From NCBI GenBank assembly GCA_043820265.1, contig JBDREA010000117.1, forward strand, positions 1 through 46,701: a DNA stretch of 46,701 bases, given 5' to 3'. Source of the stretch: Candidatus Altiarchaeota archaeon. Its GTDB lineage: Archaea > Altiarchaeota > Altiarchaeia > IMC4 > JBDREA01. The notes beneath the pieces were generated by a model that did not search any database, had not been told where the DNA came from, and saw only the letters and a program-made list of their open reading frames with translations. The position numbers and the translations under genes were made by a program. Shown here piece after piece: positions 1 through 46,701 of the stretch. The stretch's first letter is position 1. Each line of letters opens with the position of its first letter.

Positions 1-56
1 CCTCTATGCGGCGGTTCCAAAGGCCCCGCGAAGCGGGGTGCGCCGCCGCATAGAGG
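1..56. repeat. GC-rich compound hairpin at the window edge: 14-bp perfect outer stem (1-14 / 43-56) enclosing a 6-bp inner stem (24-29 / 33-38, GAA loop)
   Basis: CCTCTATGCGGCGG...CCGCCGCATAGAGG and inner CCCCGC-GAA-GCGGGG read directly. The stem may continue left of the window. Function unknown. Confidence 0.7.
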
Positions 57-93
57 ACTATTAGAAACAAAACAAATTACGGTCGACTTTCAT

Positions 94-114
94 CTGCGAT
101 GCAAAGCATCGCAG
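94..114. repeat. Small perfect hairpin, 9-bp stem with AAA loop
   Basis: CTGCGATGC-AAA-GCATCGCAG read directly. It lies in the non-coding leader upstream of the 237..749 gene. Confidence 0.6.
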
Positions 115-236
115 TATTCAGCCGACAAAATTTGATAAAAACCAGAAAAGAGCTCTCGGCCCCCGTATAATTCTGCTTTTCCCGCCTTCAATTTCGAATT
201 TAAGTTTAGCCTTCCTAAGAATATTCTGAAGGAGAG

Positions 237-749
237 ATGTCTAAGTCCGTGGTTAAAGATGGGGTTCGTAGTAGGCTGGTAAAAGGTACTGAAATAGATG
301 GTGGTCTTCCTGAGCTGAAGCCCGCATATCGATATGAGTTTTTAGCGCCCGTCTCAGGTGACGTTGTGTGGTTGAATGGCAAACAATTCCCCGAAATGCC
401 CTTGACTGGTTGGATAAAAAAACCTAGAGGATTGTCTTTGGGTAGAGGAATTAAGTGGCTGAAGAATTCGAAGTTTGGGCAAAACCTTGCTGAACTCAGC
501 AAATCATTTTCTAGATTCGTTGTACCTCCCGAGGCCGCAAAACAGCTGGATGAAAGCTTGTTAGCTGTAGATAGTCTATGGTTTCATGGACGAAGTGGCT
601 ATGTCCCTATGGAATTCAGAGATATATTTGGAAACGACTACCATGACCTCGGATTCAAGAGTGTTGGATTGATGGAAGTAGAACGTGGACCACATGATGG
701 TGCCACTTACTCAGCTACAGAAATTTCTGGTGGGTTTGATGATGATTGA
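237..749 (+). CDS. Hypothetical protein (170 aa), no recognisable family
   Basis: ATG start preceded by an SD-like GAAGGAGAG. Its stop TGA directly abuts the ATG of the next gene (747-752), which suggests translational coupling. Confidence 0.55.
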   Translation: MSKSVVKDGVRSRLVKGTEIDGGLPELKPAYRYEFLAPVSGDVVWLNGKQFPEMPLTGWIKKPRGLSLGRGIKWLKNSKFGQNLAELSKSFSRFVVPPEAAKQLDESLLAVDSLWFHGRSGYVPMEFRDIFGNDYHDLGFKSVGLMEVERGPHDGATYSATEISGGFDDD

Positions 750-1466
750 ATGACTAAGGTATTCCCCCTTGGCATAGCGATAGCTGGTATTGGTAAATTA
801 GTGAATCATAGGGATAGTGAGACTTGGGGCTTATCGTCTTTTAAAACTGCTCGGAAAGGAGCAAGGATTTCTCAGTTTCTCCTGAAAAAGGGTGTTAGAG
901 TCACACCGACTATCGCAATTGTTCGACTCAACCAATTCCGAGATAAGAAAGGCGAAAAGGTGGAGGTATCGGATCTCATTAAAGATGGTGTTCTCAATAG
1001 GAGATGGAAGAAGCCAGTGGCGATGATCAGGGCTTTTCGCACACCGTTTCGAGTTCGAGACCTCTATGAGGAGAAGTTTAAGGATCTTGATCCTACCAAA
1101 CAGCGAGAGCTCTTAGATCCAATCCTTACGCGGTTAAACGATGAGCTAGGTATAAAACTAACTACTAAAGAAGAGTATTATGATTGGTTTAAGCAAACAT
1201 ATGAAAACCAACTAAAGAAAATGCATGAATTAGGCGTAGTTCATGGTAGAATAACCTTAAACAACTTAACCCTAGCCTGCGAGTTCACTGACTTCGATGA
1301 CTCATGGAGAATACGAGGAATCCCAAAAAGATTTAAATCAAAATTTGCTTTGAGAAGCGACAACAAACACACCAAAGAAGTCATTCCTGAGGGAGATGTC
1401 ATGAGCGTAATCGACAGCTTAAAAGAATACCTTGGAATCGAAGAAAAACCACCTCAAGGAGGATAG
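750..1466 (+). CDS. Hypothetical protein with a possible kinase-like core (Bud32/RIO/Kdo-kinase-like) whose catalytic Asp is replaced
   Basis: MHELGVVHGRITLNNL (nt 1242-1265) resembles the lH..g..HGDL...N catalytic loop but reads HGR. It is followed by DFD (nt 1290-1298) in the DFG-like position. The gene abuts the upstream ORF. Confidence 0.5.
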   Translation: MTKVFPLGIAIAGIGKLVNHRDSETWGLSSFKTARKGARISQFLLKKGVRVTPTIAIVRLNQFRDKKGEKVEVSDLIKDGVLNRRWKKPVAMIRAFRTPFRVRDLYEEKFKDLDPTKQRELLDPILTRLNDELGIKLTTKEEYYDWFKQTYENQLKKMHELGVVHGRITLNNLTLACEFTDFDDSWRIRGIPKRFKSKFALRSDNKHTKEVIPEGDVMSVIDSLKEYLGIEEKPPQGG

Positions 1467-1471
1467 CTCAG

Positions 1472-1479
1472 AAAAAAAA
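1472..1479 (-). terminator. T8 tract (minus strand) 9 nt downstream of the apgM stop; archaeal oligo-T terminator candidate
   Basis: A8 on the plus strand is T8 on the coding strand of apgM. Confidence 0.4.
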
Positions 1480-1487
1480 TATCTTAA

Positions 1488-2711
1488 TCAGTCCCCGTAC
1501 AACTCTGCTTTTCCGAGTATGTTTTGTATTTCCGGCATTAGGTTTAATCCGATTATTCTTCCGAGTCCGCCTTGGGCGCAGTTTCGTTCTCCGAATTCTT
1601 TGTTTTGGTCTACTCTTACTCCGACTCCGCTCATGAGAAGAGGTGTCGGATCGCCGCTGTGGTCTTTGAGTGCGCAGGGAGTAGAGTGGTCTCCTGTCAC
1701 AATGATCAATGTGTCTTTTCGTTCCACTAATTTTGCCGCTGCTTTGTCGACTTTTTCGATGAACTCTTTTTTTCCGTTGAAGTCTCCGTCGTGGGAATAG
1801 TCGTCTGTTCCCTTGATGTGAAGGAATACGAAATCGTATTTTTCGAGAGCAACGAGTGTGGCTGCGAACTTTGCGTCGACGTCTGTGTTGGCTTTTCCGG
1901 TTGCGCCCTTGACGTCGATGAGATCGAACCCCAGAAGCCGGGCTACTCCCTTGTACAATCCCCCGCCTGCGATGCATGCTGCTTTGAATCCCCAACGCTC
2001 CTCAAAGGTGGGGATTTCAGCAACGTATCCTGCGCCGCGAACGAGGATGAAGTTGGCGGCCGGTTTATTCTCTTTTAGCCGTTTCTTGTTTAGTTCGTGA
2101 TCTGCGAACAATTCATGTGTTTGGAGCAGGAACGCATTAAGTGCTCTGGCTGTTTTAGCAGCTTCGGGTGAATTGTCTTCAGGTTTCACCTGATGCACTC
2201 TCTCATCGACTTTGTGGGGATCAGCATCCGTGATGTTGGAAGATAATCCTACTCCCCGCATGATTATGCCCATGCGGTGTCCTGTCCCCGCCTTGACCCG
2301 GAATTCAACGTCCTCGATTTTTATTCCGTCAACCAATTTGGCGAAAGGAGATGTGTCGTCAATCCTGCCCGCCCTTCTGTCGACAACTTTCAAATCTTCG
2401 TCGACTGTTCCCATGTTCCCGCGGAACGCGATGTCGCCGGGCTGAAAATCCATTCCAATCCCTGCGACCTCGAAGGCGCCTCTCCCGTGATAGTGCTCCT
2501 TTGGGTCGTATCCAAGAATCGCCATATGGCTTGTATCGGAGCCGGGGCGTACACCGAATCCGCAGGCATTCATGGTGCCAGTGATTCCAGAAGCGACGAG
2601 TTTGTCTAAGTTTTTGGTTTCGGCTTTTTCCAGAGGCGTGAGTCCCCCGAATTCAGCAATCGGGCGGTCTCCGAGTCCGTCCAAGATCATCAACACGACT
2701 TTCGATGTCAT
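1488..2711 (-). CDS. apgM: 2,3-bisphosphoglycerate-independent phosphoglycerate mutase, archaeal type (ApgM)
   Basis: The N-terminal VVLMILDGLGDRP motif, the TGDHSTP metal-site motif, a length of about 407 aa and the overall pattern are typical of archaeal ApgM. ATG start checked. Confidence 0.9.
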   Translation of the reverse strand: MTSKVVLMILDGLGDRPIAEFGGLTPLEKAETKNLDKLVASGITGTMNACGFGVRPGSDTSHMAILGYDPKEHYHGRGAFEVAGIGMDFQPGDIAFRGNMGTVDEDLKVVDRRAGRIDDTSPFAKLVDGIKIEDVEFRVKAGTGHRMGIIMRGVGLSSNITDADPHKVDERVHQVKPEDNSPEAAKTARALNAFLLQTHELFADHELNKKRLKENKPAANFILVRGAGYVAEIPTFEERWGFKAACIAGGGLYKGVARLLGFDLIDVKGATGKANTDVDAKFAATLVALEKYDFVFLHIKGTDDYSHDGDFNGKKEFIEKVDKAAAKLVERKDTLIIVTGDHSTPCALKDHSGDPTPLLMSGVGVRVDQNKEFGERNCAQGGLGRIIGLNLMPEIQNILGKAELYGD

Positions 2712-2803
2712 TTCCTTTACCTATGGGAAGACAATAAAAAATGATGAGGGATTTCTGACATAGACAGTTTCATTAAAATATTAAGCCTACTATATCAGGT
2801 ACA

Positions 2804-3766
2804 ATGGAAAATTGTGTGAGGTTTTTTATTTTTTTAGTAGTCCTTCTTGCACCTTCAATCCTCGTTAGTGCTGCAACCTGTGGCGGAGCCACCCCCTGCA
2901 ACTGCACCGATACGGTGGTGGAAAGCTACAACCTCTCAGAGAGCCTTAATTGCAGTTTCGCTGGATTCACGATAGGTGCAGACAATCTGATCCTTGATTG
3001 CTTCGGATTTGGTTTGACGGGAAACAATATTGAATTCGGGATGCAGATCCTAAACCAAAGTAATGTGACTGTTAGAAACTGCACATTAACAAACTTTGAA
3101 AATGGGATCTATGTCTCAGGATCATCTAATGTCACCTTAGAGAACAACTCGTTTTTCAATAACACGCGCGATGGGGTAAGCCTCGCATCCTCTGCTTCCA
3201 ACAATTCTTTTTGGGAGAACATCGCAAGTTTCAACGGCAGGAACGGGATAGACCTTTATAATTCCACTTTCAACGACCTCGTAAACAACACCTGTGACTT
3301 CAACGGCAGATACGGACTGTATCTCAACGAAACCAGCACCAATAATACAATAACGGAAAACCAGTTTTGCTCAAACAACCAGGACGATGGAGGTTACACA
3401 GACATCTTTGACGGTGATTCAAATACAGGGGACCTCAACACCTGCAACACCACAACGAATTGGAACGATACAGGAACAACAGGTTGCACGGATTCCTGCA
3501 GCGCACCGACGACGACAACGACTACAACAACGACCACCACAACTACTACAACCACGACCACAACTTCGACTACGACAACGACGACCACAACCACTTCAAC
3601 TACATCTACTACAGCACCTGCCTCAACCACATCAACTTCGACAACGACATCTTCATCAACTACAACCAGTTCTTCGACGTCTACAATCTTGGTTTGCCCG
3701 GCTAACCACTCCTGCCATAACCTCTTTTCAGGCTGGACTTTGATCGCAGTAAGTATTATTCCTTAA
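2804..3766 (+). CDS. Secreted right-handed beta-helix (PbH1/NosD-like) repeat protein with a poly-Thr/Ser linker and a short hydrophobic C-terminus
   Basis: Signal peptide FFIFLVVLLAPSILVSAA. Repeated N-x-[ST]...N.I...NG.GI.L units (NVTVRNCTLTNFENGIYV, NNSFFNNTRDGVSL, NGRNGIDL, NGRYGLYL). A 59-aa S/T tract. Many N-x-S/T sequons. Confidence 0.8.
   Translation: MENCVRFFIFLVVLLAPSILVSAATCGGATPCNCTDTVVESYNLSESLNCSFAGFTIGADNLILDCFGFGLTGNNIEFGMQILNQSNVTVRNCTLTNFENGIYVSGSSNVTLENNSFFNNTRDGVSLASSASNNSFWENIASFNGRNGIDLYNSTFNDLVNNTCDFNGRYGLYLNETSTNNTITENQFCSNNQDDGGYTDIFDGDSNTGDLNTCNTTTNWNDTGTTGCTDSCSAPTTTTTTTTTTTTTTTTTTTSTTTTTTTTTSTTSTTAPASTTSTSTTTSSSTTTSSSTSTILVCPANHSCHNLFSGWTLIAVSIIP
3509..3685 (+). 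repeat. Low-complexity ACN/TCN codon tract encoding the Thr/Ser linker (aa 236-294)
   Basis: Read directly. The tract is in frame with the 2804..3766 CDS. It also generates three spurious alternative-frame ORFs in the ORF track. Confidence 0.9.
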
Positions 3767-3778
3767 AAAATAGAGATG

Positions 3779-3852
3779 TGGGCCCGCCGCGATTCGAACA
3801 CGGGTCATCAGGTCCGAAGCCCGATAGGATATCCAAGCTACCCCACAGGCCC
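3779..3852 (-). tRNA. tRNA-Arg (anticodon UCG), 74 nt, no encoded CCA
   Basis: The reverse complement GGGCCTGTGGGGTAGCTTGGATATCCTATCGGGCTTCGGACCTGATGACCCGTGTTCGAATCGCGGCGGGCCCA folds as a cloverleaf. It has a 7-bp acceptor stem (one G-U), a D arm GGGT/ATCC with GG in the loop, an anticodon loop CUUCGGA and a T arm CCGTG-TTCGAAT-CGCGG. There are 2 nt instead of 1 between the D and anticodon stems, and a 4-nt variable loop. Confidence 0.85.
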
Positions 3853-3873
3853 ACACGTATACGAGAATAATCT

Positions 3874-5559
3874 ATGGGGAGGAAGGAATTTATAATAGCC
3901 AACTTACGAAATCTCGGTTTTTATGTTTGTCCTTCCCTTATTTTTGTAGTGTTTGTTATGCCTGTTACAAGAATACGATCTAAAGAAGCTCTCACAGCAA
4001 TTCCCAAAGATATAAGGGACCAGGGAGATATTTTAAAACAACCTGGACTGCCTCCAGTACTAACAAATATTCCAAAAAAGGATCCCCTCAGAATTTCTGA
4101 ATCTGAAGCGAGTAGGGTTAGAGAGATTATCGAAGAATCGCTTAATCCGGAATCGAGAATCGAGAAATATATTCTTGATAAGATTAAAGCCGATCCTAAG
4201 AGAGCTGAAAAATGGATTATGCGGATGCCAGTGGAGAAGTATATAGCTGGCGCAACCATTAAGGAAGGAGTTGAAGCGGTTCAGGCCTTGAATAACCAGG
4301 GAGTTCGTGGCTTAATGGACCGTCTTGGAGAATTTATTGATACGCCAGAACAAGCAAAAGAATCGGTGACAAAGTACAAAGGCGACATTGACGAGATAGC
4401 AAAAAATGGTTTGAATTCAGCTGTCTCCTTTAAACTTTCTATGATGGGGATGGGTTTAAAACGAGACGGGGATCTGGAGGGTTTAGATGACTCGTTTTGT
4501 TTCGACAATGTGAAGGAAGTCCTCGACCATGCCAAAAAGATGGGGGTGAAGGTCGAATTTGATATGGAAAACAGCCCCTTCTACAAACGCACAGTAGATA
4601 TGGTTAAGAAATTCCAAGGAGAGGGATACAAGGATTTGGCTGCTGCGTTGCAAGCAAATATTAAAGATTCACCTAACCAATTCGAAGAAATCCTTTCACG
4701 TGGGATTAAGATTAGGTGGGTTCGCGGGGTATACCGAGAAACAGATAAAAGCATCGCACACACAGAGCCAGATGATATAAGAAAAGCTCAGAAGGAGGGG
4801 ATAACAAAACTTTTAGAGCTTGCAGTAAAGCACAAGGATAAGGGAGCCAAGGTCGCTATTGCAACTCATAAAAAGGACATGGTGAATTTTGCACTGGAAG
4901 AATGTGAGAGACTAGGAATAAAACCAGATGATGGTATTGTTGAATTCCAATTCTTGCGCGGATTCGGAGGGAGATTAAAAAGGAAAACCGTCCGACTCGG
5001 CTGGGAGACGTCAGAGTATACTCCGCAGGGAGAAGATCTTATACCATATTATGCTAGAAGAATTGTTGAGGAGTTGAGGAACATCGCTGCTCTTCCAAAG
5101 ATTAAGGCCCTCAAAGAAGTAGGTAGACTGGGGCTAACAATCTTTGAGAAACCAGCAAGGTTGTCTTCGAAATCTATATTTCGTCCGATGCATGAAAGTG
5201 AGGTCTCTGATGGATTGGAGATTCCCCAGAAGACGGTGGATGCAAACCTCGAAGCCGTACGTAGGTTAGAGGCAATGTATGGAAAAGACAAAATCGAGAC
5301 ACTTCTTCCAAATACGGAATTGAGGGCAACTGCTGGTTCAACCCTTGAAGAGATAATCGATTTGGCAGCCGAACCAGACAGAAAAGTGATTGTTGAGAAA
5401 TCATTACCTGACCTATATCGGAGCTTAGGAGAAAGGGAGATCGACATCAATAGGGAGACTCTTGAAAAAGTTAGAATCGAAGTCAAGGATCATCCATGGG
5501 TTTTAAAGGCTGCAGCAGTCGATGACATAAGAAGAAAAAGAAAGATACGTGCTGATTGA
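3874..5559 (+). CDS. Proline dehydrogenase-family (PutA-like FAD TIM barrel) protein with long N- and C-terminal extensions
   Basis: YIAGATIKEGVEAVQALNNQGVRGLMDRLGEF, SFKLSMMG and EFQFLRGFG match the conserved ProDH blocks (AG.t..ea...ln..G....d.LGE; s.KlS.lG; fq.L.Gm). The start is uncertain. ATG 3874 lies 22 nt from the divergent tRNA, and ATG 3958 (MPVTRIR) is an alternative. Confidence 0.6.
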   Translation: MGRKEFIIANLRNLGFYVCPSLIFVVFVMPVTRIRSKEALTAIPKDIRDQGDILKQPGLPPVLTNIPKKDPLRISESEASRVREIIEESLNPESRIEKYILDKIKADPKRAEKWIMRMPVEKYIAGATIKEGVEAVQALNNQGVRGLMDRLGEFIDTPEQAKESVTKYKGDIDEIAKNGLNSAVSFKLSMMGMGLKRDGDLEGLDDSFCFDNVKEVLDHAKKMGVKVEFDMENSPFYKRTVDMVKKFQGEGYKDLAAALQANIKDSPNQFEEILSRGIKIRWVRGVYRETDKSIAHTEPDDIRKAQKEGITKLLELAVKHKDKGAKVAIATHKKDMVNFALEECERLGIKPDDGIVEFQFLRGFGGRLKRKTVRLGWETSEYTPQGEDLIPYYARRIVEELRNIAALPKIKALKEVGRLGLTIFEKPARLSSKSIFRPMHESEVSDGLEIPQKTVDANLEAVRRLEAMYGKDKIETLLPNTELRATAGSTLEEIIDLAAEPDRKVIVEKSLPDLYRSLGEREIDINRETLEKVRIEVKDHPWVLKAAAVDDIRRKRKIRAD

Positions 5560-5567
5560 AAAAAAAA
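5559..5567 (-). terminator. T9 tract (minus strand) 16 nt downstream of the giant-protein stop
   Basis: A9 on the plus strand, lying between convergent genes. Confidence 0.4.
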
Positions 5568-5582
5568 GATTTCTATCTCAAA

Positions 5583-8500
5583 TCATAAGCTGACATACAG
5601 GCTTATCAGGTTCCATCCGGTTTCTAAGTTTAGGTCCAGATCAAGTATTCCGAGTCCTCCTCCGAGCGTGAATGTGCTGAGCTGTGTGACTTCCGCCCAG
5701 AGGTAGTTTTCTTCTGTGTTTATCCCGTTTGAGTTTACTATTGGGTGTGTTTCGTTTAGAAGCTGCCATTCGGATACTGTCGTGTTGTATCTGTAGATTC
5801 CGAGGTCTGATTCGGCGAGCCCGGATGATGCGAGTTCGGCGTCTGTGTAGTAGAATTTTATGAGTACTGAGTCTAGTGCATCTGTCAGTTCGGAATCCAT
5901 CTCGATTGTGATGAATTTGCCTAGACCTAAGAGTGTATAGTTTCCTGTTGTGTCGTTTCCGGATACTGTGACCGTGACGTTTGCGTTTGAGACGTTTGCG
6001 TGCGTTGTAATTTCTAGGACAGTATCTGTACCAGATGAATAAACGATTTTAGTTGAACCATTTGTCGTATTTGTAGTTGTGGTCACTGTGATGTTTTCGA
6101 CTACTTCAAAGCTCGCAGTCTCGGTTGCGTTAATGTTTCCGAAGGTGTCGTTTGCCACTATCCTGACAGTGTAGTTTCCGATCTGATCTGTACTTGTGAA
6201 ATACCCCGTATATGTAGGTGAAGAACTTGACATACCTACCAATTCATTTGATGCATCAGGCATGCTAACGTTTGCTCTAACAGTTGATACTTCGGAGTCG
6301 AGGTCTGTTACTGAAGCTGAGATTGAGACTGGGACTCCGTTTACTATAGGATTGGGACTTACTTGCAATGCATAAACTTGGGGGGGTACATCATCGATTA
6401 ACCAGCCAAAGTAGTCTTCGAATGGGTGGTGGTCCATCACCCATGATAATCCGCTTACGTTGAATGGTTGGCTTCCGTTTGATGGATTTCCGGTAACTGA
6501 ATGATTATCGTAGTAATTGCCACCGATTGATGCGCTCAGGTTCCAATGGTTGCCTACACCGTCGAATGCATGGGTTGTTGTGCTACCGATGAAGTTATTG
6601 TGGAAAATGCTATTGTTGTTCGCACCTGTTGATGTATAAGCTCCATAATCATTTTGCATTAGGGTGTTGTTCATGAATTCGTTGTGGTCTGAGTAGTAAA
6701 AGTAGACCCCAGCATTACTTGATTGAATTGAATTTTTCGTCATCATGTTTCTGTCACTGTAATACAGATAGATTCCTGCATCGCTTGTTCCCTCTGAGTG
6801 GTTCTCCAGATCGTTCTGAGTCATTGTATTGGAGGATGAACTGTAGAGATATATTGCTGAATCACTGCCTCCCGCCGATCCATCCTGGTTTGAATGGGCA
6901 GTGTTTTTTGATATTATGTTGAAGTTGGAGGCATAGATGTACAATCCATGGTCTTGATTATTGCTCGCAGTATTTTCCAGAATTTCATTGTAGTTGGAAT
7001 AGTACAAGTAGATGCCGTAGTCAGAGTTAGAGTTAAAAGAGTTATTTCTTATTGTGTCGTTGTGGGAATAGTAATAGTACAATCCAGTTTCGCTTAACCT
7101 CACAGTGTTGTGTTCGATAATGTTGTTTGAAGATGATGAACTAATATAGATCCCGATGCTGTAGTTTAGGAATGTGCAATTCCTGATTGTCACGTTGCTT
7201 TTTCCATTGAGATATACCCCATATCCTGCATTCGACCCGTAAATGAAGGATCCGTTACAATCCAAGGTGACATGAGATGCGTTTATAATAATCGCTCCAT
7301 CAGTTTCAGGGTCCGGAAGGTTCTTTGCCCAGCCATCAAGGATTGTATCTGAGTTGATGTATAACTCGGGTATCTGAGGTAACGTCAGGTTGAGAGTAGT
7401 ATTCTGTCCTGCCGTCACGTTGGTTTGGGTTGTGTTACCAAAAAGGTTTACGCTGTGTTTTGCCGCAGCTGTAACATTGTATGTTCCGGTCTTGAGTCGG
7501 ATTATTTCATAGTGTCCGCTTGAATTCGTGCTGTCTGAACCTGAACTTGGGCCTCCACTCAAAGAGATGGAGAGTGAGGTTACAGGATTCCCATTGACAT
7601 CAGTTACTCTTCCTAGAATCATTCCTCCCGTTGGTTGGGTTATGTTGTAGTAAACGACTTGTCCTGAGGAAACATTTACTGTGCCGGCCGAAGAGTTTTC
7701 GATATAGTTGCCACTACCGGGAGGTGTTATAGTGAGGTTGTATGTTCCGTTCAGTCTCTCAAAGAGATATGTTCCATTGACGTCTGAATAATCGTTTGCC
7801 GAGCCTGAACCTGTGATGTAGACGAGGGCGTTGTAGACGGATGAGCCGTTCTCGGCCAATACTGTGCCAGTAAGGATTCCTCCGGGGGGTAGTGTGACGT
7901 TTCCGTCGAATACCTGCCCATAGCTCACTTCGAGTGTGGTAGAGTTAGAAAGTAGATTCGGTCCTGAAGGCGGAGTAACTGTCATTGTATAGTTGCCGGG
8001 TGTGAGTCGGTTGAAGGAATAGTGCCCACTGGCATTTGAGTATATAGTTCCAGAGCTTGGGCCGCTTTTCACAACTTTAGCGTTGTAGATGGGCGTTCCG
8101 TTTCTGAATGATATGGCTCCAGATATTACTCCTCCAACCGGGACGGTCATGTTGAAGTGCGTGACCTGACCCAGGGTCACATTGACTGTTGTGGAATTCG
8201 AAAGATAGTTTGTAGAGGACGGAGGGTTAGCTGTTAGAAGATAGCTTCCTGTGCTTAGACGTGTGATGTTGTAGTGGCCGCTTGCGTTGGAGTAGTTAGA
8301 ACTGCTTGAGGTGTAGATGTATGTGTAGTTCACGAAGCTTCCGTTGGATGCGATGACCTGCCCTGCAATTGAGCCTCCAATTGGCAATGTTATGTTGTAG
8401 TAGGTTGTCTGATCTTTCACAACGTCAGCGGAGGACGAGTTAGACTTCAGGTTCGGGCCATCTGGCGGGGTGGCGGTTATGGATTTGGTCCCGGTCGTCA

Positions 8501-11500
8501 ATGCAGGTATAGTGTAACTTCCGTCAGTATCTGAATAATCATAGTAGACGCTGCTTATCTGGACGAGCGCGTTGTCTACTGGACTCCCGTCACTGTCAAA
8601 TACGTAACCTGCGAGTATTCCTCCTGTGATCAGGGTGAAGTTGAGGTTTCTTGTCTCACCTACAGATATGTTGATTATGGAGCTGTTCTCAAAGAAGTTG
8701 GATCCCAAGGGTGGCCCGGCATGGATATTGAGATTTGTCTGGTTTACCAGGATTGATAGTTTATAGTATCCGCTTGCATTCGTCACGTCGCTGTCGCTCC
8801 CATAGGACACTATGGATGAACCGATTGTGGTGCCGTTTTCGGCTTTGATGTAACCATGGACTATGCCAGAGGGTTGGAATTCGGTGTAGTTGTAAGCCGT
8901 TGTCGAATAGGCCTGCTCTAAGCTATTTGACCTGGTATCAGTTGAGTAGACATAGACGTTCTTCAAGAGGTATGGGCCATCAACCATGTTGCCATAGATA
9001 TACTGTCCGCTAAAGGACAAAGCCATACTTTGTTGCTGGTTGTTGTTGAAATAGGAGCTTCCCGAATCCCATTGTATCTCGTGGCCGGTTTGATCCACTA
9101 ATCTCGCATTGATTGAATAAGTCCCAGAATAACGGACTCTCACACCTACGGTTATCTCGAGTGTATCAAAAAAGGAATCGTTATTTGTATCAGTTGCGTT
9201 TTCTGTGTAGTTGCCTGTGAAGGTTACGTTCAATCCCTGGAATTCATCAAAGCCATAGGCGCTCGTCGAGTACGCATTTAACCTGTAACCTATCTGAGTG
9301 TTGTTTACATCATAGAGTATCAGGAATTTGAGGTTGTATGAGCCGTCTACGCTGTTGTCGTAGATCTCGACTCCCTCAAAGTAGAGGCTAACATTTGACA
9401 CACCATTAGTCAAATTTGAAAGGTTTGTGGCCCCAACTATGTAACTATTGTTTATGTCGTACAAGTAGCCCATCAGCAGATATGTTGAATTTGAGGAGAC
9501 GTTTATGCCAACATCTATTTTCAGGTAATTATAGTATCCGTCTGAGTCAGTGTCCACTCCTTCATCTTGGTATTCACCTGTGAATGCTGCTGATAAGGAT
9601 TGGAACTCATCAAAACTATACGCATTAGTCGTATAGTCGTTTTCAAGGTTTGTTACTAATGTGAAGTTTGTACTGTTCTGGAAGACATTGATTGTCACGT
9701 TGTAGGTCCCGTTAGAGATTTGAGCACGCCAGATATCTTCTCCTGTGATGTTGACTATCACGTTCTTTGTCTGATTGTTGAGGGTTTCGTTTACATTAGC
9801 TTGAGAGACATATGTCCCATCTTGACCGTAGACTATGACTTGAATCGTGTAGCTTTCGAGAGAGCTGTTTGTGTTTGTGGAGATGTTCATGTCGACGACC
9901 AGGAAGTTGTAGAATGAGTCTGAGTCTGTGTCTAGTCCATAGTCTGTGTAGGCGATCGAGACGTATGAATCCTCGGTTGTCTCGAAGTCCGAGGCGGAAT
10001 ATGCTGCTGTTTGATAGCTTCCCCTAGCAAAAACGATGTCTTCGCTGTTTTCTAGTGTGAATGTAACATTGTATGGCCCGTCTCTACCGGAACTCCTTAT
10101 CGTTTGACCGGCAAATACGAGCTCGAACGTGCCTGGAGAGGAGAACTCGAAGGTATCGCCTATACCCATTATCGTATGACCCACGGGATCTGTCAAGAGC
10201 CCTATGAGGCTGTAGGTTCCTGCTTCGGAGACTGTGGCATTTACTAATACTGTCAGGTTGTCGTAGAGTCCATTGCCGTTTCCGTCTGACACCGACTCAG
10301 TTGATCCTGTGAATGATGCTCCAGAGGACTCGAAGTCAGATGCGTTATAATTTTCTGTCGTGTAGGATGTCGAATCTGTGAACAGCGACTGCTCCTGGAG
10401 TGGGTCGTATGCTGAGGAGACATAGGAGCCGTTGCCATAGATCTCGAATCCCTTTACGGTGTATGGACCGTCTCGTCCGTTTGCATTTATCGTGCGTCCG
10501 TCAAATGACAGGTTGAAGGATTGCACACCAACAGGGAGCCAAGTTGTACTTTGGGCAAATGCTATATAGTTTGTATCCGAGTCGTAGAGCCCGCCTATCA
10601 GGGTGTAGTTTCCATCCTCTGAAACATTCACCTCCACAGAGACTGTTAGGTAATTATATTTTCCGCTGGCGTTCGTGTCTGTCCCCGAATCAGATATTGC
10701 TCCGGTGGTACCGATCAGGCCGTAGTCGAAGTTGCGAAAGCTATAATTTTCGCTTGTATTGTAGGGATTTTCCAGATATTCGTAGAGTGACGCATCATCG
10801 GTTTCCCAGTATAATTCACGTAGCTCAAGGGACCCGTTTAGATGGTTGGCATAGATGCATGAGGAGGGATAGATAAGGGACACATTCTGGATTCCCGAAG
10901 AGAGATTCGAGGAGTTAACGGCAAAGCAAAGGCTCGTAGATCCCTCTGAATTCAGGTATCCATATATGTAGTAAACACCATCTGAGGAGATGCTGACCTC
11001 AGCTGTGATGATTATACCATCAGCTAGTCCATCGCTATCGCCGTCGAAGGTGCCCTCCCCAAAGACGCCAGTAAAGCCGACAGGATCCACTCCGCCCCGT
11101 CCTTTCCAAGTGGTGACGTTAAAGCCGTGTCGGCGAAAGACCGCCTTCGCCCAGGTGACATTCACGGATGGATGGTCGTTTGTGTAGTTAAGGAAAAAGT
11201 CTTTTCCTGTGGGCGGACCGGCACGCCCGGATTTTAAGAGGGTGGTAATAACCTTGTTGCCGCCCGGTTGAGTAATTGGGCCGCGGTCGAGGGTCCACCA
11301 GACGTCAGCCAGCGACCACGCCGACGCATCCTCGACCATCAGTGTGTCAGTCGTCATGTCGTGGTTCCATCCCGCGCTTCCATGTGGGCTTCCGTCGTTT
11401 CGTGCGAGGCATGAGGCGAAGTTGGCAAAGTTCTCGCCTAAGCGATCCTCCTTTGTCTTGTCTCCTGTATTTCCTGGACCATACGGGAAGTTGTCGCTTG

Positions 11501-12986
11501 GAGGCTTTATTCGGTGACCGTATTCGTGGCTAGTGCTATGGGTACCCCATCCCTGTGCGACTTGGAGGCGGGTGTGGTGGAGGTGTAAGGTGTTGGTGCC
11601 TGTGGAATAGTATGAGCTGGTATGGTCGTTGTCGCCGATCTCACAGTCCATAGTAAAACCGATTTCGAAGTTTATGGGCGCCTGCTTCCAGTAAAGGTAA
11701 GCCTGAGTTGCAGAATGATAGGTGCTGCCGCCCTCCTGGGCATTGTATTGGAGGTTTTTACTCGCATAGTCGCGATCTTTTATTAAGGGATTTGCGACGG
11801 AGACCTCCTTGGATATTGGAACAGCATTGGCTGCCTTCGCCACAGCGTCGCCCCATGAGGTCTCGTGTATCATTCGCATCTTGATGTTTGACGTCTTTTT
11901 TGTGGGGGAGAACTCGAGGCTGCCGTTGATCCTTCCAGGTTTACCTTCGTCGATGTCGTTCATTGCTAGGTTAATTGCATAATCTCCGTTGTCGTCGGTG
12001 AATGTGGTCCACTTCGTCACCCAATTTCCTCCATCCTGTTGTTGGTACATCACCTTCATCCGCTTGAGAGGATTGGTAGCGCTTTGGGTCTCAGTCATCC
12101 TACCTGTTACCTTGAATGTTTCTCCGCGATTGTTGTTTTCGTCAGTTTCGTCTATTGCATTGCTGGGATCAGCTATCACTTCGAACTTGTAGTTTCCGAT
12201 ATCAAAGGCCGTGAACCTGTGTGTCACAAGCTTGAATGTGCCTGCAGCAATCGTGCCTACGTTTTCTATCTTTTGCTCGAATGGGGAACCGAGATAAGTC
12301 CCTATAACTCGAACATTAACATTCTCCGCATCTGTTTCCCCTTTATTTCTTACCCGTGAAATCATCTCGTAGCGGTTGTTTCCGATGCGTCCAATCTCGA
12401 TTTCTGAGCCGTTGACAAAGAGGTCTATGTCTTCGAATTCAACTTCAAGTTCGGCCCAATCTACTCCAAGGCACCAGCACCCTGTTCCAAGAGTGTCAAT
12501 GAAGACTAGAACCTCGTTGGTGCCGTTTATGACGTAATAAGGATCGATAGTAAAGGAAACCGTACTCCACTGGTCTGTTGCCCCGGTTAGTATTCCAGCG
12601 TAATTTCCGTTGAAGTATACAGAATCTATTTCAGGTATTCCGTCACAACCTGATGTGGGATTGTCACAATCATAAGCCCTCACTGTGAGGATTGCAGAAG
12701 TTATGGTCGACATGTTAATGTCTGAAATATCGAAGGTTACTGTATGAAGACCTGGAGGATAGATGCAGCTACTACCGGTGCCAGTATAACCACGATACTT
12801 GCGGGTAGTCGTGGTTCCAGAGGTTACAGTTACATCATTGCTAGGCCCACTATAACTTAGAATACTCATGCCTGAGGATTCAGGTGGAAAATCTCTATCA
12901 TCGGCTGAGACAGTTATGCAGAAGGAAAAATTTACTAGTAAAATGATAAGAAATAGGCCGAATAATCTCTTGCCCCCCTTTGCCAA
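5583..12986 (-). CDS. Giant (2467 aa) secreted modular surface/adhesin-like protein: CARDB-like domain, HExxH-containing region, six ~120-aa modules, six carboxypeptidase-regulatory-like (PEGA-type) domains, a PbH1 beta-helix and an Ig-like C-terminal region
   Basis: A single uninterrupted ORF. Signal peptide KRLFGLFLIILLVNFSFCITVSA. CARDB-like NKGETDAENVNVRV...DETDENNN. HEYGH at nt 11514-11528. The repeats are described as separate features. N-x-S/T sequons are extremely dense. The first canonical start is TTG at 12986; there is no upstream in-frame ATG before a stop. Confidence 0.85.
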   Translation of the reverse strand: MAKGGKRLFGLFLIILLVNFSFCITVSADDRDFPPESSGMSILSYSGPSNDVTVTSGTTTTRKYRGYTGTGSSCIYPPGLHTVTFDISDINMSTITSAILTVRAYDCDNPTSGCDGIPEIDSVYFNGNYAGILTGATDQWSTVSFTIDPYYVINGTNEVLVFIDTLGTGCWCLGVDWAELEVEFEDIDLFVNGSEIEIGRIGNNRYEMISRVRNKGETDAENVNVRVIGTYLGSPFEQKIENVGTIAAGTFKLVTHRFTAFDIGNYKFEVIADPSNAIDETDENNNRGETFKVTGRMTETQSATNPLKRMKVMYQQQDGGNWVTKWTTFTDDNGDYAINLAMNDIDEGKPGRINGSLEFSPTKKTSNIKMRMIHETSWGDAVAKAANAVPISKEVSVANPLIKDRDYASKNLQYNAQEGGSTYHSATQAYLYWKQAPINFEIGFTMDCEIGDNDHTSSYYSTGTNTLHLHHTRLQVAQGWGTHSTSHEYGHRIKPPSDNFPYGPGNTGDKTKEDRLGENFANFASCLARNDGSPHGSAGWNHDMTTDTLMVEDASAWSLADVWWTLDRGPITQPGGNKVITTLLKSGRAGPPTGKDFFLNYTNDHPSVNVTWAKAVFRRHGFNVTTWKGRGGVDPVGFTGVFGEGTFDGDSDGLADGIIITAEVSISSDGVYYIYGYLNSEGSTSLCFAVNSSNLSSGIQNVSLIYPSSCIYANHLNGSLELRELYWETDDASLYEYLENPYNTSENYSFRNFDYGLIGTTGAISDSGTDTNASGKYNYLTVSVEVNVSEDGNYTLIGGLYDSDTNYIAFAQSTTWLPVGVQSFNLSFDGRTINANGRDGPYTVKGFEIYGNGSYVSSAYDPLQEQSLFTDSTSYTTENYNASDFESSGASFTGSTESVSDGNGNGLYDNLTVLVNATVSEAGTYSLIGLLTDPVGHTIMGIGDTFEFSSPGTFELVFAGQTIRSSGRDGPYNVTFTLENSEDIVFARGSYQTAAYSASDFETTEDSYVSIAYTDYGLDTDSDSFYNFLVVDMNISTNTNSSLESYTIQVIVYGQDGTYVSQANVNETLNNQTKNVIVNITGEDIWRAQISNGTYNVTINVFQNSTNFTLVTNLENDYTTNAYSFDEFQSLSAAFTGEYQDEGVDTDSDGYYNYLKIDVGINVSSNSTYLLMGYLYDINNSYIVGATNLSNLTNGVSNVSLYFEGVEIYDNSVDGSYNLKFLILYDVNNTQIGYRLNAYSTSAYGFDEFQGLNVTFTGNYTENATDTNNDSFFDTLEITVGVRVRYSGTYSINARLVDQTGHEIQWDSGSSYFNNNQQQSMALSFSGQYIYGNMVDGPYLLKNVYVYSTDTRSNSLEQAYSTTAYNYTEFQPSGIVHGYIKAENGTTIGSSIVSYGSDSDVTNASGYYKLSILVNQTNLNIHAGPPLGSNFFENSSIINISVGETRNLNFTLITGGILAGYVFDSDGSPVDNALVQISSVYYDYSDTDGSYTIPALTTGTKSITATPPDGPNLKSNSSSADVVKDQTTYYNITLPIGGSIAGQVIASNGSFVNYTYIYTSSSSNYSNASGHYNITRLSTGSYLLTANPPSSTNYLSNSTTVNVTLGQVTHFNMTVPVGGVISGAISFRNGTPIYNAKVVKSGPSSGTIYSNASGHYSFNRLTPGNYTMTVTPPSGPNLLSNSTTLEVSYGQVFDGNVTLPPGGILTGTVLAENGSSVYNALVYITGSGSANDYSDVNGTYLFERLNGTYNLTITPPGSGNYIENSSAGTVNVSSGQVVYYNITQPTGGMILGRVTDVNGNPVTSLSISLSGGPSSGSDSTNSSGHYEIIRLKTGTYNVTAAAKHSVNLFGNTTQTNVTAGQNTTLNLTLPQIPELYINSDTILDGWAKNLPDPETDGAIIINASHVTLDCNGSFIYGSNAGYGVYLNGKSNVTIRNCTFLNYSIGIYISSSSSNNIIEHNTVRLSETGLYYYYSHNDTIRNNSFNSNSDYGIYLYYSNYNEILENTASNNQDHGLYIYASNFNIISKNTAHSNQDGSAGGSDSAIYLYSSSSNTMTQNDLENHSEGTSDAGIYLYYSDRNMMTKNSIQSSNAGVYFYYSDHNEFMNNTLMQNDYGAYTSTGANNNSIFHNNFIGSTTTHAFDGVGNHWNLSASIGGNYYDNHSVTGNPSNGSQPFNVSGLSWVMDHHPFEDYFGWLIDDVPPQVYALQVSPNPIVNGVPVSISASVTDLDSEVSTVRANVSMPDASNELVGMSSSSPTYTGYFTSTDQIGNYTVRIVANDTFGNINATETASFEVVENITVTTTTNTTNGSTKIVYSSGTDTVLEITTHANVSNANVTVTVSGNDTTGNYTLLGLGKFITIEMDSELTDALDSVLIKFYYTDAELASSGLAESDLGIYRYNTTVSEWQLLNETHPIVNSNGINTEENYLWAEVTQLSTFTLGGGLGILDLDLNLETGWNLISLYVSL
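6417..7304 (-). repeat. Internal PbH1/NosD-like beta-helix repeat region of the giant protein (aa ~1895-2190)
   Basis: Repeated units (NVTIRNCTFLNYSIGIYISSSSSNNIIEHNTV, NNSFNSNSDYGIYLYYSNYNEILENT, NNQDHGLYIYASNFNIISKNT, and others), similar to the 2804..3766 protein. Confidence 0.75.
7377..8873 (-). repeat. Six tandem ~83-aa carboxypeptidase-regulatory-like domains (aa ~1372-1870)
   Basis: Each unit starts GG[IVM][IL].G.V....G.P/S and contains the N-[AS]-SG-[HY]-Y....L..G.Y core, for example SNASGHYNITRLSTGSY, SNASGHYSFNRLTPGNY and NSSGHYEIIRLKTGTY. Confidence 0.75.
8877..11069 (-). repeat. Six tandem ~115-130-aa modules of an unrecognised family (aa ~634-1368)
   Basis: Modules are delimited by the recurring AY[SGN].[SD][DE]F[EQ] motif. 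Each contains D[TG][DN]..G.Y[ND].L.[VI].V..[NS]VS..G.Y.L.G.L.D and a later G.DG.Y motif. Confidence 0.7.
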
Positions 12987-13076
12987 TTTATCACACCAAA
13001 TAACTTAACAATTGCTATTGCTCGCTTCTCGCTTTATTGTTGGGCATTTAAAGTATATAAATTCTAACTCTGCGTT

Positions 13077-13718
13077 TCATTTCTTGCTTTCACATGTGTT
13101 ATCAATACAACCACATTCTGATACTGCTATCGCTGGTCCGCATTCTTCTTCTATGATGCCCCAGGGAGGGTATCTATGGATGAAGTTAACACACGCACAT
13201 TTTGAACTTGCAGGGACACATTCGCTATCGGATTCGCAATATCCTTTATCGTTAATGTAATCCAATTTAGGATATATTTCTTTAATCTCTCCTGACTTCG
13301 AATCTAGCCCAATTTTAAGAGCAGTTGAGTGTCTGCCCTTCCAATTTTCACCCATCCAGTAGGCAAAGATCAATCCTTTTTGTTGGTCTATTTCCCTTGT
13401 GCATTCAAGTTCGACACCTTTAGTCTCAGCTATGAACTCACAACCACCAACATTGAATACAGCATGGCGTGCACTGGGATATAATTCAAGAAAAGATGTT
13501 ACTTCCTCAAGTCGACTGACAATTATACTGATATTTTCTTCCTTTGGAACTGAACCCGAATTTGTTTCTTCGATGAATGATGGAATTAGAGAAGTATCCT
13601 GTATCAGAGATTTTTTGTTTTCTATTTTATCATCCGAGGAACTTAGACACCCACTTAGAAGGATTAATAAGACAAATAAAATACCAGGCCATATCGAATC
13701 ATCCAAGCCCCCGTTCAT
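13077..13718 (-). CDS. Lipobox-containing secreted protein (213 aa) with a C-terminal Cys-rich domain; family unknown
   Basis: N-terminal hydrophobic segment ending LLSGC (lipobox-like). C-terminus YCESDSECVPASSKCACVN...EECGPAIAVSECGCIDNTCE. Paralogous to 46329..46661. Confidence 0.65.
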   Translation of the reverse strand: MNGGLDDSIWPGILFVLLILLSGCLSSSDDKIENKKSLIQDTSLIPSFIEETNSGSVPKEENISIIVSRLEEVTSFLELYPSARHAVFNVGGCEFIAETKGVELECTREIDQQKGLIFAYWMGENWKGRHSTALKIGLDSKSGEIKEIYPKLDYINDKGYCESDSECVPASSKCACVNFIHRYPPWGIIEEECGPAIAVSECGCIDNTCESKK

Positions 13719-13778
13719 CTTAGTATTGCATTAATATCTTATATCATTAATAATCCAGTAATTGTATTCAAAAAAACA

Positions 13779-14939
13779 ATGGAAGTGATTCTCCTACAAC
13801 TTGCTGTAATACTTCTTGCCGCCAAGATTGCCGCCGAGATCTGCGAGCGACTTGGACACAATGCTTCTTTGGGCGAGCTCCTCGCAGGCCTTGTGATTGC
13901 CCTGCTTCTTCCGGGTTTTGTAACCGAAGGGTCTGAGATAATCGAATTACTCGCCTCCTTTGGGATAATATTTATGATTTTCATGGTTGGATTGGAATCT
14001 CGGCTTGAAGATCTGGAGTTGGTGGAAAAGCCGGCTTTTTCTGCCGCATTGGGAGGAACCCTGCTTCCCTTCGTTTTAGGATTCACGGCAGTATTATATT
14101 TCGGATTCGGGGTCGTGGAAGCGTTGTTCGTTGCAACAGCCCTCACCGCCTCAAGCATTGGTGTGACAGCCAAGGTTTTCATGGGTCTTGGAAAGATTCG
14201 TTCTCGGGCAGCAGAAATTATTTTAGGGGCTGCGGTAATAGACGACGTATTAAGCCTTTTGCTACTGGCCATTGTTATGGGGGCAACCGTGATGGGGAGC
14301 TCATTCATAGGCGAAGCCCTTGCAGTCGGGGCTTTCTTTTGGTTCGTATTCGTTCCTCTGGGATGGTTTGTCGTGCCCAAAATCATGGACCTAGCGCATA
14401 ATATGAGATCTGAGGGGAGCATATTGGTCATTTCACTCGTCCTACTATTCCTTTTTACTTATGTGGCAGAAGTTGCGGGATTCGCCGCCGTCGTAGGAGC
14501 GTTTATTATCGGATTGATTATGACAAGGACAAGAGACATCGGAGCCCTGACAAAAAACATGTATCCCCTCTACTACTTTATGACTCCCATATTTTTTGTC
14601 TCGATAGGGATGATGTTTGACCCTTATCTATTTGGATCGGTTTTCGGTTTAGGGATAGCCATAACCCTTGCAGCCGTGGTCGGCAAAGTCTTGGGATGTG
14701 CAGTTGGTTGCATCATCGCAAAAGAGGAGAAGGACGCGCTCATAGTCGGGGTGGGGATGATGCCAAGAGGAGAAGTGGCCTTGATAATCGTTAGCCTTGC
14801 GATGGCAACTGGCCTAATCGATCGGGCTCTCTATTCAGCAACCATTTTCATGGCGGTTGTCACCATATTTATTACGCCGATAATATTAAACATATTATAC
14901 AAACACAAAGAACAAGAGACTGAATTAACGGGTGGGTGA
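13779..14939 (+). CDS. Monovalent cation:proton antiporter (CPA2 / Kef-NapA type)
   Basis: N-terminal LLQLAVILLAAKIAAEICERLG...LGELLAGLVI is typical of the Na_H_Exchanger family. The protein is polytopic throughout. Confidence 0.85.
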   Translation: MEVILLQLAVILLAAKIAAEICERLGHNASLGELLAGLVIALLLPGFVTEGSEIIELLASFGIIFMIFMVGLESRLEDLELVEKPAFSAALGGTLLPFVLGFTAVLYFGFGVVEALFVATALTASSIGVTAKVFMGLGKIRSRAAEIILGAAVIDDVLSLLLLAIVMGATVMGSSFIGEALAVGAFFWFVFVPLGWFVVPKIMDLAHNMRSEGSILVISLVLLFLFTYVAEVAGFAAVVGAFIIGLIMTRTRDIGALTKNMYPLYYFMTPIFFVSIGMMFDPYLFGSVFGLGIAITLAAVVGKVLGCAVGCIIAKEEKDALIVGVGMMPRGEVALIIVSLAMATGLIDRALYSATIFMAVVTIFITPIILNILYKHKEQETELTGG

Positions 14940-14945
14940 AAAAAG

Positions 14946-15617
14946 ATGCCAGACATGTTTCGTTGGAGGAATCTCCTAAGGGAAAAAAAGATATACGATA
15001 TGTTCACAAGCCACGTCGAACTGACCCACGAAGGGATTTCGCTTGTCTCAAAGGCAGTAGTGGATCTCTGTAACCAGCAGTACAAGAAAGAAGACGTCTT
15101 GATAGACAAAGTCGTAAAGATAGAAAAAGAGGCTGCCGAAATCGTCGCCCACGCCACAAAGACTATTGCGCAGTCGAGGTTGACGTCCGTTGAAGCCCAC
15201 GACCTCCTGGATCTCGTATTCCACATAGACAAAGTCGCAAAAAAGACGAAGGGTTCTGCCATCCGGCTCGACTGGGCCGAAGGCGTAGTAGTACCCCAAG
15301 ACATCAAAAATGAATTCATAAAGATCGGCGAAAAACTCGTCGAGATATTCGAGACACTTCAAAAAGCCATCGAAAGCCTTGCAAAAGACGAAATAAAAAA
15401 GACCATAGAATACGCCGACCGAGTATCTGAGATCGAAGACGAGATCGACGAAATCAGAAGGACTGCACAAAAGAGACTTCTCGATTTAAGCGACGAAATG
15501 AAATACGGGGACGTCCGAAAACTCGAAGAAGTCATCGACTACTTGGAGGCGACAGCCGACTTCTGCGAAGACGCAGCTGACACGATAAGACTCATAATAA
15601 TAAAACGGAAAGACTAA
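14946..15617 (+). CDS. DUF47 / PhoU-like helical regulator protein
   Basis: Two helical-repeat halves with IEKEAAEIV and EIEDEIDEIRR...ATADFCEDAADTI, typical of the TIGR00153/PhoU-like fold. It starts 6 nt after the antiporter stop. Confidence 0.65.
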   Translation: MPDMFRWRNLLREKKIYDMFTSHVELTHEGISLVSKAVVDLCNQQYKKEDVLIDKVVKIEKEAAEIVAHATKTIAQSRLTSVEAHDLLDLVFHIDKVAKKTKGSAIRLDWAEGVVVPQDIKNEFIKIGEKLVEIFETLQKAIESLAKDEIKKTIEYADRVSEIEDEIDEIRRTAQKRLLDLSDEMKYGDVRKLEEVIDYLEATADFCEDAADTIRLIIIKRKD

Positions 15618-16975
15618 GGACAAATTTTTTCTTTAAGATATTTTTTGAAGGATTCGTAGTCATTTGGCAGTTCTTCGTATTTCTCTTCTTTTGAGAGGAC
15701 CGCTTTGAGGCTTTCAGGTATCGGCGGATCGATGCCCAATTCAAGTAGCGTTTCCGGGAACTTTGCGGGGTCGGCTGTTTCAAGGCTTACTGCGAATGGT
15801 TTTTCTGCGACCTCCTTGTTGTAGGCTTTTAATCCCGCCCAAGCCACTGCTCCGTGGGGTTCGAGTATGATGCCTCTTGTGTCAAAGCATTCTGTTATGG
15901 TCTTTTTCGTTTCTTCGTTTGAGATCGAGACTGCAAACATGTCTCCTCTGATCTTTTCGATGTCGGGCATTTCATGAATCTTTCCGGTTTCGTCCATCCA
16001 TCCGCCATAGAGGTCAAATAGCCTAGCGAGGTTGCTTGGATGGCCCACGTTCATAGCTGTTGATAAGCAATTTCGCGACGGGACAATTTTATCATATCTT
16101 CCTTCTTCAACGAACTTTGTAAATTCGTCGTTTTCGTTGGTGGCGACGACGAATTTGGACACAGGCAAACCCATCTTCTTTGCGATGAGCCCCCCCATCA
16201 GGTCGCCGAAGTTTCCAGAGGGCACAGAGAACACTACCTTTTCGCCGGCCTCTTCGAAGAGCTGGCTAAAGGCGTAGAAGTAGTAGACGCTTTGGGGGAG
16301 AAGCCTGCCGAAATTGATGGAGTTGGCAGAAGAAAGATTCAAGTCTTTCAGTTCACTGTCCGCGAATGCTTGTTTTACCAGAGCTTGGCAGTCGTCGAAT
16401 TTCCCGTCCACTGCAATTGCGGAAACGTTTCCTCCGAGTGTTGTCATCTGCTTTCTTTGGCGCTCGCTAACCTCTTCTCTCGGAAACAGCACAAAAACAT
16501 TTATACCTTTCATGCCTTGGAATGCTGCGGCGACTGCTCCTCCTGTGTCTCCTGATGTGGCTGTGAGTATGTTCAGGGGGGGTCCGTTATCTTCGGCGAG
16601 AAAATGCTGCATCAACCTTGCCATAATCCTCGCGGCAAAATCCTTGAATGCTAATGTTGGACCTTCGTCGAGCCACATCAAGTATTGCCTTCCCTCCACC
16701 TTCTCCAAGGGAACCTCGAAGTCGTATGCGTCTTTCGTGATCTCGCGAAGCTTTGAATCGGAAACATCTGATGCCAAAAACCGCCTCATCACCTCAAATG
16801 CTATCTCAGAATATTGCTTTCCTTTTAACGAGAGGATTTCATCAAGGGGGATCTTAGGTATTTTCTCAGGCATGTACAAACCCTTATCCGGAGCCTGACC
16901 GGTCAGAAGGGCGTCCCTGAACGAGACTTTCTCTGATTTCCTGTTCGTACTATGAAACATTATGGTGTCGGACAT
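15614..16975 (-). CDS. thrC: Threonine synthase
   Basis: The PLP-lysine region PTLAFKDFAARIM, the TATSGDTGGAVA loop and a length of 453 aa match long-form ThrC. Confidence 0.9.
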   Translation of the reverse strand: MSDTIMFHSTNRKSEKVSFRDALLTGQAPDKGLYMPEKIPKIPLDEILSLKGKQYSEIAFEVMRRFLASDVSDSKLREITKDAYDFEVPLEKVEGRQYLMWLDEGPTLAFKDFAARIMARLMQHFLAEDNGPPLNILTATSGDTGGAVAAAFQGMKGINVFVLFPREEVSERQRKQMTTLGGNVSAIAVDGKFDDCQALVKQAFADSELKDLNLSSANSINFGRLLPQSVYYFYAFSQLFEEAGEKVVFSVPSGNFGDLMGGLIAKKMGLPVSKFVVATNENDEFTKFVEEGRYDKIVPSRNCLSTAMNVGHPSNLARLFDLYGGWMDETGKIHEMPDIEKIRGDMFAVSISNEETKKTITECFDTRGIILEPHGAVAWAGLKAYNKEVAEKPFAVSLETADPAKFPETLLELGIDPPIPESLKAVLSKEEKYEELPNDYESFKKYLKEKICP

Positions 16976-17012
16976 CTTGATTGGTATTGTATTGCTTTTT
17001 TCCTCTTTATAG

Positions 17013-17060
17013 TTGAGGCCATAATCCGATGGACAGTCCTGGAAAAAATTATGGCCTCAA
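17013..17060. repeat. Perfect 13-bp inverted repeat (TTGAGGCCATAAT / ATTATGGCCTCAA) with a 22-nt spacer
   Basis: Read directly. It lies in the divergent thrC/galT-like intergenic region. Confidence 0.85.
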
Positions 17061-17113
17061 ATATATTGGAGGACATAAAAAAATAGTCCAGATGATTATG
17101 TCCTCCAATATAT
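17061..17113. repeat. Perfect 18-bp inverted repeat (ATATATTGGAGGACATAA / TTATGTCCTCCAATATAT) with a 17-nt spacer, abutting the previous hairpin
   Basis: Read directly. Its arms are related to those of the first hairpin (TTG.AGG.CATAA). Both spacers contain AGTCC. Confidence 0.85.
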
Positions 17114-17147
17114 ATTCAAAAAAAACAATCAATGGATGAAATAAAAG

Positions 17148-18104
17148 ATGAACGAGCTGAGAAAGGACTATCTTCTGGACCGTTGGGTCATCGTCGCATG
17201 CGATCGAGGTAAAAGACCAACAGACTTTGCGACTGCATCTGAGGGGAGCGAAGATAAGGTCTGCTTTTTTTGCCCGGGAAACGAGCACATGACTCCGCCC
17301 GAGATCTCTAGGATCGAAGAAGATGGAAAATGGATAATTCGGGTTTTCCCTAACAAGTTTCCTGCCGTAGACACTTCAGCTGGAGAATCATTTAAGGACT
17401 TCTTGGAGATGGTTCCGGTGTATGGATTGCATGAAGTGGTCGCTGAAACCAACGACCATGCCAAGACGTTGTCAGACATGCCCGTCGACCATCTGGTGAA
17501 GGTGTTTGATGTCTACATGGAGAGGATTAAGGAGTTGGAGAAGGATCCCAAATCAAAGTACGTCTCGGTCTTCAAAAACCACAAGAAGATAGCCGGGGCG
17601 TCACTTTCCCACAGCCACACACAGATCGTTTCAATCCCTGTTGTCCCCCCATTAGTGAAAGCAGAAGTTGAAGCGTCAAAGAGATACATCGAAGAACACA
17701 CATCCTGCCCCTTCTGCGACATCTGGAGGAAGGAGGCAAAAAGTGAAAGAGCAATCTTCGAGGACGAAAACGTTGTATCATTCGCACCTTACGCCAGCCG
17801 CTTCAACTTCGAAGCCTGGATTATCCCTAAAAGACACGTGAAAAACTTCAACGAACTCGAAGAAGAAGAAAAGCAGTCATTTGTAAGTGCATTAAAGACT
17901 ATACTCGAACGATTAAGGGACGGAATAGGTGATCCAGGGTACAACTTCTATTTACATTACTCACCCAACGGAGAAGATTTCCACTTCCACCTCGAACTAT
18001 GCCCAAGAATCGGAAAATGGGCTGGATTCGAACTGGCAACAGAAATCATAATCAACACGATGCCACCCGAGACTGCGGCTAAATTCTATCGAGGAGAAGA
18101 GTAA
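17148..18104 (+). CDS. Galactose-1-phosphate uridylyltransferase-family (GalT-type HIT) nucleotidyltransferase/phosphorylase
   Basis: N-terminal RKDYLLDRWVIVA..R..RP, the zinc motif CFFCPGNE and the active-site SLSHSHTQI (H-x-H-x-Q). Confidence 0.8.
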   Translation: MNELRKDYLLDRWVIVACDRGKRPTDFATASEGSEDKVCFFCPGNEHMTPPEISRIEEDGKWIIRVFPNKFPAVDTSAGESFKDFLEMVPVYGLHEVVAETNDHAKTLSDMPVDHLVKVFDVYMERIKELEKDPKSKYVSVFKNHKKIAGASLSHSHTQIVSIPVVPPLVKAEVEASKRYIEEHTSCPFCDIWRKEAKSERAIFEDENVVSFAPYASRFNFEAWIIPKRHVKNFNELEEEEKQSFVSALKTILERLRDGIGDPGYNFYLHYSPNGEDFHFHLELCPRIGKWAGFELATEIIINTMPPETAAKFYRGEE

Positions 18105-18143
18105 ATTTCATATTTCTAGATAGAATTCCTAGTTTCTAACGTT

Positions 18144-19037
18144 ATGGCGACTGTTAGAGTCAAACATCCCAAACACCCCAAGCCCTACGAGGGACCGATG
18201 GCGCAGTTAAAGGAGCTACCATTCGAAAAAACAGGCACTCCGGGGTGGGGTGGAGAGGATGACCTGATAGCTCCAATAATCCTTTTACCACTAAAACTTA
18301 AACCGAGTGATAGAGTGCTTGATGTAGGATGCGGACTTGGAAACCATATCGTACCCGCATCTTACCAGAAATTTCGGGGGAGTAAGGAGCTTGGAGTAAA
18401 GTTAGCCGTCGGAGTGGATATGGATGGATCAAATATCCGACTTGCAGAAGTGCTCGCCAGTGCATATCCTGAATTAAAAGGCATCCTTACAAGGTCATTA
18501 AAAAGACTCAGACATAACTTTCTTCATGCTAATTTGGGGGATGAATTCGAACAGAGCATTCGGGGGAAACTAGAATCTCTCGCAACGTTTAGTTCTCCTG
18601 AGGATGAATCAAAGACACCTAAGAATCTACAATTGATGAATTGTAACTTATATCATCTCCCGTTCCCGGATGATTCATTTGATAAAACATTGAACATTTC
18701 AGTAGCATCCTATATCAAAGACGAAACTAACCGTAGGAATATGCTAAAGGATCTGCTTAGAGTCACAAAGGAGGGAGGATTAATCCACATTTCATCCTTT
18801 GCTTACAATAAAGCTGATGGAAGTGCAATTAATGCTCCGGAAGAACTAAAGGAAATCGCAGAGAAATTAGGAGTTGAATTGAAAACACATAATTTTAAGT
18901 TTTTAACAACTGCAATCAGACACGGATATCCGCTTCGAATAGAAAAGGGAACATATAAGTTTGGAGGTCTTCAAGGTGCAGTGTATGAGATAAAAAGAAA
19001 AAGTCAACCTATTCCTTCCGGAGTCTTTCGAGATTAA
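18144..19037 (+). CDS. Class I SAM-dependent methyltransferase
   Basis: Motif I VLDVGCGLGNH and a later acidic and hydrophobic pattern (LPFPDDSFDKTL) typical of Methyltransf_11. Confidence 0.7.
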   Translation: MATVRVKHPKHPKPYEGPMAQLKELPFEKTGTPGWGGEDDLIAPIILLPLKLKPSDRVLDVGCGLGNHIVPASYQKFRGSKELGVKLAVGVDMDGSNIRLAEVLASAYPELKGILTRSLKRLRHNFLHANLGDEFEQSIRGKLESLATFSSPEDESKTPKNLQLMNCNLYHLPFPDDSFDKTLNISVASYIKDETNRRNMLKDLLRVTKEGGLIHISSFAYNKADGSAINAPEELKEIAEKLGVELKTHNFKFLTTAIRHGYPLRIEKGTYKFGGLQGAVYEIKRKSQPIPSGVFRD

Positions 19038-19042
19038 ATCGT

Positions 19043-19621
19043 TTACTTATCCAACCGCTCCAATGTCTCCACTATCTTTTCTGCTAATCCTTCCACTGTC
19101 TTCAATCCTATCTCGTCTTTTTCTGCGTCTCCCGGGTTTCTTCCGACTACTGCTCCGCCAAAGTGTGCGGTTCCCTTGTCTCCCACAACGATCATCTCAT
19201 TTATCAGCATCCAAGCATGGATGTTTTGGATGGTCAGCTCTTGTCCGCCGTTTCTGGATCCACCAATAGAAATCGCCCCTCCGATCTTCTTTGATAGCAT
19301 TAGCCCCTGCCTTCTAAGGGGGAGGGTGCGGTCTAAAACTGCTTTAAGTTTTCCAGTCATCCCCCCAAAGTAGACGGGAGAACCCACAATGATTGCATCA
19401 GATTTCTTCATTTCCTCCAAGATTGGATTCAAGTCGTCGTCGATCACACAGACGTCATGTTTTCGGCAAAAATCGCAGTCTCTGCAAAAGCCGATATCTT
19501 TTTCAGCCAAAGAGATGAAGCTAGTTTGTAAACCTGATTTCTCGCATTTCCCCAACGCATACTTTACCAAGAAATCAGTGTTTCCCTTCCGGTGACTCCC
19601 GCTGATGCCTAAAACCTTCAT
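19043..19621 (-). CDS. Iron-sulfur flavoprotein / NADPH-dependent FMN reductase family (Isf-like)
   Basis: MKVLGISGSHRKGNT flavodoxin-like FMN site, the compact Cys cluster CRDCDFCRKHDVC and SPVYFGGMTGKLK. Confidence 0.8.
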   Translation of the reverse strand: MKVLGISGSHRKGNTDFLVKYALGKCEKSGLQTSFISLAEKDIGFCRDCDFCRKHDVCVIDDDLNPILEEMKKSDAIIVGSPVYFGGMTGKLKAVLDRTLPLRRQGLMLSKKIGGAISIGGSRNGGQELTIQNIHAWMLINEMIVVGDKGTAHFGGAVVGRNPGDAEKDEIGLKTVEGLAEKIVETLERLDK

Positions 19622-19713
19622 TTCTGGCTTTTTATATACCCCGCAAAATATATAAGCAGGGTAGTCTGCAGGGTAAATGTGTTCTTTTTAAAAAAATCTC
19701 CGAAATAAGAAAA

Positions 19714-20334
19714 ATGACCGAGTTAGAAGATATCTGTTTGGCTATGGGAAAGCTGCAGGTGAAACAGGACCTTCATGTTTGGGCGACTCCAACCGCAGTC
19801 GTAAAGACCATGAAGCAGATCGATCCAAAAACAGATATGAGCGTTGACAAGATAGTTCATTTGATCCAGTACTCTGGAGGGGGCAAGATTTGCATCGCCT
19901 CGCTTAAAAGCACAATGGACCGGGGATTCGAAGTGAAGAAGGGATTGGGTGTCGTTGGAGGACGGGACTTTAAAATATGGGACGTTGTGTTAAGCCTTCG
20001 CCCGCATACCTGCAATTTTCCTGGAGGCATGACGTGTGATGCGAGAACCTGTAAATGCAAATCTTTAGTCGGATTAGCCCCTGAATACGAGGCATTAAGC
20101 GAAGAACAAAAAAGGAGGATGGGTTTAACTGGAGGAGAGATAAAAAAACCAGTTCAAGCCAACACTCAACCGGCGGTCAGATACTTCAAGAAAGGCGGAA
20201 AACTGTTTCGGGTCACGCAGGCTCCAACACAAAAGAGAAAGATCGTGGGATCGGCGCAACCCAACAACAGGATTCCAAGAAAACCGGGTACCCCTGGAAA
20301 AGTTGTAAGAAAGGTTGTCAAAAGAAAACGATAA
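19714..20334 (+). CDS. Hypothetical protein (206 aa) with a Cys cluster and a highly basic C-terminal tail
   Basis: Clean ATG ORF. It contains HTCNFPGGMTCDARTCKCKS and a tail RIPRKPGTPGKVVRKVVKRKR. No family recognised. Confidence 0.5.
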   Translation: MTELEDICLAMGKLQVKQDLHVWATPTAVVKTMKQIDPKTDMSVDKIVHLIQYSGGGKICIASLKSTMDRGFEVKKGLGVVGGRDFKIWDVVLSLRPHTCNFPGGMTCDARTCKCKSLVGLAPEYEALSEEQKRRMGLTGGEIKKPVQANTQPAVRYFKKGGKLFRVTQAPTQKRKIVGSAQPNNRIPRKPGTPGKVVRKVVKRKR

Positions 20335-20338
20335 AAAT

Positions 20339-21940
20339 TCACAAAACATATTTCGCAAACATTACCTTTGATTTCCTTATCATTTTGTTTGTGGGATCAG
20401 TCATCTTTCTAATGTCTTTGATAAGGTCGTCGAATTTTTGGCGCTCTTCCTCTGAGAGCAGGTCCTTGTTTTCCTGCTTGTGTTTTACTGTGGTTTGTCC
20501 CTGATCTCCCTGGTAGCCAGAATCCATGATGATGCTTGCAAGGCCGCCAGATCTCTCTTTTTTATCGTCTTCGTCATCCGTTTTCTCGATCAATTTCTTT
20601 TTTACCGACCCATACCATTGGGGAAGAGATGACTTCGCCTCCTTCATGGCTTTTCTGAAGTCTCTGAATGTTATCGGTCTTTCAATTCCTGTCTTTAAAG
20701 CTTCCCTCCAGGGAATAGATGCGGCAGAATCGCATAAAGCAGCGATATCCGCGTTTGAGTAACCTTCGGTCATCCTTGCAATCCGTCCTATATTCAGCCG
20801 CTTTGAGACTGGGCGGTTTTTCAGGTTGATCCTGACAACTCCCGCTCTGGTTTTTTTGTCGGGCTCCGGAAAATAGATTAGCTTTGAGAAACGCCCGGCT
20901 CGTCTAAGCGCAGAATCCACTTCCCAAGGGGCGTTGGTGGCGCCAATTACCAGGACTCCGTCGTTGTTGTATTCGGCGCCGTCCATCTCTGTTAGAAACT
21001 GGTTTATCGCCCTTTTTTCGAAGCTTTGACCCATGTCCTCCCTTTTTCCCCCAAGGCCGTCGATTTCGTCAAAGAAGAGGATAGAAGGTGTATGGTTTCG
21101 ACCCGTCATAAATGCTCGGTGAGTGTTCTTTTCTGTGTTTCCGGCATACATGTCGACTATGTCGCTCATCTTGACAGCTATGAAGCCGGCTTGTATGTCT
21201 TTGCCTTGGCGCTTCAACTCCTTTGTGATTTCACCAACCCCTGCCTTGGTGATGAAGGTCTTACCGCATCCTGGAGGGCCATAGAAGATGATTCCGCCTC
21301 CGGCGGTTTTCCCATATCTCTTAGAGAGTTCAGGTTGAGCTAATGGATAGATAAGGGCTTCTTTTAGCTTCTCTTTGGTTTTATCGAGACCGGCTACATC
21401 TTTGAAAAGCATGTCAGGATAGAGTATGTCGAATTCTTTGTTAATGTCTACTTCGCCTTCACCTCCTTCCCCTCCGCCGCCTCCGACGCCTACTGCACCC
21501 GGAGCAGGCCCGTATCCGGGGACTGCCCCTGGAACGCCTCCCTGGGCGATGCTTGCCTTTTTTCCTTGAGCAACGTCTTTTTGGCTAGTGGCTTTAGTAT
21601 AGTTTGGATCGATCTCCAGTGCTTTATCATAGTCTTCGATGGCCCGGTCGTATTCCAGTTTGTATTCGCGGACCAGTCCCCTGGTATAGAACGCTTCTGC
21701 GAGGTTAGGGTTCAGCTCGATTACCTTGTTTAGATCCTCTATCGCTTTGTCGTATTGCTGAAGCCGGGTGTGGGCTAGCCCCCTATTGAAATAGGTTTCC
21801 AGAAGATCTGGTCTGAGCTCCAATGCTTTGTCGTAGTGTTCGATGGACTTCTGGAATTCCCCGAGCTTATAGTAGTCGTTTCCCAGATTATGGTATTCGT
21901 GCTCCAAATCAGGCTCAAATATTCGTCTTTTATAGTCCAT
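20339..21940 (-). CDS. TPR-repeat / AAA+ ATPase fusion protein
   Basis: Three to four N-terminal TPRs (YHNLGNDYYKLGEFQKSIEHYDKALELRPD and following). A Gly/Pro-rich linker. Walker A GPPGCGKT (nt 21257-21280) and Walker B ILFFDEIDGL. A classic-clade AAA second region of homology (ATNAPWEVDSALRRAGRF). Confidence 0.85.
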   Translation of the reverse strand: MDYKRRIFEPDLEHEYHNLGNDYYKLGEFQKSIEHYDKALELRPDLLETYFNRGLAHTRLQQYDKAIEDLNKVIELNPNLAEAFYTRGLVREYKLEYDRAIEDYDKALEIDPNYTKATSQKDVAQGKKASIAQGGVPGAVPGYGPAPGAVGVGGGGGEGGEGEVDINKEFDILYPDMLFKDVAGLDKTKEKLKEALIYPLAQPELSKRYGKTAGGGIIFYGPPGCGKTFITKAGVGEITKELKRQGKDIQAGFIAVKMSDIVDMYAGNTEKNTHRAFMTGRNHTPSILFFDEIDGLGGKREDMGQSFEKRAINQFLTEMDGAEYNNDGVLVIGATNAPWEVDSALRRAGRFSKLIYFPEPDKKTRAGVVRINLKNRPVSKRLNIGRIARMTEGYSNADIAALCDSAASIPWREALKTGIERPITFRDFRKAMKEAKSSLPQWYGSVKKKLIEKTDDEDDKKERSGGLASIIMDSGYQGDQGQTTVKHKQENKDLLSEEERQKFDDLIKDIRKMTDPTNKMIRKSKVMFAKYVL

Positions 21941-21995
21941 CTTTTAAATTCAAAGAACACAGCCATCTAATTATTTAACCTCTTAAATATTAAGG

Positions 21996-23333
21996 ATGAA
22001 AAATCGACGGGAATTCCTCATCACGATCATCGGGGGATACGGAGGCATGGGTTCATTGATGGCAAGGGTCTTTTTAGAGGACGGCCATAGCGTTGTCTTG
22101 GCGGGCCCCAACCCAGTAAAGGGAAAGGCAAAGGCAAAAGAATTGGGGGGGAAAACCAGATTCGAAAAAGACAATAGAAAAGCCGTCTCCAACGCAGACA
22201 TAGTCATTATCACGGTGCCGATGGAGGCGACTTCCAAGATCATTTCAGAGATTGCGCCACATGTGAAGGAGGGCGCTTTACTAACCGATTTGACCTCCGT
22301 AAAACAGGAGCCCTGCAGGTTGATGGCCGAGAATAGTAAAAAAGGGGTCGAGGTCGTCGGATGCCACCCCATCTTCGGGCCAAGACTCTCAAACATCACA
22401 GGACAAGCTTTCATACTATGTCCGGTGAGGGGGGAGAAATGGTTTTTGTGGCTGAAAGAATTCCTTGAGTCAAAAAAAGCCAAGGTCTTCACCTCCACGC
22501 CTGAAAACCACGACCACACGATGGCGGTCATCCAGGGGCTCACACACTTCAGCTACATCTCATTTGGTAAAACACTTGATAACTTGGGTTTCAACGTCAG
22601 GGAATCAAGAAATTTTTCGTCTCCCGTATACGACATGATGCTAGACATGGTCGGCCGCATACTAGGGCAGAACCCCAATCTTTACGCCGAGATCCAGATG
22701 GAGAACCCCGAGATCCCAAAGATCCATGAAGCGTTTTTGAAGGCGGCTTCTGAGTTGAGTGGATATGTTAAAGCAGGGGACAGAAGTAGCTTTGTAAAAT
22801 ATATGAGGGCCGCCGCTGTTAACTTCGGGGACGTCGAAGAGGCGATGGGCCGAAGCGACAAGGCGACTTCCGCCCTTGTTGCGGAGCTTGAATGGCTTAA
22901 GCATTCGGTCGGAAAAGAGATCTGTCTCAAACACATCTATTCCAAGACGATCCACTTTGGAAGGTTAATCGAAGTATCGGCTGATGAGGTCGTATTGGAG
23001 GACAAGGGTAAAAAAACCAGGCTGAAATCCTCCAATCTCAAGGTGATTGAGGGGGGAGAAGAAACGGATTTCCTAAGAGAAAAGTTCGGGATTACTAGAA
23101 GGGATTACTCCTACATTTTCCCGAATGCAGTTGATGAAAGACTTGTATCCGATCTCGCGAAAGACTTCATCGACATACTTATGTGCGACATCAAAGACGT
23201 CTACACCGGGAAAGGAGTCAACGAGGAGTGTAAGAGCGTCTGCTTTTCTGTTGAATTCCTCCAGAGAGACGTGAAGGAACGAGACGTTGAGATCTCATCG
23301 TTTTTCGAGAGATTGGGGGGAACGCGAAGGTGA
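21996..23333 (+). CDS. tyrA: Prephenate dehydrogenase with a C-terminal FDX-ACB-like (ferredoxin-fold anticodon-binding) domain
   Basis: Rossmann motif ITIIGGYGGMG and the catalytic region VVGCHPIFGP. The C-terminal RRDYSYIF...DVYTGKGVNEECKSVCFSVEFLQRD closely resembles the PheT FDX-ACB block RRDia.vv...fDVYrGkgv.eG.KSla.sl.lQd. Confidence 0.85.
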   Translation: MKNRREFLITIIGGYGGMGSLMARVFLEDGHSVVLAGPNPVKGKAKAKELGGKTRFEKDNRKAVSNADIVIITVPMEATSKIISEIAPHVKEGALLTDLTSVKQEPCRLMAENSKKGVEVVGCHPIFGPRLSNITGQAFILCPVRGEKWFLWLKEFLESKKAKVFTSTPENHDHTMAVIQGLTHFSYISFGKTLDNLGFNVRESRNFSSPVYDMMLDMVGRILGQNPNLYAEIQMENPEIPKIHEAFLKAASELSGYVKAGDRSSFVKYMRAAAVNFGDVEEAMGRSDKATSALVAELEWLKHSVGKEICLKHIYSKTIHFGRLIEVSADEVVLEDKGKKTRLKSSNLKVIEGGEETDFLREKFGITRRDYSYIFPNAVDERLVSDLAKDFIDILMCDIKDVYTGKGVNEECKSVCFSVEFLQRDVKERDVEISSFFERLGGTRR

Positions 23334-23827
23334 AGACTTTGATAGCAGTCATCGGCTCAGACGGAAAGATAACAGATGAAACCAGATCTGCCGCTGAATT
23401 GATCGGGGCAGATATTGCAAAAGCAGGTTGCGTCCTTGTCTGCGGGGGACATGGAGGTGTGATGGAGGCAGCTTGTAAAGGTGCAAAGGAACAGGGCGGA
23501 CTGACAGTTGGAATACTATCTGAGCTAGATAAAAGCGCAGCCAACAGATTTGTTGACATTGCCATCCCAACTAGTTATGGTTTTGCCAGAAACACGCTAG
23601 TGGTTTCATCTGCCGATGCAGTCATCGGACTAGCTGGAAGTGTGGGAACACTTTCCGAGGTGGCTTTCGCCCTCAACTACGACAAACCGGTTTTTCTGGT
23701 GAAAGGAACAGGAGGCATAGCCGATGCGATGCTTAACGAGATCCCGAACAACCGGGGGCCGCCCATAAAAGTTGAGAAAGTCTCAGCCGAAGAAGCGGTC
23801 AGTATCGCGTTAAAATCCATTGATTAG
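23330..23827 (+). CDS. TIGR00725-family SLOG/LOG-like Rossmann protein
   Basis: VCGGHGGVMEAACKGAKEQGGLTVGIL and GSVGTLSEVAFAL blocks. GTG start overlapping the tyrA stop (GTGA). Confidence 0.75.
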   Translation: MKTLIAVIGSDGKITDETRSAAELIGADIAKAGCVLVCGGHGGVMEAACKGAKEQGGLTVGILSELDKSAANRFVDIAIPTSYGFARNTLVVSSADAVIGLAGSVGTLSEVAFALNYDKPVFLVKGTGGIADAMLNEIPNNRGPPIKVEKVSAEEAVSIALKSID

Positions 23828-23830
23828 GAT

Positions 23831-24682
23831 TTATTCATTTGGTTTTGTTGCAACAATCAGTTTGTAGTTTCTGAGATAGCTGAGTGGTGGCACTGAACCA
23901 ATAGCTCCAGCGTGTTCGATTGCGCCTGGATTAACTCTTCTCGTCTTAACTTCATAGCCTAGTTCTCTAAGTAACCTCTTCAAATGCCTACCCCCTCCCT
24001 GATAGATTAAACCTTCTCTTTCGAGGTTTACACTCTTTTCGGGTGCAGAATCTTCGGATTTTGGATGCACCCCCATAGCTTTGCGAGTTTTCTTGGAGCC
24101 TATTGAATACCCATGTGTGAGGATGAAAATCTTCCCCCCAGGCCTTAATACCCTGTCGGCTTCCGCAAGGGTTTTTCGATGATCCATGTGGCCGATTGAT
24201 TCGGGATACAGGATTCCATCAAAGCTCTGATCCGGGAACATTAACTCTTCTCCACTCATTTGATGGGCTTCTAGTCCCCTCTCCTTGGCTTTGGATATAA
24301 ATTCATCTACAAGCTCAACTCCCGTTACATTAAACCCTCTTGCGATTAGAATTCGTTCAATATGCGCTGTGCCAAATCCTATGGAAAGCAAATCAGATTT
24401 ATCTTGCATGCCCCTAATTATTCTATCTGCAACCCAATCACCAAAACCAGGATAACGCACAATATCCGAGAGGAAGCGATCACCCCCACCATATGGATGT
24501 CGCCTATGGGGGCTGACCACAGCCCTTCGGGCGAAGACACCATATGTTGCTCGAGTGTGGCTTTCACGCCTACCAGTGTGAAGTAGTTCATCTACTTGAG
24601 ATTGTCTCGGAGATGTTGCAACGGCTTTATCGACAACTTGATGTGTTGTTGTCCTCCTATTCCTTACCTGGACATCTGCCAT
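23831..24682 (-). CDS. Class I SAM-dependent methyltransferase (Methyltransf_11-like) with an Arg/His-rich N-terminal extension
   Basis: LLSIGFGTAHIE (motif I variant), VTGVELVDEFI, PDQSFDGIL and LRPGGKIFI. The true start could be internal. Confidence 0.65.
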   Translation of the reverse strand: MADVQVRNRRTTTHQVVDKAVATSPRQSQVDELLHTGRRESHTRATYGVFARRAVVSPHRRHPYGGGDRFLSDIVRYPGFGDWVADRIIRGMQDKSDLLSIGFGTAHIERILIARGFNVTGVELVDEFISKAKERGLEAHQMSGEELMFPDQSFDGILYPESIGHMDHRKTLAEADRVLRPGGKIFILTHGYSIGSKKTRKAMGVHPKSEDSAPEKSVNLEREGLIYQGGGRHLKRLLRELGYEVKTRRVNPGAIEHAGAIGSVPPLSYLRNYKLIVATKPNE

Positions 24683-24735
24683 TTTATAGTATTTATTAGG
24701 AAGGCCGCGTTAATTAGAGACGGTATTTTGAGAAA

Positions 24736-25632
24736 ATGATGGAAGTTAAAGGAACACTCATCGAGGACACATATTGCGAAGCGTTTGACGGACTATGTTC
24801 GAGGTTGATGATAACTGCACTTGACGAAAAACGAGTTAAAAGAGCTGCCTATGATTCTACCGCACTTCCTTGCACGGTTTTCGGCGAGGCCGAGGGAGGC
24901 GTGGAGAAGTTTCTCTCGGAGGATGAGACTCCCGACGGCCGGCCCGGAGCTATCATCCAGTTGTGGGTTGGAAAGTCAAAAAAGGCCCGCGAACAGTTGG
25001 AGTATGAACTCGGAAAAAGGATTCGCCAAGGAATTCTCGTAGTCCCCACTTCTAGCGTTTACAATGCATTAGACTCAGATGAAAAATTCGATACCATGTT
25101 TCGCATCGGTAACTGCGGGGACGGATACGAATTCGTTGAGGAATACAAAGGGAGGACGATGATCAATGTCCCCATCATGATGGGTGCGTTCCGGATTGAA
25201 AAAGAGGTTGGGATCGCACCCGGTATTATGGGCGGCAATCTCTGGTTCATGTGCGACTCAGAAATAAACGGGCTTAAGGTCTGCGACATCGCAGGGAAAG
25301 CGGTGGAGAAAATTGAAGGAGTCGTCGCGTCATTTCGGGAAGGATGTTCTGCAGGAAGCAAGGCAGGGGGAAAATACGAACACATCGGGCCCTCGACGAA
25401 TCACCCGTTCTGCCCCACCCTAAAAGGAAAAATCAGCGACTTCGAAGTCCCAGACGGAGTCGAATCCATCCCAGAAATCGTCCTAAACGGATTGACACTG
25501 GAAAATGTAAAGGAAGCAATGGCATCGATCATGAAAGAAATCGCGGGAACCGAAGGACTTATAAAGATCAGCGCAGGAAACTACGGCGGAAAACTGGGAA
25601 GACACCACATACAACTAAAGGATTTGGCTTGA
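24736..25632 (+). CDS. ftr: Formylmethanofuran:tetrahydromethanopterin N-formyltransferase
   Basis: The N-terminal IEDTYCEAF....SRLMITA and the C-terminal KISAGNYGGKLGRHHIQLKDLA closely match the remembered Ftr sequences (IEDTFAEAF...; KISAGNFGGKLGQYEIHLHDLF). Length 298 aa. Confidence 0.9.
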   Translation: MMEVKGTLIEDTYCEAFDGLCSRLMITALDEKRVKRAAYDSTALPCTVFGEAEGGVEKFLSEDETPDGRPGAIIQLWVGKSKKAREQLEYELGKRIRQGILVVPTSSVYNALDSDEKFDTMFRIGNCGDGYEFVEEYKGRTMINVPIMMGAFRIEKEVGIAPGIMGGNLWFMCDSEINGLKVCDIAGKAVEKIEGVVASFREGCSAGSKAGGKYEHIGPSTNHPFCPTLKGKISDFEVPDGVESIPEIVLNGLTLENVKEAMASIMKEIAGTEGLIKISAGNYGGKLGRHHIQLKDLA

Positions 25633-25645
25633 GATTATCCATTTT

Positions 25646-25668
25646 TATAGTTATATTCTATAGTTATA
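25646..25668 (+). promoter_or_regulatory. Direct repeat TATAGTTATA x2 (3-nt spacer) immediately upstream of vapB; candidate TATA box and/or antitoxin operator
   Basis: Read directly at 25646-25655 and 25659-25668. The ATG is at 25672. Confidence 0.4.
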
Positions 25669-25671
25669 GTT

Positions 25672-25872
25672 ATGGCAACGAGTATTATGGTCGACGAACG
25701 GACGCTTCAGACCCTAAAGGAGTTGAAGTCAAAGTATCAGGCGAAAAGCTACGACGAAACACTGACTTATCTCATCACCAAGACCACGGACATTCCTAAA
25801 TCTAATTTTGGCACCCACCCCCGCATGAAGTCCTTCACCCGAAAAGACAGGAGCAGCTTCCATGACCTCTAG
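25672..25872 (+). CDS. vapB: VapB-type antitoxin (archaeal COG1753/PF02697-like)
   Basis: IMVDERTLQTLKELKSKYQAKSYDETLTYLI matches the I.v.ee....L..lK....Sy.e.i..Li pattern. It is 66 aa and overlaps the downstream PIN gene by 11 nt. Confidence 0.7.
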   Translation: MATSIMVDERTLQTLKELKSKYQAKSYDETLTYLITKTTDIPKSNFGTHPRMKSFTRKDRSSFHDL

Positions 25873-26251
25873 ATACGTCATCGACTCCTACGCCTGGATA
25901 GAATACTTCAAAGGTAGCAAAGCGGGAGAGCAAGCAAAAAGGTACATCGAAGAGGAGGTATCACTCACACCCGCCATCGTGCTCGCAGAATTATCTGACA
26001 AATACACCCGCGACGGACTCGACTTCCTCGAAGACGACCTCTCCTTCATCCGCTCCAAATCTCAGATAATCCCCTTAGACGGAGACCTCGCCCACAAAGC
26101 AGGCCTCCTCAACGCCACCATGCGCAAAGAAGTCCCCGGGTGGGGCATGGCCGACTCCATCATACTCGCCATCGGCCAAAAACACAACGCCCAAGTCGTC
26201 ACCGGCGACAAACACTTCGAAAAAATCAAAGAAGCAATCCTCATAGACTAA
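25862..26251 (+). CDS. vapC: PIN-domain ribonuclease toxin VapC
   Basis: The acidic residues are placed as in PIN domains (VIDSYAW, LAELSDK, MADSIILA, VTGDKHF). 129 aa. Confidence 0.8.
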   Translation: MTSRYVIDSYAWIEYFKGSKAGEQAKRYIEEEVSLTPAIVLAELSDKYTRDGLDFLEDDLSFIRSKSQIIPLDGDLAHKAGLLNATMRKEVPGWGMADSIILAIGQKHNAQVVTGDKHFEKIKEAILID

Positions 26252-26254
26252 AAA

Positions 26255-26309
26255 AACTACAGCGGCAAACTCGGACGACACCCTCATACAACTCAAAGAA
26301 CTCATATAA
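26255..26309 (+). pseudogene. Remnant copy A of the ftr 3' end (encodes NYSGKLGRH, then a +1 nt shift, then LIQLKELI-stop)
   Basis: Aligns to ftr 25579-25632 (NYGGKLGRHHIQLKDLA-stop) with substitutions and one extra C at 26282. Positions 26267-26303 are identical to 28539-28575. Confidence 0.75.
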
Positions 26310-26372
26310 TAGAAAACAATCCCTCTTCTATTTCTCGGCTTCCCCCTGTTTCAATAACCTGCCCCCACATTT

Positions 26373-27083
26373 TTAACACGCGCTTTCTCGAACAAGTTTG
26401 TATATTTTACCTTCAGAGAATACTAGTTCGGTTGGGAAGCACTTGAGACTTCTTCTTCCAATTTCATCACTGCAGGGGATGGTGTGTATTATGGCTCCCC
26501 TTGGAAGAAGTATTCCCTTAACCCCAAATACATTTTTCTGATTTCTACTCTTCAGGAAAAATAAGTGTACTTCATATGTCTCCTCGCCTTTATTTGTTAA
26601 TGATTCTACTTTTTCGATTGTGAAATTGTTTTGGATATTCACCATATAGGTGTCTACTGGTTTGAGTTCTTCAGCTGTAAGGGGTGCCCCAGAAGCATAT
26701 TTCACATATATGGGGTCAAAATAGGTATGATACTTTCCATACAATGAATCTGGGTCATCAAATAAATCTTCTGAGGATTCCACTGTGTTATTCATGAGTA
26801 AACTCTTTGCAGTATCCACCGGTGAAACAATAGTGTCTCTAATCCAATTCTTTACAACTCGCTGCACCTCATCTTCTGACCCTAATGGAAGCGCATAAGT
26901 ACCAACTTCAACCTTTTCGTCAAATACATCGCATGCTGGCACTCCGCCTACCTTTAAAGCATCTTCTCTTCTTTTCTCTACTGCCAGGGGATGCAAGACG
27001 TAAACATAAAAAACAACGATGAGAGCAATTCCAAGTACCCCAACTACCAAAAAATGTCTTTTGTCCACAAAAATTCCCCCCAT
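26373..27083 (-). CDS. Hypothetical membrane-anchored protein (236 aa, N-terminal TM helix)
   Basis: ATG start, TM segment FLVVGVLGIALIVVFYVYVL, no recognisable family. Confidence 0.55.
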   Translation of the reverse strand: MGGIFVDKRHFLVVGVLGIALIVVFYVYVLHPLAVEKRREDALKVGGVPACDVFDEKVEVGTYALPLGSEDEVQRVVKNWIRDTIVSPVDTAKSLLMNNTVESSEDLFDDPDSLYGKYHTYFDPIYVKYASGAPLTAEELKPVDTYMVNIQNNFTIEKVESLTNKGEETYEVHLFFLKSRNQKNVFGVKGILLPRGAIIHTIPCSDEIGRRSLKCFPTELVFSEGKIYKLVRESAC

Positions 27084-27183
27084 TTCATAGTAACCGATTA
27101 GGATTATCCTTTATAATTTTTGAGGAACGTTAGGTCTACTGTTAACTGGTCCCATGGGGGTTATTCTTCGATGACTGTGGAAA

Positions 27184-28401
27184 TTATTTTTTGAGGTTGG
27201 GTATGAATTTTGCGAAGGGGGTGTAGTAGGTGTTTTCTTTTTGTTTTTCGAATTCGAGTGAGAGGACGTATCCTTTTGGGGGTTTGTATTTTTCCCTGAA
27301 GCTGTGGTAGGAGCGTGTGAGTTTTTCGGATTTGAGGGCGGATTTTAATTCGACGGGTATGGGTTTTCCGTTGTCTTCGAGTATGAAGTCGACTTCGGCC
27401 TGCGACTTTGTGCGCCAGTATCGGGGGGTTACCCGGTTTTTTAGTAGTTCGGAGTAGATGAAGTTTTCGTAGAGGGCTCCGCGGTCGGTTCTCTCCTGCG
27501 AAAAGTTGTCGATGCATGTGTTTCTGAATCCTGTGTCGGTGAAGTAGATCTTGGGGGATTTGACGAGTTCTTTTCGTTTGTTGGTGTAGTAGGGGGTGAC
27601 TGGCTTGCAGATGTAGGTTTTGTCGAGGACGTTGAGGTGTTTTTTGAGGTCTGCGTAGGAGAGGCCTGTCGTCTCCGAGAGGCTGGCGTACTCGAGGGTT
27701 TGTCCTATCTGAAGCGAGAGTGTTTTGAGGAGTGTTGTAAGTTTGTAGTCTTCGCTTAAATCGAGGAGTTCTCTGATCTCCCGAAGGAGGAGGGTGTCGT
27801 AGATGTTTTCGAGGATGATTTTCTTTTCGTCTTCGTCTTTTTCGGTTACGACCCTGGGGAAGCCGCCGTACAAGATGAATTCGTGTAGGTGGTTGTTGAG
27901 TGTCGTCAATATCTCGGTTTTATAGGTTGCCCTGTCGTAGAGGGGGACAAGTCGCGGTTCTTTTGCCCGGAGGAATTCGCGGAAGCTGAAGGGGTAGAGT
28001 TCGAGTATGACGATGCGTCCAACGAGGTATTTGAGGCTCTGCACGGATATGTCTGCGGCTGAGGAGCCCGAGATGAAGACCTTAACGGGTTGGGTGTCGT
28101 GGAGGTATTTCAGCTTTTTGCCGCCTTCCTTTGAGTAGTGGACCTCGTCTATGAACAAAAAGTCGTAGTCCGCCGCGTACAATTCGATGAATGAATCGAT
28201 GTCTTCTTCGAAGAGGCGGAGGACTTTGAGGTTGTCGAAGGATACGCGTGAGACCCGTAGGCCTTTAGCTTCTTGGTCGTCGAGTATTTTGTTGACGAGC
28301 GTGGTTTTGCCGCACTGCCTTACGCCGACGACGGCTATTATTTCTTTCTTGGCGAGGTACTTGGATATTTGGTCTTCAAGGTCCCTTTCAACATATTTCA
28401 T
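27184..28401 (-). CDS. AAA+ ATPase of the AAA_14 + DUF4143 type
   Basis: Walker A GVRQCGKTT, Walker B FLFIDEVHY, and a C-terminal block (YENFIYSEL...EVDFIL) typical of DUF4143 ATPases. Confidence 0.8.
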   Translation of the reverse strand: MKYVERDLEDQISKYLAKKEIIAVVGVRQCGKTTLVNKILDDQEAKGLRVSRVSFDNLKVLRLFEEDIDSFIELYAADYDFLFIDEVHYSKEGGKKLKYLHDTQPVKVFISGSSAADISVQSLKYLVGRIVILELYPFSFREFLRAKEPRLVPLYDRATYKTEILTTLNNHLHEFILYGGFPRVVTEKDEDEKKIILENIYDTLLLREIRELLDLSEDYKLTTLLKTLSLQIGQTLEYASLSETTGLSYADLKKHLNVLDKTYICKPVTPYYTNKRKELVKSPKIYFTDTGFRNTCIDNFSQERTDRGALYENFIYSELLKNRVTPRYWRTKSQAEVDFILEDNGKPIPVELKSALKSEKLTRSYHSFREKYKPPKGYVLSLEFEKQKENTYYTPFAKFIPNLKK

Positions 28402-28404
28402 GTT

Positions 28405-28456
28405 AATAATAACCCAGCCATTATTTAAAAATTATTTGAAATGGCAGGGTTATTAT
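28405..28456. repeat. 17-bp inverted repeat (one mismatch), AATAATAACCCAGCCATT ... AATGGCAGGGTTATTAT, immediately upstream of the ATPase start
   Basis: Read directly. Candidate operator or element-end structure. Confidence 0.6.
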
Positions 28457-28532
28457 GAACTTACTCTCTTGTCGGCTTCGCATTCGAGTCAGGCGCCAAA
28501 TTCCTCGACACCCCTCTTCGTCGGCACGTTTA

Positions 28533-28587
28533 AACGGAAAACTCGGACGACACCCTCATACAACTCAAAGAACTCTTTTACAAGTGA
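28533..28587 (+). pseudogene. Remnant copy B of the ftr 3' end (NGKLGRH, then a +1 nt shift, then LIQLKELFYK-stop)
   Basis: Has the same 37-nt core and the same extra C (28554) as copy A. It diverges from A on both flanks. Confidence 0.75.
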
Positions 28588-28599
28588 GAATCTCAAGAA

Positions 28600-29172
28600 T
28601 CAAACCCAGAGAAGAGGGGATAACGCAACGAACCCTAAGAAAAATTCCCCTATCAATCCACAGATAATGGAAAAATAGAGAGCAAAGATATAATCCAATA
28701 TCTTCTTTTTCCCCACCATCGTACTGAAACCCACTCTCAAAAATCCCCCATATAGGAGAAAGAGGAACCAATACAAGAGAACCTTGTATTCTGAGAACTG
28801 GATATAATGGAAAGGAGAGATTATTGCATGGATTGAGAATATCAAAAGGAGTGCAGGAAGAGAAAAACAGAGCATATTGAAGACCTTATTGAAGCCATAC
28901 ATTCCAGCTGTGAAAATGTGTGCTAAAACAGATGCAAGGAGAATCCAAGCAATAATCGGAATTAGAAACATGATCCCAAAACTTATCCCTAATATGATTG
29001 CGTAGTCGATTACTCTTGAGTCCTCTTCGATTGCAGGGGAAAAAATGATCAAGTAGATAATGGAGAGAAGTGCAATACCAGTCACAAGAGATAGAAGGAT
29101 ACAAAGTATAGGGGATACATATCCTTTTTGAGGAACTTGAGAATAATAGGCTGTTAATGGTGATCGGATCAT
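28600..29172 (-). CDS. Polytopic membrane protein (190 aa), family unknown
   Basis: About five hydrophobic helices and an ATG start. It lies 18 nt downstream of the radical SAM gene on the same strand. Confidence 0.6.
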   Translation of the reverse strand: MIRSPLTAYYSQVPQKGYVSPILCILLSLVTGIALLSIIYLIIFSPAIEEDSRVIDYAIILGISFGIMFLIPIIAWILLASVLAHIFTAGMYGFNKVFNMLCFSLPALLLIFSIHAIISPFHYIQFSEYKVLLYWFLFLLYGGFLRVGFSTMVGKKKILDYIFALYFSIICGLIGEFFLGFVALSPLLWV

Positions 29173-29190
29173 TGTTAAAGATTATTCTTT

Positions 29191-30378
29191 TTATAATAAT
29201 TGCAGATCCACTGTCAGCTGGTCCCAGGTTGGGTATTCTTCGACGATTGTTGGTGTTAGTCCTTTTTCCTTCAACTCTTTTTCTAGTTCTTCGACGACTT
29301 GGATGCTTGTTAGTATTCTAAGTTTTTTTTCGTCTACGAAAAGGAGTTCTGGAGGGATGTCGTATTCTCTTTGTAGGAGGGTTTTGTTTTTTTGGAGTAT
29401 TTGGAGGAGTTGTTTCTTTTTTTGAGGAGTTAGTTTTTCGATTTTTTCGTTGAAGCCAAATGAGGGTTTGAGTTCCTCCAGATAGATTGCTCCGCGAATT
29501 AGTAATCCTTCCTTTGTGATTACATCGAATTCTTTCGACACATTTTTCGCTGCCCTCTTTAACCTGTTGCCGACCTGGAACCGATCCTTTAGAGTTACTG
29601 TGCAGTAGTGGACTCGGAGGTTTGTTTCTTTTGCGCAGAATTTTAGGAGGTCGTTGGCTGCTTTTTCAACTCCCAGAATCGAAAACGAAAGGTCGTCTCT
29701 TGTTTTGTAGCCTTTGCGTTCAACAGCGGTTACGTTTGTATAGGATGTCTCGAATTCGTTGAGGTTTAGAAAATCAACTCCGATTTCATCAAGATATCTG
29801 ATAAAATCCTTTGTCTTCTCGATTTCTTTTGGGAGAACCGGTATCTCTGCGCCGACGCTCCAGTCAAATTCCAATGCTTTTTTTATTTTATCCCAATCCT
29901 TTTTCGCTGGATGGAATCTTATTTCATCTAAGCCTGCTTTATAGAGCTGTCTGAGATTTTGAGGAGTGGCCCCTCTTCCTGATGTGTATAGGTGAATGTG
30001 GAAGCCGTCGCCGAATTCGTTTTTTAGGAGCTTGAGATAGGATATCGTTCGGTTGATTTTTACCAGGGGATCGCCGCCGGTGAATCCCGCTCCAGTGGCA
30101 CTGATAAGCTTTGCCTCTTCAACTATCTCATTTCGTTTACGGGTGGGGCGTTCATTAGCATATACGACATCCTTGTTTTTCTTTTTTTCAGACAGGGGAC
30201 AATACCAGCATCTTCGAGGGCACAAACCGGTTACGAACAAAACCAATTTTTCGCCTTTGACGCAACGACGGCAACCTTCTGGCAGTTTCCCTATCCTTTT
30301 TGATGAATACTGTGTATCAACGATTTTTCTCATACGAGGTAGGCATAGGAATTCTTTACTAAATATAACTTCATTCAC
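29191..30378 (-). CDS. Radical SAM protein, COG2108-like (related to pyruvate formate-lyase activating enzymes)
   Basis: CVKGEKLVLFVTGLCPRRCWYCPLS contains CxxxCxxC. GTG start overlapping the upstream stop (GTGA); an alternative ATG is at 30333. Confidence 0.75.
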   Translation of the reverse strand: MNEVIFSKEFLCLPRMRKIVDTQYSSKRIGKLPEGCRRCVKGEKLVLFVTGLCPRRCWYCPLSEKKKNKDVVYANERPTRKRNEIVEEAKLISATGAGFTGGDPLVKINRTISYLKLLKNEFGDGFHIHLYTSGRGATPQNLRQLYKAGLDEIRFHPAKKDWDKIKKALEFDWSVGAEIPVLPKEIEKTKDFIRYLDEIGVDFLNLNEFETSYTNVTAVERKGYKTRDDLSFSILGVEKAANDLLKFCAKETNLRVHYCTVTLKDRFQVGNRLKRAAKNVSKEFDVITKEGLLIRGAIYLEELKPSFGFNEKIEKLTPQKKKQLLQILQKNKTLLQREYDIPPELLFVDEKKLRILTSIQVVEELEKELKEKGLTPTIVEEYPTWDQLTVDLQLL

Positions 30379-31436
30379 TCCTTTTTCCTGAGAAACAGAG
30401 CTGCAAGGGACGCAACAAGTAAAAGCAGGAATACTACACCTGCTTTTTCCAGTATTCCCTTTCCATTTGTTTTCGGGACTGCGACTGCTTTTCCGGTAAG
30501 GTCATCTGCTACGGACTGGATTAGCTGACTTTTTGGATTTAAGCTCGAGGTTGATGAACTTGTGGAAGAGGAAGTGATGGAGGAGGTGGTTGAAGACGAC
30601 GTAGCTACTGTAGAGGTAGGGATTGCTGAGGTGCTGGCTTTAATGGTCGATGTTATTTGAGGAACAGATGTTGTGGTTACAGTTGATGTGGTTGAAGGGG
30701 AGACAATTAGGTCCAAATATTTGTGAGGGTATCCAGTTGCTGTTACTTGGATCTTGTAGTTTCCGGCTGAGGATAGTGTGAATTTTGTTTTTCCATCATC
30801 TCCTGTTTCTCCTTCAACGATCTTTCGTCCTCCATCAGAGAGCACCCTTACGTTTGCTTTTTTGATTTCCGTATTGACGGTTATCTCCTGTTCGACTAGT
30901 GGATTAACTGGTTCAAAGAAAACGTTTAGTTTTTTATGTTCGCGGTCTCTTCTTTTTTTGCAGATTTCCCGAAACGATCCGTACTCAGGGAGTTGGTCGT
31001 ATGTTCCCCAGCGCAAGCCGAATACGTCTCCCTCGGCGATGCAGTAGTGACCGTCGAATGAGTTTTGATCCCGATTCCAGCATTCAGATCCCGCATCGAA
31101 TCCGACGGGAAGGTAGTCCCAACTTGTTTCCCCGTCTTCTGCCAGATAGATCCCCCAATACTCTTCGCCTCCGCAAAAGCAGTTATCAGATGGACAACCT
31201 GTTCCTTCGATTCCGCAAAGTCCGTGGCCCCATTGACTTGGGGGACTCCAGACGATGCCCAAACCGGTAGCTTCGAGGAGGTCGTATCCGTCAGATCCCT
31301 CTGCTAGATCCAAGCATTTCATGAACGTTTCTTGGTTTGGGAAGTCGATTATTACGCCGACTTTTATGGCTTGTGCGAGACCTGTGAAAATTAGTATCAG
31401 GATTCCTGTTATGACCCATTTCATATTAGCTTGCAT
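30375..31436 (-). CDS. Secreted surface protein: Cys-rich N-terminal domain (possibly DUF4430/transcobalamin-like), PEGA-like domain, Ser/Thr linker, C-terminal TM anchor
   Basis: Signal peptide MKWVITGILILIFTGLAQA. PEGA-like VRVLSDGGRKIVEGETGDDGKTKFTLSSAGNYKIQVTATGY. S/T tract encoded at about 30541-30705. C-terminal VVFLLLLVASLAALFLRKKE. The start is set at internal ATG 31436 (or 31424), because the ORF-track start at 31547 would overlap ecfT. Confidence 0.7.
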   Translation of the reverse strand: MQANMKWVITGILILIFTGLAQAIKVGVIIDFPNQETFMKCLDLAEGSDGYDLLEATGLGIVWSPPSQWGHGLCGIEGTGCPSDNCFCGGEEYWGIYLAEDGETSWDYLPVGFDAGSECWNRDQNSFDGHYCIAEGDVFGLRWGTYDQLPEYGSFREICKKRRDREHKKLNVFFEPVNPLVEQEITVNTEIKKANVRVLSDGGRKIVEGETGDDGKTKFTLSSAGNYKIQVTATGYPHKYLDLIVSPSTTSTVTTTSVPQITSTIKASTSAIPTSTVATSSSTTSSITSSSTSSSTSSLNPKSQLIQSVADDLTGKAVAVPKTNGKGILEKAGVVFLLLLVASLAALFLRKKE

Positions 31437-31451
31437 TTCGTTTTCACCTGT

Positions 31452-31466
31452 TGGATATTTTATCCA
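31452..31466. promoter_or_regulatory. Palindrome TGGATATTTTATCCA (operator candidate 1)
   Basis: GGATA-N3-TATCC is perfectly symmetric. It lies between the TATA-like ATATAAAAAT (minus strand, 31471-31480) and the surface-protein gene start. Confidence 0.5.
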
Positions 31467-31501
31467 GGTAATTTTTATATACGTTCCCCTATATAAAGCT
31501 T

Positions 31502-31516
31502 TGGATAATTTATCCA
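31502..31516. promoter_or_regulatory. Palindrome TGGATAATTTATCCA (operator candidate 2)
   Basis: Same half-sites as candidate 1, exactly 50 bp away. It lies between the TATA-like CTATATAAAG (31489-31498) and the ecfT ATG (31526). Confidence 0.5.
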
Positions 31517-31525
31517 AGTGATTCC

Positions 31526-32365
31526 ATGGACAACAAAGCGCAAACAATCTTCTGGATTATCTGGATGCTCACCGCCATGAGCTTCAGCCTTCTCACATAT
31601 AATCCAATCTACCTCGCAGCCTCAACGATAGCGCTAATCATCCTATCCAAAAGATTGAATCTCCAAACAAAGAGATACTTCAAAACAGGAATCCTCCTAG
31701 GAATAATCCCCTTGATCGTTAACATCTTCTTCGTTCACAGAGGCGCCCACATACTAGTTGAGATTCCAAGATCCATCCCCCTAGTTGGAGGATCAGTTAC
31801 TTTTGAATCTCTCACCTTTGCAGCCATCTCGATCCTTCTACTGATGAATATGGTTTTGATTTTTGGGATCTTCTCAGTGAAGGTGCTGCCGGATTCGCTT
31901 ATCAGAGTTTTTCCCAGGTGGCTTTCATCCACAGCCATTGTTTTAGCCATCGGTTTGAAATTTATCCCAACAATTACATCAGACGCCCAAAACATCCTAG
32001 ACGCCCAGAGAAGCAGAGGACTGCAGATTAAACGTGGAGGAATCACAACAAGAGCGAAGAACCACATAGCAATTGCCTTGCCCTTACTCGCCAATTCTTT
32101 AAGTCGTTCTCATAGTCTGGCTGAATCAATGGAGGCAAGAGGTTACTCGTCTGTGCGATCAAGTTATAGCAAAAACAAATGGAACCAGGGTTTATTGCTT
32201 TCCTGTGGACTGCTCATCGTATCGACAAGCATTCTCTTAATTTTAAAATATCAGGGAGTTCTTGCGTACTGGCCTTATGATTCACTTGCTCCCCCCGAAA
32301 TATCTTTCCTATTTTTACTATCCACTCTTGGGATTCTTTGCCCTATCCCATTAAATGAAAAATGA
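31526..32365 (+). CDS. ecfT: ECF transporter transmembrane (T) component
   Basis: Polytopic, with the conserved Arg-containing coupling helices (DAQRSRGL, ESMEARGYS). ATGA overlap with the ATPase gene. Confidence 0.8.
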   Translation: MDNKAQTIFWIIWMLTAMSFSLLTYNPIYLAASTIALIILSKRLNLQTKRYFKTGILLGIIPLIVNIFFVHRGAHILVEIPRSIPLVGGSVTFESLTFAAISILLLMNMVLIFGIFSVKVLPDSLIRVFPRWLSSTAIVLAIGLKFIPTITSDAQNILDAQRSRGLQIKRGGITTRAKNHIAIALPLLANSLSRSHSLAESMEARGYSSVRSSYSKNKWNQGLLLSCGLLIVSTSILLILKYQGVLAYWPYDSLAPPEISFLFLLSTLGILCPIPLNEK

Positions 32366-33768
32366 ATAATGCCATCAATATCAAGGACTTGTCATTTCGC
32401 TATCCCCAATCTGAATCTTGGGCGTTAAAAGACATCAACTTAAATGTCAACTCTGGGGAAGTGATCCTTTTAACAGGGCCCTCCGCTTGTGGAAAAACAA
32501 CGCTTTTCAAATGTCTGAACGGATTAATTCCCCACTTATCTGGCGGTGAATTGAAGGGGAAGATAGAAGTTTCAGGGGAGGATCCTTCTAAAAAAAGAGT
32601 TGTAGACATGGCTCATAGTGTAGGCATGGTCTTTCAGGATCCAGAAAACCAGATAACTCAGACGACTGTTGAAAACGAGATAGCTTTCGGGCTAGAAAAT
32701 AGGAATCTTCCAGTTTATGAGATGGAAGAGAGAATAACTTCAGTGCTTGAAAAATTGGAGATATCATATCTTCGAGAAAGGAGAATTGATACCCTCTCAG
32801 GAGGAGAAAAACAAAAAGTTGTATTGGCTTCGACACTCGCGCTCAAACCGAAAATCCTTGCATTGGACGAACCAACATCGCAGCTCGATCCATGGGCAGC
32901 TGAAAACTTTCTTAATCTTATAAAAAGTTTGGCGAATAAAGAAAATTTAACGATTCTGATTTCCGAACATAGAATCGAGAGGATACTGGAATTTACCGAC
33001 CGAATTTTTGATCTGGGGAAAAATTCCTTTGTTGGAAAAAACATATTTGAAGAATATCCCATCGTTGATGATAAGTTAGTTACAGAAAACGTAACTAATC
33101 TTAAGGAGATAATATCAGTGAGAAATCTCAATTACAGTTATAACTCTTCATTAGTCCTAGATGACGTTTCCTTGAAGATCAATGAAGGAGAGTTCATCGC
33201 GATCACTGGCCCAAACGGAGCCGGGAAATCCACCCTAGTAAAACACTTTAACTGCCTTCTAAATCCCCCAAGTTCAACGATACATCTTCATGGGAGAGAC
33301 ATATCAGAAAATTGTGTTGAAGACATGGCATGCGAAGTTGGATTTGTAGGTCAAAACCCTAACGACTACTTATTTTCCGAATCCGTCAAGGAAGAGTTAC
33401 AATTCACGTTGGATAATCTTAAGCTGAAAGGAGACATCATAAAAACATTATCTTATCTGGGGATAGCAGACCTCATCGACAAGTACCCAAGAGACCTTTC
33501 CGGAGGTGAGAGACAGCGGGTTGCTTTGGCCTCGGTGCTTGTGGCAGATCCAAAGATCCTAGTATTCGACGAACCCACAAGAGGGCTGGATTGGAAAACG
33601 AAAGAAACATTCATAGAATACTTAAAGAATCAACAAAAACTGGGAAAAACAATCATCCTAGTCACCCACGATATCAGATTAATAAAACATTGCGCTGACA
33701 GAGTGATACATCTCTCAGGTGGCGATATAGAATTTGATGGCCCAATAAGTGAGTGGAAGGAGACCTAA
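32362..33768 (+). CDS. ecfA: Fused tandem ECF/ABC ATPase (EcfA1-EcfA2-like)
   Basis: Two ABC cassettes: Walker A GPSACGKTT and GPNGAGKST, signatures LSGGEKQKV and LSGGERQRV, Walker B ILALDEP and ILVFDEP. Confidence 0.9.
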   Translation: MNNAINIKDLSFRYPQSESWALKDINLNVNSGEVILLTGPSACGKTTLFKCLNGLIPHLSGGELKGKIEVSGEDPSKKRVVDMAHSVGMVFQDPENQITQTTVENEIAFGLENRNLPVYEMEERITSVLEKLEISYLRERRIDTLSGGEKQKVVLASTLALKPKILALDEPTSQLDPWAAENFLNLIKSLANKENLTILISEHRIERILEFTDRIFDLGKNSFVGKNIFEEYPIVDDKLVTENVTNLKEIISVRNLNYSYNSSLVLDDVSLKINEGEFIAITGPNGAGKSTLVKHFNCLLNPPSSTIHLHGRDISENCVEDMACEVGFVGQNPNDYLFSESVKEELQFTLDNLKLKGDIIKTLSYLGIADLIDKYPRDLSGGERQRVALASVLVADPKILVFDEPTRGLDWKTKETFIEYLKNQQKLGKTIILVTHDIRLIKHCADRVIHLSGGDIEFDGPISEWKET

Positions 33769-33774
33769 GTAAAA

Positions 33775-34464
33775 ATGATAAAAAAAGATTTTTTTATCCA
33801 TGGAATATTGAGTCTTTGCCTGGTTTTTGCAGTATCTCTTGCGTTCTCCTATAAAATTCCATGGCTTCTGACCTCTTTGATAATCGTTACCATTTTTCTT
33901 TTGATTTTCGTTTCAGAATTCGAAAAACAAAAAGTTGACACAAGAATCCTCACTTTACTTGGAATAATCACTGCGACTGCGGTTGTCTCAAGACAGATCA
34001 TGCACGCGATGGGAGAGGCTAGTCCTGTATTTTTTCTCGTAATAATCGCAGGTTACGTATTCGGTCCGCTCTTCGGATTTATGATTGGTTCATTAACGAT
34101 GTTTATTTCAAATTTCAGCTTAGGTCACGGTCCATGGACTCCTTTTCAGATGCTTGGCTTGGGTTTAGGGGGTTTATTCGCTGGATTACTTCCGAGATCA
34201 GAGCATATCCCAAATAAGGTAGTTCTTGCGCTCTACGGATTCGTTATCGGCTACGTCTATGGGGCGATAAACAACCTTTTCTACTGGCTGGCTTTCACTG
34301 CTGAGCATTCAATTGAGACCTTCATCGCAGTATCGGGGGCCAGTTTCGCACTAGACACATCAAGGGCAATATTTACCGCTCTCCTCTTGTTCTTTCTCAC
34401 AGATCCTATCGAGAAAATATTTCTTAGATACAAGAAACGGTTTGAACCCTCATCGAGAGATTAA
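33775..34464 (+). CDS. ECF transporter substrate-capture (S) component-like membrane protein; substrate unknown
   Basis: About six TM helices, about 229 aa, and a position directly after ecfT-ecfA. Confidence 0.6.
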   Translation: MIKKDFFIHGILSLCLVFAVSLAFSYKIPWLLTSLIIVTIFLLIFVSEFEKQKVDTRILTLLGIITATAVVSRQIMHAMGEASPVFFLVIIAGYVFGPLFGFMIGSLTMFISNFSLGHGPWTPFQMLGLGLGGLFAGLLPRSEHIPNKVVLALYGFVIGYVYGAINNLFYWLAFTAEHSIETFIAVSGASFALDTSRAIFTALLLFFLTDPIEKIFLRYKKRFEPSSRD

Positions 34465-35025
34465 TTGAAGCGCGATAGTCAAAGCCCCGTCTTCAGCAAG
34501 CTGAGTTGTATCTCCCCAAGCGACGACTGCTATGTCTTCGTTTTTAAGTTCTTCCCCTGAAAGTTGCTCTATTAGATCTGGAAAGCCATCCAGGGGAGTG
34601 CTGTCATCTGGAAAGATGAGTTTTCCCTTCTTTTTTTGAATGATCACTGCTCCGTCCGCCCCAGCCTTCAACGATTGGTCGCGTAGTAATACTGTAGAAG
34701 CGACATTATCAGCGCCTTTTTTTACTATGACTAGAACTTGTTTTTTATCTTGTCCGCTCAGGTCAGCTGAATTAAAATCTTGCTCTATCCAAAGCTGGCC
34801 GAGTAATTTACTCGCCTTTTTCTCCCCCTTCTTTGAGAGCCGTTGGCCGCCTTTGTATGATTCAACTAGACCATCGCTCCAAAGACGTTTGAGTATTGTG
34901 CGCACACTTCCTTCCCCGACTCCGAGTTCTTGGACTAATCTTTTCCGACCAAGTGGACCATTTGCTAAAAGCAAAATCGAACGAACCAAATGAATATCTG
35001 TGAAACTAGGAGCAGCGCCGGCCAT
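34450..35025 (-). CDS. Winged-helix transcription regulator with an uncharacterised C-terminal domain (DUF4443-like)
   Basis: The wHTH LLANGPLGRKRLVQELGVGEGSVRTILKRLWSDGLVE, followed by a ~110-aa alpha/beta region. Confidence 0.6.
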   Translation of the reverse strand: MAGAAPSFTDIHLVRSILLLANGPLGRKRLVQELGVGEGSVRTILKRLWSDGLVESYKGGQRLSKKGEKKASKLLGQLWIEQDFNSADLSGQDKKQVLVIVKKGADNVASTVLLRDQSLKAGADGAVIIQKKKGKLIFPDDSTPLDGFPDLIEQLSGEELKNEDIAVVAWGDTTQLAEDGALTIALQLISR

Positions 35026-35075
35026 GGAGAAGTATTAACGGGATAAAATAAAAAAGTCCTAGGGAATATTTTTTT

Positions 35076-35546
35076 TCAGTACGTCCTCTTATCTTTCCTT
35101 TCCACCCATTCTTCGAAGAGTTTGATGCATTCTTCTTTCATGTATCCGGAGATCAGCTCTATTCTGCTTCCTGAAAGTGATTCCATTGTGAGGTCTGGGA
35201 TTTCGAGTTCGTTGAACCCGAACCTGGTTGCGTCCTGGATTGAGGTGCCGTAGGTGATGCGGTGGATGCGAGCCCAGTGGATGGCGCTAAAACACATGGG
35301 GCAGGGTTCTGTGGTCGAAAAGATCTCACAGTGCGATAGATCGATTTTTCCGAGTTTCTTACAGGCATCACGGATTGCATTGACTTCGGCGTGGGCTGTG
35401 ATGTCTGTGTCAGCCCAGACGGTGTTGTGGGCCACGGTTACGAGTTCTCCGTGGAATGCGATTGCTGCGCCGAACGGAGCCTGACCTTCACTGATGCCCT
35501 GTCTTGTGATGTTTATGGCAGCCTTCATGAAGTCAACGTTATTCAT
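35076..35546 (-). CDS. CDA-fold zinc deaminase, closest by eye to guanine deaminase (GuaD) / TadA-like enzymes
   Basis: PFGAAIA, TAHAEVNAIRDACKKLG and EPCPMCFSAIHWAR match H-A-E and PC-x2-C. Strong resemblance to the remembered B. subtilis GuaD. The ATG at 35546 is 3 nt after the HerA-like stop; a GTG at 35549 is also possible. Confidence 0.8.
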   Translation of the reverse strand: MNNVDFMKAAINITRQGISEGQAPFGAAIAFHGELVTVAHNTVWADTDITAHAEVNAIRDACKKLGKIDLSHCEIFSTTEPCPMCFSAIHWARIHRITYGTSIQDATRFGFNELEIPDLTMESLSGSRIELISGYMKEECIKLFEEWVERKDKRTY

Positions 35547-35549
35547 CAC

Positions 35550-37193
35550 CTACTCCTCTTCTTCGTCTTTCAGGAAGAATTTCTTCAGCTTTCCGCCTAT
35601 CATGGATCCTTTGGGTTTCCTGCGCTTTTCCTCGTCTTCGTCTTCAATGAAGTAGGGTTTGATTTTTTCTATTACTCCCTGGGGTTTTTTTTGCCTGGGA
35701 TGGGAGGGTTTGGCGTAAGGTCTGGGTGCCCCATCTTGTTCTTCTCTTTCTATTGATGACTCGTCTTCCTTCTCACCATCCCCTTCCTCCGCCTCTTCTT
35801 CGATGGAGGGTGGAGCCTGACTTCCATGAAGAGTTTCTCTAACGCGGATATCCACTGTTATAGGCTGCTCAACGCATTCACCCATTAAAAGAGCGTGGCC
35901 CACGGATAGCTGCTTTATGTCGTTTTCCATCCCGGGAGTGAATCCCTCGATCGACTGGGTTATCGCTCTCAGGTCGTTTGGATTTGTGACCTTAAGGATT
36001 ATCTGGGTGTTGCACTGGCTTAAGACGTTTTTATCGATTCTTGCGGGCCTCTGGCTGACAACGCATAAATAGAATCCGAACTTTCGGCCTTCTCCTGCGA
36101 CCGTCCGAAGTATTTCTGAGGAAATGGATTCCCCGAAACCTCTTTCCGGGCAGAAGTTGTGGGCTTCTTCCACGAGGTAGAGGAAGTCTGGGATTTTGTT
36201 GAGCTTTTTTGCCTCAAAAAGGTCTTTTGTTATCTTTGCCACGGTTAATTGGTTCAGGTGGGGGTCTCCGCCTTTTAGGTTTAGGATTGAACACATCCCG
36301 TCTTTGACAAGTTTTGTGGGAGTGATCGGTTCACCGGAAAAAATCTCAGATTCCATCAGGGTCTCTAATCCAGAAATCACCTTCCATCTGCTTCGACTAG
36401 GGTCGTCTTGGACCTCCTCTATCAACCTTGGCAGATCATAATCCTCTTCGCCTAGCCTTTCCATAGCCTCGAAAAGGATGCCCTTTTGGTTGTCGCCGAA
36501 TTTGAAAGGAAGCATCTCCAAAAGCTCCTTTATCTCGAAGTTCGAGGGCAACGTAAGTTTTTTCGCACCTGGATTAGCTTCCTTATTGACTGCATATTCA
36601 ACTATCTGGTCTGCATAGGCTCTTGGCTTGATATTGTATTTCACCATCGAATCGTAGTCATCGTTTTCGACTGCGAGGCTTCCGTATTCTCCGTGGGGAT
36701 CGATGATCACGACAGGGAACTTGTTTGCGAGAATGCCCTCAAGCAATACACCCACTGAGTAGCTTTTCCCCGCCCCCGTTTTTGCAAGCACTGACACGTG
36801 TTTTCCGATGGTCTTATGAAGATTCAAGTACACTGGGATGTCGTTTCCCTCCATGAGTCCCAGATAGATGCTTCCTTTTTTCCCCCGCATAAGACCGAGT
36901 ACGTCTATGATGAGGTCTCGGTCGGCGGAATAAACCTTTTCTTCGGGTTTGAAGGGAGTCTTTGGCACTTGTACTTCGCTTCCATCCCGGTAACCGATAG
37001 TGTGTGCTCGTGCGATCGTCTTCTCATCGTCCATGTCGTCTAAAAACCGCTTCAGATGATCCACGCGAGCCAAAACCCACCCATATATCTCATGGTGGAC
37101 CTTCACATACGACCCTTTTTCGATCCCGGGATAATCCAAGCGAATCGTGAAGTTGGTGCTCTTCACTTCCCCAGAGATGTTTCCGACGAACAT
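35550..37193 (-). CDS. HerA-like (DUF87, FtsK/HerA superfamily) ATPase with a long charged C-terminal tail
   Basis: N-terminal HAS-barrel-like segment (GSYVKVHHEIYGWVLARV). Walker A AKTGAGKS and Walker B FLYLVEEAHNF. About 90 aa of E/K-rich tail. Confidence 0.8.
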   Translation of the reverse strand: MFVGNISGEVKSTNFTIRLDYPGIEKGSYVKVHHEIYGWVLARVDHLKRFLDDMDDEKTIARAHTIGYRDGSEVQVPKTPFKPEEKVYSADRDLIIDVLGLMRGKKGSIYLGLMEGNDIPVYLNLHKTIGKHVSVLAKTGAGKSYSVGVLLEGILANKFPVVIIDPHGEYGSLAVENDDYDSMVKYNIKPRAYADQIVEYAVNKEANPGAKKLTLPSNFEIKELLEMLPFKFGDNQKGILFEAMERLGEEDYDLPRLIEEVQDDPSRSRWKVISGLETLMESEIFSGEPITPTKLVKDGMCSILNLKGGDPHLNQLTVAKITKDLFEAKKLNKIPDFLYLVEEAHNFCPERGFGESISSEILRTVAGEGRKFGFYLCVVSQRPARIDKNVLSQCNTQIILKVTNPNDLRAITQSIEGFTPGMENDIKQLSVGHALLMGECVEQPITVDIRVRETLHGSQAPPSIEEEAEEGDGEKEDESSIEREEQDGAPRPYAKPSHPRQKKPQGVIEKIKPYFIEDEDEEKRRKPKGSMIGGKLKKFFLKDEEEE

Positions 37194-37278
37194 TGCGCTG
37201 AATTATTACTTTTTCGGATTATTATAAAGTCAGAGACTACACTCTATCGTTATTTATCTTTTAGTACTAATTTTTGTT

Positions 37279-38211
37279 ATGTCCATTTCGGTCGTTGAGG
37301 TTGGGGCAACCAAAAAAGAGGGGGGAACCCGTTCTCACAGTGTTTGTTTTGGCGGCGCTACTGCCATGCCTTTTCATTTGGATGAAGGATTTTCAAGTTT
37401 GCCTCCCGTCGTCTCCCACGACGTCTTTGATATGGAGATCCCGCTGCCTACGTCGGTGCGTGAACGCTTCGGTGAGGCGCGAAAAGATCCCATCGAGTGG
37501 GCTAAGTTTAATGTTGAAAAATACGGGGCCGATTGCATCACAATCCACCTGATATCCACTGATCCAAAACAAAAAGATACAACAGTTAAAGATGCTTGCC
37601 AGATGGTTGAAGACCTGCTTAAGGCAGTGTCTGTTCCCTTAATCATTGCTGGCAGCGGTAATCCGAAAAAGGATTCGGAGTTGCTGGTAGCTGCCGCAAA
37701 AGTCTCATCCGGTGAACGGTGTCTTCTGTCAAGCGTTGATTTGAATATGGATTACAAGTCGGTTGCCAAAGCTGCCCTCGAGCATGGCCACAGTGTGCTT
37801 GGACTTGCATCGATGAATCCCGAGGAGATGAGGAGACTATGCTTGAATCTTATAAGGGAAGGATTGGATGCCGGGCGAATTGTCATGGATCTTTTTACTG
37901 GAGGCGTAGGATACGGCCTCGAATATAGTGTATCTGCCATGGAGTTGGCGCGGCTGAAAGGTCTTAGTGGAGTTGAGGGATTGACTTCGCCTATTGCATC
38001 TGCCACATCGAATGCGTGGAGTGCCAGGGAAGCCTGGGCACAAAAAGACGAGTGGGGTCCCAGGGAATACAGAGGCCCTTTATGGGAGTTATCGACTGCA
38101 ATTGTCACAATGCTTTCGGGAGCGGATCTCTTCATGATGCTTCACCCCGAGGCAATTTGCGATTTTAAAAAGTATTGTGACAAATTTCTTACATATAAAA
38201 AGGATGGATGA
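37279..38211 (+). CDS. cdhD: Corrinoid iron-sulfur protein small subunit (acetyl-CoA decarbonylase/synthase delta, CdhD/AcsD)
   Basis: GATKKEGGTRSHSVCFGGATAMPFH, GADCITIHL, TGGVGYGLEYSVSAMELARL and LHPEA align block by block with the remembered Moorella AcsD. Confidence 0.9.
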   Translation: MSISVVEVGATKKEGGTRSHSVCFGGATAMPFHLDEGFSSLPPVVSHDVFDMEIPLPTSVRERFGEARKDPIEWAKFNVEKYGADCITIHLISTDPKQKDTTVKDACQMVEDLLKAVSVPLIIAGSGNPKKDSELLVAAAKVSSGERCLLSSVDLNMDYKSVAKAALEHGHSVLGLASMNPEEMRRLCLNLIREGLDAGRIVMDLFTGGVGYGLEYSVSAMELARLKGLSGVEGLTSPIASATSNAWSAREAWAQKDEWGPREYRGPLWELSTAIVTMLSGADLFMMLHPEAICDFKKYCDKFLTYKKDG

Positions 38212-38401
38212 GGAAACCAAATTAATACTCAGGATATTTGACATATTGCCTTTGATCGACTGCGGACAGTGCGGGCTTCCCAAATGCAGGGACTTCGCAA
38301 GAGAACTGGTGGCAGGAGATGCGGAAGTCTTTGACTGCCCCCATTTGAATGAGGAAACCACGGAAAAGATAGTTTTGCTGTTGGATGATTTTTTCAAGTA
38401 G
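38204..38401 (+). CDS. Small (65 aa) free-standing Fe-S domain protein, paralog of the CdhE N-terminal [4Fe-4S] domain (PF04060-like)
   Basis: DCGQCGLPKCRDFARELVAGDAEVFDCPHL has the same C-x2-C-x4-C-x16-C-P spacing as CdhE (DCGDCGLSSCIRFAVKLSDREKSLESCPHL). The ATG at 38204 overlaps the cdhD stop by 8 nt, and the gene ends 3 nt before cdhE. Confidence 0.7.
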   Translation: MDEETKLILRIFDILPLIDCGQCGLPKCRDFARELVAGDAEVFDCPHLNEETTEKIVLLLDDFFK

Positions 38402-38404
38402 AAA

Positions 38405-39772
38405 ATGTTTTATGGCACACCCCTAGAAGTATATGAGTTCCTTCCGCACTTGGATTGTGGAGACTGTGGACTTTCAAGTTGCATAAGGTTTGCGGTTAAA
38501 CTGTCTGACCGTGAAAAATCGCTTGAATCCTGCCCGCACCTCGAAAAAAAGCAGGCTGAAGGTTTAAGGAGGTGTCTGAAATATTCAATTAGGCAGATAG
38601 ATGTGGGTGTGGGAAAGAATAGCGTTGTTTTCGGCGGAGAGGATGTAGCATACCGTCATGAGAAAAGGTTTTTCCATCCTCCCCCGATTTTCTTAGAGCT
38701 ATCTGACACTATGAGTGATGATGAGCTCAAAGAAAGGATCGATTTCGTTTCTGGGTTTCGCCCGAAGGTGAAGGGGAAGACTCTACATTTGGATGGTTTT
38801 TTGTTGTCTGAATCGATGGGTGATGCTGGTTTCTTTCTAAAACTTATTAGAGCCTTGGAGGATGTGGATTTCCCACTTATCTTGAAATCAAAAGATTTGT
38901 CTGTTCTTGCAGCAGCATTGGAGGTTGTTGGGGGAAGAAATCCTTTGATTTATGGGGCGAACCAGGAAAACTTTGAGAGTGTGGCAAAGCTTGCTTTAAA
39001 ACATGATTGCCCTGTGGTTTTATGCGGAAATGATCTTGAGGGGTTAGAAGAATTATCTGAGAAGATGCAAGGTTTTGGTGTATCAGATATTGTCTTTCAG
39101 GTTCCAATGGTAAGGAGCGATTTAGCAGATACCACCAATAGACTCTATGAGCTTCGAAAGGAGGGGTTAGGAAAAAATCCCTTGTTTTCTTTTCCGGTTC
39201 TAACTGATTTGACCGAGATAGGATTTATGCGAAACGAGCTGGATTCGGCATTCCATGAAAGCGTTTTGGCTTCTGTTTGCATCACGAGATATGCCGGTGC
39301 GCTCGCTTTGAGCTCAAGGTTTGATTGGAGCCTACTTTCTGTCCTCATTTTCCGTGAGGACCTTTACAGCGACCCTAAAAAACGCCCGACAGTGGAGTCT
39401 AAATTGTATTCAGTGGGTTCTCCAGACAAGAGGAGTCCAGTTTTGGTCACCTCTAATTTTTCAGCAACATTCTATAGTGTGAACCAGGATCTTGAGGATT
39501 CATCTATTTCAGCGCATTTACTGGCGGTTGATACCGGAGGCTTGGCAGTGACAGTTGCTTTGGCATCAGGAATACTCACTGCTGCAAAGATAAAGGATGC
39601 AATAGATAGAGTTGGCTTGGAAGAGGTTGTCGGCCATAAAAAATTGATTATACCTGGCGATGCGGCACAGATCGCACCAGAGACTGAACTTTTAACGGGC
39701 TGGTCAGTGGAGATTGGCCCAAGGGATTCTGGTGAGATAAAGTCTTATCTGGAAAAAATGACCAATCCGTGA
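38405..39772 (+). CDS. cdhE: Corrinoid iron-sulfur protein large subunit (acetyl-CoA decarbonylase/synthase gamma, CdhE/AcsC)
   Basis: N-terminal Fe-S domain, GEDVAYRHEKRFFHPP, NPLIYGANQENFESVAKLA, and SPVLVTSNFSATFYSV...LLAVDTGGLAV...LIIPG...LTGWSVEIGPRDSGEI align with the remembered AcsC. Confidence 0.9.
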   Translation: MFYGTPLEVYEFLPHLDCGDCGLSSCIRFAVKLSDREKSLESCPHLEKKQAEGLRRCLKYSIRQIDVGVGKNSVVFGGEDVAYRHEKRFFHPPPIFLELSDTMSDDELKERIDFVSGFRPKVKGKTLHLDGFLLSESMGDAGFFLKLIRALEDVDFPLILKSKDLSVLAAALEVVGGRNPLIYGANQENFESVAKLALKHDCPVVLCGNDLEGLEELSEKMQGFGVSDIVFQVPMVRSDLADTTNRLYELRKEGLGKNPLFSFPVLTDLTEIGFMRNELDSAFHESVLASVCITRYAGALALSSRFDWSLLSVLIFREDLYSDPKKRPTVESKLYSVGSPDKRSPVLVTSNFSATFYSVNQDLEDSSISAHLLAVDTGGLAVTVALASGILTAAKIKDAIDRVGLEEVVGHKKLIIPGDAAQIAPETELLTGWSVEIGPRDSGEIKSYLEKMTNP

Positions 39773-39779
39773 CTGAACA

Positions 39780-40205
39780 ATGAATTCTTTTGCCCACATA
39801 TTTGTGTCAATCCTGATTGCCCTGCAGTTTACTGACGACCCTCGGTTGATTTTTTTTGCGTGTCTATTCGGTGTGTTGCCTGACTTTGACCATATAGGCC
39901 ATTTGCCGGGGGCTATTAGGACCGGAAGGTTTGGCCCAGGGTCTAGGTCGGTTTTCCATGAATTATCTGGTCTTTCATTTTTTTGTTTTTTTTTGATCTT
40001 TTCTGGCAGCTTATTTCCGATACTGTTTTTTCCGTTGCTCGCTCACTATTTGTTGGATTACCTAGGGAGGCCTACAAGGCCTTTTTTCCCGTTCAATAAA
40101 TCTGAGCTTCATGTTGGGCTTTATCCGAGTTCCATTAAGTGGATGAATATTGTGGAGGTGCCTTTGACGTGTCTTTTAGCGTTTCTGACTTTTTTGTTTT
40201 GGTAG
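39780..40205 (+). CDS. Membrane protein, DUF457/YdjM-like putative metal-dependent hydrolase
   Basis: N-terminal AHIFVS, LPDFDHI and a later FHE..G motif, with four hydrophobic segments. Confidence 0.5.
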   Translation: MNSFAHIFVSILIALQFTDDPRLIFFACLFGVLPDFDHIGHLPGAIRTGRFGPGSRSVFHELSGLSFFCFFLIFSGSLFPILFFPLLAHYLLDYLGRPTRPFFPFNKSELHVGLYPSSIKWMNIVEVPLTCLLAFLTFLFW

Positions 40206-40591
40206 CTGAAAAACGAAAGATCACCGTCCCCGATGTTTTTCCGGTTGAGGCAAGACAAGTATCTGGTCTTTCTGTTGTTGCGAGTTTGAGCGTCGTTTTT
40301 TCTCCGGTTTTGGCTTTGGTTTCTTCATTGTTTTTAGATTTTTTAGATGGGGTCGTGGCTAGAAGCAAGAATTCGACGTCATATGAGGGAGGATTGATTG
40401 ATTGGGCCTCGGATCGTTATTCAGAGTTCATAATATTTGGTTATTTGGCTTATCTTTTTAATCCCTTTTTGTTGGTGTTGCCCGTAGTGAATGTGGTTTT
40501 GAACAACGTGATTATCCGTGGGCGGAAAGTATATATCCTACCTTTGAGGCAGATCCTTTTTGTTTATTTGTGTGGTTTATATTTTTTCTAG
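40139..40591 (+). CDS. Unusually short CDP-alcohol phosphatidyltransferase-family protein
   Basis: An exact D-G-x2-A-R-x8-G-x3-D-x3-D signature in DFLDGVVARSKNSTSYEGGLIDWASDRY. The ORF-track start is GTG 40139, which overlaps the upstream gene by 67 nt. GTG 40169 or TTG 40199 are alternatives. Confidence 0.65.
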   Translation: MDEYCGGAFDVSFSVSDFFVLVAEKRKITVPDVFPVEARQVSGLSVVASLSVVFSPVLALVSSLFLDFLDGVVARSKNSTSYEGGLIDWASDRYSEFIIFGYLAYLFNPFLLVLPVVNVVLNNVIIRGRKVYILPLRQILFVYLCGLYFF

Positions 40592-40772
40592 GATCTTTGA
40601 CTTGTTTGGGGTATTGTGATTTATTTGTAAATTATTGTATTTTTTTATATTTTATGATTTCTTTTATTTAACAAAAAGTGATGTCCAAAAACCCGAGAAA
40701 GAAGAGAGCGGAAAACAAAAAGATGGCGTATTTATAATAAAGAATACAAAAAACAATCTAAAGATACAAAAA

Positions 40773-41201
40773 ATGCCAGGTGAAGTTGGAAGACCAAGGA
40801 AAATCGACAAGATGAGCGCATCAATCACAGTGCGCCTACAAAACAAAGAGTTGGAAAATTTTAAAAAACTCTGCCAAGTAGCGAAAAGAAAACCCGCCGA
40901 CATCATCAGAGAATTCATAAGGGGGAAGATCACCGAAAACCGCCCCGAACTAATATCGCGGTTCTCTGCTGACGACGCAATCCAACCTATAGTAGGGGCA
41001 ATAACCTACAGATACAACCAAAAAACCGAAAAAATCGAAAGCCACGGCGTCACAGATGAAGGCGACGACATCCTCCTAGAAGTGCATGAACCAGAACACA
41101 TCGAAGAAGACATAAGCCACATGTACGAGGCATATCAGAAATACATTAGTTCGCAAAAACCCCATGACAGGCGAATGCCCAGAAAGATTCATAGGATTTG
41201 A
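40773..41201 (+). CDS. Ribbon-helix-helix (CopG/Arc-like) DNA-binding protein with an uncharacterised C-terminal half
   Basis: ITVRLQNKELENFKKLCQVAKRKPADIIREFI fits the RHH strand-helix-helix pattern. The start is moved to ATG 40773, because the ORF-track start is a TTG inside an AT-rich promoter-like region. Confidence 0.6.
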   Translation: MPGEVGRPRKIDKMSASITVRLQNKELENFKKLCQVAKRKPADIIREFIRGKITENRPELISRFSADDAIQPIVGAITYRYNQKTEKIESHGVTDEGDDILLEVHEPEHIEEDISHMYEAYQKYISSQKPHDRRMPRKIHRI

Positions 41202-42046
41202 CTGGAAGTCTTAAAGTGGACCTTCGCCACCTTTTCTAAAACACCTTGACCATGGGAAGAAACTAAAGACTTTGCCGCTTCCAAGGCATTGTTTCCTGAG
41301 CCCCCAGGTAATTCAAACCCATATTTTTCTCCTAAAAGCTTCCGTTCCTCCAAGTACCGAGACCTTGCAAGAACGGATGCGGCAGCCACAGCCAAGTCCA
41401 CTTCAGCTCTAGGCTTTTGAACCAATTCAATAGTCCTGCCTTTCGCCATTAACCTGTCCAAAAGAAAATGTTTTTCCCCGAACTGATCTGAGATAACCAA
41501 TCCACAATCGACTTTCTCAAGAAGGTTTTCTATGACTCTCGCATGAGCCCAGGAAAGAAGCTTGTTTAAGTTCTTGATCTCTTCGTACAGCGAGTTATAT
41601 CTTTGTGGGCCAATCGAAACCTCATCATAGACACAGCATTTTCTCACTTTATCTGCGATTTCATAAATCCTGCCATCCTTGAGCTGCTTAGAATCCCTTA
41701 CACCACATAACCTAAGCTGAGACTCCTCCGTATTACTGACATACACACCGGCCACGACGAGGGGGCCGAAGAAATCGCCTTTGCCGGATTCGTCAGTTCC
41801 AATATGAGAGATAAAAGGTTGAGCATCCTTCTGATGTAGAGAGTTCATGATCTTATCAATAACCAAGTCAACATCCCCCCCTTGGATGACCAATTTACCG
41901 GACTTGTAGAGAATAACTGTAAGTTGGTCTTTTTTTGCAGAAAAAAATGCGTGATCAACTTTACTGAAATAAAAACCTTGATCTTTAAGATAGCCTTCGA
42001 GAGTTCTACGAACTTTTAGATCAAGTTGCAGCACGCGTGACGTCAT
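41189..42046 (-). CDS. rnhC: Ribonuclease HIII
   Basis: N-terminal TVILYKSGKLVIQGG (the RNase HIII-specific N-domain), GTDESGKGDFFGPLVVAGV, GVRDSKQLKD, DQFGE and LAVAAASVLARSRYL...LPGGSG...HFKTS align closely with the remembered B. subtilis RnhC. ATG at 42046; the ORF-track start is a TTG one codon upstream. Confidence 0.85.
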   Translation of the reverse strand: MTSRVLQLDLKVRRTLEGYLKDQGFYFSKVDHAFFSAKKDQLTVILYKSGKLVIQGGDVDLVIDKIMNSLHQKDAQPFISHIGTDESGKGDFFGPLVVAGVYVSNTEESQLRLCGVRDSKQLKDGRIYEIADKVRKCCVYDEVSIGPQRYNSLYEEIKNLNKLLSWAHARVIENLLEKVDCGLVISDQFGEKHFLLDRLMAKGRTIELVQKPRAEVDLAVAAASVLARSRYLEERKLLGEKYGFELPGGSGNNALEAAKSLVSSHGQGVLEKVAKVHFKTSSQIL

Positions 42047-42061
42047 CAAGAGAAGAATAGG

Positions 42062-42082
42062 AAAAAAAGAAAAAAAGAAAAA
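42062..42082 (-). terminator. Oligo-T cluster (T5, T7, T7 on the minus strand) downstream of the MC1 gene
   Basis: The plus strand reads A7-G-A7-G-A5. It lies between the MC1 stop (42097) and the rnhC start. Confidence 0.5.
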
Positions 42083-42096
42083 TTTGAGAGGTTGTT

Positions 42097-42360
42097 TTAC
42101 AACCGCTCAATGCCAACCTTTTTTACCTGTGGCTCCTTGATCTTGTCCGGAAGCCATGAGGGCTTGTTGGCGGGTGCGCTAACTTCTTTAACAGATCCCG
42201 TGAAGACGTGAACTTTTTTTGTCCCCCGTTCCCTGAGCTTTATGCTCTTGAATCCTCTTCGGGCAGCCTTCAATGCGGCCTGCCTGGGCTGTTTTCCGGA
42301 AAAGATGTGTTCTGTGTCTTTTCCGCTTTCCATCAATACAAAATACTTTTTGTCTGCCAT
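42097..42360 (-). CDS. Chromatin protein MC1
   Basis: FSGKQPRQAALKAARRG...IKLRERGTKKVHVF...P.NKPSWLPDKI..P.VKK is nearly collinear with the remembered Methanosarcina MC1 (FTGKQPRQAALKAANRG...IRLRERGTKKVHVF...). Confidence 0.9.
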   Translation of the reverse strand: MADKKYFVLMESGKDTEHIFSGKQPRQAALKAARRGFKSIKLRERGTKKVHVFTGSVKEVSAPANKPSWLPDKIKEPQVKKVGIERL

Positions 42361-42456
42361 TTTTCACATCACCAATAATTAATTTATTAGATGCTATTGT
42401 ATATGCAGCATCCTTTAAAAAGGCTGTAGATTGCGTTTTTTAATAAATATTTATAG

Positions 42457-42496
42457 TCGATGGCATAATTATCTCTACATCCATATATGCCGTCGA
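42457..42496. repeat. 11-bp inverted repeat TCGATGGCATA / TATGCCGTCGA (one G-T position), 18-nt spacer
   Basis: Read directly, in the divergent MC1 / secreted-protein promoter region. Confidence 0.6.
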
Positions 42497-42503
42497 ATAT
42501 ATT

Positions 42504-42548
42504 GGACGTCAAAAATCCCTTATTAGTGTCTAAAGATGTTTGACGTCC
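42504..42548. repeat. Perfect 10-bp inverted repeat GGACGTCAAA / TTTGACGTCC, 25-nt spacer; each arm contains the palindrome GACGTC
   Basis: Read directly. It ends just upstream of the TATA-like TATATATT (about 42551-42558) and the ATG at 42578. Confidence 0.65.
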
Positions 42549-42577
42549 ACTATATATTGACAATAAATTGAACCATT

Positions 42578-43561
42578 ATGAAATCTATTAAATTATTGGT
42601 TTTAGCGGTATTTTGCATGTGTTTCATCTTTAGTGTGTCTGCCGCCGCAGACTGCCGAGAAGTAAATCTAGTTCTTTCAACCCCTGAACCGGAACCAGAC
42701 ACGTATATTGGAATCACGTTAAAAGACAATCTCAGTAATGCGATTTTGGTATCCGAGACGGTTAAGATATACGACGTCCAGACTACGACGGGGGTGAATA
42801 CCGTAACAAACAGCAACGGATGGTTCAGGTTCAGACCCTCAAAGACGGGAGCCTATAGGCTCATTTTCACCCAGAGCAATCGATGGTGCCCGGTGGAGTT
42901 TTCTGTGAAAAAAAGGATGCGTGAGGTCGGTTCGGGAAGGGACATCTTTTGGCCTGAAAAAAACACTTATGAGGTAGGACAAGATATCATCTTTTCTGTT
43001 CCTTCGGGGGTTGGAGTAAAAGTATTGAATGCCGAAGGGGGCCTTTGGAGGAATCTGGAGGTGAGTAGGGCAGGATATGCAAATATAACCTTTTATGACC
43101 CTGGGATGTACACAATTGTGGTGGCGGAAGTCAGCTCCGAGTACTGGGGCCGAAACCGCTCGATAAAAATCATTCCGTCAAAATCACCACCTACATCTAC
43201 TTCCACCCCCCCTACAACATCCACCTCTTCAACAAGTTCGACCTCAACGATTGAAGTTGCTTTTACAACATCCTCCTTGGATTTGAATGCTTCGTTGGTT
43301 AATGAATCTGTGCTCGCAACGGAGGATTCTGAATCTGACTCAGGAAGCGATTACTGGTTTAAAATGGCCCTTTTTTCCGTTGTCTTGTTTCTCTTCGCCT
43401 TGGTGTTATTCGCACTTGGATTTGCCCATAAAGCTTATCGGAATGTAACTCCATCAAAAAAGAAAGTAAAAACAAAGAAAAAGAGTGCAATGGTGGAGGA
43501 AAAAGAACCTGGAAACGGAAATAGGCGAGGAAACTACAGGAGATACCGCTCAAAGCACTGA
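42578..43561 (+). CDS. Secreted surface protein: Ig/PEGA-like domains, Ser/Thr/Pro linker, TM anchor and a long basic cytoplasmic tail
   Basis: Signal peptide MKSIKLLVLAVFCMCFIFSVSAA. Linker SKSPPTSTSTPPTTSTSSTSSTST. TM segment MALFSVVLFLFALVLFALGF. Tail rich in K/R. Confidence 0.7.
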   Translation: MKSIKLLVLAVFCMCFIFSVSAAADCREVNLVLSTPEPEPDTYIGITLKDNLSNAILVSETVKIYDVQTTTGVNTVTNSNGWFRFRPSKTGAYRLIFTQSNRWCPVEFSVKKRMREVGSGRDIFWPEKNTYEVGQDIIFSVPSGVGVKVLNAEGGLWRNLEVSRAGYANITFYDPGMYTIVVAEVSSEYWGRNRSIKIIPSKSPPTSTSTPPTTSTSSTSSTSTIEVAFTTSSLDLNASLVNESVLATEDSESDSGSDYWFKMALFSVVLFLFALVLFALGFAHKAYRNVTPSKKKVKTKKKSAMVEEKEPGNGNRRGNYRRYRSKH

Positions 43562-43618
43562 AAAAAGCTTTTATATCATTCTTGTTAATAGTTTTATAAA
43601 AAACCTTAGAGGTATATC

Positions 43619-43999
43619 ATGTCCGATCCTTTGTTCAACTTAGCCTTAACGACTTGCATCGTCGGCCTACTTCTCTTGTCATATGCCGGACAAACATTAA
43701 CACCAGCAAAAATCAGGCTAAAAGATATTAGCATAGAGGATGTCGGAAAAAACATATTAGTCTCAGCTGATGTGTCTGAGATACACCAGTTTGAAGGCGG
43801 CTCAATCCTCCTTACCATAACCGGGGACAACTCCTCGATGAAAACATATATACCCTACCACGTATCAAAGGAAATTAAAATTGACATAGAAGAAATTGAA
43901 AACTGCACTCTTGAAATACTTGGCGAGCTCCAAACCTACCAAGGAGAACTCGAACTCGTCGTAGCAGACATTGAGGATATAAAAATCGAAAAATGTTAG
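43619..43999 (+). CDS. Membrane-anchored OB-fold (tRNA_anti-like nucleic-acid-binding) protein
   Basis: N-terminal TM LALTTCIVGLLLLSYA, then the typical OB pattern ILVSADVSEI....GGSILLTITGDNSSMKTYI...LEILGELQTYQGELELVV. It overlaps the next gene by 7 nt. Confidence 0.6.
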   Translation: MSDPLFNLALTTCIVGLLLLSYAGQTLTPAKIRLKDISIEDVGKNILVSADVSEIHQFEGGSILLTITGDNSSMKTYIPYHVSKEIKIDIEEIENCTLEILGELQTYQGELELVVADIEDIKIEKC

Positions 44000-44787
44000 T
44001 CTCCGCTTCAACTCTAAGTGAATACAACTTCTGCCCAAGGGCAATCTATCTTAGAAAGTCCCTGGGCTTCGGATCCGAGAAAACCGAAAAGATGCAGGAA
44101 GGCCTAATGAGCCACTTAGTAAGAAAAGAGCTTTCGCTGAGACAGGCAAAGATCATAAGGAGGGTGAAGGACGTCGAAGAAATAGGTTTGCTTCTCAATC
44201 GCGAGCTCGCCCAGATAATCAAAGAGATTCCCACCATCTACAAGGAGAGACTGGAGGGAATGGACGCTAACAAATTGCTTGCCAAAATCGAAGGAGACAT
44301 AAAAAATGAGCTACAATTCCAAGAAGAGCACTTGGCTGTAATGGTGGACGAACTCGGTTTAAAGGAAACGCTCACCTACATCACTCCCTGGAAGGTCGAA
44401 TACCCGCTAAGATCCGAGATACTCGGACTTTCAGGTCGCATCGATAAAATCTATCGAAACGAAAGCGAATCCTATCCCGTCGAGATAAAAACCGGCACCG
44501 CCCCAAAAGAATACACGTGGGAGGGAGACAGGATCCAAGTGGGCGCCTATGCTCTGCTCCTCGAGGAAAAACTCGCCCAAACCATAAGATACGCCAAAGT
44601 CGAATACACCCAGTCAATGGAGCAAAGGCCGGTGAACATAACCGAAAAACTCAGAAGACTAGTATTCGAAACAAGAGACAACGTAACATACATATTAGAA
44701 GAAAAAATAATCCCCGAAATCTGCGTCCACGGCCAAGGGAAAAAATGCCACAACTGCGGATACAAAGAAAAATGCTACAGCATGTGA
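43993..44787 (+). CDS. Cas4-family / RecB-like PD-(D/E)xK nuclease with a 4-Cys Fe-S cluster (solo, no CRISPR-cas context)
   Basis: N-terminal SASTLSEYNFCPRAIYL, the nuclease core GRIDKIY....YPVEIKTG, the QVGAYALLL (Q..Y) motif and the C-terminal C-x8-C-x2-C-x5-C (CVHGQGKKCHNCGYKEKC). Confidence 0.8.
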   Translation: MLVSASTLSEYNFCPRAIYLRKSLGFGSEKTEKMQEGLMSHLVRKELSLRQAKIIRRVKDVEEIGLLLNRELAQIIKEIPTIYKERLEGMDANKLLAKIEGDIKNELQFQEEHLAVMVDELGLKETLTYITPWKVEYPLRSEILGLSGRIDKIYRNESESYPVEIKTGTAPKEYTWEGDRIQVGAYALLLEEKLAQTIRYAKVEYTQSMEQRPVNITEKLRRLVFETRDNVTYILEEKIIPEICVHGQGKKCHNCGYKEKCYSM

Positions 44788-44836
44788 AACGAAAAAAGCG
44801 TTTTATAGAAAACGAAACTCGGTGACTAGACGATTA

Positions 44837-44941
44837 TTATTTTTTCCTACTTAGTTTGTACCCTAAGATTATTGCTGCCACTACAACGATCCCTCCGATA
44901 ACCACTGAGCTGAACTCGGGTGCGGGAATTACTTCAATCAT
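44837..44941 (-). CDS. Possible 34-aa single-TM micropeptide (MIEVIPAPEFSSVVIGGIVVVAAIILGYKLSRKK)
   Basis: Translated by hand. ATG with GGAG about 10 nt upstream, a hydrophobic core and a basic end. It is below the ORF-track length cutoff. Confidence 0.3.
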   Translation of the reverse strand: MIEVIPAPEFSSVVIGGIVVVAAIILGYKLSRKK

Positions 44942-45045
44942 TTTTCGGATACTCCAAATTCTACTGTGAAGGCCGCAATAAAAAGAAGAAGTGTTAATTT
45001 AGTCTCTCAAAGAATAAGGGTAGTCTGACATCGACTCAAAAGATT

Positions 45046-45249
45046 CTAGACTTCGGCTTTTTCTTTCACTTTATAAAGTCTAGTAATTGTGCCTGCTATC
45101 TTGTTTCTTATTCTCTTGTTTATCCCGATATCTAAGTGCTCTTGTATCTTGCTTTTGTTTTTTTGGAAGTCGGCGTTGAAGTCTTGGGGGTAATCCTTTA
45201 GAAGCTTCACTGCAACGCGTTTCAGATACGTTTGTTTTATTCGGCCCAT
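45046..45249 (-). CDS. rps17e: 30S ribosomal protein S17e (eS17)
   Basis: MGRIKQTYLKRVAVKLLKDYPQDFNADFQKNK....RNKIAG.ITR matches the archaeal S17e pattern. Confidence 0.9.
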   Translation of the reverse strand: MGRIKQTYLKRVAVKLLKDYPQDFNADFQKNKSKIQEHLDIGINKRIRNKIAGTITRLYKVKEKAEV

Positions 45250-45267
45250 TTTTATCGGAGAAAAGAC

Positions 45268-46203
45268 TTAAGACAAACTCCTATATAAATTCGGTTGAGG
45301 TCTGCCGGCTTCAACGAAGGCCCGGCCGAGTCCGTATCCGATGTTCGTCGACAAACGGCTTAGGAGGTCTAAAAGGTGCTGCTCGGGTTCTGCCCGTTGG
45401 ACTTTGGGTTTGCCTCGGATTTCTCCGAGTTCAGCTGCCAGATCGATTGCGGCCTCCAAACCACCCAATTCGTCTACTAGACCCAACTCCTTTGCCCTTG
45501 AGCCCAGATAGATGCTTCCGTCGCTGATCGATCTTGCGTATTCAAGGGAGAAATTCCGGTTTAAGCTGACTTCTTCGACAAAGTCGTCGTTGACGTCGTC
45601 TATGAGCTTCTGAAACATGGCATGTTCCTCTTCGGTCATCGGCCGATAGGGGCTTCCAGAATCCTTGTAGGTTCCGCTCTTTATCGTTGTGGTGTTTATT
45701 CCAAGCCAGGAAAATAGGTCGTAGTAGTGCGAAAGGCTCATGATGACGCCGATTGAGCCTGTGATGGAGTCTTCGTCTGCGACGATCAAATCCGCACCTG
45801 ATGCGGCGTAGTAGGCCCCGCTTGCGCCGGCTTCCCCTATCCATGCGACCACTGGTTTTTTGGTTGCTTTAACGGCCCGGGTCAATTCCCGGCTTGCAAC
45901 GACATAGCCGCCTCCAGAGTTTATTTCCAACACAATGGATTTCACAGAAGAGTCTTCGTCGGCCTCTTTTAGGAGGTCTTTGATGGTGTCCACGTGGGCG
46001 CAGCTTGGACCCCCAAAAGTCGTGGGGCAGCCTTCCATGGTGATGACTCCCTTCACAGGGATGACAGCCACTTTGTCGCCGAAGACATAGACTTCATCGA
46101 GAAAACTAGCAAGAAAAAAGATAAGCGCAGCGATAACGATAACGGAGAATACAACCAGCAAAGCCAACGCCATCTTCCACTTATTATCCAAAGTATACAC
46201 CAC
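45268..46203 (-). CDS. sppA: Signal peptide peptidase SppA (S49 family, 36K type)
   Basis: LEINSGGGYV, GASGAYYAASGAD, GSIGV and KDSGSPYRPMTEEE blocks. The ORF-track start is GTG 46203; ATG 46173 (MALALLVV...) is an alternative. Confidence 0.85.
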   Translation of the reverse strand: MVYTLDNKWKMALALLVVFSVIVIAALIFFLASFLDEVYVFGDKVAVIPVKGVITMEGCPTTFGGPSCAHVDTIKDLLKEADEDSSVKSIVLEINSGGGYVVASRELTRAVKATKKPVVAWIGEAGASGAYYAASGADLIVADEDSITGSIGVIMSLSHYYDLFSWLGINTTTIKSGTYKDSGSPYRPMTEEEHAMFQKLIDDVNDDFVEEVSLNRNFSLEYARSISDGSIYLGSRAKELGLVDELGGLEAAIDLAAELGEIRGKPKVQRAEPEQHLLDLLSRLSTNIGYGLGRAFVEAGRPQPNLYRSLS

Positions 46204-46328
46204 CCAATAAAATCAAAGCTCAAAAGAATAAGATAATGGAATATAAAAGTGGTGGTTTTCACAGAAGAAACAGGTTGAAAAGGCTAAAGCGAAACTGTAT
46301 CTATACGGGTTAGGTCCTCATAAGGCTA

Positions 46329-46661
46329 TTAGACTTGTTCGATGCAGATATTGTCCACACATCTACAATCTGGAATAATCCTGTCTTGTTCAGGACACCT
46401 AATTACTCTTCTCATCAGATGATACCACTTATTTCTGCAAAGAAAGGCACACTCAGAGGGATTTCTTCGGGATATACAGTCTTCATCTTCTTCACAGTAT
46501 AAGGAATCCTGAAAATATTCTGAATTGACGGTAGTGCTTGTATTAGGGCTTGTTAATGTTGTTGAGGAGATATTAGCAGTTGGAGAAATTATCTCTTCAG
46601 ATTGTTCAGTTATGCAGCCTGAAGTCAACACCAAAAGAATTAGCCAGCACCCCCATCTCAT
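46329..46661 (-). CDS. Small lipobox-containing secreted Cys-rich protein (110 aa), paralog of the C-terminal domain of 13077..13718
   Basis: MRWGCWLILLVLTSGC (lipobox-like), an S/T-rich spacer, then YCEEDEDC...C..LC...C...CRCVDNIC. Confidence 0.6.
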   Translation of the reverse strand: MRWGCWLILLVLTSGCITEQSEEIISPTANISSTTLTSPNTSTTVNSEYFQDSLYCEEDEDCISRRNPSECAFLCRNKWYHLMRRVIRCPEQDRIIPDCRCVDNICIEQV

Positions 46662-46701
46662 TTTCTTTTTCTATTTCGAAAAATCCTCACCTATCGGGGT
46701 G

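Follow-up and report, generated by a model that had tools for sequence, protein, structure and literature searches.

Strings of orphaned 3′ regions have been described at T6SS and Rhs loci, together with the mechanism that gives rise to them (PMC5361080), and archaeal integrated elements that became trapped in their hosts are documented, at least for cases such as the suicidal SSV-type integrases (PMC7253208). The gap between ftr and a convergent radical-SAM gene (rad) in a Candidatus Altiarchaeota archaeon is an insertion hotspot of a broadly familiar kind, without an integrase. In the window, by which we mean the whole 46.7-kb stretch of DNA analyzed, 3,558 nt separate the ftr stop from the rad stop. 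This island carries toxin-antitoxin, candidate-defence and small membrane genes, parted by dead 3′ ends of both flanking genes, in the order ftr, vapBC, A, hyp236, R′, ATPase, B, memb190 (with R″), rad:

24736 to 25632, plus strand: ftr, intact, with native end F0 at 25579-25632; formylmethanofuran--tetrahydromethanopterin N-formyltransferase (Pfam FTR, FTR_C; NCBIfam NF002554, 341 bits); best named homologs in Candidatus Altiarchaeota
25633 to 25671, plus strand: TATA/operator-like region (TTTTTATAGTTATA..TATAGTTATAGTT) at the left edge of the vapBC unit
25672 to 25872, plus strand: vapB-like antitoxin ORF, 66 aa, overlapping vapC by 11 nt
25862 to 26251, plus strand: vapC, PIN-domain toxin (Pfam PIN, E = 1.3e-15)
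26252 to 26314, plus strand: relic A, in which the final 18 ftr codons recur with a frameshift (ftr-end match 26255-26309); right end of the vapBC unit
26373 to 27083, minus strand: hyp236, a 236-aa, AT-rich ORFan with an N-terminal membrane anchor (one hydrophobic segment)
27101 to 27192, minus strand: relic R′, in which the final ~18 rad codons and the tail recur as a dead copy, reading TVIEE*PPWDQLTVDLTFL.. and abutting the ATPase stop codon
27184 to 28401, minus strand: ATPase, 405 aa, AAA_14 and DUF4143 (Pfam), candidate defence family PDC-S01
28402 to 28460, no strand: palindrome directly upstream of the ATPase start, inverted repeat I3 (21 nt at 90%)
28461 to 28532, no strand: spacer separating relic B from the control region of the ATPase
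28533 to 28587, plus strand: relic B, a second frameshifted ftr-end copy, sharing 37 nt with A and differing in its tail (FYK*)
28600 to 29172, minus strand: memb190, an AT-rich, multi-pass membrane ORFan with six hydrophobic segments, its first ~20 codons overlapping R″
29113 to 29161, minus strand: relic R″, a probable third rad-tail copy of the R′ type
29191 to 30378, minus strand: rad, intact, convergent with ftr, with native end R0 at 29191-29250 (Pfam Radical_SAM, Fer4_12)

The recurrence of the last 18 ftr codons at 26255-26309 and 28533-28587 had been noticed in a sequence-only reading of this DNA, and both the coordinates and the sequences stand, with scores far above chance. Copy A aligns with the ftr end at a score of 51 (shuffle null 20.4 ± 2.1, z = 14); in an island-wide scan with the ftr end, where the 99th percentile is 29, A scored 53 and B 45. 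The reading was also right about the identical 37-nt core, AAACTCGGACGACACCCTCATACAACTCAAAGAACTC, for which the window has just two exact sites, 26267-26303 and 28539-28575, with no copy expected (100 shuffles), and about the single extra base and resulting frameshift common to A and B (GACA-CCACAT in ftr, GACACCCTCAT in both relics). A and B mismatch at 3 of 46 positions, their differences being confined to tails and flanks as claimed, and the longest identical run between F0 and A is at most 9 bases. Since a functional gene end could not carry the common frameshift, A and B descend from a copy that was already dead.

The 37-mer is not a dispersed repeat. No further copy of it or of the relic was found in the rest of the window, the 104 fetched loci (~1.2 Mb) held no relic copy except one in the related locus L002, and IMG/VR contigs matched neither the relic nor any cargo gene. 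A, B and the L002 relic have in common the codons CTC, CGA and AAA-GAA-CTC, which are absent from all five native ftr ends (CTG/CTA/TTC..AGR/AAA..AAG GAY or similar), and a short remnant in L004 retains the first part only of these relic-type codons. The relics of all lineages form one group, apart from all native ends.

The sequence-only reading took these repeats as the scar of integrase-type insertion into a gene end. The insertion site was borne out, and so was the lack of a recombinase in either cassette. None of the 43 ORFs of the 46.7-kb window, those of the proposed cassettes included, has an integrase or transposase match in Pfam, inspection of the junctions showed no conserved crossover core, and the relics show no hairpin or other secondary structure and no attC-like fold. 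An unlikely alternative, and the main one of the sequence-only reading, is that integrase-encoding elements used the 3′ end of ftr as an attB, accreted there in tandem and then decayed, leaving nothing but addictive or selfish cargo (vapBC and the ATPase) and att repeats. Toxin-antitoxin genes are typically the last survivors in decayed elements. Direct repeats of the target-gene 3′ end do flank the inserts, relatives have empty sites, and the trapped archaeal elements offer a precedent, at least for such cases as those above (PMC7253208). However, island and window are both free of any integrase remnant, and a frameshift cannot be common to successive native ends. In the classical geometry the element supplies the gene-attached copy and the native end becomes the distal one, whereas here the distal relics group across lineages and travel with vapBC. 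Decay would also have to leave window and L002 with the same left boundary, and the interleaved rad-end copies described below are left unexplained.

Two relatives have the empty site, rad adjoining ftr directly in convergent orientation with a 3-nt gap (L001) or a 4-nt overlap (L003). L002 is filled, with vapBC and one in-frame ftr-end relic at the same position, and L004 has a decayed vapBC and an ftr-end relic; the locus is polymorphic for the presence and absence of inserts. Empty sites had been predicted, but with ftr meeting the 28600-29172 gene, whereas it meets rad. The 28600-29172 gene, memb190, is part of the variable island and not the native neighbor of ftr.

Comparison with L002 shows that the promoter, vapBC and the relic form a discrete, sharp-edged unit of 0.68 kb (25633-26314). 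Identity is 58-78% along ftr, of which the last 150 nt is the least similar part, then 88% right after the ftr stop codon, 75-93% across vapBC and ~80% in the relic, and it collapses beyond 26314. The left end (25633-25671) is 82-88% identical between the two loci and the adjoining ftr sequence only 58-70%; the left-end element also lies upstream of vapBC homologs in the unrelated loci L101-L104. The 66-aa vapB ORF has no match in Pfam and is kept upstream of a PIN gene in L002, L101, L103 and L104, and the VapC protein is 84% identical to that of L002. Between the window and L002, dS is 0.37-0.48 for vapC and 0.72-0.88 for vapB, with ftr and SLOG saturated, and dN is lower for vapBC than for ftr. 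After within-amino-acid codon shuffling, the excess of identical codons has z = 2.8 for vapC and z = 3.3 for vapB, compared to ~1 for three host genes, and the relic, although non-coding, keeps its ~80% identity between lineages with saturated synonymous sites. On these sequence comparisons, the vapBC unit appears younger than the flanking host genes, the evidence being moderate. The raw synonymous identity of vapC is itself mostly explained by strong codon bias alone.

It seems quite improbable that vapBC inserted a single time, long ago, with duplication of the ftr end, and was inherited vertically from then on. Later events would be a local tandem duplication of the junction of relic and rad end, at whose joint the ATPase was captured, independent gains of hyp236 and memb190, and repeat-mediated loss of the island in L003. 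On a tree of the five loci sampled for this clade, one ancient insertion plus the L003 loss is as cheap in events as two gains; a recent local duplication would suit the near-identity of A and B, and R′ and R″ have tail features missing from R0. Yet divergence is far lower in the relic and vapBC than at the synonymous sites of the flanking host genes, the L004 vapB remnant is closer to the window than to L002, the sister of L004 by ftr, and two unrelated genes are needed at the same point of both junction copies.

We tentatively favor, at somewhat less than an even chance, a reading in which the ftr/rad hotspot was filled in at least two different ways, by a mobile vapBC unit and by a junction duplication with the ATPase. 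On this reading the vapBC unit, which is integrase-free and sits directly behind the ftr stop codon, has moved between Altiarchaeota lineages. Its ftr-like far end would belong to the unit and, far from being a displaced native end, would mimic the target or provide att-like homology. A circular form of the unit could recombine with the resident ftr end, enzymes being supplied in trans by host recombination functions or an unlinked recombinase, and this would recreate direct repeats through which the unit might later loop out, restoring the empty site. Counting against this reading are the recombinase-free window, the missing crossover core with its short identical runs between F0 and A, the unstructured relics, the negative IMG/VR search and an L018 duplication described below. 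The earlier proposal that the repeat is carried by the mobile unit fits vapBC, given the identity edges, dS and relic codons; the second cassette is of another kind.

That second cassette brings in the rad end, whose repetition (R′ and probably R″) the earlier account omitted. The R′ core (27132-27178) matches the rad 3′ end at 37 of 47 nt (score 44, null 20.4 ± 2.1, z = 11), and R′ has a 75-nt BLAST match to the end of the L003 rad gene. The 29113-29161 segment is probably a third copy, R″: its local alignment with R′ scores 33 (null 17.6 ± 3.0), as high as none of 2,000 shuffles, and in the island-wide scan it lies barely over the 99th percentile. With F for ftr ends and R for rad ends, the repeated ends run F F R F R R across the island, for which two cassettes bracketed by three att copies proved too simple a description. 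The second cassette does hold the ATPase and the anchored protein but, because rad-end copies interleave with ftr-end copies, it also contains a relic of the opposite flank, R′; a duplicated or imported segment of the ftr/rad junction, joined to an ATPase gene, describes it better. Both halves of the island consist of cargo, an ftr-end relic, a minus-strand membrane ORF and a rad-end relic, and the ATPase stop abuts R′ as the vapC stop abuts A. The two repeat families do not look equal in age (A/B, 3/46 differences; R′/R0, 10/47), so a single junction duplication is insufficient.

For the distal half, the favored reading would have an old-junction segment (ftr-end relic, small membrane ORF, rad-end relic) present twice, with a self-promoted PDC-S01-type ATPase at the joint. 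Two alternative fillings of the gap could have recombined, unequally or in Campbell fashion, to give this arrangement, one perhaps consisting of vapBC, relic, hyp236 and rad end and the other of ATPase, relic, memb190 and rad end.

A possible, if doubtful, alternative dispenses with site specificity altogether and invokes homology-facilitated illegitimate recombination, unequal crossing-over of divergent island haplotypes and local duplication, each event leaving a truncated ftr or rad end. Such a mechanism has been put forward for the C-terminal displacement arrays of Rhs/CDI and T6SS effector loci (PMC5361080), and the F F R F R R order would arise naturally from two tandemly joined haplotype-like units. 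At L018, the ftr tail was duplicated independently at microhomology and without a site-specific signature, and its distal copy is fused at 8-9 nt (CGGTAAAT) to the opening 48 codons of a gene whose L033 counterpart comes next after ftr; in the L002 ftr, GC3 falls over the last ~45 codons, as expected for an imported 3′ part. However, an anchor crossover within ftr should bring donor ftr sequence along, and identity instead rises only past the stop. Displaced functional ends do not explain the frameshift common to A and B, nor would vapBC be expected at the same nucleotide in two lineages.

It is very improbable that the arrangement is an assembly artefact, the 37-mer having caused the collapse into the chromosome of either another strain's haplotype or a free circle of 2.27 kb with hyp236, R′, ATPase and relic. 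The window does resemble a metagenomic contig, the 37 identical bases of A and B lie exactly 2,272 nt apart, and the window proteins have no record in any other contig. Against this, the exact repeat is only 37 nt long with different flanks on both sides, and the final k-mers and reads of assemblers normally exceed that length; the R′/ATPase junction has no misleading repeat, and L002 independently has vapBC followed by a relic.

As for the genes of the distal half, neither hyp236 nor memb190 has a family match in Pfam, NCBIfam, PADLOC or PHROGs, and the spacer at 28461-28532 resembles neither ftr nor any of the fetched loci to a significant degree. The ATPase matches PADLOC PDC-S01 at E = 4.8e-84, with its nearest homologs (60-68% identity) in DPANN archaea. 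A+C at codon position 3 is 0.84 for the ATPase and 0.87 for vapC, the highest value, making these the two most extreme position-3 compositions among the 43 ORFs. The bias also climbs 5′ to 3′ in host genes, so it is not a clean marker of foreign origin. In this composition, and in each having its own conserved upstream control element, vapC and the ATPase look related in history. The palindrome at 28402-28460 (RNA fold z = -4.6) has a hairpin counterpart upstream of a 68%-identical ATPase homolog in L100, and it is probably a promoter or operator.

The last 18 codons of ftr (the native end, F0) are repeated twice, as relics A (26255-26309) and B (28533-28587), within the 3,558 nt that separate the stop codons of ftr and the convergent radical-SAM gene rad; we refer to this segment as the island. 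Its genes and flanks are as follows.

24736..25632, + strand: ftr
25672..26251, + strand: vapBC, a 66-aa ORF and a PIN-domain gene
26373..27083, - strand: hyp236, a 236-aa ORF, N-terminally anchored
27101-27192, - strand: R′, a dead copy of the rad 3′ end
27184..28401, - strand: AAA_14/DUF4143 ATPase, 405 aa
28600..29172, - strand: memb190, a 190-aa multi-pass membrane ORF
29113-29161, - strand: R″, a probable, weaker third copy of the rad 3′ end, within the first 20 codons of memb190
29191..30378, - strand: rad

The sequence-only reading had claimed three copies of the ftr 3′ end, the distal two with an identical 37-nt core and the same extra base, and both claims were confirmed. The similarity of F0 to A has a z score of 14, with a longest run of identical bases of 9, and both A and B score above the island-wide 99th percentile in a scan. 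The exact 37-mer common to A and B has a chance expectation of none, and one identical extra base places both in a +1 frameshift relative to ftr. Nor does the 37-mer behave as a dispersed repeat: the ftr-end repeat (GGCAAACTCGGNCGACACC..CTCAAAGAACTC) has no further copy in the window, its relic pattern has no IMG/VR match, and in 1.2 Mb of fetched loci it was found only as the relic of L002, a locus from a relative. Gene-end relics are rare; in a scan of 1,559 ORFs, the repeats seen elsewhere were only of paralog or IS type. The inserts are thus flanked by direct repeats of a target-gene 3′ end (F0, A, and B), as in an integrative element. A suggested extension of B into ftr beyond the accepted start of the repeat was dropped (p = 0.54), and a 10-mer "core," TGAGAWTMTC, at the F0 and B junctions is too common to count. 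An ftr-like stretch inside vapB (25717-25764) scores 31 against ftr 25553-25596, with a 99th percentile of 29, and is probably due to chance.

The 3′ end of rad is also repeated. Within R′, positions 27132-27178 are identical to 29204-29250 of the native end R0 at 37 of 47 nt (z = 11), and the homology runs past the stop codon into the short spacer; on the minus strand, R′ reads TVIEE*PPWDQLTVDL and the real end reads TIVEEYPTWDQLTVDL. The third copy, R″, resembles the tail of R′ with a score of 33 versus a null of 17.6 ± 3.0 (0 of 2000 shuffles as high), and in the island-wide scan it is barely over the 99th percentile. Both R′ and R″ keep GTTCCTCAAAAA, as does the tail of the related locus L003 (CAATTCCTCTAA), whereas R0 has CAATTATTATAA instead. 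As the beginning of memb190 (start codon and first ~20 codons) overlaps R″, the coding N-terminus of this gene may have been recruited from relic DNA.

Along the locus, the order is F0, vapBC, A, hyp236, R′, ATPase, B, memb190 (containing R″), and R0. Each half consists of a self-promoted cargo gene, an ftr-end relic, an unrelated AT-rich minus-strand membrane ORF, and a rad-end relic, and the ATPase stop codon adjoins R′ as the vapC stop codon adjoins A. The two cassettes previously described between the ftr-end copies, one with vapBC and one with the ATPase and hyp236, therefore need revision: the copies and the cargo are real, but R′ lies between A and B, so that the second cassette includes a relic of the opposite flank. 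Several simple models fail to give the resulting order of ftr and rad ends, F F R F R R: att insertions made one after another at ftr only, long target duplications nested in each other, and plain Campbell products of a circle that crosses in F or R with an empty site. The order does agree with a head-to-tail union of two island variants, each with cargo, an ftr-end relic, an intervening segment, and a rad-end relic, or, equivalently, with recombination between an already occupied site and a circle that bore the ATPase and a junction segment. One could instead envision a single ancient event followed by local duplication, which we find highly doubtful. Mismatches number 3 in 46 positions between A and B and 10 in 47 between R′ and R0, so that equal age of the two repeat families is not obvious; gene conversion or selection could still have acted on A and B.

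Three smaller observations concern the sequences around the repeats. A kinship between the F-type and R-type repeats was dropped, the sole signal being a short AT-rich motif. The motif AGATTATYC(N)TTTTTATA lies directly behind the ftr stop (25632-25649), in R′ (27102-27115), and at the rad stop and spacer (29179-29195), and also upstream of a vapBC homolog in the unrelated locus L101 (~5766-5790); true homology, under which joined cassette ends would mimic the ftr/rad junction, and TATA-box convergence are equally possible explanations. Finally, a different small opposite-strand membrane ORF follows every ftr-end relic (hyp236 at 26373-27083, memb190 at 28600-29172, L002 at ~3152-3291, and the related L004 at 2892-3311), and the four share no homology.

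Comparison with relatives indicates how the site is occupied elsewhere. Among named sequences, the best ftr homologs belong to Candidatus Altiarchaeota, and four same-clade loci were found (L001 to L004; ftr identities are at the amino acid level), L004 being the one close locus added by a genome scan. In L001, with which the window is syntenic, ftr (74% identical) and rad are directly convergent with a 3-nt gap, and in L003 (84%) they overlap by 4 nt; both thus represent an unoccupied attB, with ftr abutting rad. L002 (78%) has ftr, vapB, and vapC, then an in-frame relic, NHGGKLGRHHIWLKELIK*, and next a different minus-strand membrane ORF. L004 (76%; 90% to L002) is a decayed version in which a short relic is left. 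The site is therefore polymorphic, in agreement with the presence/absence differences anticipated in the sequence-only reading. The empty site, expected there to join ftr to memb190, instead joins ftr to rad; memb190 is itself accessory, like the rest of the 3,558-nt island. That the arrangement in the window was created in assembly is extremely improbable in our judgment. In more distant Altiarchaeota, rad was not found beside ftr; an exact-product look-up placed the window's ftr and rad proteins on no other contigs, and a metagenome scan with the rad protein returned only relatives of ≤48% identity, none with ftr adjacent.

Some local features of these loci deserve mention in their own right. 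In L004, the ftr ORF continues in frame through the C-terminal half of vapB (1035-2130; 330 aa), vapC is down to ~80 nt, and there is a scaffold gap of Ns at 2559-2569. The L003 contig starts with an inverted copy of ftr codons 2 to 25 adjoining the remaining ftr (1-72), which is either an inversion or a chimera at the contig end. In both the window (23831-24682, - strand) and L004, SLOG and ftr are separated by a SAM-methyltransferase gene; L001 and L002 lack this gene, and their SLOG overlaps the start of ftr. The gain or loss of the methyltransferase gene is a second indel polymorphism beside ftr, and it was not retained as another gene-end-relic case, as it has no clear gene-end relics.

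The proximal part of the island is the best defined. vapBC is a type II toxin-antitoxin pair (PIN domain, E = 1.3e-15) in which the 66-aa upstream ORF overlaps the PIN gene by 11 nt; this antitoxin ORF has no family match and is kept in L002 and in four loci with vapBC homologs (L101-L104). Operator-like repeats upstream of vapBC are conserved. Between the window and L002, identity is 58 to 78% along ftr, lowest toward the 3′ end; it is 88% straight after the ftr stop, 75 to 93% across vapBC, and ~80% in the relic, and becomes random past 26314. At four-fold sites, ftr, SLOG, and prephenate dehydrogenase are saturated (0.24 to 0.32 identical) and vapB and vapC are unsaturated (0.58 and 0.70). 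Because both vapC genes are strongly codon biased, we applied a within-amino-acid codon shuffle; taken raw, the four-fold identity of 0.70 had overstated the youth of vapC, and the control cut the excess of identical codons to z = 2.8 (vapB, 3.3; host genes, 0.2 to 1.2). dS is 0.4 to 0.9 for vapBC versus >1.6 or undefined for host genes, and dN is lower for vapBC than for ftr. CTC-GGN-CGA and AAA-GAA-CTC are common to the relics, with other codons in five of five native ftr ends. vapBC homologs 62 to 66% identical, in unrelated contexts, keep the promoter and operator and are missing the ftr-like tail.

The segment 25633-26314 (promoter, vapB, vapC, and relic A; 0.68 kb) is at the identical nucleotide position in diverged hosts. 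As judged by these comparisons, it behaves as one unit and appears younger than the host split. This behavior, together with the frameshift shared by A and B, favors the view, put forward in the sequence-only reading in calling the repeat att-like, that the repeat belongs to the unit instead of being a succession of native ends. The edges and age of the vapBC unit and the shared frameshift speak for that proposal, and the distal half, which is no simple cassette, speaks against extending it to the whole island. The ftr gene of L002 (1534-2433) shows a fall in GC3 from ~0.85 to ~0.5 over its last ~45 codons and may have an imported 3′ end; yet window/L002 identity is not raised in the last 150 nt, where a donor-derived ftr 3′ part might have been expected to show.

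We tentatively propose a mixed mechanism, at somewhat less than even confidence. The vapBC unit would be a cassette without an integrase, mobilized in trans, with its copy of the ftr end serving as target homology. The island would later have been enlarged by recombination between alternative fillings of one gap, a step that would have left two copies of the relic junction around the ATPase gene. The original interpretation, a series of site-specific insertions, is partly supported. Purely illegitimate or homology-facilitated recombination could instead account for the whole island. An independent case comes from locus L018, of another lineage, in which a 31-nt ftr segment (6036-6066) occurs again 1.55 kb downstream (7620-7650) and two small ORFs, one of 140 aa and one membrane/wHTH, lie between the repeats. 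The canonical ftr tail (LRELAD*) is retained in the distal copy, which is fused, at the microhomology CGGTAAAT, with codons 1 to 48 of the gene found behind ftr in another locus, L033; the L018 copy of that gene is truncated, with an internal stop codon. L018, which first seemed similar in involving the same ftr codons, was dropped as a second att-type case in view of this microhomology junction with a truncated neighboring gene, and it shows that illegitimate recombination does produce such scars at ftr. A model of C-terminal displacement by homology-facilitated illegitimate recombination likewise explains the orphaned 3′-end strings downstream of intact Rhs/CDI and T6SS genes without an integrase (PMC5361080). 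It leaves unexplained the frameshift common to A and B and the missing co-transferred ftr sequence. A and B, with their shared +1 frameshift and 37 identical bases, are not successive tips that were once functional; moreover, unlike in the Rhs/T6SS arrays, ftr is a metabolic enzyme rather than a polymorphic toxin, and the opposite flank is repeated too. We consider an origin purely by such recombination somewhat unlikely.

How does the locus compare with known mobile-element classes? Pfam searches found no integrase, recombinase, transposase, or Xer-like gene in the 5 island ORFs or the other 38 window ORFs, which bears out the earlier claim that the cassettes lack a recombinase. Archaeal tandem arrays and trapped remnants at the 3′ ends of tRNA or other genes, left by SSV-type and pNOB8-type integrases ("gene capture"), are similar in their target-gene 3′-end direct repeats, serial inserts, empty sites, and selfish cargo. 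Here, by contrast, there is no integrase or fragment, the units are tiny (0.7 to 2 kb), and repeats derive from the ends of ftr and rad alike; rather than an identical att core with the native end displaced distally, the distal relics group together, apart from native ends, and covary with the cargo. That the island consists of such classical elements in a decayed state seems quite improbable.

In integron arrays, too, small cassettes hold one or two genes but no recombinase, end in a recombination-site-like sequence, and are stacked behind a fixed point; toxin-antitoxin cassettes are common among them. In contrast to integrons, the window has no integrase, and no IntI with attI and Pc; no attC-type hairpin was found in the relics (A, minimum free energy of -0.6 kcal/mol, z = +1.8; B, z = +0.2), and Rfam gave nothing credible. 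Here, the "site" copies a host gene end codon by codon, and the cassettes are self-promoted, vapBC and the ATPase keeping upstream elements also present in unrelated loci. IMEX, which use the host Xer at dif, resemble the cassettes proposed here in the absence of an integrase, mobilization in trans, mimicry of a chromosomal site, and tandem arrays; they differ in that the target here is a coding 3′ end rather than a dif-like palindrome. No 11-6-11 palindrome was evident at the junctions by inspection, and there is no GC-skew switch at the locus. Finally, defense and toxin-antitoxin islets at core-gene hotspots resemble the island in being short variable segments between housekeeping genes, here with vapBC and a PADLOC candidate defense gene (PDC-S01) and with varying occupancy; such hotspots are usually ascribed to homologous recombination of flanking genes and are relic free, unlike this one. 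We class the locus among integration hotspots that bear gene-end repeats.

How small defense and toxin-antitoxin genes enter core-gene hotspots without mobility genes is an open question in bacteria and almost unexplored in archaea. This locus offers all states (two empty relatives, a single cassette, a decayed one, and the compound island of the window), along with a 0.68-kb unit with nucleotide-sharp boundaries available for study. Should the gene-end copy prove to be a targeting device, genes would be captured here by a very simple mechanism, and dead copies of conserved gene ends would be a signature for cassettes in metagenomes; if the copies are merely scars of illegitimate recombination, this is an ordinary though instructive hotspot. 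One can imagine, more broadly, that Altiarchaeota carry miniature integrase-free cassettes, each with a selfish or defense gene, its own promoter, and a ~55-nt codon-level mimic of a housekeeping 3′ end that guides insertion exactly behind the stop codon, with excision via the resulting direct repeats and arrays at convergent junctions. We hold this generalization to be unlikely; if true, such cassettes would be a homology-guided or trans-catalyzed archaeal analogue of integron cassettes.

The distal cargo gene matches AAA_14 and DUF4143 (Pfam E = 1.8e-28 and 6.1e-36) and PADLOC PDC-S01 (E = 4.8e-84), making a defense role a candidate annotation; its closest homologs are in DPANN archaea (60 to 68% identity), and the literature searched held nothing specific on DUF4143 and Altiarchaeota mobile elements. 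A palindrome directly upstream of its start codon (28402-28460; RNA fold z = -4.6) is kept before a 68%-identical homolog in the unrelated contig L100 (~1160-1215) and is probably an operator. A+C at codon position 3 is 0.87 in vapC and 0.84 in the ATPase, versus ≤0.71 in every other ORF. This only hints at a shared history, because host genes have a weaker 5′-to-3′ gradient of the same bias: in most window genes it climbs from a mean of 0.51 through 0.57 to 0.63. As proof of a common foreign donor of vapC, ATPase, and relics, the A/C bias was dropped on account of this gradient, and that reading is also contradicted by the L100 ATPase homolog, which is without the bias. Neither hyp236, the ATPase, memb190, nor vapC had an IMG/VR match.

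Otherwise, the window is ordinary chromosome, with threonine synthase, GalT, prephenate dehydrogenase, CdhD, an ECF transporter, HerA, and RNase HII. A Cas4-like PD-(D/E)XK nuclease is encoded at 43993-44787, with no CRISPR array in view in the window, and there are also a beta-helix protein with Thr/Ser-rich repeats of 12-nt period (3480-3683) and a 2,467-aa ORF (5583-12986).

Follow-up and report, generated by a model that had tools for sequence, protein, structure and literature searches.

Solo cas4 gene coupled to a gene for a membrane-anchored OB-fold protein in one order of Altiarchaeota

The window analysed here, 46,701 nucleotides, is one whole contig of the metagenome-assembled genome (MAG) of an uncultivated Altiarchaeota archaeon. 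As the MAG is 82% complete and the window takes in the entire contig, sequence past the window ends is out of view. Two genes of the forward strand, one for a small membrane protein with an OB fold and the other for a Cas4-family nuclease, follow a putative promoter region and converge on rps17e and sppA (Table 1). The overlap of seven nucleotides between the OB stop and the cas4 start, reported in the first-pass annotation, was found exactly where that annotation had put both reading frames. The shared letters are ATGTTAG, with the cas4 ATG at 43993-43995 and the OB stop codon TAG at 43997-43999.

Table 1. Features of the OB-cas4 locus, in window coordinates.
Feature	Position	Strand	Basis
Putative archaeal promoter and ribosome-binding site of the OB-cas4 operon	43570..43613	+	Letters read directly; inference
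Candidate TATA-like box TTTATATC	43570-43577	+	Sequence reading
Second A/T box, putative promoter region	43592-43603	+	Sequence reading
GAGGT, putative ribosome-binding site, ATG 5 nt downstream	43609-43613	+	Sequence reading
Gene, 126-aa single-pass membrane OB-fold protein	43619..43999	+	ORF, family profile, AlphaFold2 (AF2), Foldseek, PF01336 in orthologues
N-terminal transmembrane (TM) helix, residues 4-26, read as signal anchor	43628..43696	+	AF2, hydrophobicity, flank charges of orthologues
OB barrel, residues about 40-126	43736..43996	+	AF2, Foldseek, conservation
Gene, 264-aa solo Cas4-family PD-(D/E)XK nuclease with 4-Cys Fe-S site	43993..44787	+	ORF, profiles, motifs, AF2
34-aa hydrophobic ORF, unsupported as a gene	44837..44941	-	ORF only
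rps17e, convergent neighbour	45046-45249	-	Pfam
sppA (signal-peptide peptidase), convergent neighbour	45268-46203	-	Pfam

The first gene encodes a protein that crosses the membrane once and has an OB fold of the tRNA_anti type, and the earlier description of it as an N-terminal TM helix followed by such a fold holds. The Pfam match of the 126-aa protein itself is weak (PF13742, E 0.094; 13.4 bits, below the cut-off), but orthologues and structure agree. PF01336 is matched at E<=0.001 by 16 of the 21 OB orthologues, and the AF2 model (pLDDT 92.6) consists of a helix at residues 4-26 and a five-stranded barrel. Foldseek matches of the model are the anticodon-binding OB domains of class IIb aminoacyl-tRNA synthetases (Asp, Lys and Asn) and RPA32, with E about 1e-5. 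The marks of the tRNA_anti type, namely the five-strand barrel, the helix between strands 3 and 4, and the profile match of the orthologues, are all present. Conserved barrel residues (H56, F58, G60-G61-S62, Y77, Y80, G102, Y107, G109, E112) map to two loops, L12 and L45, and to the end of strand 3, and the TM stretch has an invariant G16, then P29-P30. The family profile finds a member in 59 of the 61 genomes of the phylum.

The second product matches the Cas4 profiles above their cut-offs (TIGR00372, 98.1 bits, cut-off 65; PF01930, E 2e-15, 57.4 bits, cut-off 22.7) and, weakly, PF08696. Every motif listed for it in the first-pass annotation was recovered: the N-terminal cysteine, D...ExK, QxxxY and CxxCx5C. 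The RecB-type residues D151, E164, K166, Q182 and Y186 are invariant or conserved in at least 90% of 21 orthologues. Cysteines C14, C252, C255 and C261, the last three in the C-terminal CxxCx5C, are invariant in 21 orthologues and form a predicted 4Fe-4S site. With its catalytic and cluster residues all intact, the Cas4 of the window is a predicted nuclease. Among OB-linked Cas4 proteins of other genomes, ExK is altered in G001 (TxR) and G023 (VxK), and thus nuclease activity is probably not retained everywhere. The AF2 model (pLDDT 92.2) contains a helical arch of about 100 aa at residues about 25-130. The model comes closest in fold to the Dna2 nuclease domain, followed by Cas4, AdnAB, Exo5 and MGME1.

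A repeat search of the window found no spaced-repeat array, in line with the earlier statement that no CRISPR array lies there, and neither Cas1 nor Cas2 was found in the 82%-complete MAG, where the cas4 of the window is the sole Cas4-family match. Order-wide, this Cas4 is present in 48 of 49 genomes, as against 11 of 49 for Cas1. In relatives with Cas1, the cas4 gene studied here lies on a different contig from cas1; Altiarchaeota with Cas1 have a separate short Cas4 (189-223 aa) beside cas1, on another contig. A quick tree, in which long branches are flagged and genus pairs group together, unites 30 Altiarchaeota sequences in a single clade (SH-aLRT 93) and leaves three CRISPR-linked Cas4 of that phylum outside it, which bears out the label of solo Cas4. 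The solo-Cas4 tree broadly agrees with taxonomy. As far as sequence comparison goes, the nuclease is a vertically inherited, CRISPR-independent solo Cas4. The nearest Cas4 outside Altiarchaeota are encoded by tandem long-form genes in MAGs of Thermococci and Methanomicrobia, with no OB neighbour.

Conservation of the pair as neighbours, named as a check in the first-pass annotation, is evident: in 39 of the 47 genomes of the order that have both, OB and cas4 lie side by side on one strand. Stop and start overlap in 17 of 20 loci examined, usually by 4 nt. The usual order is rpl40e-OB-cas4 convergent on rps17e-sppA. In the genus of the window, the ancestral upstream gene rpl40e is now on another contig, and the OB-cas4 pair is still together. 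By gene order and overlap, OB and cas4 form a translationally coupled operon kept across one Altiarchaeota order. The rpl40e-like gene was considered as a split-off zinc ribbon of multi-OB relatives and rejected: it scores above the L40e cut-off, and the genome of the window (G000) has no other L40e.

The two genes are also found apart. The genes rps17e-sppA flank cas4 across the order, including genomes whose OB gene has moved. In three genera (g9, g17, g22) the OB gene has shifted to TctA and cas4 has remained beside rpl40e; Cas4 without an adjacent OB occurs in several genera. OB, TctA and YdjM are also present in two further families of the class, which, apart from G057, lack this Cas4. 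The single-contig genome G006 has no OB, TctA or YdjM, and its Cas4 gene, in which ExK is changed to LxN and the Q of QxxxY is lost, is still beside rps17e. The latter case was considered as evidence of dependence and downgraded, as the OB-linked Cas4 of G001 and G023 are ExK-altered too. Since the unrelated neighbours rps17e-sppA are equally conserved, adjacency is weak evidence in this order.

Downstream of cas4, the convergent 34-aa ORF with a TM stretch, which had been put forward as a micropeptide, exists as a reading frame. It was rejected as a conserved gene: no convincing relative was found in 30 related genomes, and in relatives, congeners among them, cas4 runs directly up to rps17e or overlaps it, so that there is no room for it there. 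The 258-nt gap between cas4 and rps17e was also considered as a mobile element and rejected, as it holds no copy of the genome's repeat elements and a 271-nt stretch is single-copy.

A comparable kind of OB protein has been studied experimentally. In Methanococcus maripaludis, deletion of the single-helix OB gene MMJJ_13020 or of the adjacent TctA-like gene MMJJ_13030 abolishes transformation, and complementation rescues it (2023, PMC10133366). No Cas4-like gene is among the genes listed from that screen. A TctA-like gene is single-copy in 53 of the 61 Altiarchaeota genomes, including that of the window, where it stands by itself on contig C58 and has no OB neighbour. In five Altiarchaeota genomes of three genera (G010, G020, G022, G030, G038) OB and TctA genes do lie next to each other, and in Thermococcales a version with seven OB domains shares its operon with TctA and a YdjM hydrolase. 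Architecture and gene linkage probably place the OB protein in the group of single-helix OB proteins that serve archaeal natural transformation together with TctA-like permeases. The role at the envelope in DNA uptake or processing, suggested in the first-pass annotation, gains outside support from M. maripaludis; the mechanism offered with it, a nuclease tethered to the membrane through its OB partner, is not supported.

What speaks against the tether is the side of the membrane on which each product is predicted to lie. Flank charges predict the N-in/OB-out orientation in 17 of 21 OB orthologues. The copy of the window is the one reversed case, with three basic residues after the helix and none before. 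In 123 wider relatives the charge difference gives 88 N-in and 15 C-in, and 48 of 56 relatives with a long N-tail have a zinc ribbon and K/R residues ahead of the helix. Paralogues linked to TctA begin with a strongly basic N-tail or a lipoprotein-like signal. The OB domain is rich in sequons, with 28 observed where 13.5 are expected, and their density is 1.40 per 100 aa as opposed to 0.31 in Cas4. The OB domain therefore most likely faces outward from the cytoplasmic membrane, as predicted from the family, although the charges of the window copy itself are opposite. This topology leaves only about 4 residues of the OB protein in the cytoplasm. The Fe-S Cas4 has no export signal and presumably stays cytoplasmic. 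With the OB domain outside and Cas4 in the cytoplasm, a tethered complex of the two products would not form. A complex prediction from the OB and Cas4 alignments scored 0.01 against a mark of 0.32 and weighs neither way.

We consider it a near-even call, falling somewhat short of probable, that OB, TctA and Cas4 make up an uptake-and-processing set in which Cas4 acts on imported DNA. The OB domain would bind extracellular nucleic acid on the outward side of the cytoplasmic membrane and pass it to the TctA-like permease. Cas4, whose Dna2-like arch suggests threading of free 5' single-stranded ends, would next shorten or break down the DNA that has entered the cytoplasm. With both proteins made from one operon, receptor capacity could be matched to processing capacity. 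In this way the OB-Cas4 pair may connect the uptake of DNA by archaea with its processing in the cell; a DNA nuclease beside a DNA-uptake-type receptor is unlikely to be a chance pairing. In the stronger form, which is rather doubtful, an outward OB receptor plus a TctA-like permease would make up an uptake route independent of ComEC, solo Cas4 would be the nuclease that processes its DNA in the cytoplasm, and in Altiarchaeales cas4 would have become hard-wired to the receptor gene.

These readings have to be weighed against others. If the OB domain were cytoplasmic (N-out, C-in), it could tether or recruit Cas4 at the inner membrane face as a physical complex. The charges of the window copy would fit, translational coupling often goes with complex formation, and the order of the genes, OB then nuclease, resembles that of the Dna2 domains, where the OB also precedes the nuclease; the nuclease fold matches Dna2 as well. 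The opposite topology predicted for most orthologues and the wider family, the zinc ribbons and the signal-peptide or lipoprotein-type leaders that put the OB domain outside in relatives, the sequon enrichment and the separability of the two genes all speak against such a complex, and we hold it to be highly improbable. Indeed, a membrane anchor and translational coupling do not amount to a tether if the soluble domains sit on opposite sides of the membrane. A defence role at entry, with Cas4 co-expressed with the uptake receptor and destroying incoming foreign DNA in a CRISPR-independent restriction step, is very unlikely too. For small-genome archaea, an uncharacterised defence function of solo Cas4 has been proposed (PMC5704561), and in Synechococcus elongatus a Cas4-like nuclease is reported to lower plasmid transfer or maintenance (PMC10653904). 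However, the locus is no defence island: it is a stable block of housekeeping type, flanked by ribosomal-protein genes. The evolution of Cas4 is vertical, and PADLOC gives only Cas4 models and weak DruK models of Druantia (E 4e-5 or weaker), with no partner genes.

The remaining alternative is that the link is only syntenic: Cas4 would be a housekeeping repair or recombination nuclease for 5' ends, a role that is assumed for other solo Cas4 of archaea with vertical inheritance, the OB protein would have a separate envelope function, and the two would be neighbours because few rearrangements within the order affect the block rpl40e-OB-cas4 / rps17e-sppA, which ribosomal-protein genes flank. In compact archaeal genomes, genes with no functional relation often overlap by 4 nt, and the whole five-gene block is conserved here, unrelated genes included. 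Each gene is found without the other, and G006 keeps its Cas4 beside rps17e despite having lost the OB, TctA and YdjM genes. The agreement of the solo-Cas4 tree with taxonomy is as in the 'regular gene' evolution of PMC5704561. On the other side, the pair held together when its upstream context changed in the genus of the window, and a nuclease and a DNA-uptake-type receptor make one theme. The changes in the Cas4 of G006 hint at decay without the OB/TctA set, a point that G001 weakens. Finally, Cas4 as a replacement of NurA was rejected: NurA is present in most Cas4-bearing genomes, so Cas4 fills no obvious resection gap. On balance this account is a serious possibility, though we lean towards doubting it.

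If the uptake-and-processing reading is true, it gives a first concrete role to the widespread, functionally orphan solo Cas4 of archaea and names a missing component of natural transformation. Two questions meet at this locus: the role of solo Cas4, found in most archaeal genomes, and the way in which archaea import DNA across the membrane. The order-wide OB-Cas4 operon suggests that Cas4 acts on DNA as it comes in, a hypothesis open to testing in model archaea that can be transformed. Should the link be one of synteny only, the locus would be an ordinary one, with a known kind of nuclease beside a recognised, little-studied family of envelope proteins.

Among known systems, the best structural match of this Cas4 is the Dna2 nuclease domain (PDB 5ean, 5eax, 5eaw; TM by query 0.62-0.66 over about 300 columns). 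Both have the Fe-S site, and in both the active site lies under a helical cover, through which ssDNA threads in Dna2. Dna2 differs in having helicase domains (there is no SF1B fusion here) and a fused OB/beta-barrel, and this Cas4 is a quarter of its size. It is no orthologue of Dna2, and the predicted resemblance is structural. The characterised Cas4 proteins SSO0001 (PDB 4ic1) and Pcal_0546 (PDB 4r5q) belong to the same profile family and share the D...ExK core, QxxxY and the four Fe-S cysteines. The Altiarchaeota protein is about 50-60 aa longer, owing to the helical arch (residues about 25-130), and because of this addition its fold is nearer to the Dna2 nuclease domain. The Cas4 of CRISPR adaptation (type I-C, PDB 8d3l; type I-G Cas4/Cas1 fusion, PDB 7mi4) also align in the core and the Fe-S cysteines, but the gene considered here is not beside cas1 or cas2, and the short CRISPR Cas4 fall outside the solo clade.

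The likeness to the archaeal solo Cas4 surveyed earlier is closer: those genes evolve vertically, as 'regular genes' (Hudaiberdiev et al. 2017, PMC5704561), and likewise lie outside CRISPR loci, in small genomes mostly without CRISPR-Cas. The pairing of a solo Cas4 with a single-helix membrane OB gene is seen here; that survey does not mention a membrane-OB operon partner, the term 'OB-fold' being absent from its text. On the receptor side, the DNA receptor ComEA is also small, anchored by its N-terminus and exposed to the outside, but it is a helix-hairpin-helix protein with no sequence relation to the OB protein. ComEC unites a channel and a nuclease domain with an OB domain (DUF4131) that faces outward. 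Weak DUF4131 matches occur in multi-OB relatives and in an Atlas row. The present locus differs from ComEC in having no competence domain and in its nuclease, which is a separate, predicted cytoplasmic PD-(D/E)XK enzyme and not a metallo-beta-lactamase. MMJJ_13020, compared by description and gene linkage, is similarly small, with one N-terminal membrane helix and one PF01336-type OB. It adjoins its TctA-like gene, whereas here the TctA-like gene stands alone and the OB gene is coupled to a solo Cas4.

A conserved, coupled operon encoding a membrane OB-fold protein and an intact solo Cas4 nuclease was found. The open reading frames of the two genes overlap by 7 nt at the junction ATGTTAG, and the coordinates and overlap assigned in the first-pass annotation were exact. 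A spacer of 57 nt precedes the OB gene. The TATA-like sequence TTTATATC in this spacer and the GAGGT located 5 bases ahead of the ATG can be read as a putative promoter and ribosome-binding site of the operon. The contig C117, which is the entire window, comes from an assembly of 1.97 Mb in 172 contigs, 82% complete.

Features of the OB-cas4 locus and of the Thermococcales-like OB-TctA-YdjM operons
Feature	Coordinates	Strand	Remarks
OB gene	43619-43999	+	ORF, 126 aa
cas4	43993-44787	+	ORF, 264 aa
TATA-like TTTATATC	43570-43577		upstream spacer of the OB gene; sequence reading
OB-TctA-YdjM operon, genome G064	L093:3284-8979		4-nt overlaps
OB-TctA-YdjM operon, genome G101	L094:2891-8613		4-nt overlaps
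OB-TctA-YdjM operon, genome G086	L095:6431-12261		4-nt overlaps

The nuclease scores above the curated cut-offs of the Cas4 family (TIGR00372, 98 bits against 65; PF01930 is also passed). Across 21 aligned orthologues, C14, D151, Q182, Y186, C252, C255 and C261 never vary and E164 and K166 reach at least 90% conservation; the copy in the window retains all of these, so that the earlier Cas4 assignment and its motifs stand. The AlphaFold2 model (pLDDT 92.2) is structurally closest to the nuclease domain of Dna2 (TM-score by query 0.62-0.66), followed by CRISPR Cas4, AdnAB, an Argonaute-associated Cas4 relative, MGME1 and Exo5. Compared with classical Cas4, the protein is longer by a helical arch (residues about 25-130). 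In Dna2, the helical arch makes single-stranded DNA thread in from a free end. The Altiarchaeota nuclease presumably works in the cytoplasm and threads its substrate through this arch. Three solo-Cas4 orthologues depart from ExK, with LxN in G006 (L055:4995-5771), TxR in G001 (L004:1869-2663) and VxK in G023 (L016:1871-2650); all three retain the four cysteines and the aspartate. The G001 and G023 copies are linked to an OB gene; in the G006 copy, R also replaces Q of QxxxY.

No spaced-repeat array was found in the 46.7-kb window, and no Cas1 or Cas2 in the 82%-complete assembly, where this is the sole match to the Cas4 family; these checks agree with the earlier claim that CRISPR is missing from the window. 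The solo Cas4 is present in 48 of 49 genomes of the order, and Cas1 in 11 of 49. In the latter, Cas1 is on a contig other than that of the solo Cas4 and has beside it a short Cas4 of its own (189-223 aa, as against 264 aa in the window). In a quick maximum-likelihood tree with long branches flagged, 30 solo Cas4 proteins of Altiarchaeota form one clade (SH-aLRT 93), separate from the CRISPR-linked copies, and genus mates cluster; this placement bears out the solo status. The nearest relatives of the clade are encoded by two tandem, overlapping long-form genes (263 and 259 aa) in MAGs labelled Thermococci or Methanomicrobia (L059:2710-4280, L058, L060), with no OB gene nearby. A role of Cas4 as a substitute for NurA is not obvious, since NurA is present in most of the order's Cas4-bearing genomes.

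The OB protein of the window matches Pfam weakly (E 0.094), and PF01336 is matched by 16 of 21 orthologues. The model (pLDDT 92.6) has a helix (residues 4-26) and a five-stranded barrel, for which Foldseek returned the anticodon-binding OB domains of Asp-, Lys- and Asn-tRNA synthetases and RPA32. Thus the transmembrane helix and tRNA_anti-type OB fold noted initially are upheld. The conserved residues H56, F58, G60-G61-S62, Y77, Y80, Y107, G109 and E112 appear to map to loops L12 and L45 and to the end of strand 3, where OB folds usually bind their ligands. By the family profile, 59 of 61 Altiarchaeota genomes have the gene, almost always as a single copy.

The first-pass annotation had the nuclease tethered to the membrane through the OB protein, and the side that the OB domain faces decides this model. 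Of 21 orthologues, 17 have a difference in flanking charges that indicates N-in/OB-out and three are ties; the one reversed case is the window's own protein. A single N-terminal helix is present in 123 of the 144 best relatives from a library of 1.8 billion proteins, the N flank being more positive in 88 of these and the reverse in 15. Among relatives whose N-tail has at least 20 residues, 48 of 56 have a CxxC...CxxC zinc ribbon and basic residues before the helix and 4-7 tandem OB domains after it. A zinc ribbon before the helix is expected to be cytoplasmic, and hence the OB array of these relatives to be outside. Some other relatives open with a signal peptide and a thioredoxin-like domain, others with a lipoprotein-like leader. 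N-glycosylation sequons occur in the OB domain at recurrent positions, at 1.40 per 100 aa (28 seen, 13.5 expected), and in Cas4 at 0.31. Most window proteins that lack a hydrophobic N-terminal segment have 0-0.5 per 100 aa, and three of those whose N-terminus resembles a signal peptide have 1.8-5.3. An export signal is absent from Cas4, which also requires an Fe-S cluster. Taken together, these charges, architectures, sequons and Cas4 features indicate that the OB domain probably lies outside the cytoplasmic membrane. Altiarchaeales have been reported to have two membranes; an outside domain would there occupy a periplasm-like compartment. The cytoplasmic part of the protein would then be limited to about four residues, not enough for a tether.

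Many of the closest relatives outside Altiarchaeota (P0030-P0141) have an N-terminal zinc ribbon (CPSCGRFVGP...CPYCGA), basic residues, one membrane helix and 4-7 OB domains, in some cases with Pro/Thr-rich linkers. A structure row of a protein atlas suggests a Chloroflexota origin for proteins of this type.

The OB gene abuts a gene for a TctA-family permease in five Altiarchaeota genomes of three genera, and the genes overlap in three genomes examined (genera g9 and g17). In two g17 genomes a second OB gene, with a lipoprotein-like leader (GGGC) and a Cys-rich insert, lies ahead of the pair (L052:5366-5800 in G022, L053:5372-5806 in G020). In operons of Thermococcales-like genomes, a membrane-anchored product of about 990 aa carries seven tandem OB domains that belong to the same subfamily. 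Encoded with it are a TctA permease of 443 aa and a 465-aa YdjM-family membrane hydrolase with an inserted OB domain; in G086 an additional S/T-rich OB protein with a signal-peptide-like N-terminus is encoded upstream. In Methanococcus maripaludis, transformation is lost on deletion of either the single-helix OB gene MMJJ_13020 or the adjoining TctA-like gene MMJJ_13030 and is restored by complementation in both cases, and the TctA-like homologue is essential in Methanoculleus thermophilus too (PMC10133366). By its architecture and the TctA linkage of its relatives, the OB protein likely belongs with such transformation-type proteins. TctA is single-copy in 53 of 61 Altiarchaeota genomes; in the window's genome it is on contig C58, with no OB gene adjoining.

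The OB and cas4 genes are adjacent on the same strand in 39 of 47 genomes of the order that have both, as a neighbourhood search showed, so the pair is conserved within the order. Closer reading of 20 loci showed stop and start to overlap in 17, mostly by 4 nt. One genome has an insertion of about 900 nt between the two genes (G005:C111:1845-2746). The usual order is rpl40e, OB, cas4, convergent on rps17e and sppA, and in 19 of 24 loci OB directly follows the L40e gene. The window's genus has L40e at another site, with the pair still together. A candidate 34-aa micropeptide (44837-44941) was rejected as part of the feature: it has no credible relative, and the surrounding 258-nt gap is missing in relatives, including those of the same genus, where cas4 and rps17e abut or overlap.

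Upstream, a YdjM-like small membrane protein is encoded 3.5 kb from the OB gene (39780-40154, +; PF04307 26-28 bits, just under the cut-off). This closeness may be due to chance, as the genome has about five such paralogues. The window also encodes a clear MC1 chromosomal protein (42097-42360, -; PF05854, E 6e-30), best known from Methanosarcinales and haloarchaea, and beside it an RNase HII with the N-terminal DUF3378 of RNase HIII (41189-42049, -).

We tentatively propose uptake and processing: the OB domain would capture extracellular nucleic acid and pass it to the TctA-like permease, and Cas4 would trim or degrade the entering strand from its free 5' end. The main alternative, only slightly less probable, is that Cas4 serves in general DNA repair and lies next to OB through inheritance of gene order, in a block that seldom rearranges. 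The unrelated rps17e and sppA are equally well conserved beside cas4, and thus adjacency alone is weak evidence of shared function within the order. Several points speak against a strict functional link. Each gene can occur apart from the other: two further families of the class have OB without solo Cas4 (the sole exception being G057), and in genera g9, g17 and g22 OB is gone from the locus, rpl40e being followed directly by cas4 in g17. Moreover, no Cas4-like gene is among those listed in the M. maripaludis screen (PMC10133366), and the OB-linked Cas4 of G001 and G023 have an altered ExK. On the other hand, the single-contig genome G006 lacks OB, TctA and YdjM, and its Cas4 is the LxN variant. 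This parallel loss is suggestive, but it is a single case in a partly masked genome. That entering DNA is destroyed as a defence step is quite unlikely, and a cytoplasmic tether very unlikely, given the flank charges, zinc-ribbon relatives and sequons. Of the initial interpretation, the solo Cas4, the conserved pair and the theme of DNA at the envelope are kept, and the tether is not.

As a proposal, the link to the OB protein offers a concrete, testable function for a solo Cas4. The tree placement and non-CRISPR setting of this Cas4 agree with the account by Hudaiberdiev et al. (PMC5704561) of solo Cas4 as a vertically inherited gene; an OB-fold neighbour is not mentioned there. In contrast to the OB-TctA pairs of transformation, a putative transformation-type OB receptor gene is here wired to a solo Cas4 instead of TctA.
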